IMG/VR virus record: IMGVR_UViG_3300022693_000736 | Location: 1-35,978 of that record | Reading direction: 5' to 3' (one strand) | From: a virus | DNA: 35,978 nt | Part shown: piece after piece, positions 1-35,978 of the stretch | How positions within the stretch are numbered: the first letter of the stretch is position 1 | Layout of the letters: every line of letters starts with the position of its first letter | Made by a program: the position numbers and the translations under genes | The notes under the pieces: generated by a model | Databases searched by the model: none | What the model was told of the DNA's origin: nothing | Seen by the model: the letters and a program-made list of their open reading frames with translations, nothing else

Positions 1-144
1 TATAAATTTAATGGATAGATGGACAGCAAGCGTTAAACAATTACATGCCGTTGTTGCACAAACTGAAATGGCAAATTTACTTACTAAAGGAAAGTTTGAT
101 AAAAGATTGCAGCAATTAGGGATTAGCGAATCCATTGGTAAAGA
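1..144. repeat. Terminal direct repeat, copy 1 (identical to 35835..35978). Most likely an assembly overlap of a circular or circularly permuted genome.
   Basis: Base-by-base comparison: 'tataaatttaatggatagatgg...tccattggtaaaga' occurs at both ends of the window. Confidence 0.95.
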
Positions 145-841
145 TATCGCCAAACAATTAAGAAAGTTTGGTAAAAAAACTGATGATGTTTGGATTGCTA
201 ACACTCGGGAGTGGGACGATCAAGCGCTTGCTGAAATTTGGGGTGGTGCATTAAGAAAAGAATCTGATCGCGTGATTGTTATGCCTGGGCAAGAAAAACC
301 TTTATTTATGTCTACTGAATTAGGGAAAACAATTTTTCAATTTAGAAGTTTTATGTTTGCAGCAACTCAAAGAATGTTGATTGCAGGAATTCAAGGGCAG
401 GACGCGCATTTTATGCAAGGTTTGCTTGGTATAACCTCACTTGGTATGATGGCTTATGCATTTAAACAATGGGATGCTGGAAGAGAATTAAGTGATGATC
501 CCGCTGTTTGGGTTACCGAAGGAATAGATAGAAGCGGTGTAACTGGTATAATTATGGAAATGAATAATACTGTTGAAAAGGTTAGCTCTAATAATTTTGG
601 TTTGCGTCCGTTGTTAGGCATATCAACACCTTCTTCAAGGTTCGCTTCTAGAAGTCAAGCAGAAGCTTTTCTTGGGCCCACATTTGGCTCTATGCTTACA
701 ACAGTATTAAAGGTTTCCGGCGGTGCCGCTGATGGTGATTTAGCCGATAATGATATTAGAGCTATCAGGCGTTTATTGCCTTATCAAAATTTAATGATTT
801 TTAGACAGCTGATAGATAAGGCTGAAAAGGAAATACAATAA
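1..841 (+). CDS. C-terminal part of a large internal virion / DNA-ejection (core) protein. It continues the ORF that opens at 33766. Codon phase starts at position 2 and the stop is at 839..841.
   Basis: The track ORF 11..841 is in frame with open frame 33766..35978 once 35835 is equated with position 1, giving about 969 aa in total. It is the last and largest of three ORFs after the tail tubular genes, as in T7-like morphogenesis modules. Hydrophobic segments are present. Confidence 0.75.
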   Translation, partial: INLMDRWTASVKQLHAVVAQTEMANLLTKGKFDKRLQQLGISESIGKDIAKQLRKFGKKTDDVWIANTREWDDQALAEIWGGALRKESDRVIVMPGQEKPLFMSTELGKTIFQFRSFMFAATQRMLIAGIQGQDAHFMQGLLGITSLGMMAYAFKQWDAGRELSDDPAVWVTEGIDRSGVTGIIMEMNNTVEKVSSNNFGLRPLLGISTPSSRFASRSQAEAFLGPTFGSMLTTVLKVSGGAADGDLADNDIRAIRRLLPYQNLMIFRQLIDKAEKEIQ

Positions 842-844
842 AGG

Positions 845-1387
845 CTATGTTCCATGATTAATATGATAACCATACTCTCTACTTTTTTGCTCCCTTGCCA
901 CACTCGCTTCTTTAGCTGTGTCAAAGTACCCTATAAATTTAGTTTTGCTATTTACACCTATTTCAGCTTTATATTTCTTTTTAACTTTGTCAAAATGAAC
1001 ACCTATAAAACCGGTTTTATTTCTTTTACTAAGCTTGAAGTTTTTATTGTTTTCTGTTCTTGTTACATCTCTAAGGTTTTTAATTCTATTATCAATCCCG
1101 TCACCATTAATATGATCAATATCATTAACGGGTTCTTTACCTTTAACAATAAGCCATATAATCCTATGCGCCATATATCTTTTGCTATTGATGCTTATAA
1201 TTCTGTAACTCTTTCCACTTTTCGTCTTAGTATTACAACCAGCTATTTTATTAGCGTACTTTCCATTCCAAATAGCCATACCTTTTTTAGATTTAAAATG
1301 ACTCTCAGGCCTAAAGTTCCAAATAAGAATTCCAGTGTCAGGGTTATAAGAAAGAATTTTTTTGATATACTGTTGAGTAAGTCCCAT
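845..1387 (-). CDS. HNH homing endonuclease with a C-terminal AP2-like DNA-binding domain (180 aa). It is antisense to the surrounding structural genes.
   Basis: Motifs 'DIDHINGDGIDNRIKNLRDVTRTENNKN' (HNH) and 'NKTGFIGVHF...KYKAEI' (AP2-like). The track ORF extends to 1420. Alignment to the paralog at 19357..19899 (also 180 aa) favours Met12 at 1387 as the start. Confidence 0.85.
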   Translation of the reverse strand: MGLTQQYIKKILSYNPDTGILIWNFRPESHFKSKKGMAIWNGKYANKIAGCNTKTKSGKSYRIISINSKRYMAHRIIWLIVKGKEPVNDIDHINGDGIDNRIKNLRDVTRTENNKNFKLSKRNKTGFIGVHFDKVKKKYKAEIGVNSKTKFIGYFDTAKEASVAREQKSREYGYHINHGT

Positions 1388-1446
1388 AGTGACAAGCCTT
1401 TCATGTTGGTAGAAAGTCATTATACACCAATAAATAGGATTTTAAA

Positions 1447-3279
1447 ATGACTATTACAGTTGAGCCATCACGCAACGAATACACAGCCGCGGCAGGGCAA
1501 AATATTTTTAATTTTACGTTTAAGATATTTTCGATAACTGATCTTAATGTTTACGTTACACCTGTAAATCAAGAGGAAAACGATTCTACTGATTTAACAA
1601 CTGATTATACTGTTGCTGGTGTTGGTCTTGAAGATGGTGGTTCAATCACATTAATAGCATCAACAAACGCAGGTGATTTAGTAACAATCGTTTCAAATAT
1701 ACCGTCAAACCGTACTACTGATTATCAAAATAATGGTGATTTTAGGCCTGATGTTGTTAATGATGATTTTGATCGCGTTGTAAGTATAGCTAAAAAAATA
1801 GAAGATAATTCTAATCGTTCAGTATTACTTAATCAAAGCAAGCAAGGTAACAAGCCTTTAGTTCTCGAAAGTCCTATACCAAGATCATCATTAAGATGGA
1901 GTCAAGACGGGCGTACTTTAGAAAATTTTAATTTAGTTGGTTTTTCGAGTCTTATAGTTTTCTCAACACCTTTTAGTTTTATAGCTACAGAAGGGCAAAC
2001 GGTTTTTGTTCTTCCCGCTGCTTTTGGTACAGAACCAAGCGTTGATTCAGTTAATGTTAATGGTGAATTCCAAGATGGCGTTGGTAACTTATCGATTGGA
2101 AGATCGTATAATGTTGCTGGTAATACAATAACTTTTACCGAAGAATTAAGAGAGGATGATTTAGTAACCGGATTAGCAAATCAAATTAAATCAACTAAAT
2201 CAGCAAATCCTAGTGAAAGCCCGTTAGGAACAAGAGGCAACCCAATTCCTTTTAATTCACAGCGCGAATTACTTAATACTGACTTATCAAGTACCACTTT
2301 TGTTGATGATGAATTTATTGAAACGTTTGGACGAGGTAAAATAAACGATGGTGGTGGTGCAATTTATCAAATAAAAGGATTTCAAACACCAGATTTTGAA
2401 ACAATTTTACCCTTAAATAATAATTTTACAGCAGTTCTGATTAACGGACCTAGACTAATATTACATAATGTTGAAATCGAAAGAATTGCACATAGGGGTT
2501 TTCGTGGTTTTAATGTTCAAGGGACTGTTTACGCTTTTGAGTATGCCTTAGACTATGGTGCAAATTCTTTGGAAGGTGATATTCAATTTACATCAGATAA
2601 TGAAATGGTTATATTTCACGATAAAGGCAATATGAACGTCCTTATGAATGGTATATCTGGAACAGTAAAAACCAACACTTTAGCCGCTGTTCAGGCAGCA
2701 ACGTTTAAAGAACTAACGGGTAATATTTTAGTAAATAAGGTTTTTATTCCTGAGTTCTTTGAATTATTAAACATATGCAGAAGCAAAGGTTGTCTTCTTC
2801 ATATTGAAATAAAAGATTACGTTACGCAAACAACCAATATTGATCAGATAGTTCAATTGATTGTTGATTATGGTTTAGAGCAAAGCGTAAGATTACAATC
2901 ATTTAGAATTAGTGATATTGAATATGTTCGTTCTATTAACTCAGATATCAAAGTCGGCTTTATAATATCAGGCGGTTACACCGGCAATGACATAGAAGGA
3001 ACGCCAAAGGCAGAAGGTTTTGAATTTATCAAGCGTGATAAAAACGCAATGTTAATACCTGACATTGGCACTGTAGATAACCCTCCGGTATTTCCAGATC
3101 CCACGGTTGCAGAATTTCAGGCAGCTGGTGTAGAAGTGGTTGTTTATATAACAGATAGTAGCAATGACAGTGCCCAAGGATTTGAATTTGCAAGGCGAAA
3201 TAATGTTAATGGTATTATGTCTGACTTACCATACTTTTACAATCAACCAGTAAGGATCAAGCATGGCACGTTTATCTAG
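1447..3279 (+). CDS. Tail fibre / tailspike with a C-terminal glycerophosphodiester phosphodiesterase (GDPD) domain.
   Basis: The N-terminus 'EYTAAAGQNIFNFTFKIF..DLNVYV' resembles the podovirus fibre adaptor region. The C-terminal part carries 'IAHRG...LEGDIQFTSDNEMVIFHDK...LHIEIKD', which are GDPD motifs. SD 'agga' lies 8 nt upstream. The gene follows the core-protein genes. Confidence 0.8.
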   Translation: MTITVEPSRNEYTAAAGQNIFNFTFKIFSITDLNVYVTPVNQEENDSTDLTTDYTVAGVGLEDGGSITLIASTNAGDLVTIVSNIPSNRTTDYQNNGDFRPDVVNDDFDRVVSIAKKIEDNSNRSVLLNQSKQGNKPLVLESPIPRSSLRWSQDGRTLENFNLVGFSSLIVFSTPFSFIATEGQTVFVLPAAFGTEPSVDSVNVNGEFQDGVGNLSIGRSYNVAGNTITFTEELREDDLVTGLANQIKSTKSANPSESPLGTRGNPIPFNSQRELLNTDLSSTTFVDDEFIETFGRGKINDGGGAIYQIKGFQTPDFETILPLNNNFTAVLINGPRLILHNVEIERIAHRGFRGFNVQGTVYAFEYALDYGANSLEGDIQFTSDNEMVIFHDKGNMNVLMNGISGTVKTNTLAAVQAATFKELTGNILVNKVFIPEFFELLNICRSKGCLLHIEIKDYVTQTTNIDQIVQLIVDYGLEQSVRLQSFRISDIEYVRSINSDIKVGFIISGGYTGNDIEGTPKAEGFEFIKRDKNAMLIPDIGTVDNPPVFPDPTVAEFQAAGVEVVVYITDSSNDSAQGFEFARRNNVNGIMSDLPYFYNQPVRIKHGTFI

Positions 3280-4057
3280 GTTTTTAAACGATTCAACATG
3301 GGTGTTGACACAAACCGGCGGTGCTGTTGTTACACCTTCAGATAGTGGTAAAACTATGAATCTTGCGGCTATAACTAATGATGCTGCTTTTATAATTAAT
3401 TCAGTTGTTGCATGGCCTGGTGATTCATTTGAATTTTCTGTTTTAGCAAGAAATATAGAAACGGGTAAAACTGGTTTTGGTGAAGTTATCATTGATTCGC
3501 CACCAGGGGTAAGACGGCAAGAAATAAGAATAGAATCAAAATCATTGAAACCTTATACGTTACGATATGATGTGCCAGTAGGTGCAGAAGGTCTTCGAGT
3601 AATTGATTTTGTATTGGGTGTTGATACACCTACCGATGGTAGTGCTGAATACACTTTGCCGCTTTTATTTAAAACTAAAGGCGATAATATATTTTTATCT
3701 GCCACTTATAAAATCGCATCAGCTGGTGGAATAACGCTACTTAGCACAGTAAAGCCTTTTAATACTAATGCAGCTGACTTGGTTGGTTCATGGGATGGTA
3801 CAAATATATGGTTTTTAATAACTCCCACTGAAACATCAGCATCTTTATTTGCTAACGGTATTAAACCCATACTGCAATTTTCAGCTAGTGCCGGCAATTC
3901 AAATTCAAAACCTATAACCTGGAATATAGAAGGGCTAACCGATAGCGGGGCTTTTCATATTCAAGCTTTAGATGAGTTAGGTGCTAGAATAGACTTAAAC
4001 GCTAATGATGCTTTAAGGCCTGATTTATTTGTAACAGTTACATTGGAGCTTAGATGA
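3263..4057 (+). CDS. Hypothetical tail-associated protein, possibly a second receptor-binding or accessory fibre protein.
   Basis: 264-aa ORF whose start overlaps the last 17 nt of the fibre gene. Beta-rich composition. Called from position only. Confidence 0.55.
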   Translation: MARLSRFLNDSTWVLTQTGGAVVTPSDSGKTMNLAAITNDAAFIINSVVAWPGDSFEFSVLARNIETGKTGFGEVIIDSPPGVRRQEIRIESKSLKPYTLRYDVPVGAEGLRVIDFVLGVDTPTDGSAEYTLPLLFKTKGDNIFLSATYKIASAGGITLLSTVKPFNTNAADLVGSWDGTNIWFLITPTETSASLFANGIKPILQFSASAGNSNSKPITWNIEGLTDSGAFHIQALDELGARIDLNANDALRPDLFVTVTLELR

Positions 4058-4058
4058 T

Positions 4059-4526
4059 ATGGCATTAACAAAAGATAGGTTTGTCTTAAGAAAAGACTTA
4101 ACGACATTAGCCGCAAGCCGAGTGATAAGCGGTGCTAGAGTCGAACTAGATTCAGGTGAGCGTTTTTTGACAGGGGCTGTTGATGGTGGTAACGGTATAG
4201 AATTGGTGGATGGTAACTTTGCTAATCCAATAATAGAAACTGTAGATTTATCGTTTTTACCTATAACTGTTGCAACAGCTTTGTCCGTCGATAGCAGAAG
4301 CATAAGCACGGTAACAAATACCCATACAATGGCTGATGGTGTTGATGTTGGAGATACAATCGATTTTACTTGGAAGGATGGAACAATTGCGACAATACAA
4401 GCTGTTTCAAACATTTCTTTTACAGATAAAGACGATGTAACAACTGTCGATACTGAATGGGTTTTTGATTTTCCTATCGTTGAGTTGACCTTTGTTTGGA
4501 CTGGTTCACAATGGGAGATTAAATAG
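4059..4526 (+). CDS. Hypothetical protein in the tail-fibre locus.
   Basis: 155-aa ORF, tightly packed and co-oriented. No motif recognised. Confidence 0.55.
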   Translation: MALTKDRFVLRKDLTTLAASRVISGARVELDSGERFLTGAVDGGNGIELVDGNFANPIIETVDLSFLPITVATALSVDSRSISTVTNTHTMADGVDVGDTIDFTWKDGTIATIQAVSNISFTDKDDVTTVDTEWVFDFPIVELTFVWTGSQWEIK

Positions 4527-4940
4527 ATGAGTACTTTATGGAGTGCGCAGTTTGCCAGTGATGCAGGTGGTGGAATTCTTGTACTTAGGTTTGGTAGTAC
4601 AGCTTTACAAGTTAACGCAGGAGCTACAGGTAATTTTATAAACATAATAGTTGCAGCAGACCGTATAGGACGACTAAACCTTCTCAGTTCCGCTGGCACT
4701 GAGACACTAATAGAAGTTAAAGTTGATGGAGTGGTAGTACAAGCGGGTTCATTAAGTCAGACGCCCGGACCTGCTATTAGTTTTGCTATAGCTAATGGAC
4801 AAAGTATTGCTCTTAATTCTGCGCCGGGTATAAAGCCACCTGTTATAGGTGAAAAAGGGCAGAATATCACAGTATCAAAAGTAAGTGGTAGCACTGCAAA
4901 TACAATGTTATATAATTATGATTTATTGGAGGCTAAATAA
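4527..4940 (+). CDS. Hypothetical protein in the tail-fibre locus.
   Basis: 137-aa ORF that starts directly after the previous stop codon. Confidence 0.55.
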   Translation: MSTLWSAQFASDAGGGILVLRFGSTALQVNAGATGNFINIIVAADRIGRLNLLSSAGTETLIEVKVDGVVVQAGSLSQTPGPAISFAIANGQSIALNSAPGIKPPVIGEKGQNITVSKVSGSTANTMLYNYDLLEAK

Positions 4941-5326
4941 TGAAAACATTATATAAGAAAATATGGTACCCAGATGACTTAAAACCTGCAGAAGGTGAAC
5001 AGTATCTTGACGCTAAACAAGGTAAAGTAGTAGAAGGTGAGGTAATAGACCCTTCAGGGCACATTGCTATTTATCACATACCTCAGTTATTAGAATCTCA
5101 AGAAGCACGTATTGATCTTATTGAAGTGGAAGCAGCTGAAAGAATTACTGCTACTGACTGGAAACTACAGAGAGTAGAGGAGCGTAATCGTAGAGGTAAA
5201 AAATCTCAGGCTGATGTAGACGCTATACTAGATATGCGTGACCAAATACGTATTGATAGTGATACAGCAGAAGCAGCAGTAATGGCTTTAACTACTATAG
5301 AAGAAGTTAAAGCTTTTACATGGTAG
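4940..5326 (+). CDS. Hypothetical protein, possibly a tail-fibre assembly / chaperone-like protein.
   Basis: 128-aa ORF with an ATGA-type overlap with the upstream ORF. It is the last gene of the rightward late block. The chaperone idea rests only on position and size. Confidence 0.5.
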   Translation: MKTLYKKIWYPDDLKPAEGEQYLDAKQGKVVEGEVIDPSGHIAIYHIPQLLESQEARIDLIEVEAAERITATDWKLQRVEERNRRGKKSQADVDAILDMRDQIRIDSDTAEAAVMALTTIEEVKAFTW

Positions 5327-5332
5327 TAGATA

Positions 5333-6010
5333 CTAAATTTGTTTCATGAAAAATCCGTTAGAACTACTAGCGGTTTTTTGTATCAACTCAATATCAGAAA
5401 CAGCCGCATCAATAAACTCTTTCACCTGTTCGAATTCATTTTGATTTTTAAATGTCCAAGCAGCAATTTTAAATTTCTTAACACTATCATAGTTATCTTT
5501 AATAAGTCCAAAAGGTATTATTATCCAATCAGCGTCTACAGTAGTAATATGATGCTCTCTTGTGATAATTCGGCCAGTTTCAATGCTTGGGTTAATAGAT
5601 TTTATCAAATCAACGTCTGATTGTTTGAATGATGAAAAATTAACAGTAATATTAAATTGATTTAATAATTCTAACGCTGGTTTTATAACTTCAGTCTCTT
5701 TTGCTTCAATCCAAATTTTTACATTGTTATTACTGGCAAAATACAATAAATCTTCAAAGGTATCGTAAGTTTCACTATCTAAAGTTTTATCATGTGAAAG
5801 AACAACAACCCCGTTTTTCATTCTTAAATCAGTTTCAATACTATCAAAACCTAAATTAATGGCGTTATAAAAGCCTTTAATTGTATTATCCTTTGCATTA
5901 ATCCCCCGGTGTGAAACTATTTCCACAGCGATTTGATCAATCACGTCAATCTCATTTACTTTATTGCCACCACAACCAACCAATAATATTAAAACCATAA
6001 CTATTTTCAT
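5333..6010 (-). CDS. Secreted lipoprotein with a glycerophosphodiester phosphodiesterase (GDPD) domain.
   Basis: N-terminus 'MKIVMVLILLVGCGG' is a signal peptide with lipobox L-V-G-C. GDPD motifs 'VSHRGINAKDNT...DSIETDL...VVLSHDK...IWIEAKE' follow. TAATG overlap with the upstream ninG-like gene. Confidence 0.8.
   Translation of the reverse strand: MKIVMVLILLVGCGGNKVNEIDVIDQIAVEIVSHRGINAKDNTIKGFYNAINLGFDSIETDLRMKNGVVVLSHDKTLDSETYDTFEDLLYFASNNNVKIWIEAKETEVIKPALELLNQFNITVNFSSFKQSDVDLIKSINPSIETGRIITREHHITTVDADWIIIPFGLIKDNYDSVKKFKIAAWTFKNQNEFEQVKEFIDAAVSDIELIQKTASSSNGFFMKQI
5355..5379 (+). terminator. Rho-independent terminator for the rightward late operon, lying inside the 3' end of the convergent GDPD gene.
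   Basis: Stem ccgttag (5355..5361) / ctagcgg (5367..5373) with one G-U pair, a 5-nt loop, then TTTTTT (5374..5379). It sits 29 nt after the stop of ORF 4940..5326. Confidence 0.6.
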
Positions 6011-6639
6011 TATTTAATAATCCTTATCTCAAGGTTAAACTTAATTCTTAAATTTTCGATCTCTTCCCACGTTAATTTTTTTACCGCGTTATTGGTTTCG
6101 CAATAATCAATAATTTCTTGACCTTCTTTTTCACCAAAACGAGCAATCAAACCTTTTTTATATCCGTCTATATCACCGCTTTTTTGCTGGTTACAATTAT
6201 AGTTGTGTTGAAGGTATGAGTTTTTAAAGTCGTATCTTAAACCACTATTAGCGCCAACGGTTTTAAAATGCCCGTTACACCATTGATCATTACCTATTGT
6301 CTTTTGGCAACTAATACAAACTGGCTCAAGACCACGATCATCAAACCATTTTAATTCCTGAAGCCGCCTTAATTTATTAAATACAGGTTGTGTTTGTTTA
6401 TGCTGCCACTTTATAGTTTTACGGTTAAGCTCCTTAACGGCTGCTTTATTAACTTTTATTTCTTTGGCTCGTGCTTGCTTAACTTTGTTATTTTGTCGCT
6501 CAATTCTCTTTGAGGTTTGTTCTGATGCGAAATTTAAAGCGTGCTGCTGAGAACAGAACCATCCAATAGGATGTTTTATCCCTTTACTGGCTGATTTGTA
6601 TTCTAAACAGTATTTACATTTACGATTACTGTTCGACAT
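6010..6639 (-). CDS. ninG: NinG/Rap-family recombination endonuclease.
   Basis: N-terminal 'CKYC...WFCSQQHA', then central 'CISCQK...GHF...LRYDFKNSYLQHNYNCNQQKSG', matching the lambda NinG family pattern. SD 'aaggaaag' lies upstream. Confidence 0.8.
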   Translation of the reverse strand: MSNSNRKCKYCLEYKSASKGIKHPIGWFCSQQHALNFASEQTSKRIERQNNKVKQARAKEIKVNKAAVKELNRKTIKWQHKQTQPVFNKLRRLQELKWFDDRGLEPVCISCQKTIGNDQWCNGHFKTVGANSGLRYDFKNSYLQHNYNCNQQKSGDIDGYKKGLIARFGEKEGQEIIDYCETNNAVKKLTWEEIENLRIKFNLEIRIIK

Positions 6640-6662
6640 TATTCTTTCCTTGTTCGTTTGGT

Positions 6663-6833
6663 TTAAATTAATCCGACTGTAAAATCATGATCACAGTTAT
6701 CACAACAAGCATTTGCAATACCATAGTATTTAACTATTCCTGTTTCGAACTCAGCCCCGTTTATAAATAACTCTTGATTGCATTCAGGACAATAAACACT
6801 AATCTCTGGCATGTTAATTTCTAATATCTTCAT
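6663..6833 (-). CDS. Small zinc-ribbon protein.
   Basis: 'CPECNQ...CCDNCDH'. The track ORF runs to 6869, but the ATG at 6833 has GGAG 9 nt upstream inside a 28-bp leader that is duplicated at 7010..7037. Confidence 0.55.
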   Translation of the reverse strand: MKILEINMPEISVYCPECNQELFINGAEFETGIVKYYGIANACCDNCDHDFTVGLI

Positions 6834-6852
6834 CACTCTTATCTCCGTTTGT

Positions 6853-7014
6853 TTATTTATTAAACCCATCTATATTGATGCTTTCTATATCAATATTATC
6901 AAGTAAAAGCATAGTAATGCCATCAACAGTTATATTTATACGCGGACTTTTATTAACTGCAATTTCTGTTGTGTAAACTTTGTCGTCACCTTTGATTTTA
7001 TATTCTATTTTCAT
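6853..7014 (-). CDS. Small hypothetical protein of 53 aa, below the ORF-track size cutoff.
   Basis: Hand translation gives MKIEYKIKGDDKVYTTEIAVNKSPRINITVDGITMLLLDNIDIESINIDGFNK*. Its leader, SD and start context are identical to those of the next gene downstream. Confidence 0.5.
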   Translation of the reverse strand: MKIEYKIKGDDKVYTTEIAVNKSPRINITVDGITMLLLDNIDIESINIDGFNK

Positions 7015-7043
7015 CACTCTTATCTCCGTTTGTTTATATGTAG

Positions 7044-7388
7044 TTAACTACGCGATTTCTTTCTATCGCGCTTAGCTTTGTTTTTGTTTGTAGGTATTTT
7101 TATTTTAGGCATTTCCTGAAAGCTAATCTCTTCACATTGTTCATAATCAAGCATTTTTATAATTAAATCCGTATCTTTTTGCCCTCTTGATTTCATGCGC
7201 AAACTTTCGCTTTCACCTACGCATTCACCGTTGACAATAAAACCGCCTGATATCGCTCTCATACCACCAAAGGATGATTTTTTAACATCATCAGACATTA
7301 CTGAGTGCTGAATTATTTTAGGGAAAATTATTATCTGTTCACCATTGTGTCCGTCAAAAACTACATATTTCATTTCGCTTCTCATCAT
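7044..7388 (-). CDS. Hypothetical early protein.
   Basis: 114-aa ORF with a basic C-terminal tail. The start is ambiguous (MMRSEM...). Confidence 0.6.
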   Translation of the reverse strand: MMRSEMKYVVFDGHNGEQIIIFPKIIQHSVMSDDVKKSSFGGMRAISGGFIVNGECVGESESLRMKSRGQKDTDLIIKMLDYEQCEEISFQEMPKIKIPTNKNKAKRDRKKSRS

Positions 7389-7422
7389 TCTCTCGCTTGT
7401 TGATTTGTTATTGACATTATTG

Positions 7423-7617
7423 TCACTTAGATATTCTTAAAAAACCATACTTAACACCTTGTTTATGACATTGGATTTTAACAGCGTTCATACTTCTATT
7501 TGGAAACTCTTTAGTTAAATCTTCAATAGTCATAGTACCTGCAAGATTATTTAATTTAATTCTTTCAGCCTTAGACCAGTTATTTTGTTTGCTTTTTGAT
7601 AAATAATTAAAAGACAT
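7423..7617 (-). CDS. Small protein, possibly with a Myb/SANT-like helix-turn-helix.
   Basis: The pattern 'W SKAERIKLNNLAGTMTIEDLTKEFPNRSMNAVKIQC' resembles a Myb-like repeat. This is weak. Confidence 0.45.
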   Translation of the reverse strand: MSFNYLSKSKQNNWSKAERIKLNNLAGTMTIEDLTKEFPNRSMNAVKIQCHKQGVKYGFLRISK

Positions 7618-7619
7618 AA

Positions 7620-7835
7620 TTAAACCTTTTTCATTAACGCCTTGGTAAAAACCATATTAGCCATTCTTCTCGCTGTATTTTCTCGCTTATTTTCGTTAGG
7701 TTCTTTTAAACCTTTTTGAAATTCTTTAGAGGCTATGGTTACTAAAGTTATATATAAATCTTCACCGAGTTCACGCCGACACATTGCCTGAAACCTTCGA
7801 TCCGCTGTTGTTGCAATTTCGTTATAAGTAGTCAT
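7620..7835 (-). CDS. Hypothetical early protein.
   Basis: 71-aa ORF with a 4-nt overlap with the upstream gene. Confidence 0.5.
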   Translation of the reverse strand: MTTYNEIATTADRRFQAMCRRELGEDLYITLVTIASKEFQKGLKEPNENKRENTARRMANMVFTKALMKKV

Positions 7836-8275
7836 TCTTCATAGCCTATATTTAATCCGGACTGGTTCCAAAAATAAATAATATTTTCACGATATTGATT
7901 GTGTTGTTTTGTATTCATTAGGCTAGTTACTTGAATTATTTGAACAAATTTTATTTGTTGTTCTCGAGTCATTGTGAAAAATTTAGCACCTTGTAAAGCA
8001 TGACCAATTACAACACCAACTTCAGGATCGCTTAATATAATTGGCAAGCCAAAATCAACTTTACATTCAGCTTCACATGTTTTTATGTCGGTTGCCGTGA
8101 ATTCGCTTATTTGTTTATACCAAACATGTTGTTGTGCGTTGGCAGACAAAGAGCGCTTCTTTTTCTTTTTGGTAATATTGACAAAAAGTGGCTGGCTTGG
8201 ATTTTCAGATAAAAGTTTATTTACCTTTTCGTCAAACTCACGCTTAGTGGTTAATGAAAGAGAATAGTTTTTCAT
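7832..8275 (-). CDS. NinB/Orf-like recombination mediator (147 aa).
   Basis: 'PLFVNITKKKKKRSLSANAQQHVWYKQIS' parallels lambda Orf 'PIVVTIQERNRSLDQNRKLWACLGDVS', and the length matches. The start is taken at the internal ATG at 8275, which forms a TAATG overlap with the upstream ORF. The track ORF extends to 8317. Confidence 0.5.
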   Translation of the reverse strand: MKNYSLSLTTKREFDEKVNKLLSENPSQPLFVNITKKKKKRSLSANAQQHVWYKQISEFTATDIKTCEAECKVDFGLPIILSDPEVGVVIGHALQGAKFFTMTREQQIKFVQIIQVTSLMNTKQHNQYRENIIYFWNQSGLNIGYEE

Positions 8276-8460
8276 TACCAGGGCACCATTATATAAAAAC
8301 AAGCAAGCAACAACCAAACAACGATAATAAGAGCAAACTTGTCACGCTCTAATTTTTTAACTTTTTCAACTAATTTTGGCTTCATGCAATCAAGTTCTAG
8401 CCCATGACCGCAGCAATACAGATAAATTATCTCCGAAGCTTTTAATTTTGTATTAGACAT
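8275..8460 (-). CDS. Small membrane protein with a C-terminal TM helix.
   Basis: 61 aa ending 'FALIIVVWLLLACFYIMVPW'. SD 'aaaggag' lies upstream. Confidence 0.5.
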   Translation of the reverse strand: MSNTKLKASEIIYLYCCGHGLELDCMKPKLVEKVKKLERDKFALIIVVWLLLACFYIMVPW

Positions 8461-8492
8461 TGTACTATCTCCTTTGTTTTATACTTTGGTTT

Positions 8493-8521
8493 GCCGTTAT
8501 TTAACAGATAACGGCTTTTTT
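8493..8521 (+). terminator. Plus-oriented intrinsic-terminator-like hairpin overlapping the stop codon of the minus-strand Dam gene.
   Basis: gccgttat (8493..8500) / ataacggc (8508..8515), a 7-nt loop, then six T (8516..8521). There is no U-run when read on the minus strand. Confidence 0.5.
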
Positions 8522-9050
8522 ATTTCCCGTATAGTTCAGATTTAGTAATATAACTCGTTATTCTTGCGCCAATCTTAAACGGATTAAATATAAGAATAAA
8601 CTGCGCTTTATTATTTCCGTTTATCGGTTTACCTTCTTCATTTAAAAAAGCTAATCTTCCGCTTGAATATCCGCCGCCTTCTTTTTTATCAGCTATTACA
8701 TTTCTAATTTCACTAACACCTTTTAAGGCTTCAGCGAACCAACCAACGCTATGATCAGCATTAAGAAGCATAACCACACCTAAACCGTTTAATTGTGCCT
8801 GTAATGATTGTTTTACCCACGGCATAGGGTTTGAATAAGGACAATTTAGCCAAACATATCGTAAATATGTAGCTTCATAATAAAGATTAATCCTTTCAGC
8901 CCAATCAAAACTTAAACTATCCTCCTTCTCAGTAAATCCCCAATCACAAAGTTTATTTTCATTACTGCAAGCCATATCAGCCACAAATGAAAATTCTTTA
9001 TTTAATGTGTTGAATACCGTTGGTGGAGTTTTCCATAAATCGTTAGCCAT
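8520..9050 (-). CDS. Phage Dam-type DNA N6-adenine methyltransferase.
   Basis: 'LWKTPPTVFNTLNKEFSFVADMACS...VWLNCPYSNPMPWV...GRLAF' follows the pattern of the phage N6-adenine methyltransferase family, with NCPY in place of NPPY. Confidence 0.8.
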   Translation of the reverse strand: MANDLWKTPPTVFNTLNKEFSFVADMACSNENKLCDWGFTEKEDSLSFDWAERINLYYEATYLRYVWLNCPYSNPMPWVKQSLQAQLNGLGVVMLLNADHSVGWFAEALKGVSEIRNVIADKKEGGGYSSGRLAFLNEEGKPINGNNKAQFILIFNPFKIGARITSYITKSELYGK

Positions 9051-9052
9051 AA

Positions 9053-9361
9053 TTATTCCGCCCTTAATGCTTTGAATTGATCTTCGTTATAATCACCGCG
9101 AAGAATTTTGATCAATAATCTAACTCCGCGAAAATATCGACTATCACCGCGAATATTAAATTTACCGGTAGAAGGCCAAAAATCAGCAATACGGCCTTTG
9201 TGACTAACTATTAAGTGAACGCCATCATTTTTGCTAACGTAATTAATCCCATTTTTACCAAGCATAATCATTGAACCATTCATATTATTACGCTTGCGAC
9301 ATTTAGATTCGTGCGCTCGATGTTCTTTTGTTGCTTTGAATATTTCGCCAATTTCACTCAT
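9053..9361 (-). CDS. Hypothetical early protein.
   Basis: The track ORF starts at 9367 (MIMSE..). The second ATG at 9361 has SD AAGGA at 6-nt spacing. The motif 'ADFWPSTGKF' is seen in other phage proteins of unknown function. Confidence 0.6.
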   Translation of the reverse strand: MSEIGEIFKATKEHRAHESKCRKRNNMNGSMIMLGKNGINYVSKNDGVHLIVSHKGRIADFWPSTGKFNIRGDSRYFRGVRLLIKILRGDYNEDQFKALRAE

Positions 9362-9389
9362 AATCATTCCTTATCTAATAGGGTTAAAT

Positions 9390-9578
9390 TCATGCGAAAA
9401 AATGCGTAACTGACAATTCAATCATCGTAATGGGATGTACAAAAGCAACCTCATCGCCTCCTGCATAAACCCAAAACATAGCTCGCATCTCGTGACCACC
9501 TTCAAGCTTTACCTTGTACTTATTTTTATGTACTAGCTTTGGGTGAATTATAATATTGCAGTTTTTTATCCATTCCAT
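9390..9578 (-). CDS. Hypothetical early protein.
   Basis: 62-aa ORF preceded by the TTAGATAAGGAA leader. Confidence 0.5.
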   Translation of the reverse strand: MEWIKNCNIIIHPKLVHKNKYKVKLEGGHEMRAMFWVYAGGDEVAFVHPITMIELSVTHFFA

Positions 9579-9599
9579 TTTGTTTCTTCCTTATCTAAA

Positions 9600-9749
9600 T
9601 TAATCATCTTTACCTTGACACCAGCACCTACCGCAAACCCTACTACTAACATCTCTATCGCTTCCGCAGTATTTGCACTTACAGAACCAGCCGATAATGA
9701 AATATATCGACACTAGAACTACGCATAAAATAAAACTATCTAAAAGCAT
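9600..9749 (-). CDS. Small membrane-anchored Cys-rich protein of 49 aa, below the ORF-track cutoff.
   Basis: Hand translation gives MLLDSFILCVVLVSIYFIIGWFCKCKYCGSDRDVSSRVCGRCWCQGKDD*. The AAGGAA SD lies 8 nt upstream inside the repeated leader motif. Confidence 0.45.
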   Translation of the reverse strand: MLLDSFILCVVLVSIYFIIGWFCKCKYCGSDRDVSSRVCGRCWCQGKDD

Positions 9750-9761
9750 TTTGTCTATTCC

Positions 9762-10052
9762 TTATCTAATTAATCCGAAAACTGGGTCTGTACCTATGGA
9801 AGCTGGGTTTGTTCCAGCATAAACTTGCATGTGACCAACAAAAATAACAACGCCTTCTTTTTCTAAAGCTAAAAATATTTTATAAATAGACTCTTCATTT
9901 GTTCGCATACCACATTTATATAAATGGCCATCCATTCTTTCAGTGGTATAGTCGTTACTTGAATTAGCAAGTAAATCAATCATTGCTAACCGCACATTAA
10001 CCTTGCTGTTTTGTGCTTTGATATATTTTTTACGAAGTAATTTAATACTCAT
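9762..10052 (-). CDS. Hypothetical early protein, possibly winged-helix.
   Basis: The track ORF starts at 10058 (MIMSI..). The second ATG at 10052 has GAGGA at 6-nt spacing. The context 'GGAATGATTATGAGT' is the same as at 9361. Confidence 0.55.
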   Translation of the reverse strand: MSIKLLRKKYIKAQNSKVNVRLAMIDLLANSSNDYTTERMDGHLYKCGMRTNEESIYKIFLALEKEGVVIFVGHMQVYAGTNPASIGTDPVFGLIR

Positions 10053-10061
10053 AATCATTCC

Positions 10062-10853
10062 TCAATTTTTAATTCGTAACTTAAAATTATCAGCCCAAGT
10101 ACGATCATCAAGATCAACTCCGTCTCTACCAATTGATTTTTGTTTTACCTTTTCATCAAGAAAGCTTTCAAGCTTTTCACCAGTACGACAAATAAGCTCA
10201 ATATCATTAAAAGGCTTTTGCCTATCATTTTGCCCCATAGAAAACGGATCGTTACGGCAACCATCAATAGCCGCTTTAATTTGATCAAATGTATAACCAT
10301 CTTTTAATCGGTTTTTAATCGCTTTATCTCTTTTTGCTGTGAGTTTGGTAGAAGAAATATTCTTCTTCATTACATCACACCAATAACGGAATATTTCGAA
10401 AGTAAGGTTAGCTTTAGGTGATGAAGTTACTATTTCTTTTTCATTATTATCATTCTTAACATTCTTGTTAGTGGTTATCCGTTGGTTGCTCGTTGGTTGC
10501 TCGTTGGTTGCTCGTTGGTTACTGGTTGGTTGATCTTCGGGTTTGTCTTGATATAAATCCCAATTATTTATATATATAACAGTATGTTGCGCTGTTGTTT
10601 TGATGGTTATATCGTTGGTTGATTTTAATTTATTTAAAGATGTCCTTACCTGCTGCCTTGTTAAACCTGTCTCTTCAGATAATTTAACTTGAGAAGTGAG
10701 TTTTTCACCTTTTTTTATTAAAACGCCACGCCACTTTTTATCCTTGTGGTTAGCAATTAAAAGCAAATGGATAAATAAACGAGACGTGTTTATATCCTCG
10801 TACCATTCCCAATCTAATAATTGTCTGTGTAGCTTTACCCAGCCTAATGACAT
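10062..10853 (-). CDS. Replication initiator / replisome-organiser-like protein with an N-terminal wHTH and a conserved phage C-terminal domain.
   Basis: N-terminus 'WVKLHRQLLDWEWYED...LFIHLLLIANHKDKKWRG...LSEETGLTRQQVRTSLNKL'. C-terminus 'LTAKRDKAIKNRLKDGYTFDQIKAAIDGCRNDPF...ELICRTGEKLESFLD' resembles the phage conserved C-terminus found in replication proteins. Confidence 0.65.
   Translation of the reverse strand: MSLGWVKLHRQLLDWEWYEDINTSRLFIHLLLIANHKDKKWRGVLIKKGEKLTSQVKLSEETGLTRQQVRTSLNKLKSTNDITIKTTAQHTVIYINNWDLYQDKPEDQPTSNQRATNEQPTSNQRITTNKNVKNDNNEKEIVTSSPKANLTFEIFRYWCDVMKKNISSTKLTAKRDKAIKNRLKDGYTFDQIKAAIDGCRNDPFSMGQNDRQKPFNDIELICRTGEKLESFLDEKVKQKSIGRDGVDLDDRTWADNFKLRIKN
10469..10623. 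repeat. Iteron array plus AT-rich tract: candidate origin of replication inside the initiator gene.
   Basis: The 11-bp unit cgttggttgct occurs exactly at 10480..10490, 10491..10501 and 10502..10512, with degenerate copies at 10513..10523 and 10524..10534. An AT-rich run lies at about 10548..10582. A related 'ggttat..cgttggttga' copy lies at 10601..10622. Confidence 0.6.
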
Positions 10854-10882
10854 AAAATAATTCTCGACATAGAAATTTAATT

Positions 10883-10914
10883 AGTGCGCTTACTTTGACG
10901 GTGGCGCATTTTTT
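10883..10914 (+). terminator. Plus-oriented terminator-like hairpin overlapping the stop codon of the minus-strand HTH gene.
   Basis: agtgcgc (10883..10889) pairs with gcgcatt (10904..10910) with one G-U pair and a 14-nt loop. The T-run spans 10909..10914. Confidence 0.4.
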
Positions 10915-11107
10915 ATTCGCTTTCTATTTTTAGTTTTAATCCGACAGAAGATAGAACAGTGATAACATCAGCAATTTTTGCGCTAGTGTCACCCTTCCAA
11001 ACCCTGACAGTTCTTTCATAAGAAAGGCCACAATGATCAGCCATTGCCACAACTCCACCGATACTGTTATCAATAGCGGCTTTTTGAACTGCTTCACTTA
11101 ATTTCAT
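10913..11107 (-). CDS. Cro-like small HTH regulator, the first gene of the leftward operon.
   Basis: 'VVAMADHCGLSYERTVRVWKG' is HTH-like. The track start is 11113, but the ATG at 11107 has better SD spacing (AAGGG). Confidence 0.5.
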   Translation of the reverse strand: MKLSEAVQKAAIDNSIGGVVAMADHCGLSYERTVRVWKGDTSAKIADVITVLSSVGLKLKIESE

Positions 11108-11144
11108 ACTCATTACCCTTTAATAAATGTTTTTTGATAACTAT

Positions 11145-11173
11145 AATTTAAACCGTTATTTATAATTTGTCAA
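11145..11173 (-). promoter_or_regulatory. Candidate sigma70-type leftward early promoter.
   Basis: The reverse complement gives TTGACA (11173..11168), a 17-nt spacer, then TAAATT (11150..11145). Confidence 0.35.
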
Positions 11174-11226
11174 ATCCTACAATCAATAAAGATAATTCTT
11201 GATTTGTACAATCATCATGCTACTAT
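11167..11226 (+). promoter_or_regulatory. Two candidate tandem sigma70-type rightward promoters with repeated TACAATCA boxes.
   Basis: First: TTGTCA (11167..11172), 18 nt, GATAAT (11191..11196). Second: TTGATT (11199..11204), 16 nt, TACTAT (11221..11226). TACAATCA occurs at 11178..11185 and 11207..11214. Confidence 0.35.
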
Positions 11227-11256
11227 TAATCACATCAATAACAAGTAGGAATTAAA

Positions 11257-11439
11257 GTGACCGATTCAAATATGCCAACTGATAAGCATGAAGCAAGAAT
11301 TTATTTAAAAGGTAAAAAACAGGCTTGTATTGAATTGGCCGCTGCAATTATCGAACATGACATGAAAACAACAAGCCAAATATCAGGACTTGTTTTTAAT
11401 GAAATTGAAGAATTAGATCGACAATTAGAATCTTATTAA
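11257..11439 (+). CDS. Hypothetical protein, the first gene of the rightward operon.
   Basis: 60-aa ORF with a GTG start and SD 'aggaa' 6 nt upstream. Confidence 0.5.
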   Translation: MTDSNMPTDKHEARIYLKGKKQACIELAAAIIEHDMKTTSQISGLVFNEIEELDRQLESY

Positions 11440-11453
11440 AGGAGTTACGCAGA

Positions 11454-12215
11454 ATGCCAAAAAATAATGAATTAGTTATAAATGAACATCAAAACTCAAT
11501 ACCTGTAATGGCTGAGCCTCACATGCGATTAATTGAAATGGCTGTCAGTAGTGGTGCTGACATTGTGCAGCTTGAAAAGCTTATGGGACTTCAAGAGCGT
11601 TATGAAGCAAATCAGGCTAAAAAGCAATTTAACCATTCAATGTCTATTTTTCAAAGTTCTTTACCGGTAATTGAAAAGAAAGGAAATGTTCATTACGAAT
11701 CATCAAAAGGAATAACCGATTATAATTATGCAAAGCTTGAAGATATCGCCCAAGCAATAAGGCCAGCATTAAAAGAAAGCGGTTTATCTTATCGTTTTAC
11801 CCAAGAGCAAAGCAACAATCAAATCAAGGTCACTTGTATTGTTACTGGCATTGATGGTCATTCAGAAGAAAGCTCTTTACATTCAAACCCTGATATAAGC
11901 GGCGGCAAAGACCCACTAAAAGCCCTTGCTTCAGCTATCAGTTATTTACGCCGTTACACATTAACCGGATTGCTTGGGATTGTTGTAGGTGGTGAAGATG
12001 ATGAAGGCGGTGAAGGTGGTTTTGGTGAATCAACATCAAAAGAAGAACAAAACATTTATCCTGATGATGCTTTTGCTTCTGTATTCCCTAAATGGGAAAA
12101 GTTAATTTTAGACGGTAAAAAAACACCGGATGAAATAATACAACGTGGAAATAAAAACAACATATTATTCTCTGAAGATCAATTAAATAAAATTAGAAAG
12201 GTAGGTAAAGCATAA
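11454..12215 (+). CDS. ERF-family single-strand annealing protein.
   Basis: 'YNYAKLEDIAQAIRPALKESGLSYRF' and 'ALASAISYLRRYTLTGLLGI' match ERF family patterns. The C-terminal tail is acidic and Gly-rich. SD 'aggag' is present. Confidence 0.75.
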   Translation: MPKNNELVINEHQNSIPVMAEPHMRLIEMAVSSGADIVQLEKLMGLQERYEANQAKKQFNHSMSIFQSSLPVIEKKGNVHYESSKGITDYNYAKLEDIAQAIRPALKESGLSYRFTQEQSNNQIKVTCIVTGIDGHSEESSLHSNPDISGGKDPLKALASAISYLRRYTLTGLLGIVVGGEDDEGGEGGFGESTSKEEQNIYPDDAFASVFPKWEKLILDGKKTPDEIIQRGNKNNILFSEDQLNKIRKVGKA

Positions 12216-13957
12216 TGAAAGCATATAAAATTTTAGATTTAATTCAAGGAACGGATAACTGGAAAGAAGCCAGATTAAATTTTCTTTGTGCTAGTGAAGC
12301 GCCAGCCGTAATGAATAAATCAAAGTTCATGAGCAGAAATCAACTTTTAGATTTAAAAAAAGGTTGGGTATCAAATCCTAATTCATCATTTAAAGAAATG
12401 CTTTTTGAAAAAGGCCATGAACACGAAGCTCAGGCTAGACCGATATTTGAATTTGAAGAATGTGAGGATTTCCCCCCAATAGTGGCATCATTTGAAGTTG
12501 TTATTGATGGTGAACACATTACATTACTTGCTTCTTTTGATGGTCTTGGTGAAGATTCCGGTAGAGTTTGGGAGCATAAAGAATGGAATTCAACTTTAGC
12601 TGAAAATATCAGAAACGGTGTTTTAGAAGCTTTGTATTATTGGCAATTGGAACATCAAATGTTAGTTGCTGGCGTTAAAGAAGCTATAATCACTTGCTCT
12701 GATGGTACTGAAACAAATCGAGTTTCAATGATTTATCAATCTATCCCTAAGCGCCGTAAAGATTTAATAGCTGGATGTAAACAATTTCTTATTGATCTTG
12801 ATAATCATGTTATCGAAGCCAAGCAAGAAGTTATCGTTGCCAAAAAAGCCGAATCATTCCCTTTAATAACTTTTGATGTTACTGGTACAGAAATAACTAC
12901 AAACATCAGCCAAGTATTAATTGAAATTTCAGATCGTGCAGAAGTTGAAATGAATCGAACGCTTGAAACTGATCAAGACTTTGCCGACAAAGATAAACTC
13001 AATAAAGCCACCAAACAAGCAAGGGCTGATTTAAAAGTATTAATTAACGATGTGCAAGGCCGTTTTGTTAGCTACTCTGAATTTGCCACTGTTGCCGCTG
13101 ATATTGATGAAGTTCTTCAGAAGATGCAAAGCCAAGGTGAAAAGCAAGTAAAAACGGCTAAAGATGCTAAGAAAAAATCAATTGAACAAGTTGCATTGAT
13201 TGAAGTTAATGATCACGCTATTTTGATATCTAAGGTTATAGCGCCTATTTTGGTTAGTTCTGTAATGGATTGTGGTGTTGATTTTGCTTCAGCAATGAAA
13301 AACAAACGAACAATTGAAAGTTTACAAAATGCGGTTGATGGTGTTGTTGCTGAATTTAAAGTTTACTCAAATGAAATTAAAGACAAAGTTGTCATTAATT
13401 TATCAACGCTTCGTGAACTTGCCGGTGAATATGAATTTTTGTTTATGGATTCGGGGGAATTGGTAAAGAAAGAAAATGAAGATCTTGTTGCTGTCATTAA
13501 AAATCGTATCAATGAACATAAAGAAGCTGAAGCTAAAAAACTTGCTGAGCAAAAAGAAAAAATCGAGCTTGAAGCTAAAGAAAAGGCTGAACGTGAAGCG
13601 GCGGCTAAACTTAAAATTGAAGCACAAGTAATACGTGATGAAGAACGTAAAAAGGTAGAAGCCGAACAAAAAGAAATTGCCGATAAATTAGCACAAGAGC
13701 AATTAAATAAAACAGTAGAAAAAAATGTTATGGCTGAACTTCCTGAAGTTGTTCAAGAAAAAAAGCCAGTTGAACAGCGTTTATCTGATCGCTTTGATGG
13801 TAGCCATAGTGTTCATAGCAAAAAGTCAGAACCATTAACAGATAAAGAAATTATATTTAATAAACTTAAAAAAGAATTAGATTTTTGGGCTAGTGAATAT
13901 CACATTGATGATTTTGCCATTCGTGATTTAAGAATGCTTATTAAAAAGTATTTGTAA
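12215..13957 (+). CDS. YqaJ/lambda-exonuclease-like recombination exonuclease fused to a long C-terminal extension ending in a Lys/Glu-rich coiled coil.
   Basis: N-terminus 'QGTDNWKEARLNFLCASEAPAVM...EKGHEHEAQARPIFE...WEHKEW' is the YqaJ pattern. Residues 200..420 resemble DUF1351-type phage proteins. 'KEAEAKKLAEQKEKIELEAKEKAEREAAAKLK' is a coiled coil. Confidence 0.75.
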   Translation: MKAYKILDLIQGTDNWKEARLNFLCASEAPAVMNKSKFMSRNQLLDLKKGWVSNPNSSFKEMLFEKGHEHEAQARPIFEFEECEDFPPIVASFEVVIDGEHITLLASFDGLGEDSGRVWEHKEWNSTLAENIRNGVLEALYYWQLEHQMLVAGVKEAIITCSDGTETNRVSMIYQSIPKRRKDLIAGCKQFLIDLDNHVIEAKQEVIVAKKAESFPLITFDVTGTEITTNISQVLIEISDRAEVEMNRTLETDQDFADKDKLNKATKQARADLKVLINDVQGRFVSYSEFATVAADIDEVLQKMQSQGEKQVKTAKDAKKKSIEQVALIEVNDHAILISKVIAPILVSSVMDCGVDFASAMKNKRTIESLQNAVDGVVAEFKVYSNEIKDKVVINLSTLRELAGEYEFLFMDSGELVKKENEDLVAVIKNRINEHKEAEAKKLAEQKEKIELEAKEKAEREAAAKLKIEAQVIRDEERKKVEAEQKEIADKLAQEQLNKTVEKNVMAELPEVVQEKKPVEQRLSDRFDGSHSVHSKKSEPLTDKEIIFNKLKKELDFWASEYHIDDFAIRDLRMLIKKYL

Positions 13958-14009
13958 TTCAATCGGCGGTGTAACAGTCGCCACAACTAAAATTAAAGGT
14001 AATGGAACC

Positions 14010-14156
14010 ATGAATATTAAAGAACTTTTAACAGAAAACGCAAAGCTTAGAAATCAAATCATAGATAATGTGATTATGCATGTACGGGAGATGAACAAGC
14101 TTATTAATGAAAATAAATCATTAAAAACCGTAACTGATAATAATATTATCATTTAA
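14010..14156 (+). CDS. Possible small coiled-coil protein of 48 aa, below the ORF-track cutoff.
   Basis: Hand translation gives MNIKELLTENAKLRNQIIDNVIMHVREMNKLINENKSLKTVTDNNIII*. The SD is weak. Confidence 0.3.
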   Translation: MNIKELLTENAKLRNQIIDNVIMHVREMNKLINENKSLKTVTDNNIII

Positions 14157-14219
14157 TTTAACGAATGGTACCGTAACCAATTACGGCACCAAAACCTTAA
14201 CTACTCAGGAGAGTATAAA

Positions 14220-14627
14220 ATGTCTAATGAAAGAAAAACTAATGTAGCTGACTTTGTAGGCGAATGTAACGCTGGTATTTTAATGGAAAAGCTAGGCGTG
14301 GCTTTAAGTGATGCGGCAATGTCACAGCTCAATCACGGCATTGGTAGCAAGAAAGCCAAAGTATCACTTGAATTCACGTTCCAACAAATGGGTGACAACG
14401 AGCAAGTTATCGTTTCTCACAAACTAACAACCAGCAACCCGACTAAACGCGGCAAGAAGTTTGAAGAAGATATTACTGATACGGTGTTTTTTGTCGGGAA
14501 AGGTGGTCAATTAACTATCGATCAACCGAAAGAAGATGATAATGGTCAATTTGCTCTTAACCAGGAAAATGTTAATAAAGAAACTGGCGAAATTAAATCT
14601 TCAAATGTTCGCCGCTTAGTAAACTAA
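14220..14627 (+). CDS. Hypothetical protein.
   Basis: 135-aa ORF with a strong SD 'caggagag' 7 nt upstream. Confidence 0.65.
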   Translation: MSNERKTNVADFVGECNAGILMEKLGVALSDAAMSQLNHGIGSKKAKVSLEFTFQQMGDNEQVIVSHKLTTSNPTKRGKKFEEDITDTVFFVGKGGQLTIDQPKEDDNGQFALNQENVNKETGEIKSSNVRRLVN

Positions 14628-14686
14628 TAAAAACGCCAGTGTAAAAACTGGCACAACCTTAAATTTTAATTAAAAGAGTAATAATT

Positions 14687-15508
14687 ATGTCAATGACAAA
14701 AGAAGCAATCCAGCACTTAGAAAAAACCGTTTTACTTAATGATGTAAACAAAGAACTATCAAAAATCAAAACTAAATCTAATTTATTAGTAGTTCCTGAT
14801 GGTTTTATAGTCAAAAATATTGAATCAAGTATGCCAAACCGTGATTCATACCGCTTTTCTTTTGCCACAAAGTCAATTAAAGACTTTGGTGAATACTGTA
14901 AAGAGTTCGACAAAGAAGGTGCTAAATGTTTTGTTAATTCTGATCGAATGAATGCTAATACAATATTTGATCTTGGTACTGAAGAAAATCCACTCCATCA
15001 ACATCACAATGCTAAATTACAACTTGATAAAACCGCAGCATTTAAAGCATTGTTGAATATCAACGGTCAACATCTTAGCCAAAAAGAAGCGGCTAATTTT
15101 GTTGATGATTGGGCTGATAATATTCAGGTTATTTCTAAAGATGGTGCACCTATGGAAATTAGCCAAGCAGTTAAACAGCTTCGTGAAATTACTATTGAAC
15201 AAGTATCTAACCTAGATAGTAAAGTTGATAATTTTGGTGAATCAATGAGCACATTTGAAAAAATTGAAGCTAAAAATCAAGAGTTAATTCCGGCTACAAT
15301 TGAATTCACTTGTTCGCCTTATCACGGCTTAGATGAACGAGCTTTTATAGTTCGCGTTGCTATCTTAACGGGTGGTCAAAAACCAGAGATAAGCCTTCGT
15401 ATTATTAAGCTTGAAGCGCAAGAAGAAGACATGGCTGAAGAGTTTAAAGAAATCCTCGTTAAAACTTTCAAAGCATCGAAACTTAAAACGTTTATTGGCG
15501 AAGGCTAA
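14687..15508 (+). CDS. DUF2303 / YfdQ-like protein, a family often found in phage recombination modules.
   Basis: The size (273 aa), the position after the annealase and exonuclease genes, and the general sequence character fit. The family assignment is from memory only. Confidence 0.5.
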   Translation: MSMTKEAIQHLEKTVLLNDVNKELSKIKTKSNLLVVPDGFIVKNIESSMPNRDSYRFSFATKSIKDFGEYCKEFDKEGAKCFVNSDRMNANTIFDLGTEENPLHQHHNAKLQLDKTAAFKALLNINGQHLSQKEAANFVDDWADNIQVISKDGAPMEISQAVKQLREITIEQVSNLDSKVDNFGESMSTFEKIEAKNQELIPATIEFTCSPYHGLDERAFIVRVAILTGGQKPEISLRIIKLEAQEEDMAEEFKEILVKTFKASKLKTFIGEG

Positions 15509-15528
15509 CCAATAACTAAACCATATTC

Positions 15529-15551
15529 AATCGGCTTAATTGCCGATTTTT
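15529..15551 (+). terminator. Rho-independent terminator ending the recombination operon.
   Basis: aatcggc (15529..15535) / gccgatt (15542..15548), loop ttaatt, with the T-run continuing to 15551. Confidence 0.65.
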
Positions 15552-15587
15552 GGGTGAAACACATCAAACATTAACAAAGGTATTAAA

Positions 15588-15779
15588 TTGAAGATAACCC
15601 AAATCACATTTATATCGAAAAACAAAAAATGCATTAGTATTAAACCTAAGCGCTTTATATTTAATACTGAAAATCATGAAATAGCTTTGGAAGTTGCAAG
15701 CCAGCTTTTAAGTAAAGAAAAGCATTGTGAAAAATACAGAGCTTTACCACCAATAACACTAATAGTACACGAGGTTTAA
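15588..15779 (+). CDS. Hypothetical protein.
   Basis: 63-aa ORF with a TTG start and 'aaagg' upstream. Confidence 0.4.
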   Translation: MKITQITFISKNKKCISIKPKRFIFNTENHEIALEVASQLLSKEKHCEKYRALPPITLIVHEV

Positions 15780-15781
15780 CA

Positions 15782-16165
15782 ATGACTATTAAAACTGAAA
15801 ATTTCAATCCGAAAACAGATACTAAATTGTTATGTACATGCGGTCATACTGAATGTGATAAAAGAAGCGTTCAACAATTAATATTAAACAGGGTTCAATT
15901 AATCCGTGAAGAAGCTGCAAGGCCATTAACAATCACTTCAGGTGGTCGCTGTATTCATCATCCTGACGAATTGGCAAGAGTTACACCGGCAGACCATCAA
16001 AATTGTGTTGCTGTTGATATTGGTGTTTTAAATGGTTTTGAACGTGGTCAAATAGTCGAGCTAGGCTTGTTGTATGGATTTAATGCAATTGGTATTGCAA
16101 AAACATTTGTACACCTTGGCTGTAGACCAGAATTAAAAAATAATGTCGTTATGTGGGTTTATTGA
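15782..16165 (+). CDS. Endolysin, a zinc peptidase of the M15 family (M15A / Peptidase_M15_3-like).
   Basis: 'PLTITSGGRCIHHPD...ADHQNCVAVDI' contains the H-x6-D motif, and 'FVHLG' supplies the third His. It is a small single-domain enzyme. Confidence 0.75.
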   Translation: MTIKTENFNPKTDTKLLCTCGHTECDKRSVQQLILNRVQLIREEAARPLTITSGGRCIHHPDELARVTPADHQNCVAVDIGVLNGFERGQIVELGLLYGFNAIGIAKTFVHLGCRPELKNNVVMWVY

Positions 16166-16166
16166 T

Positions 16167-16796
16167 GTGAAAATATTAGTAGCTTGTGAAGAAAGCCAGG
16201 CGGTAACAATTGAATTAAGAAAGCTAGGGCATGAGGCTTATAGTAATGATTTAATAGAATGTAGTGGTGGGCATCCTGAATGGCACGTACAACTTGATTG
16301 TTATTGGGCTATAAAGTTAAAAAAATGGGATATGATTATAATGCATCCTCCGTGTACGGCTATGGCAGTTTCAGGGAATAGTACTTACGGGTTAAATACA
16401 GATGGAACATGGAAACCAAAACACCATAAAAGAATAGCTGCTGTCATATGGACTCAGGAATTGTGGGACTTGGCTATCTCTGTTTGTGACAAGGTAGCAA
16501 TGGAAAACCCAGTAGGTGTATTAAATACTATGGGTAAGTTTCCTAAAGCTAAGTACATACAGCCTTATAAATTCGGACATATGGAACAAAAGAAAACTGG
16601 ACTATGGCTTCATGGTTTACCGGCACTAAATGAAACAAATGATGTTTATGATGAAATGATGTTACTACCTAAAAATGTCAGAGAGCGGTTACATTATTTA
16701 CCACCTGGACCCGACAGAACGAGATTAAGAAGTAAAACGTTTGCCGGTATAGCTAAAGCAATGGCTGAACAATGGGCTGGATTAAATAAAGGATAA
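16167..16796 (+). CDS. Divergent DNA cytosine-C5 methyltransferase-like protein.
   Basis: 'KILVACEESQ...' opens the Rossmann fold. 'MHPPCTAMAVSG' is motif IV (PC) and 'AMENPVG' is motif VI-like. GTG at 16167 avoids overlap with the endolysin gene. The track start is the ATG at 16143. Confidence 0.5.
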   Translation: MKILVACEESQAVTIELRKLGHEAYSNDLIECSGGHPEWHVQLDCYWAIKLKKWDMIIMHPPCTAMAVSGNSTYGLNTDGTWKPKHHKRIAAVIWTQELWDLAISVCDKVAMENPVGVLNTMGKFPKAKYIQPYKFGHMEQKKTGLWLHGLPALNETNDVYDEMMLLPKNVRERLHYLPPGPDRTRLRSKTFAGIAKAMAEQWAGLNKG

Positions 16797-16799
16797 ATA

Positions 16800-17348
16800 A
16801 TGAACATTAAAAGTATACTTATGACAATTGGTACGGGTTTATTATCTTCAACACCATTAGGTTTAGCAGCTTTACCGGTGATCAATGCTTTATTACCTCA
16901 TGATAAAAAATTACCTGTCGATGCAAGCGTGAGTCAAGCACAAGACATCATCAAAAATCTTGAACCTGATCAAGCCTATAAAATTGAAATGGCTGAAATT
17001 GATTTACTTGTTGAAGAGGAAAGAGGTCGAACTGAACGGTACAAAGCAATGTGTGAAAGTGATGGACAAGAGACTAGGGCAAAACTAGTCAACAAAGCCA
17101 TGAATGCATTAATAACTTTGTCTTTAATGTTTGTTGGTGCAATTGCTTATGTTTATATCAAAGATGGTGCACAGGTAGCCTTTAGCTATGAATTATCAGC
17201 TGCATTTCTTACTATTACCGGTACTTTTGCCTATGTGGTACGTGCTTACATGGGAGATTTAAGAACTGAAACAACATCAAGACACCAAACGATTGATGAA
17301 AAGCCAAGACCTGAAAGTTTTTTAACTGCATTTTTTAGCAAAAAATAA
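16800..17348 (+). CDS. Holin-like membrane protein.
   Basis: 182 aa with a small-residue N-terminus, a charged helical middle, and two C-terminal TM helices ('ALITLSLMFVGAIAYVYI', 'AAFLTITGTFAYVV'). The layout resembles 3TM GTA-type holins, and the gene lies near the endolysin. Confidence 0.4.
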   Translation: MNIKSILMTIGTGLLSSTPLGLAALPVINALLPHDKKLPVDASVSQAQDIIKNLEPDQAYKIEMAEIDLLVEEERGRTERYKAMCESDGQETRAKLVNKAMNALITLSLMFVGAIAYVYIKDGAQVAFSYELSAAFLTITGTFAYVVRAYMGDLRTETTSRHQTIDEKPRPESFLTAFFSKK

Positions 17349-17461
17349 TGATATACTAAAGAGCAATCAACAAGATTGTTAACTTAAAAAAGGTATTATC
17401 ATGATTTGTTTTATCGGTGATGAAAGCAAACCGCCAATTGGCGATTAAGGAATAATTAACA

Positions 17462-17914
17462 ATGTTATTAATATTTTGTTCGCTAAGTTTTATGTTATTA
17501 GCTATAGACAAAGAAAATCGGTTTGAATGGCTTTGCTTGTCGATGCTATGCGCCTTATTAGCGCTCAATGTATTATTAACAGACGTTACAGGGGGTGCAC
17601 GATATTTTATTCGTTCATCCCTTATTTTTTCATTCGCGCTATTTCTTGCTAGTAGGTGGTGTTTACTGGCTGGTTATCAAGCGGTTATACTGCTAATGTT
17701 TTTAATTGCTAATGGGTGCTTGTTGTTTGATGTGGCAATAAACAGGCATTTTCTAATATATAATTATTTTGAGAGCGTTATTTATGGACTGGTCACTTGT
17801 CAATTTATGGGGGTTTTCATTGTTCCTTTATCAAAAATATGGATTAATTTTTGTGGTTATTGCGCAAGTTATTATTCTGGCTATAAAAATAAATATATGG
17901 ATGATAAAATATGA
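17462..17914 (+). CDS. Polytopic membrane protein of 4-5 TM helices.
   Basis: 150 aa, strongly hydrophobic throughout. SD 'aagga' lies upstream. Confidence 0.55.
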   Translation: MLLIFCSLSFMLLAIDKENRFEWLCLSMLCALLALNVLLTDVTGGARYFIRSSLIFSFALFLASRWCLLAGYQAVILLMFLIANGCLLFDVAINRHFLIYNYFESVIYGLVTCQFMGVFIVPLSKIWINFCGYCASYYSGYKNKYMDDKI

Positions 17915-18168
17915 GCAACGCAACAAATGCGGCCAATGCCACCATAGTTTTAAGCGGCGGTCAGATGATAATAGCGACAGTGAATGAATACGCTACTATC
18001 ATTAGTTTAACTATCGGCCTTATAGGCCTTTTGACAGGGTTATTTTTTCACATTATTGCAGTCATAGACAGGCGAAAAAAAACCAATGAAGATATCAATA
18101 AAATAAAGAGTGAAGCTGTCAAAGAGTACATTAACAATCAAACCAAACGAGGTGATCAAGATGTCTAA
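17911..18168 (+). CDS. Single-TM membrane protein, possibly a holin, antiholin or spanin component.
   Basis: 85 aa with TM 'IISLTIGLIGLLTGLFFHIIAVI' followed by a charged C-terminus. ATGA overlap with the upstream gene. Confidence 0.5.
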   Translation: MSNATNAANATIVLSGGQMIIATVNEYATIISLTIGLIGLLTGLFFHIIAVIDRRKKTNEDINKIKSEAVKEYINNQTKRGDQDV

Positions 18169-18219
18169 AGATAATCGCAACAAAAAAACCAGGCAAGAAA
18201 GAAAACGGAAAAATGCAAG

Positions 18220-18489
18220 GTGACCCCCGATATTGACAAGTTAATTGAAGAATGTATCGATAGTTTAGCATCAGATAACATTCATCAAGGCGGGGAGTCT
18301 CTTCAGGAATTGGCGCGTTACTGGGCCAAAGCTGGTTTACAATTAAATTCATTTATGGATATGCGAACTTACATTATTGAAATGGCAAAAAAAAGAACTG
18401 ATGCCTTATTCATTGATGAAAAGCTTAGATTATCTGAAATATCGTTAAGAGAAAAACGCACCGGCTCAATTATTATAATTCAACATTAA
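18220..18489 (+). CDS. Hypothetical protein.
   Basis: 89-aa ORF with a GTG start. Confidence 0.4.
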   Translation: MTPDIDKLIEECIDSLASDNIHQGGESLQELARYWAKAGLQLNSFMDMRTYIIEMAKKRTDALFIDEKLRLSEISLREKRTGSIIIIQH

Positions 18490-18500
18490 AAGGAAAAATC

Positions 18501-18935
18501 ATGGCCAATACCACCAATCTAGAAAAAGCACGAGTTAAACTTGATGAAGCAATGTTAAATCATGAGGGTGATTTATATCCAGCTAATGCTATTAATTATT
18601 TAGAAGTAATTGCGGCTGAATTTAATTTAAGTGAAGAAAAGATACTTGAATTAAAAGCATTTAAATATCAACGCGAAATTTCACAGCCAATCAAAACTAA
18701 TACTGAAGGGCAAGATGCAAACAATGGCCAAAGCGAAAACGTTGTTGATTTTAATGTTAATGAAACACCTGAACCAACCACCGAAGAACGATTTGCGATT
18801 TTAGAAGAGAAATATGTTAATCTAGTTAACCTACTTTCAAAAGTCGCAGTATTAACCGGTAACGGTAACCATTTAAAAGAATATGGCATTGAACGATGGG
18901 TACCAGGCAAAAAGGATATGAATAAGTACGGCTAG
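18501..18935 (+). CDS. Hypothetical protein.
   Basis: 144-aa ORF with SD 'aaggaaaa' upstream. Confidence 0.6.
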   Translation: MANTTNLEKARVKLDEAMLNHEGDLYPANAINYLEVIAAEFNLSEEKILELKAFKYQREISQPIKTNTEGQDANNGQSENVVDFNVNETPEPTTEERFAILEEKYVNLVNLLSKVAVLTGNGNHLKEYGIERWVPGKKDMNKYG

Positions 18936-19129
18936 TGACCACACTAAATTTATGTGCAAAGAAAAAACGATACTCAAGCAAAAAGCGCGCAAAAAGAGCT
19001 TTAAGAATACTACTAGTAAAAGGTCGTAAACTTAGTTCTTATCACTGCAGCCACTGTCACGGGTATCATCTAACACATAAAAAGTCTATGAGTTATACTA
19101 TCAAGGCCAGAAAGAGAAAATTAAATTAA
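18935..19129 (+). CDS. Small basic Cys/His protein, possibly a zinc finger.
   Basis: 'C..KKRYSSKKRAKRA...YHCSHCHGYHLTHKK'. GTG start overlapping the upstream stop codon. Confidence 0.45.
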   Translation: MTTLNLCAKKKRYSSKKRAKRALRILLVKGRKLSSYHCSHCHGYHLTHKKSMSYTIKARKRKLN

Positions 19130-19154
19130 CGATTACCCTATAAGGATACTAATC

Positions 19155-19328
19155 ATGAACATTTATACAATCACCTTTACAAACAACCAATCAACCATCA
19201 TTCAAGCCAATTTTTTTAGAAAATACGAGGATACTGTATCTTTTTATATTAAAGCAGGTTTTTTAAAAACAGAGCTTATAGCATTATTCACTGAAATAAC
19301 TAAAGTCGAAAAAATAATTAAACATTAA
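19155..19328 (+). CDS. Small hypothetical protein of 57 aa, below the ORF-track cutoff.
   Basis: Hand translation gives MNIYTITFTNNQSTIIQANFFRKYEDTVSFYIKAGFLKTELIALFTEITKVEKIIKH*. SD 'aagga' lies 8 nt upstream. Confidence 0.5.
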   Translation: MNIYTITFTNNQSTIIQANFFRKYEDTVSFYIKAGFLKTELIALFTEITKVEKIIKH

Positions 19329-19356
19329 CAATCGCCCTTTATTTTGGATACCGATT

Positions 19357-19899
19357 ATGAAATTAAGTCAAAGAATATTAAATCAATTAATACAATTCAA
19401 TCATGAAACCGGCATTTCTACTTGGAAACACAGAAGTATAATTCACTTTAAAAATAAACAATCTCAAAAAAGATGGAATGCCATGTTTTCGGGAAAAACC
19501 ATTGGCACGAAATGGAAAAACCCTAAAAGCGGAAAGAAATACATCTTATTAAGCTTGTTTGGTAAAAAATATAGACTTCATCGAGTTTTATGGTTTATGA
19601 CTTACGGGGAATGGCCTAAAGATATTGATCATATCAATGGCGACGGTACAGATAATAGAATTTTAAACCTTAGAAATGTAACTCACAAAGATAACACCAG
19701 AAATCAAAAGTTAAACAAGAATAACAAAACCGGTATTGCTGGCGTGTCTTGGTGCTGTAAATCAAATAAATGGAGAGTAACAATAAGCTCTATGGGCATG
19801 GGCTATTACCACTGTTTTTTAGATGCTGTATCATTAAGAAAAAGCTTAGAGTTAAAGTTAAATTACCATTCAAATCATGGTAGTGTGAGACCTTTATGA
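19357..19899 (+). CDS. HNH endonuclease with an AP2-like domain (180 aa), directly upstream of terS.
   Basis: 'DIDHINGDGTDNRILNLRNVTHKDNTRN' and 'NKTGIAGVSW...KWRVTI'. Paralog of 845..1387. 4-nt overlap with terS. Confidence 0.85.
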   Translation: MKLSQRILNQLIQFNHETGISTWKHRSIIHFKNKQSQKRWNAMFSGKTIGTKWKNPKSGKKYILLSLFGKKYRLHRVLWFMTYGEWPKDIDHINGDGTDNRILNLRNVTHKDNTRNQKLNKNNKTGIAGVSWCCKSNKWRVTISSMGMGYYHCFLDAVSLRKSLELKLNYHSNHGSVRPL

Positions 19900-20276
19900 G
19901 TAAATCAAAACTAACCGCAAAGCAAAAACAATTCTGTAAAGAATACCTTATTGATTTAAATGCAACTCAAGCAGCTATTAGGGCTGGATACTCTAAAAAG
20001 ACAGCTAGAACCATTGCCGCACAAAACTTAGCAAAACTAAACATAGCTGAATACGTTCAAGAATTAATGAATAAACGGTCAGAAAAGGTTGAAATATCCT
20101 CTGATTGGGTGCTTAAAGGCATTAAAGACTTAACTGATAAACTAGTGGGAGGTGAAGACCCTAGCAAGGCTTATAAAGGCTTTGAGTTAGCCGGAAGACA
20201 TTTAAAGTTATTCACTGAAAAGTTTGAAGTAGAAGCAAACCTTGTTATAACTGAAATTAAACGCAAAATAGTTTAG
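19896..20276 (+). CDS. terS: Terminase small subunit (P27 / Terminase_2 family).
   Basis: 'LTAKQKQFCKEYLIDLNATQAAIRAGYSKKTARTIAAQNL' is close to the family consensus. Confidence 0.9.
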   Translation: MSKSKLTAKQKQFCKEYLIDLNATQAAIRAGYSKKTARTIAAQNLAKLNIAEYVQELMNKRSEKVEISSDWVLKGIKDLTDKLVGGEDPSKAYKGFELAGRHLKLFTEKFEVEANLVITEIKRKIV

Positions 20277-20366
20277 CTTACTTATCAATAGCTTAGTTAA
20301 CTTCTCTCACCGTAGATACAAAGGAAATTTTAATATTAATAAATACCAAAATACATAGGGGAAATT

Positions 20367-20585
20367 ATGTTTTCAATTAGACAAAAAAGAGAAATATCGG
20401 CAGCAGTACAAAAAGTACTGAGAGAAACTAAGCACCCTGAATTGCCTGATACTGAAATACAATTCCAACTACATGTTGATGGTGCTGAATCGTGGTCATG
20501 GGCTGATATAAAAAACAATGGCAACGTAACCGAACCATCAGTAAACCTACACAATGAATCGATGGATTCAGTAGATAGATTTTGA
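20367..20585 (+). CDS. Hypothetical protein between terS and terL.
   Basis: 72-aa ORF with SD 'agggga'. Its stop codon overlaps the terL start codon. Confidence 0.5.
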   Translation: MFSIRQKREISAAVQKVLRETKHPELPDTEIQFQLHVDGAESWSWADIKNNGNVTEPSVNLHNESMDSVDRF

Positions 20586-21877
20586 CAACATTACAAATAG
20601 ATACAGCTAAAGTATTCGAACCATTATTACAGCCAAGCCGATATAAGGGCGCTTGGGGTGGTCGTGGTTCTGGCAAGTCTCATTTCTTCGCGGGCTTAAT
20701 GGTTGAGGATCATTTAAGAATACCCGGGCTTCGTTCTGTTTGTATTCGTGAAGTGCAAAAAACCCTGAAAGAATCAGCTAAACGATTAATTGAAGATAAA
20801 ATTGCTGAATACGGTTTAATCAACCAAGGCTTTAGAATTCTAAATGATAGAATTGAAACTCCTGGTGGTGGCATAATCATATTTGTTGGCATGGCTGATC
20901 ATAACGCTGAGTCAATAAAATCACTTGAAGGTTTTGGGCGGGCATGGATAGAAGAAGCTCAGACATTAACTAAACGTTCACTTCAATTATTAAGGCCCAC
21001 AATAAGAGCTAAAGATTCTGAATTATGGTTTAGTTGGAATCCTTCACGCAAAAATGATGCTGTCGATGAATTACTTCGCGGTGATGAACTACCAACCAAT
21101 TCAATTATTGTTAAAGTAAATCATTCTGACAACCCTTGGTTCCCTGATGAACTTGAGCAAGAAAGGCAAGATGATGAAAGGGTAAGGCCTGATTCATATG
21201 ATCATGTTTGGAACGGTGGGTATATCACTGCACAAGACGGTGCCTATTTTGCCAAAGTAATTAACAAGGCCAAGCAAGAAGGTAGAATAAGTTTTGTTGC
21301 TCGTGATCCTTTGATGACTGTATATGCATTTTGGGATATTGGCGGCACTGGTGCAAAAGCTGATGCCTGTTCAATATGGATGGTTCAATTTATCGGGCAA
21401 AAGATTAACGTATTAAATTACTATGAGGCTCAAGGACAAGAACTATCAACTCATGTTGCATGGTTACGTGATAATGACTACGAAAAGGCTAAAATGTTTC
21501 TTCCTCATGATGGTGTTAAGCATGATGCAGTATTTAGAGTTAGTTATGAATCAGCATTGATGCAAGCTGGTTTCTTTGTTGAAATATTACCTAATGCCGG
21601 AGCTGGTGCAGTTAACCAAAGAATTGAGGCAGTAAGGCGCGTATTTGCAAGAATATGGATGGACTTTATTAAATGTGAAGGAGGTCTTGAAGCTTTAGGT
21701 TGGTATCATGAAAAGAAAGATGAACACCGTGATATTGGTCTTGGTCCTAATCATGACTGGTCGAGTCATGCTGCTGATTCATTCGGGGCTTTATGTTTAG
21801 AAGCTGAAAAGGTTGTTGCTATTCAGGAAATGAAATCAATACCAGCACAAGCAGGGGGATTTAATGTCTTCGGATAA
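20582..21877 (+). CDS. terL: Terminase large subunit (PBSX / Terminase_3-like).
   Basis: Walker A 'GGRGSGKSHF', 'IEEAQ' (Walker B-like), and a C-terminal nuclease region 'FWDIGGTG...HD'. TTG start coupled to the upstream stop codon. Confidence 0.9.
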   Translation: MTTLQIDTAKVFEPLLQPSRYKGAWGGRGSGKSHFFAGLMVEDHLRIPGLRSVCIREVQKTLKESAKRLIEDKIAEYGLINQGFRILNDRIETPGGGIIIFVGMADHNAESIKSLEGFGRAWIEEAQTLTKRSLQLLRPTIRAKDSELWFSWNPSRKNDAVDELLRGDELPTNSIIVKVNHSDNPWFPDELEQERQDDERVRPDSYDHVWNGGYITAQDGAYFAKVINKAKQEGRISFVARDPLMTVYAFWDIGGTGAKADACSIWMVQFIGQKINVLNYYEAQGQELSTHVAWLRDNDYEKAKMFLPHDGVKHDAVFRVSYESALMQAGFFVEILPNAGAGAVNQRIEAVRRVFARIWMDFIKCEGGLEALGWYHEKKDEHRDIGLGPNHDWSSHAADSFGALCLEAEKVVAIQEMKSIPAQAGGFNVFG

Positions 21878-22247
21878 TGAAATAACAGAAGAATGGTATG
21901 TCTGCTTTGGTGGTAAATGTGAGAAGCATTGGGTTCAGAAGCTTTTAAGGGTTGGCTTTTACCATTGTTATGCTTTCAAGCTTTCACCTGGCGGGCAATT
22001 TTACATTGTTGTTAACCCCGTAAGAAGTCATACCGATATTGATTTATTACCTGTTAACGATGAAAACTTCAACAAACTGACAAATTGCACAAAGTTTGTT
22101 AAAGTTATCTGTAATATCAACGCGGATAAAGATAGGGGGCATGTATGCCGCTTTAATTGCGTTGAGATGATTAAATCATTGATTGGTGTTTCTTCCTTTT
22201 GGACTTGGACACCGTTGCAATTGTATAGGAGCATAAATCATGGGTGA
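21864..22247 (+). CDS. Hypothetical Cys/His-containing protein, possibly a permuted NlpC/P60 (LRAT-like) fold.
   Basis: 127 aa with 'GFYHCYAF' and 'RFNCVEMIKSL'. The fold assignment is speculative. Confidence 0.55.
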   Translation: MSSDNEITEEWYVCFGGKCEKHWVQKLLRVGFYHCYAFKLSPGGQFYIVVNPVRSHTDIDLLPVNDENFNKLTNCTKFVKVICNINADKDRGHVCRFNCVEMIKSLIGVSSFWTWTPLQLYRSINHG

Positions 22248-22503
22248 AGCATTAAAAAAACCTTTATCATTAGACCCCTTCGGATTATTTAAAACGGGCA
22301 GAAGTGCCGCAAAACGCGCTCAAAAAGAACAAACACAACTTATCTCCAAGCAACGTCAAGCCGACGAATTAAAACTTGCTGAAGAAGAAGACGTTATTGG
22401 TCGCAAAAAGCTTTTAGCTTCAAGTGGTCGTGCCGGTAGACGTTCGTTAATAAGAACTAGTGAAACAGGTACTAAATCTACTAACTTGGGTGGTACTACT
22501 TAA
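22240..22503 (+). CDS. Small basic protein upstream of the portal gene, possibly a virion protein.
   Basis: 87-aa ORF with a charged, helical middle and 'GRAGRRSLI' near the C-terminus. Confidence 0.55.
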   Translation: MGEALKKPLSLDPFGLFKTGRSAAKRAQKEQTQLISKQRQADELKLAEEEDVIGRKKLLASSGRAGRRSLIRTSETGTKSTNLGGTT

Positions 22504-24050
22504 TGGCTACCATCCCAAAAGGTTTAGGAACTGTTAATCAGCTTTTAAAAAGGTTTAGTAATTCCGAGTCGCGCTTTAATCAATGGCGTTCATTACATCA
22601 GGAAGCAATGGATTTTTCTAATCCTCAACGTGAAACTTTCAACCTGCATTCAGAAGGACAAACCAAAAACCGCTTTGTTTATGATTCAACCGCTGAAGAA
22701 GGTCTTGAACAATTTTCTTCACGAATTCAAGGTTCATTAATGCCAAGCTGGCAACAATGGATGAGTCTTGCTGCTGGTGATGATATTCCCAAAGGTGAAA
22801 AGGAAGATGCAGATAAAGCACTTGGCGAGGCTACTGATACTTTCTTTTCTCATTTAAATCACTCTAACTTTGACACTGAAATAACTCCTTCACTATCTGA
22901 TTTAGGTATTGGGACGGGTTGTATTTTAATTGAAGAGAATGATTTTGATGAAAGTTCAGCTTTAAAGTTTACCAATATTCCATTGTCTGAATTGTATATT
23001 GAAAAACCAGCGAGGGGAGCAATTAAGAATGTTTGGCGTAAACAGAAAGTTGAAGCCGGTAACATTAAAACAACTTGGCCTGATGCTGACATCCCTTCTG
23101 AACTTGAAAAGATTATTAAAAAGGATCCATTTGCTGAAGTAGAAATTAAAAATGCAATGCTCTTTAATACTAAGTCAAAGAAATATACGCAAATTGTCAT
23201 ATGGGAAAAATCAGTTTTATTCTCACAAGAATTTGATACTAGAAGAATGTTGGTGTTTCGTTGGTCGGTTGTTCCTGGTGAGGCTTACGGTAGAGGCCCA
23301 GCAATTAAAAAATTACCTGACATTAGAACAGCAAATAAAATTGTTGAACTAGTCCTTGGTAATGCTGCTTTGCAAATGTCTGGTGTTTATACCGGTAAGA
23401 GTGATGGTATATTTAACCCGTTCACAACTCGTATTGCCCCAGGTTCAATTATACCGGTAGCAAGTAATGATAATTCAAACCCTACTTTAAGGCCCTTAAC
23501 ACCTTCAGGTAATTTGGGTATTGCTGATAACCTTCTTGAACAAATGCAAAATAGCATTAGAAAGGCTTTCTTTTCTGAACCATTAGGTGATTTATCTGAT
23601 CCTGTTCGTTCTGCAACTGAAAACATTATTCGTAACCAAGAGTTCTTAAAACAATCAGGCGCTTCTATTGGTCGTTTAAAATCAGAATTGATTGAACCAT
23701 TGGTTGCCGCTGTTGTTGATATTCTTATTAACCGTGGCAAAATTGCAGAATTCAAGGTCGATGGTAAAGACGTAACCATTAAACAATTATCACCACTGGC
23801 AAAAGCTGAAGATTTAGAGAACTTCCAAAACACACAATTGTGGTTAAGTTCAATGGCTCAGTTTATACCGCCAGAAATATTAGCATTAAAAGTTAAGGTT
23901 GAAGATTTGCCTGGTGAATTTGCTAAACAACTTGGTATTAATTTAGATTTAATCCGTAGTGATGAAGAAACCGCTAATGTCGCTAAAACAGTACAAGAAT
24001 CAGCAAAGGCAGCATTAGAAGGAGGCCCATCAAATGAACCAATCACGTGA
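22503..24050 (+). CDS. Portal (head-to-tail connector), T7 gp8-like family.
   Basis: 515 aa. 'PGEAYGRGPAIKKLPDIRTAN' parallels T7 gp8 'GESYGRSYIEEYLGDLRSLE'. The gene lies after terL. Confidence 0.85.
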   Translation: MATIPKGLGTVNQLLKRFSNSESRFNQWRSLHQEAMDFSNPQRETFNLHSEGQTKNRFVYDSTAEEGLEQFSSRIQGSLMPSWQQWMSLAAGDDIPKGEKEDADKALGEATDTFFSHLNHSNFDTEITPSLSDLGIGTGCILIEENDFDESSALKFTNIPLSELYIEKPARGAIKNVWRKQKVEAGNIKTTWPDADIPSELEKIIKKDPFAEVEIKNAMLFNTKSKKYTQIVIWEKSVLFSQEFDTRRMLVFRWSVVPGEAYGRGPAIKKLPDIRTANKIVELVLGNAALQMSGVYTGKSDGIFNPFTTRIAPGSIIPVASNDNSNPTLRPLTPSGNLGIADNLLEQMQNSIRKAFFSEPLGDLSDPVRSATENIIRNQEFLKQSGASIGRLKSELIEPLVAAVVDILINRGKIAEFKVDGKDVTIKQLSPLAKAEDLENFQNTQLWLSSMAQFIPPEILALKVKVEDLPGEFAKQLGINLDLIRSDEETANVAKTVQESAKAALEGGPSNEPIT

Positions 24051-24336
24051 ACCAGTTAACGGCTTTGATTTAATTGTTGGAATTTCTGACCCTACAGATA
24101 TTGCAAAAGCAAATGCACAACAAAAAGAACATTTTAATAAATACAATCAAATTCTTCATCAAGTTTTTGAACAAAACCCACAAGGTAAGGAATTATTAAA
24201 CATTTGGAAAGAAGCTTTAATAATAACACCAACCGTTACACCTCATTCAACGCAATTTCAAGCGGGAATTGAAGAAGGTAAAAAAGAATTTACACGTAAT
24301 ATTTTATTAGCAATTAAATCAGTTGAAGGAAACTAA
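24034..24336 (+). CDS. Hypothetical protein.
   Basis: 100-aa ORF overlapping the portal 3' end by 17 nt. Confidence 0.5.
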   Translation: MNQSREPVNGFDLIVGISDPTDIAKANAQQKEHFNKYNQILHQVFEQNPQGKELLNIWKEALIITPTVTPHSTQFQAGIEEGKKEFTRNILLAIKSVEGN

Positions 24337-24339
24337 AAT

Positions 24340-25182
24340 ATGTTAATTAATAAAGATTGGTTAGGCCGTTTATATCGTGATGAAGCTAGTGCTGATGGCT
24401 CTGCTGATGGTGGCGGTGATGCTTCTACCACTTCAACCGATGATTCAGGTGGTGATAATGCCGCCGCTGTTGCAAAAATGGCCGCTGAAGGTGATGATTC
24501 AGGTGGTGATCGCCCTGATTGGTTACTTGATAAATACGCCACTAAAGGTAAATCTGTTGAAGAAGCAACAAGTGAACAAGCAAAGGCATATAAAGAATTA
24601 TCCGGCAAATTTGGTGCCTTTACCGGTTCGCCTGAAACATTTGAGGTTAAGTTAAGTGAAGAATTGACTGAAGCCGGTGTTAAAATTGGTGATGATGATC
24701 CAATGCTTAAAGCTGCAATGGAATTTGCCAAAGAATCAAATATGAGCCAAGACGGTTTTAACGGACTAGTTAATCTTTATGCAATGCAACAATTAGCAGA
24801 ATCTAAAGCTGATGAAGAATACAAAGCCGAACAAATGAAAGCTTTGGGACCAAGTGGCGAATCTCGCATTAAAAACATTCAGCAATGGGCCGGTAAGAAC
24901 TTGGACTCTGAAACAGTAACAAGCCTTGAATCAATGGCAACTTCTGTTGAGTCAGTCAAAGCTATTGAGCGTTTAATCTCAATGACTCGCGGTGCTGCTG
25001 TTGATGTTGATGATTCGAAAGCAACAAGCTCTGTAACTTCTGAAGAACTTCATAAAATGCAGTTTGAAAAAGATGATCATGGTAACCGTAGAATAAATAC
25101 GGATAAAGATTTTAATGCTAGATACCAAAAAATGAAAAATGAATTTTACGGCACTGAAGAGCACCGTGAAATGGTTGGATAG
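24340..25182 (+). CDS. Scaffolding protein.
   Basis: 280 aa, acidic with a low-complexity N-terminus (DDSGGD repeated twice) and a helical remainder. It lies between the portal and capsid genes. Confidence 0.6.
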   Translation: MLINKDWLGRLYRDEASADGSADGGGDASTTSTDDSGGDNAAAVAKMAAEGDDSGGDRPDWLLDKYATKGKSVEEATSEQAKAYKELSGKFGAFTGSPETFEVKLSEELTEAGVKIGDDDPMLKAAMEFAKESNMSQDGFNGLVNLYAMQQLAESKADEEYKAEQMKALGPSGESRIKNIQQWAGKNLDSETVTSLESMATSVESVKAIERLISMTRGAAVDVDDSKATSSVTSEELHKMQFEKDDHGNRRINTDKDFNARYQKMKNEFYGTEEHREMVG

Positions 25183-25241
25183 CACTTTAAACACTAATTC
25201 TTATAGGTATGTACCACCTTTTACGGTACGGAGATAAAATT

Positions 25242-25472
25242 ATGAGAGCGAAAATGAAAGTCATTTCAGTTAACCTTACTGAGCATGGGGAACAGCTAAA
25301 TATGTCGGTTGTAACAAATGGTACGGAAGAAGATAATACATTTGCAAAAAATACACCTTACGGCCAGTTAGAACTTACTGTAAATAGCCCGCATCTGGCG
25401 GGTAAATTTAAACCTGGACAAGAGTACTATTTAGATTTTACCGAAAGCATCGAAGATGAAGGTGAAGATTAA
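25242..25472 (+). CDS. Small acidic-tailed hypothetical protein.
   Basis: The internal ATG at 25242 has GGAG 8 nt upstream. The track start is 25209. Confidence 0.55.
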   Translation: MRAKMKVISVNLTEHGEQLNMSVVTNGTEEDNTFAKNTPYGQLELTVNSPHLAGKFKPGQEYYLDFTESIEDEGED

Positions 25473-25494
25473 TTAAAAATTATCACAACCATAA

Positions 25495-25528
25495 ACAAAG
25501 GGCGCTTAATTGCGCCCTTTGTTTTTTT
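25495..25528 (+). terminator. Strong rho-independent terminator.
   Basis: 11-bp stem acaaagggcgc (25495..25505) / gcgccctttgt (25512..25522), loop ttaatt, then TTTTTT (25523..25528). Confidence 0.85.
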
Positions 25529-25690
25529 GAACACTTTGTAGTATTATCAATAACAAGTCTATCAGACACCTCTCTTTGAGCCTGAATACGGATTAATTAA
25601 ATTAAATCGAAAGATTAACTTTAGTTAGGCGGCCCCATTCAGGACACACCCCTTACTAAAAACAAATTAAACTTTATTAAGGGGCATATT

Positions 25691-26554
25691 ATGTCTAAGT
25701 TTCTAACTAATGCAGCTGTTCAAGAATTTGACAGTGAAGTAAAACACGAATATCAAGGTATGCGAACTTTGCGCGAAACCGTAACCATTCGAACAGGTGT
25801 TACTGGTGAGTCTTATAATTTTACTCGTATGGGTAAGGGTTTGGCTAATCAGAAAGCAACTCAAGCCGATGTAACTCCAATGGATATCTCTCACGGTCGT
25901 CAATTGGCAACCATGGAAAATTGGAACGCGCCGGAATACACCGATATCTTCGATCAAGCTGAAGTTAATTTTGATGAAAAATCAGAATTAGCAACTACTA
26001 TTGCCAAGGCAATCGGTAGACGCGAAGATCAATTAGTTATCGATGCTTTAGCCGCAGTTTCTTTTGCAGCAACTAACGATGAAGATCCCGATACTGGTCG
26101 TGTATTTGATATCTCAGGAACACGTAACTTTGATTTGACTTCTATTCGTAGCGCCAAAGGTCATTTAGATGATATCGAAGCTGATTCAGCTGACCGTCAC
26201 ATTGTGTTGCGCGCATTGGCACTTCAAAAATTACTTGAAGACACCACTGTAACAAGCTCTGATTTTAATACTATTCGAGCATTGGTCAACGGTGAACTTG
26301 ATACTTATTTAGGTTTTAAATTCCATATTATCGGCACTCGTAAAGAAGGTGGTTTACCTGGTGTTGCCGCTGATCGGACTGCGTTTGCTTATCATAAAGC
26401 GTCAATTGGTTTGGCTATCGGTATTGATATGAAAACAACCATAGATTGGGTAGCACAAAAGACATCATGGCTTGCCAATGGTATGTTTAAAGCTGGTTCT
26501 GTTGCTCGTGAAGCTCAAGGTATTGTTAAAATTCAATACGATGAAGGCGTGTAA
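25691..26554 (+). CDS. Major capsid protein.
   Basis: 287 aa in the position after the scaffold gene. The N-terminal pattern 'AAVQEFDSEVKHEYQG...TIRTGVTGESYNFTRMG' is typical of small HK97-fold coat proteins. SD 'aagggg' is present. Confidence 0.75.
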   Translation: MSKFLTNAAVQEFDSEVKHEYQGMRTLRETVTIRTGVTGESYNFTRMGKGLANQKATQADVTPMDISHGRQLATMENWNAPEYTDIFDQAEVNFDEKSELATTIAKAIGRREDQLVIDALAAVSFAATNDEDPDTGRVFDISGTRNFDLTSIRSAKGHLDDIEADSADRHIVLRALALQKLLEDTTVTSSDFNTIRALVNGELDTYLGFKFHIIGTRKEGGLPGVAADRTAFAYHKASIGLAIGIDMKTTIDWVAQKTSWLANGMFKAGSVAREAQGIVKIQYDEGV

Positions 26555-26610
26555 TTAATTAAGGTTATTAATTTAACCCTTTTGATTTTTAATAAATTTG
26601 GAGATATATC

Positions 26611-26886
26611 ATGGCTTTTACTAGAAAGAATTTTTTACCATTATCAAGCATGGCAAACAGTGATGCACCACGTCACTTTAGCTATAAAACCCCAGATTCA
26701 CATGCCACGGCTGTTGCTTCTGGTTACTTTAATGATGCCGCTGATACTCTTGGCTTGAAACAGGGTGATATCATTACCGCTGTTGAAGCTACGGGGGGAA
26801 CTGAAACGCTGTCAACAATATTTGTCGATGCCATTTCTGGTGCTGGTGTTGTTACCGTACTAAGTTCTGTTCAAACTTTAGCTTAA
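26611..26886 (+). CDS. Small virion-associated protein carrying the shared N-terminal module.
   Basis: 91 aa. 'MAFT..F.P......D.P..FSYKT.D.......YFND' is shared with the next ORF. SD 'ggag' is present. Confidence 0.6.
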   Translation: MAFTRKNFLPLSSMANSDAPRHFSYKTPDSHATAVASGYFNDAADTLGLKQGDIITAVEATGGTETLSTIFVDAISGAGVVTVLSSVQTLA

Positions 26887-26938
26887 TAACAATAAGGGGC
26901 TTACATGGAGTTAGCCCCGCTATTAACGGTTAATCATT

Positions 26939-28615
26939 ATGGCCTTCACGCAAAGTACATTTGCACCGGTGGGTGCGCACTCTTCAGACACACCAAACCT
27001 ATTCAGTTATAAAACTCAAGATAGGCTTTTTGCAGTAACACAGCCTAATTATTTTAATGACAAAAGATTTCAATTAAGAGAAGGCGATTTTATGCTTATT
27101 CAAGCCTTTGATGGTAGTGAATTTGCAGAAGTCGACTCAACAAGATCAGGAGTATTCGCCGTGACACAGCCAAGTTTAAAAACAGCTTTCGGAGAGGAAA
27201 AGGTAGAATCCAATTCTCCCGTCACTCAGATTTCAGCACAAAACGGACTATTACAAAATGTTTTAGCGACAACAGATGATTTAGCTTCTGGTACAAACAG
27301 CGTAGTAAATAAAAAATTCACTTGTCAAACTGGTACAGATGCAAATGGTTTAGCTACCATATTATCTCTTAGGCAAATATCTAGCAGAGCAGGTCAAGGA
27401 CTGCTTGCGGATTTTTCAGTAGTATTCGGTGCTGGTGTTGTTGATAGTACACAAGTGGCAGGGTTGATCACATCTGAGAATAACTTTTCATTTGCGCTTG
27501 TTGGTACTAGTTTTGGTATACTTTCTATCAGGGATGGTCTGGATGAACTACAAGAATTAACATTAACAGTTGCAGCATCAGGGGCAGAAACAGCAACAGT
27601 CACTATAGACGGAACACCTTTTAATGTGTCACTAACAGGGGCTGGAAGTTTATCTGATGACGCTTTTGAAATATCAGAAGATTTAAATGCTAATGTTGTT
27701 AATTATAACTTTTCATCAAATGGCGCAACTGTTATAGCTCAATCTGCTTTGTCTGGACCTCAAGGTACTTTTGATTACTCAAGTACAGGAGTATCAGAAG
27801 GTACCTTTTCTCAAATAGAAGAAGGAACCAGTGGAATACCTGCATTCATTCCTCAAGCTAGTTGGAATTTTGACACTAGATTAGAGGGTGATGTCAATAC
27901 TGTACTGGATCCGTTTTCATATAATAACTATCAAATACAACTTAATAGCGCAGTTGATTTTTTTATTGAAGATAGAGAAACAAAAAAACAAGTTCTTGTG
28001 CACAGAATACCATTTGTTAATTCTGGTACAGACAACAATCCAGCGAATTCAACTTTTAGAGTTGGCTGGGCGGCAAATAATAGTGGAAACACTTCAAACG
28101 TTACCATTCAAGGCGATAGAGCATCTATTTTTAATGAAGGTGTTATATATTATGACAATACCCCAAGAAGTGATTCTAATTCGCAAACAATCCCAGCAGG
28201 ATCATCAATACAAACATCAGTTTTAATACTTCGGAATAGAATTAGCTTCTCTAATGCATTAAATAGAGCGGAGGTTTTACCTTATGTCGTCTCAGCAAGC
28301 ACAGAAAGTAATAAATTCGCCTCGTTCAGATTGATATTGAATCCATCTTTTTCATCGCCAGTTAATTTTTCTTATATTGATAAAGTAAACTCGCTTGTTG
28401 AAGTATCTAAAGATGCGGTTGTAGTTACTGGTGGTAGAGAAATAGGTAGCGTAATAGTTGAGGCAGGAAACCCACAAACGATGAGTTTCAACGAAAATAC
28501 AATAACAACTACAACATCAATCTTTCCTGGTGACGTAATCGCAATAGTTGCAACGCTTCAGGCTGGTGGTGGTGCAGATTGCCAAGCAAGCATCACCTTT
28601 AGAGAGGATTTGTAA
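26939..28615 (+). CDS. Virion structural protein: the shared N-terminal module plus a beta-rich extension of about 490 aa, possibly a head or tail fibre or decoration protein.
   Basis: 558 aa. The first ~65 aa are paralogous to ORF 26611..26886. The remainder is Ser/Thr/Asn/Gly-rich. Confidence 0.6.
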   Translation: MAFTQSTFAPVGAHSSDTPNLFSYKTQDRLFAVTQPNYFNDKRFQLREGDFMLIQAFDGSEFAEVDSTRSGVFAVTQPSLKTAFGEEKVESNSPVTQISAQNGLLQNVLATTDDLASGTNSVVNKKFTCQTGTDANGLATILSLRQISSRAGQGLLADFSVVFGAGVVDSTQVAGLITSENNFSFALVGTSFGILSIRDGLDELQELTLTVAASGAETATVTIDGTPFNVSLTGAGSLSDDAFEISEDLNANVVNYNFSSNGATVIAQSALSGPQGTFDYSSTGVSEGTFSQIEEGTSGIPAFIPQASWNFDTRLEGDVNTVLDPFSYNNYQIQLNSAVDFFIEDRETKKQVLVHRIPFVNSGTDNNPANSTFRVGWAANNSGNTSNVTIQGDRASIFNEGVIYYDNTPRSDSNSQTIPAGSSIQTSVLILRNRISFSNALNRAEVLPYVVSASTESNKFASFRLILNPSFSSPVNFSYIDKVNSLVEVSKDAVVVTGGREIGSVIVEAGNPQTMSFNENTITTTTSIFPGDVIAIVATLQAGGGADCQASITFREDL

Positions 28616-29193
28616 TGCCTAGTTCAATTGATATTGCATCAAATGCACTTTTATTAATCGGTGATAATCCTATTTCATCTTTTGATGATCCTGGTGCCGG
28701 CGCTCAAGCTGCAGCAAATCTTTATCCTGAAACTAAAAAACGTTTGCTTAGTGCGCATCCTTGGTCTTTTGCGCTAAAACAACAAAGGCTTAATAAGCTT
28801 TCACAAGTGCCGGATGATTTAACAAATTTCAATAATGCTTTTCAATTGCCAACTGATTTAATTCGTATATGGAATATTCAACAACATAGCAATTATATTT
28901 TAATTGGCAATCTTCTCTATTCAAATCAAAATGAAATTTTAGCAACTTACATTTTTGATGTTGATGAAGTTAATTTACAGCCTCATTTTGTTAAGCATCT
29001 TGAGTTTGCTTTAGCTGCTGATTTTGCTATTTCAGTCACGGAAGATTTAAAAAAAGCTCAATACTACGAACAAAAGTCAATTAATGCTGGTGCTCAAGCT
29101 ATGGCCATTGATTCACAGAATAGACCACAACCAGGTATAATTGATTCGCCGTTAATCGATGCGAGAGGAAGTGGAACAGGGTTGAGATTGTAA
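28615..29193 (+). CDS. Tail tubular protein A (T7 gp11-like adaptor).
   Basis: 'IASNALLLIGDNPISSFDD...AANLYPETKKRLLSAHPWSFA' follows the gp11 family pattern. 192 aa. Confidence 0.8.
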   Translation: MPSSIDIASNALLLIGDNPISSFDDPGAGAQAAANLYPETKKRLLSAHPWSFALKQQRLNKLSQVPDDLTNFNNAFQLPTDLIRIWNIQQHSNYILIGNLLYSNQNEILATYIFDVDEVNLQPHFVKHLEFALAADFAISVTEDLKKAQYYEQKSINAGAQAMAIDSQNRPQPGIIDSPLIDARGSGTGLRL

Positions 29194-31232
29194 TGGGAAT
29201 ATGGAACTTTCAAAGCAATATGAATAGAGGGGAATTAGATCCTACTCTATTAGGTCGTATCGATATACAGGCTTATTATAACGGTGTTAGAACTGCTTTA
29301 AACACTTTATCTTTACCGCAAGGAGGAATGAAGCGCAGACCAGGACAAGATTTTTTAGGCGCCGCTTTAGATAATGGGAGATTAGAAAACTTTTCTTTCA
29401 ATGTTGAGCAAAATTACCTTTTAGTTTTTACTGATCTTAAAATGCAAATTTATAAAGATGGTATATTGCAAACCAATATAAATGGTTCAGGTAATGATTT
29501 TATTGTTACACCTTGGAGTTTGGCCCGTATTTTAGAGTTTGATTTTATTCAATCTGCTGATACTGCCATTGTCACTCAAGAAAACATTGAACCAACAACA
29601 ATAACAAGAACTTCAGATACGGATTGGTCAATTGATTCGGTCCCTCTTGTTAATATACCTCAATTTAATTTCAATGATGGGTCAAGCCCCACACCAGTTT
29701 CAGAGGTTCAAAAAATAACTTTTTCATTAGTTAATGAGGGTGATCGCTATAAAATAGCCTTAGAAGGTATTTTAACTGATGATATTGTTTTTGGCGGTGA
29801 TGACGCAACGAATATTTCAGCAATTACCGAAGCATTGCAAAGCTTGCCTAATACTGGCGGTACGGGCATCACAGTAACTGTTTCCGCATCATTAATTGCT
29901 TACAATATAACATTTGCTGATGATTCCGCTAAAGATTGGGAGCTTGCCACTGTTACGGCCGTATTAACTAAGGATGTTGGCTTTGAAGGTGCAACAACTA
30001 GAATCTCCGCCGGCACATCTAAAAGTGAGGACGTTTGGTCAGTTACTAGGGGTTGGCCTAGAACATGTACTTTCCATGAAGGACGTTTATTTTTTGGTGG
30101 TTCACTTACAAGACCACAAACAATGTGGGGATCAAATGTAAATGACTTTTTTAATTTTGAAAAAGGTCGTTCCCGTGATGATGAATTAATTTCAGCGACC
30201 CTTGATACTGATCAGGTAAATGCGATTGAAGCAATATTTTCAAATCGTTCATTACAAATATTTACTTCAGGTGGTGAATTCTTTGTTCCTCAAGCGAGAA
30301 GCACACCAATAACACCGGCTAATATTTCCGTTGCCCCACAAACTAATCTAGGATCTAAACGGGTAAGGCCTATTAGTATTGATGGTGTGACTTTATTTGT
30401 ACAAAGAACGGGCAAAGTGATCAATCAATTTGTCTTTGTAAATGAATTTCAATCAAATCAAACCAATGCAGTTTCCTCACTTGCCGCACATCTAATAAAA
30501 GACCCTGTAAAAATGGCAGCGAGTAAAGGTACCGAAAGCACCGATGCGAATTATGTTTATATTTTAAATGCTGATGGCTCTTTAACTGTTTTTAATACCT
30601 TAACTTCCGAAGGTGTTCAAGCTTTCACTGATTGGAGAAGCGGTACTATAAAATCAATTACTGTGGTTTCTGATAGGTTAAATTTATTAATTGAAAGGGT
30701 TGTAAATAGCGTTACTGTTTATCATATCGAAGTTGAATCAGTAACCGCTTTGACTGATTCAGCTGTTACCGCTAATGTTGGCGGTTCTGATACGTTAACC
30801 GGACTTGATCACTTGGAAGGTGAAACTGTTGATGTTAAAGCTGATGGTTCTTTCCAAGGTGAATTTGTTGTTACTAGTGGTCAAATACAAATAACAAGGG
30901 ATGCTGATATTATCGAAGCTGGATTAACTTATAAGCCATTAATTAAAACAATGCCTTTAAATATTGATACTGAAAAGGGTCCTAATGCAACAGATAAAAA
31001 GCGTATTTTAAGAGCGGCTATACAATTATTCGAATCAAATGGTATTATCGTTAACGGTCAAAGGTTAGCTGATAAAACAATAGGACTTAATCAATTTGAT
31101 GCACCAACACCCAATACAGGTTTAGAGCGTATTACTTTACATGGTTGGAGCTTAGAAGCTGATATTGAAATAACACAAAACACACCAATGCCGATGACTA
31201 TTTTATCGATTGGTATGGAGGTTAAAACATAA
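29193..31232 (+). CDS. Tail tubular protein B (T7 gp12-like nozzle).
   Basis: 679 aa directly after the gp11-like gene. The central motif 'GWPRTCTFHEGRLFFGGS...MWGSNVNDFFNF' is present. Confidence 0.7.
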   Translation: MGIWNFQSNMNRGELDPTLLGRIDIQAYYNGVRTALNTLSLPQGGMKRRPGQDFLGAALDNGRLENFSFNVEQNYLLVFTDLKMQIYKDGILQTNINGSGNDFIVTPWSLARILEFDFIQSADTAIVTQENIEPTTITRTSDTDWSIDSVPLVNIPQFNFNDGSSPTPVSEVQKITFSLVNEGDRYKIALEGILTDDIVFGGDDATNISAITEALQSLPNTGGTGITVTVSASLIAYNITFADDSAKDWELATVTAVLTKDVGFEGATTRISAGTSKSEDVWSVTRGWPRTCTFHEGRLFFGGSLTRPQTMWGSNVNDFFNFEKGRSRDDELISATLDTDQVNAIEAIFSNRSLQIFTSGGEFFVPQARSTPITPANISVAPQTNLGSKRVRPISIDGVTLFVQRTGKVINQFVFVNEFQSNQTNAVSSLAAHLIKDPVKMAASKGTESTDANYVYILNADGSLTVFNTLTSEGVQAFTDWRSGTIKSITVVSDRLNLLIERVVNSVTVYHIEVESVTALTDSAVTANVGGSDTLTGLDHLEGETVDVKADGSFQGEFVVTSGQIQITRDADIIEAGLTYKPLIKTMPLNIDTEKGPNATDKKRILRAAIQLFESNGIIVNGQRLADKTIGLNQFDAPTPNTGLERITLHGWSLEADIEITQNTPMPMTILSIGMEVKT

Positions 31233-31633
31233 TGGGTGTTCTTTTAGATGTTGCAACATTTAAACAGCAGCGCGGAGCCGGTGACATTGCCAGAGGTGAA
31301 GCAGAAGTTGCAGCCAAGGCAGAAGAAGCCGCCGGTGTTTCTCGTGAAGCTGATCGCAAATCAAGATTAGCTGAAGCATTAGCTTCTCAAAACGCCGCCG
31401 CTGGTGCTGGTGGAATTGCCGCCTTTGAAGGTTCCCCGTTATCAATAATGCAAGAAGATATCCGTAGAGAGCAAGAAGCAACTCAGCGTGATAAATTTCA
31501 AACTCAATTATCAGCTTTAACCTTACGAACAAGAGGCATAGTTGCTCAAAGACAAGCTAAAACATCCGCAAACATAGGGTTATTAACCAACATTGAAAAA
31601 CGGGCAACAAAAGCCGTTACAGGTGGTGGATAA
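31232..31633 (+). CDS. Internal virion protein (gp14-like by position).
   Basis: 133 aa, Ala/Glu/Gln-rich and helical. ATGA-type overlaps on both sides. Confidence 0.5.
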   Translation: MGVLLDVATFKQQRGAGDIARGEAEVAAKAEEAAGVSREADRKSRLAEALASQNAAAGAGGIAAFEGSPLSIMQEDIRREQEATQRDKFQTQLSALTLRTRGIVAQRQAKTSANIGLLTNIEKRATKAVTGGG

Positions 31634-33765
31634 TGGTTGCTAAAAGATTTCAAGAAACTGTAAGCATTCAACCACAAAACTTATCAACTGGTTTTGTTCA
31701 AGGTTCTAATTCTTTAATTAATCGACTTCAGCAATTTAAACAATCATCTGAGCAATTAATCAGTACCGTTGAAACTAAACGTGGCCAAGTAGAAGCGCAA
31801 CAAGCAATTTCAGAGGGGAAACCCTTTAAACGTAAAGAAGCTTCAGTTGTTGAAACTTTTCTAACGGGCGGTATTTCTACTGCCGCCTATAACAAATCAT
31901 TAGAAACCGGTTATCTTGCCGGATTAGGCAGAGAAACAAACGAAGCAATCGCAGCGATCGAAGCTGAAAACCCAAATAGCATCATACAATTTAATGAAAA
32001 GGTTGCAGGGTATGCATCAGGTGTTTTAAGTGAGGTTGATCCGGCGGTTAGGTCACAAGTTGAGCAGTTCATTAGTAATAAAATTTCTAATGCTAGAATT
32101 CGTGTCCATGGCAATACAATAAGAAATAATAAAAAAAATGCCGCTGCTGAAAGTGCCGCTGCAATAACTTCCTTTAGTAATGAAGCTGCAAAATTATCGC
32201 GTGAAGGCAATAAATTAGGTTCTGCTGAAGCAATTACACAATCATTCGACATTATTAATGGCATGGTTGAAGCTGGTGATATGGCAGTTGATAAGGCCGT
32301 CAACCTTAAGCGTGAAATTGAGCGTGAAGCATCAGAGCAATCAATAAGATTAGAATTTGATAGCCTCGCTGATTCTGAAGGTATTGCAAAAGCTTTTGAA
32401 CAGCTAGAAAGTATTTCTAATAAACCGGCTAAGGGTTGGACACCCGACGAATGGGATTCATTTATAGGTTCACAGCAAGCAGATTTAAGACAAAAAGTGG
32501 TTAGACAGCAACAAGCAAAGGCCAATAATGATTTAGCCTCTGCTCGCGCTGTATCTAATTTAAAAATAAAAGCTAAAACAGGTGTTGATTTACAAGGCAA
32601 TCCAGTTGATGCGAGTGAAATTATCGGTGAAACAGAAAAGCTTTTTAATGAAGGTGTTTTATCTGGCAATGAAAGATCGTCAATTATTACCGGTATAATC
32701 GAAGAGCAAAAAAAATCCGCCAAAGATTCTTTATCAAAGCAAAAAGTTGCCGCCCGTTTAGGTGGTGCAAATGAAATAGCATTGACACAAGATCAAGTTG
32801 ATTTAACTTGGGATGAAGACATAGCGCAAATAGTTAATGAATTAACGTCAAGCGCAAAAAATGCTTCTATTGCGCAGTTTGTTGATGGAACAAAATTAGT
32901 CCCAACACAAGTAACAAGGCAAGTCACAAGCAATTTAAATTCTGATGATCCTGAACTTGTTATTGAATCGGCTGATTTAATGGATAGATTAGACAGTATT
33001 CGCGGAATTCCCGATACTAATTTCAATCCTTCTGATCGCGCATTCGCTGAAACTGTTGTTGGACTTCAGCAAAACATGGATCCACTAGAAGCGGTTAAGC
33101 TTGCTAGGCAAAATACAGATCCAAACGACAGAGGCAGAATTGAAACAAGAACTGGTTTAATTAAGTCTGAAAAAATGCAATTGGAATACCCTTCTATTGT
33201 TGAAAATGCTTTTGACCCGTTTTTTGGTTCAACTACTGTTGATAGCGTTTCAACTGGTCAGTTAACAAGAGAATATCAAGTTTTATTTGAAGAACATTTC
33301 AAAGCAGGTATGAGTAAAGATCAAGCTGAAAAAAAATCAATTCAAATTATAAAACGTAATTGGGGCGAAACCAATGTAACTGGTAGAGCTAAAGCTATTA
33401 AATATCCCCCTGAAGATTATTATGCGGTTAATGGTAGTGTTGATTATATCGGAAGGGATTTATTTACCAGCGTTAAAGATGCAAATATTGGGTTACCTGA
33501 ATTCAAAAAAGAAAATATCATTTTAATATCAGACCAAACAACGGCTAGAACAGCCGCACAAGGCCGACCATCTTATATGGTAATGATTGACTCAGGTGAG
33601 CAAGGTTTATTCCCCATTGTTGGGTTTAGGTACATTCCTGACATGCAAAAACAGATTGAAAGTGTACAATCTGAAAATGAGAAGGATTTATTACAAGATC
33701 GCCGCAGAAATATACAGTCACAAGAGCAAGTTCTAACTAATTTATTTGAAAAGAGAATTAATTAA
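31633..33765 (+). CDS. Internal virion protein (gp15-like by position).
   Basis: 710 aa, largely helical. No enzymatic motif recognised. Confidence 0.55.
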   Translation: MVAKRFQETVSIQPQNLSTGFVQGSNSLINRLQQFKQSSEQLISTVETKRGQVEAQQAISEGKPFKRKEASVVETFLTGGISTAAYNKSLETGYLAGLGRETNEAIAAIEAENPNSIIQFNEKVAGYASGVLSEVDPAVRSQVEQFISNKISNARIRVHGNTIRNNKKNAAAESAAAITSFSNEAAKLSREGNKLGSAEAITQSFDIINGMVEAGDMAVDKAVNLKREIEREASEQSIRLEFDSLADSEGIAKAFEQLESISNKPAKGWTPDEWDSFIGSQQADLRQKVVRQQQAKANNDLASARAVSNLKIKAKTGVDLQGNPVDASEIIGETEKLFNEGVLSGNERSSIITGIIEEQKKSAKDSLSKQKVAARLGGANEIALTQDQVDLTWDEDIAQIVNELTSSAKNASIAQFVDGTKLVPTQVTRQVTSNLNSDDPELVIESADLMDRLDSIRGIPDTNFNPSDRAFAETVVGLQQNMDPLEAVKLARQNTDPNDRGRIETRTGLIKSEKMQLEYPSIVENAFDPFFGSTTVDSVSTGQLTREYQVLFEEHFKAGMSKDQAEKKSIQIIKRNWGETNVTGRAKAIKYPPEDYYAVNGSVDYIGRDLFTSVKDANIGLPEFKKENIILISDQTTARTAAQGRPSYMVMIDSGEQGLFPIVGFRYIPDMQKQIESVQSENEKDLLQDRRRNIQSQEQVLTNLFEKRIN

Positions 33766-35978
33766 ATGCCATTAGTAGAAGATAAACAACAACAAGTTGC
33801 TTTTACCCGATTAATAGGTGAACCAGAACAGGAAACTGACGCTGATTTCACTGAATTATTAGGCGCCGCTTTGCGTACTGAAAATACAATTGGCTCTTTT
33901 ATTTCTATGAATAGTGGTTTGCCTGACTCAATAGTTAACAATGAAAGCTTTAATCCTTGGAATTTTATGACTGAAGATGAAAAGCTTGATACTCAATTTG
34001 TTGAAAATGCCACTTTAGCCGATAACGAACAAGAGCTTGAAGCAGTACGTGGCCAATCATTTAAAGAGCGTAAAGATCGTAAACTACTCGCTGATAATGG
34101 GGCTAATTCATTTTTTGCACAAATGGCCGCTGGCGTTATGGACCCGATCAATTTTATTCCTGTTGGCGGAACTGCATATAAAACTTATCGTGCAGGTTCA
34201 AGTATTTTAAAAGGTGCACTTGCAACTGCTACCGTGGCAAGTGGTACTCAAGCAGCTGTTGAAATGGGTTTGCACCATACGCAACTAGAAAGAACTTATG
34301 GCGAATCAGCAATGAATATCACCGCTGCCATGTTACTTGGTGGGATTATTGGTGCGGCTCCTGGTACGTTAAAATCAATTTTTTCTACGGATCCCGATAT
34401 CAATTTAAAAATTGATGATTCAATGAACCCTGAACCAAAACTTTCAAAAGGTGGCAATTCAATATTTACTGAAGCTGAAAACAAAAGTGTTGGTGCTGCT
34501 GCTGTCGATAGAGATATTCAGGTACAAGGCAAAATTGCAAGGGCATTAACTAAGGCTTTAGGATTTGATCCCCTATCACGTTCAATTACTTCTAATTTAC
34601 AAGCAACAAGAAATTTAGCGGTTGAACTGGTTGAAAATCCAATTGCCATGGAAAATAAATCAGGAACGTTTGTTGCTGACTCTGTTGAAACTGCCGCAAA
34701 AATTAAAGATGGTCGTTATTATGAGGCGTTAAATGGTCATTTAGAATCATTTAAAGCTTACCGAAAAGAAGGTGGCACTTTAAAAAGAAAACAATTTAAC
34801 GAATTAGTATCAAAAGAATTAAGAAACCCTGTAAACAGTGATCCAAACGTTAAACGTGCTGCTGATCAGTGGCGTTCTAAATTGTACGAACCATTGAAAA
34901 AGGAAATGATTGATACTGAGCTTTTGCCAAAGGATATTGAAGTTAGTACAGCTGCAAATTATTTAAATAGGGTTTGGAGTAAAGAAAAAATCCGAGCTAA
35001 TTTAGACAGCTTTGTTAATACCGTTTCTACGTGGTTAAAAGAAGCTGATGATGGTAAAAGCGGAGTTACAAATTTTGACCCATTAGCGCGTGAAATATCA
35101 ACACGTATTACTTCTACTCCTGATGGTCGTTTACCTTATGATTATCAAATAGGTGAAAATTCCTCAAAAGGTGCCGGTAAAACTGGTTTGCGTGGGCCAT
35201 TAAGAGAAAGATCTTTCAATATTCCTGATAATGTTATTGAAGATTTTCTTGAAAACGATGTTGAAATCTTAGGCGGTAGATATTTAAAAAGCCTTGCCGT
35301 TGATATTGAACTTGTAAAAAGATTTGATGATGTAAACATGACAAAGCAAATCAAAGAAATTTCTGAAGCGTGGGACGTAAAAATTCAAGAAGCATCAAAA
35401 ACAAATCCGAAACAGGCACGTAAATTGGCAAAAGAAAAAGATCGTGATATAGAAAGCATTGCGGCTATGCGCGATAGAATGCGCGGTATTTTTGGTGATG
35501 TTGATCCTGATAATTTTTGGGTGCGTTCTGGTCGTGTGGCCAGAGATTTAAATTACCTTAGGTTTATGGGTGGTGTAACCGCTTCTTCTATTCCTGATGT
35601 TGCTCGAATTGTTATGTCAAAAGGCATAGTTAGCACATTTAAAAACGGGTTAATACCATTAATTAAAAATAATAAAGCTTTTAAACTTAGTGCTGAAGAG
35701 GGTAAAAGATACGGTGTTGGCACTGACATTTTGCTTGGTGGCCGCGCTGAAATAATCGCCGATGTTGCTGATTATTCACAAGGTGGAACAGCTTTTGAAC
35801 GTGGTGTAAGAAGTGCCTCTTCTACATTCGGACTTATAAATTTAATGGATAGATGGACAGCAAGCGTTAAACAATTACATGCCGTTGTTGCACAAACTGA
35901 AATGGCAAATTTACTTACTAAAGGAAAGTTTGATAAAAGATTGCAGCAATTAGGGATTAGCGAATCCATTGGTAAAGA
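33766..35978 (+). CDS. N-terminal part of the large internal virion / DNA-ejection protein. It is open to the window end and continues at 1..841.
   Basis: Hand translation from the ATG at 33766 shows no stop codon up to 35978. The ORF is missing from the track because it has no stop within the window. It is in frame with 11..841 through the 144-bp overlap. Confidence 0.75.
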   Translation, partial: MPLVEDKQQQVAFTRLIGEPEQETDADFTELLGAALRTENTIGSFISMNSGLPDSIVNNESFNPWNFMTEDEKLDTQFVENATLADNEQELEAVRGQSFKERKDRKLLADNGANSFFAQMAAGVMDPINFIPVGGTAYKTYRAGSSILKGALATATVASGTQAAVEMGLHHTQLERTYGESAMNITAAMLLGGIIGAAPGTLKSIFSTDPDINLKIDDSMNPEPKLSKGGNSIFTEAENKSVGAAAVDRDIQVQGKIARALTKALGFDPLSRSITSNLQATRNLAVELVENPIAMENKSGTFVADSVETAAKIKDGRYYEALNGHLESFKAYRKEGGTLKRKQFNELVSKELRNPVNSDPNVKRAADQWRSKLYEPLKKEMIDTELLPKDIEVSTAANYLNRVWSKEKIRANLDSFVNTVSTWLKEADDGKSGVTNFDPLAREISTRITSTPDGRLPYDYQIGENSSKGAGKTGLRGPLRERSFNIPDNVIEDFLENDVEILGGRYLKSLAVDIELVKRFDDVNMTKQIKEISEAWDVKIQEASKTNPKQARKLAKEKDRDIESIAAMRDRMRGIFGDVDPDNFWVRSGRVARDLNYLRFMGGVTASSIPDVARIVMSKGIVSTFKNGLIPLIKNNKAFKLSAEEGKRYGVGTDILLGGRAEIIADVADYSQGGTAFERGVRSASSTFGLINLMDRWTASVKQLHAVVAQTEMANLLTKGKFDKRLQQLGISESIGK
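35835..35978. repeat. Terminal direct repeat, copy 2 (identical to 1..144).
   Basis: Direct comparison of the two window ends. Confidence 0.95.

Follow-up and report, generated by a model that had tools for sequence, protein, structure and literature searches.

The window analysed here is a stretch of 35,978 nucleotides (IMG/VR record IMGVR_UViG_3300022693_000736) and represents the whole, circularly permuted genome of ~36 kb of an uncultured marine podovirus. Its structural genes are of the T7/HTVC010P type and its early genes are lambdoid. The host-recognition module is located at positions 1447..5326 of the plus strand, where a gene for a 610-aa tail fibre (1447..3279) is followed by four small partner ORFs: ORF264 (3263..4057), ORF155 (4059..4526), ORF137 (4527..4940) and ORF128 (4940..5326), the final gene of the late/tail operon. 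The minus strand carries a leftward early operon with a cro-like gene, a replication gene and a NinG/Rap-like gene (6010..6639; Pfam NinG at 6e-26), and the final gene of this operon encodes a 225-aa lipoprotein with a minimal glycerophosphodiesterase (GDPD) domain (5333..6010). A terminator-like hairpin with a T-run that ends the late operon (5355..5383, plus strand) falls within the 3′-terminal part of the lipoprotein gene. An M15-like endolysin ORF and holin-like ORFs are also present in the window, the endolysin gene being ~10 kb from the lipoprotein gene. Both the fibre ORF and the lipoprotein ORF had been reported by a first-pass annotation, and their coordinates were correct.

In the fibre, an N-terminal adaptor specific to this phage backbone is joined to an enzymatic C-terminal half that other phages share. 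Residues 1-130 (1447..1836) belong to the T7/podovirus-type tail-fibre N-terminal families (phrog_1640 at 1.8e-23), and residues 1-132 match the N-terminal part of Dpo31, a Cobetia phage tailspike of solved structure (PDB 28lx, 2.3e-15). In the fibre alignment the adaptor was common only to the podovirus fibre P0010 and was absent from siphovirus and P22-like relatives. Residues 176-610 (1972..3279) form an exchangeable cassette common to at least five other phage backbones. Within the cassette, the GDPD catalytic domain at aa 349-594 (2491..3228) was identified by Pfam (PF03009, E 3.9e-18, 66.9 bits; cut-off 23.6 bits), by alignment to 2PZ0 and by its invariant columns, with H349, R350, E376, D378, H391, D392, E454 and K456 invariant across the fibre family alignment. 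PHROG, PDB and Pfam thus agree with the first-pass description of a podovirus fibre N-terminus joined to a C-terminal GDPD, and the motifs listed for it (IAHRG, LEGDIQF, VIFHDK and LHIEIKD) were all found. With a pLDDT of 41.5, the AF2 model of the fibre was too poor to be used.

ORF264 is an obligate, translationally coupled partner of the GDPD fibre. It directly follows the fibre gene in 6 of 6 phages, with 49-63% identity, and overlaps it by 17 nt at a conserved junction, where a conserved Shine-Dalgarno sequence and the ATG of ORF264 lie within the last codons of the fibre. No match to ORF264 was found in Pfam, PHROG, NCBIfam, PDB, IMG/VR or GTDB. The N-terminal ~60 aa of ORF155 are conserved among phages with the cassette (aa 1-62 are 51-56% identical to the proteins at loci L007 and L001, with weaker similarity at L004 and L006), and its C-terminus is variable. 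ORF137 has no family match in Pfam or PHROG; ORFs of similar size come next in L004 and L007. ORF128 matches phrog_26358 at 2e-4, L007 carries a Phage_tail_APC ORF at the analogous place, and ORF128 is possibly a fibre assembly chaperone.

The ATG of the lipoprotein gene overlaps the NinG stop codon (TAATG), with AAGGA 11 nt upstream, and the gene is therefore the last of the minus-strand operon. The N-terminus of the protein, MKIVMVLILLVGC, is a lipoprotein signal peptide (5972..6010) with the lipobox LVGC (Cys13, Gly at +2); a lipobox is kept in all three close relatives and in nearly all of eight more distant ones. The Pfam GDPD match (4.6e-10, 40.5 bits) is confined to aa 34-81, while alignment to relatives and to 2PZ0 takes the domain to about aa 206; we place the core at aa 30-211 (5378..5923). 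Every member of the close family has H34, R35, D41-N42-T43, E59, D61, H73, D74, E102 and K104. The protein is ~50 aa shorter than typical GDPDs and lacks the insertion that normally follows their H-D motif. Its structural model (pLDDT 65; TM-scores to GDPDs of 0.38 or less) was likewise too poor to be used; phospholipase D (PLD) was among the fold matches. Pfam, the lipobox and the NinG overlap bear out the first-pass reading of this ORF as a GDPD behind a lipoprotein signal, last in the early operon, and PF03009, which had been predicted for both proteins, was found in both.

Sequence comparison thus supports the assignment of both proteins to the GDPD family, each with a complete set of predicted catalytic residues that is invariant in its own family. 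Identity between the two domains is 23% (E 1e-6). Against the lipoprotein profile, more than 150 other GDPD clusters reached 55 bits or more, but the fibre only ~37 bits. The earlier view of the two as clearly divergent paralogs therefore holds for the divergence but not for close paralogy; the lipoprotein represents a lineage of its own, made up of minimal GDPD lipoproteins of ~200 aa that lack the cap insertion.

The C-terminal half of the fibre is 45-58% identical to the fibres of L001, L004, L005 and L006 and 64% identical to the partial L007 fibre over the 196 aa visible; the L001 alignment begins at aa 176, those of the other relatives at positions from aa 174 to 259. Counterparts of fibre aa 176-610, ORF264 and the lipoprotein occur together in an unrelated siphovirus (L001/L008), at 45%, 57% and 56% identity, respectively. 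Its arrangement differs in that the lipoprotein gene is on the same strand as the tail genes and separates ORF264 from the ORF155 homologue. Among 5.8 billion proteins, the close lipoprotein family has four members and the fibre family seven, and the close lipoprotein family has no match in IMG/VR or GTDB. In both close-family contexts of sufficient length, no more than 2.1 kb separates the lipoprotein gene from a fibre GDPD, and the linkage of fibre and lipoprotein rests on these two independent phages. The flanks of L005 and L006, which have the same fibre/ORF264 cassette, contain no GDPD lipoprotein (L004 and L007 end too soon), and no second GDPD or lipoprotein was found in the genomes of DTL and Snitter, cultured phages of Gram-negative hosts with GDPD fibres. 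Consequently, of the two-enzyme system proposed initially, the linkage is upheld by its recurrence in L001/L008, but an obligate pair is not. The behaviour of the lipoprotein gene is that of a moron, a mobile accessory gene, with a tendency to accompany the fibre cassette, and not that of an obligate second subunit. In L005 a different lipoprotein, one with a lyase-like domain, occupies the position after NinG beside the fibre cassette, which fits a slot for exported, envelope-active lipoproteins beside receptor-binding genes.

Lipoproteins of the extended family (32-36% identity) were found in phages without a visible tail GDPD. Their genes lie directly after endolysin-region ORFs (L014), opposite the endolysin gene (L002), immediately before the small terminase subunit gene (L019 and L020) or in early/nin regions (L017 and L018). 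One further relative occupies a non-prophage chromosomal site in Colwellia hornerae, among housekeeping genes. It is the only extended-family relative bearing an organism name, and the GC content of its locus (37.6%) is similar to that of the window (35.8%), making Colwellia or related Alteromonadales the best host lead. In Colwellia 34H, both the LPS core and lipid A are reported to carry phosphoglycerol (PMC8914368). GDPD chemistry proceeds through a cyclic phosphate intermediate by way of the free 2-OH of glycerol (PMC10404611), which would suit removal of a glycerophosphate substituent. Since an unrelated phage carries the same gene set, the two enzymes probably act on one and the same host surface sugar-phosphate.

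The reading that we favour, though only tentatively, is that an enzymatic receptor-binding fibre is paired with a mobile enzyme of the envelope, which would clear the infected cell of the glycerophosphate group that the fibre targets. Most likely the virion GDPD would bind a surface glycan that contains glycerophosphate and cleave a phosphodiester in it, acting as a receptor-modifying receptor-binding protein; on a Gram-negative host, this glycan could be a teichoic-acid-like capsule or O-antigen, or an LPS core bearing phosphoglycerol. The lipoprotein, presumably expressed from the early transcript and, once exported, kept in the envelope by its lipid anchor, would remove the same kind of glycerophosphate from the envelope glycans of the infected cell. 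The stripped cell and its debris would then be poor receptors, resulting in superinfection exclusion or in progeny being spared re-adsorption. Two points sit less easily with this proposal: the location of the L001 gene in a late tail operon suits early exclusion poorly, and a lipoprotein facing the periplasm may be out of reach of surface polymers.

The proposed logic is like that of influenza neuraminidase and the HEF esterase, which remove the receptor determinant from the infected cell against superinfection or trapping of progeny; this would be an analogy only, as enzyme class, location and host all differ. Llp and Cor, small phage proteins of ~60-80 aa, are non-enzymatic and plug the protein receptor FhuA. 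The llp gene of phage T5 adjoins the gene of the receptor-binding protein pb5, and the Cor lipoproteins are similar in role (PMC9586334). Like the window protein, these are small exported lipoproteins encoded beside receptor-recognition genes, expressed in lytic growth and proposed to disable the receptor (PMC9586334). The logic of the GDPD pair may resemble theirs, but in an enzymatic form: the window lipoprotein, at ~200 aa, has an enzyme fold and no sequence similarity to them, and would act catalytically on a glycan or lipid. In the literature searched, we found no phage precedent for the logic of a receptor-destroying enzyme.

[quoted passage not shown] Both are thought to bind or cleave a glycerophosphate polymer in adsorption, as we propose for the window fibre. 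Both window GDPDs match virion GDPD chains of Gram-positive phages by sequence, at low identity and with the N-terminal motifs alone aligning. However, the carrier in the window is a T7-type podovirus fibre on a backbone suggesting a Gram-negative host, for which wall teichoic acid is not expected, and its GDPD is at the C-terminus of an exchangeable cassette with the obligate partner ORF264. The T1-like phages Escherichia DTL (ORF58) and Erwinia Snitter (QXG07653) also have fibres with a C-terminal GDPD, ~28% identical over the domain and in each case followed by an ORF of ~265 aa. Only weak profile similarity was detected between ORF264 and the DTL ORF (hhalign probability 25%) and none to the Snitter ORF. 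These fibres are annotated as putative tail proteins only, and we found no characterisation of them.

We also considered whether the lipoprotein could be a helper of lysis or egress, acting late on outer membrane lipids or glycans in a lysophospholipase-D- or phospholipase-D-like manner in place of an o-spanin lipoprotein, its proximity to the fibre being incidental to module boundaries. At L014 the gene is in the spanin position, preceded by a small ORF, a 56-aa ORF with two TM segments and a DUF5675 ORF that is possibly an endolysin. At L002 it converges on a Peptidase_M15_3 endolysin gene, and the L014 and L002 loci have a homologous small ORF in common. In the window, which has endolysin and holin-like ORFs, a crude scan found no lipobox ORF besides the GDPD and so no recognisable spanin. 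The absent cap insertion could expose the active site to membrane substrates, and lysophospholipase D and PLD toxins have the GDPD fold (PMC10404611). Against this, the window gene lies in the early operon far from the endolysin gene, that of L001 is inside the tail-fibre cluster, outer-membrane disruption is known for no GDPD, and the spanin scan was crude. A role in lysis also leaves the two close-family contexts beside a fibre GDPD unexplained, and we consider it unlikely, though the best placed of the alternatives to stripping of the receptor.

Less probable still is an auxiliary metabolic function, in which a periplasmic enzyme like GlpQ or protein D frees glycerol-3-phosphate, as a source of phosphate and carbon for the infected cell, in phosphate-poor seawater, with the fibre GDPD an unrelated adsorption enzyme. 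GlpQ and UgpQ are members of phosphate-starvation regulons, marine phages carry phosphate-acquisition genes, and Haemophilus protein D is a lipoprotein too. GlpQ, UgpQ, LpgD and protein D share the fold family and catalytic motif of the window GDPDs; the lipoprotein is exported with intact catalytic residues, ordinary bacterial GDPD lipoproteins exist (L009), and its cellular relative in Colwellia sits among housekeeping genes. However, neither window protein reaches the NCBIfam equivalog cut-offs for GlpQ, UgpQ or LpgD; the lipoprotein scores far below them (21 versus 264 bits and 18 versus 450 bits), and it gave no GlpQ (PRK11143) match at E 0.01 or better. In addition, it lacks the insertion that caps a small-molecule site, viral data sets contain very few members of its family, in contrast to typical auxiliary metabolic genes, and both informative close-family contexts adjoin a fibre GDPD.

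Equally doubtful is the suggestion that the fibre GDPD is a catalytically dead lectin and that cleavage is left to the lipoprotein alone. E-to-Q substitutions frequently inactivate hydrolases yet preserve binding, and the conserved Glu of the HR..EN..ExD..HD motif is replaced in the fibre by Q358 (codon CAA, 2518..2520, plus strand). The first-pass annotation had correctly read VQGT in the fibre and KDNT in the lipoprotein but was wrong in taking this Glu for a metal ligand; in GDPDs the metal is bound by the two acidic residues of E-x-D and by a Glu further on (PMC4926365, PMC9886279). All three are kept in the fibre (E376, D378 and E454), as are its two catalytic His, the Arg and the Lys, and members of the lipoprotein family have E, D or A at the corresponding position. 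The binding-only idea is thus weak, depending on one substitution at a non-ligand residue that was seen in the window genome only. All six fibre relatives aligned, including the 74%-identical P0010, have Glu at this position, and because a single base change (GAA to CAA) accounts for Q358, the substitution may be of recent origin or reflect an error in sequencing.

The lipoprotein encoded by ORF 5333..6010 (-), 225 aa in length, matched the GDPD family PF03009 at 40.5 bits (threshold 23.6) over profile positions 1-51 only, and the rest of the protein aligned weakly to the solved GDPD structures 2PZ0 and 1O1Z. Residues H34, R35, E59, D61, H73, D74, E102 and K104 are invariant in a close family with three other members (44-59% identity). 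At the Glu of the conserved 'EN' motif the lipoprotein and its close relatives have Asp (DN), while more distant relatives have Glu, Asp or Ala and keep the other catalytic residues. Most of the GDPD insertion after the H-D motif is missing, a gap of ~40 aa relative to the fibre, so that the mature domain is ~185-200 aa. The N-terminus, MKIVMVLILLVGC, consists of M-K, a hydrophobic stretch and the lipobox L-V-G-C13 (pattern [LVI][ASTVI][GAS]C). The lipobox is kept in all three close relatives (P0002-P0004) and in nearly all of the more distant P0022-P0029 and L020. Gly at +2 suggests sorting to the outer membrane by E. coli rules; the distant relative P0025 has Asp there. The ATG overlaps the stop codon of NinG (TAATG), with AAGGA 11 nt upstream, and the gene is therefore placed as the last, translationally coupled gene of a leftward operon that starts at a cro-like gene near nt 11113. 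Thus the GDPD motifs, the lipoprotein signal and the final position in the leftward operon that the first-pass annotation had described were all found. A terminator-like hairpin and T-run of the late operon (5355..5383, +) lies within the 3' end of this convergent gene, and over the hairpin is coded an extra 14-aa C-terminal tail, KTASSSNGFFMKQI (5333..5377, -), which is absent in all relatives.

GDPD was the sole family of the lipoprotein, with no match in PHROGs or among the PADLOC defence models. Scans of IMG/VR with the protein and with the close-family alignment gave no relatives, a GTDB scan with the family gave a single distant Bacteroidales GDPD (25% identity), and a metagenome scan gave only L008, a second copy of the siphovirus L001, and the distant cellular GDPDs L009 and L010. 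An AlphaFold2 model (pLDDT 65.3, pTM 0.59) was too poor for active-site geometry; its top Foldseek matches were all GDPDs, with TM-scores of at most 0.38.

A whole-library profile search revealed a wider family of ~200-aa GDPD lipoproteins at 32-36% identity. Among the loci compared, the lipoprotein gene lies directly after a small ORF, a two-TM ORF and a DUF5675 ORF (L014), convergent with a Peptidase_M15_3 endolysin (L002), just upstream of the small terminase subunit (L019 and L020) or in lambdoid early/nin regions (L017 and L018). In Colwellia hornerae (VOLR01000003.1, 10001..10618; WP_146797896) it is chromosomal and outside any prophage, flanked by glycolysis genes on one side and by GGDEF, parC and mraZ on the other, which suggests a cellular function for this minimal subfamily. 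These cap-less lipoproteins constitute a so far uncharacterised enzyme subfamily with cellular members. No tail GDPD was visible beside the lipoproteins in the stretches of L017-L020 examined, and no second GDPD was seen in the examined parts of the extended-family phage contigs.

The lipoprotein gene adjoins an endolysin in L002 and a possible one in L014 only. These contexts would fit a helper in lysis or egress, as would a search of the whole window in every frame and from every start codon, which found no lipobox ORF besides the lipoprotein and hence no recognisable o-spanin or u-spanin. We nevertheless consider such a role unlikely. A spanin itself is ruled out in the window: the lipoprotein gene is ~10 kb from the endolysin, and the protein has an enzyme fold and no C-terminal TM segment. 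The M15-like endolysin lies at 15782..16165 and holin-like membrane ORFs at 16800..18168. It is less likely again that the lipoprotein is an auxiliary metabolic gene product that scavenges phosphate in the manner of GlpQ; there was no match to PRK11143 (GlpQ) at E 0.01 or better, and scores against the NCBIfam equivalogs were below the cut-offs (21.2 versus 264 and 18.1 versus 450 bits). A lysogenic-conversion gene was set aside because neither an integrase nor a long repressor was found in the part of the ORF set that was scanned; no tRNA was found there either.

The tail fibre (ORF 1447..3279, +; 610 aa) scored 66.9 bits against PF03009 (gathering threshold 23.6) at aa 349-594, covering profile positions 1-241 of 244. 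The motifs IAHRG, LEGDIQF, VIFHDK and LHIEIKD, from which a GDPD domain on the fibre had been proposed, were all present. Amino acids 1-130 matched phrog_1640 (1.8e-23) and 13 further PHROG families, mostly of tail, tail fibre or tail spike, and aa 1-132 matched the solved tailspike Dpo31 of a Cobetia phage (PDB 28lx, 2.3e-15). With tblastn matches to many podovirus fibres as well, the N-terminus is assigned by similarity as a T7-type podovirus adaptor domain. Against the NCBIfam equivalogs for GlpQ, UgpQ and LpgD the fibre was below all cut-offs (33.1 versus 264, 31.5 versus 450 and 18.4 versus 254 bits). AlphaFold2 on the full fibre with a seven-sequence alignment gave a pLDDT of 41.5, too low for active-site geometry.

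Fibre residues were read from an alignment with 2PZ0, the GDPD of T. tengcongensis. The counterparts of H349 and R350 are H17 and R18; Q358, G359 and T360 correspond to E26, N27 and T28, E376 and D378 to E44 and D46, and H391 to H59. E454 and K456 (IEIK) were matched by motif to two residues of enzymes described in the literature, the later Glu that binds metal and the Lys. In GDPDs two His residues serve as catalytic acid and base, and the metal ligands are an E-x-D pair and a later Glu (PMC4926365, PMC9886279). H349, R350, E376, D378, H391, D392, E454 and K456 are invariant in the seven-member fibre family. The 'EN' position reads QG in the window fibre and EG in all six relatives, including P0010, a podovirus fibre 74% identical; the window alone has Gln, and its codon, CAA, is one base from GAA. 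Since the catalytic and metal residues are invariant and the 'EN' Glu is kept in six of six relatives, the fibre family is expected to be catalytic. Q358 may lower the activity in this phage, or it may be a recent variant or an error.

The first-pass annotation had regarded this Glu as a metal ligand and proposed that the fibre only binds its substrate. The first point was wrong, as the Glu belongs to the HR..EN..ExD..HD motif and is not among the ligands named (PMC4926365, PMC9886279). The Gln at 358 offers thin evidence for a binding-only, lectin-like fibre, but it occurs in this genome alone and every catalytic and metal residue is intact and invariant in the family; we find a fibre of this kind improbable. 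By family and residues both window proteins are candidate metal-dependent glycerophosphodiester hydrolases.

The C-terminal half of the fibre had only six relatives in database searches of 5.8 billion proteins, and ORF264 (3263..4057, +), the gene directly after it, had nine. Fibre aa 176-610 and ORF264 occurred together in all genomic contexts examined. In six of six phages (the window, L001 and L004-L007) the two genes overlap by exactly 17 nt (window 3263..3279), with a conserved junction, AAGGAT..CATGG..TCTAG, that places a Shine-Dalgarno sequence and ATG within the last codons of the fibre, implying tight translational coupling of ORF264 to the fibre. These embedded signals account for part of the sequence conservation at the end of the fibre (V-R-I-K-H-G). 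At least five other backbones carry the cassette: a siphovirus with a tail terminator and tape-measure protein (L001/L008), a P22-like podovirus (L004; P22_Tail-4, Phage_stabilise), a second siphovirus with Phage_tube_2 and NinB/NinG (L005) and two partial contigs (L006 and L007). The N-terminal ~175 aa of the fibre vary by backbone. A cassette shared across backbones behind a backbone-dependent N-terminus is the pattern of a classic exchangeable host-range module, and we assign fibre aa 176-610 plus ORF264, on these comparisons, as such a mobile module. It would provide a defined, swappable unit for practical use.

ORF264 itself had no match in Pfam, PHROGs, NCBIfam, PADLOC or a PDB profile search, and its family alignment found nothing in IMG/VR or in GTDB genomes. 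Three small ORFs (ORF155, ORF137 and ORF128) fill the rest of the fibre cluster to nt 5326, and no ORF of the cluster matched a PADLOC defence-system model. In the T1-like coliphage DTL (Escherichia phage, MG050172) an unannotated ORF of ~265 aa lies directly 3' of the GDPD tail-fibre gene (6737..7534, +); its profile match to ORF264 is weak (hhalign E 7.7e-4, probability 25%), with 'PGDxxEFxV' in common. An ORF of the same size after the GDPD fibre gene of Erwinia phage Snitter has no similarity to ORF264.

The two GDPD domains of the window are 23% identical. The lipoprotein profile scored the fibre at ~37 bits, while the 150th-best library match still reached 55.6 bits. By bit score many cellular GDPDs are nearer to either domain than the two domains are to each other, which rules out paralogues arisen by duplication. 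A close lipoprotein member, with the lipobox that all three such members have, is encoded by L001, and the same phage was recovered again from a second metagenome (L008). There the lipoprotein gene is on the tail-gene strand, inside the fibre cluster between ORF264 and a homologue of ORF155; in the window it is 6 nt from the end of the cluster. Between the window and L001/L008 the fibre GDPD is 45%, ORF264 57% and the lipoprotein GDPD 56% identical, and the gene arrangement differs. Given the rarity of both families, their recurrence in two unrelated virion types is real evidence of linkage, though from only two independent cases. The contigs of the other close members (L002 and L003) were too short to judge fibre linkage, and L004 and L007 were likewise unassessable. 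The GDPD lipoprotein is absent from the flanks of the cassette in L005 and L006. Two cultured phages that infect Gram-negative bacteria and have a GDPD fibre, E. coli phage DTL and Erwinia phage Snitter, each encode a single GDPD. Of the two-GDPD system proposed earlier, co-occurrence held in the window and L001/L008, but the pair is probably not obligate; judged from gene content, the linkage is real but probably facultative, in two phages.

In L005 the slot directly after NinG, convergent with the fibre-GDPD/ORF264 cluster, holds a different lipoprotein, which begins MKYLFLLLLIGC... (12848..13522, -; ~224 aa from Met29). This protein has a sub-threshold match to Alginate_lyase2 (PL7-like), 27 bits versus a cut-off of 29.7. 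The post-NinG slot may gather exported, envelope-active lipoproteins.

The host is probably a Gram-negative marine bacterium, and probably a gammaproteobacterium, as judged from tube proteins of the T7 type, an internal virion protein whose family has an endolysin domain, the NinG/NinB relatives and the P22-like siblings with the same cassette. Colwellia hornerae was the sole organism name attached to an extended-family relative among those looked up. The GC content of the window is 35.8%, that of related loci 32-41% and that of the Colwellia locus 37.6%. Colwellia psychrerythraea 34H is reported to carry phosphoglycerol on both the core oligosaccharide of its LPS and its lipid A (PMC8914368). 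GDPD catalysis proceeds through a cyclic phosphate using the glycerol 2-OH, so that glycerophosphate substituents whose 2-OH is free are chemically proper substrates (PMC10404611). Together these make glycerophosphate-decorated LPS a concrete candidate receptor.

We tentatively favor a reading, short of calling it probable, in which the fibre acts as a receptor-binding enzyme for a surface glycan that bears glycerophosphate and the lipoprotein is a mobile accessory enzyme that tends to ride with the fibre cassette. The exported, lipid-anchored lipoprotein would remove the same determinant from the envelope glycans of the infected cell, possibly in the periplasm before export, and loss of the determinant would exclude superinfecting phages or shield progeny from debris. 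More doubtful is the extension to a portable two-enzyme receptor module in phages of Gram-negative marine bacteria. Here entry would depend on a virion GDPD that recognises and cleaves an LPS or capsule determinant bearing glycerophosphate. A minimal GDPD lipoprotein of separate evolutionary origin would strip this determinant from the envelope of the infected cell, with superinfection exclusion by an enzyme and protection of progeny from debris as the outcome, and both would move as a cassette between podoviruses and siphoviruses.

The known exclusion lipoproteins Llp and Cor are small, non-enzymatic plugs of a protein receptor, and other known phage exclusion routes are glycosylation or acetylation of the O-antigen. 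In T5, llp adjoins the gene of the receptor-binding protein pb5, and the Cor lipoproteins offer a similar parallel (PMC9586334). The window lipoprotein gene likewise lies beside the fibre cluster, but its product is not homologous in sequence to either protein. The L005 slot, with its different lipoprotein, fits the theme of a lipoprotein beside receptor-binding genes. A two-GDPD module would give phages an equivalent of the way influenza pairs receptor binding with receptor destruction. Virion GDPDs are established for phages of Gram-positive hosts, in the central-spike petal domain of phage 812 (PMC13433997) and in the Ld17 baseplate (cited in PMC6116005); the tail-fibre GDPDs of Gram-negative-host phages are in GenBank as unstudied annotations only. 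In line with the earlier statement that the arrangement had not been described as a system, the searched literature, incomplete in coverage, contained no description of a tail GDPD paired with a lipoprotein GDPD, no enzymatic receptor-destroying phage exclusion protein and no exported enzyme of the same family as a virion enzyme. If the favored reading is true, this would be the first known phage to exclude competitors or save progeny by enzymatic removal of a receptor determinant through an exported lipoprotein. Virion glycerophosphodiesterases would then extend from teichoic-acid-bearing Gram-positive to Gram-negative marine hosts, and phosphoglycerol-decorated LPS or teichoic-like capsules would be indicated as phage receptors in cold-marine Alteromonadales.

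The window (35,978 bases) appears to be an entire phage genome in circularly permuted form, since the internal virion protein leaves the 3' end and continues at nt 11..841, which matches the C-terminus of phrog_16310. Genes for the portal, a T7-like scaffold, the major head protein, tail tube A and tail tube B place its structural set with podoviruses of the T7/HTVC010P type, and the best relatives of tail tube B are in phages of Methylophilales, Vibrio and Pelagibacter (28-34% identity). The early genes are lambdoid, with an O/DnaD-like replication protein, Erf, a RecE-like exonuclease, Dam and NinG. No GenBank phage gave a megablast match to nt 1-8000. The genes for the major head protein and tail tube A are separated by an ORF of 558 aa (26939..28615, +) that had no informative family match; only its aa 1-58 matched phrog_18004, a family of unassigned function.

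In the unrelated contigs L014 (89..1521) and L002 (20..1325) a GDPD lipoprotein gene shares its neighbourhood with an endolysin gene and a small ORF (..YDGWHV..) that is homologous between the two. The type of endolysin differs (Peptidase_M15_3 in L002, and in L014 the DUF5675 ORF, which we take to be a possible endolysin), and the lipoprotein genes are in opposite orientation. In the window, an HNH homing-endonuclease-like gene (845..1420, -) separates the genes for the internal virion protein and the tail fibre, on the strand opposite to them, and a second (19357..19899, +) is located shortly before the small terminase subunit gene.
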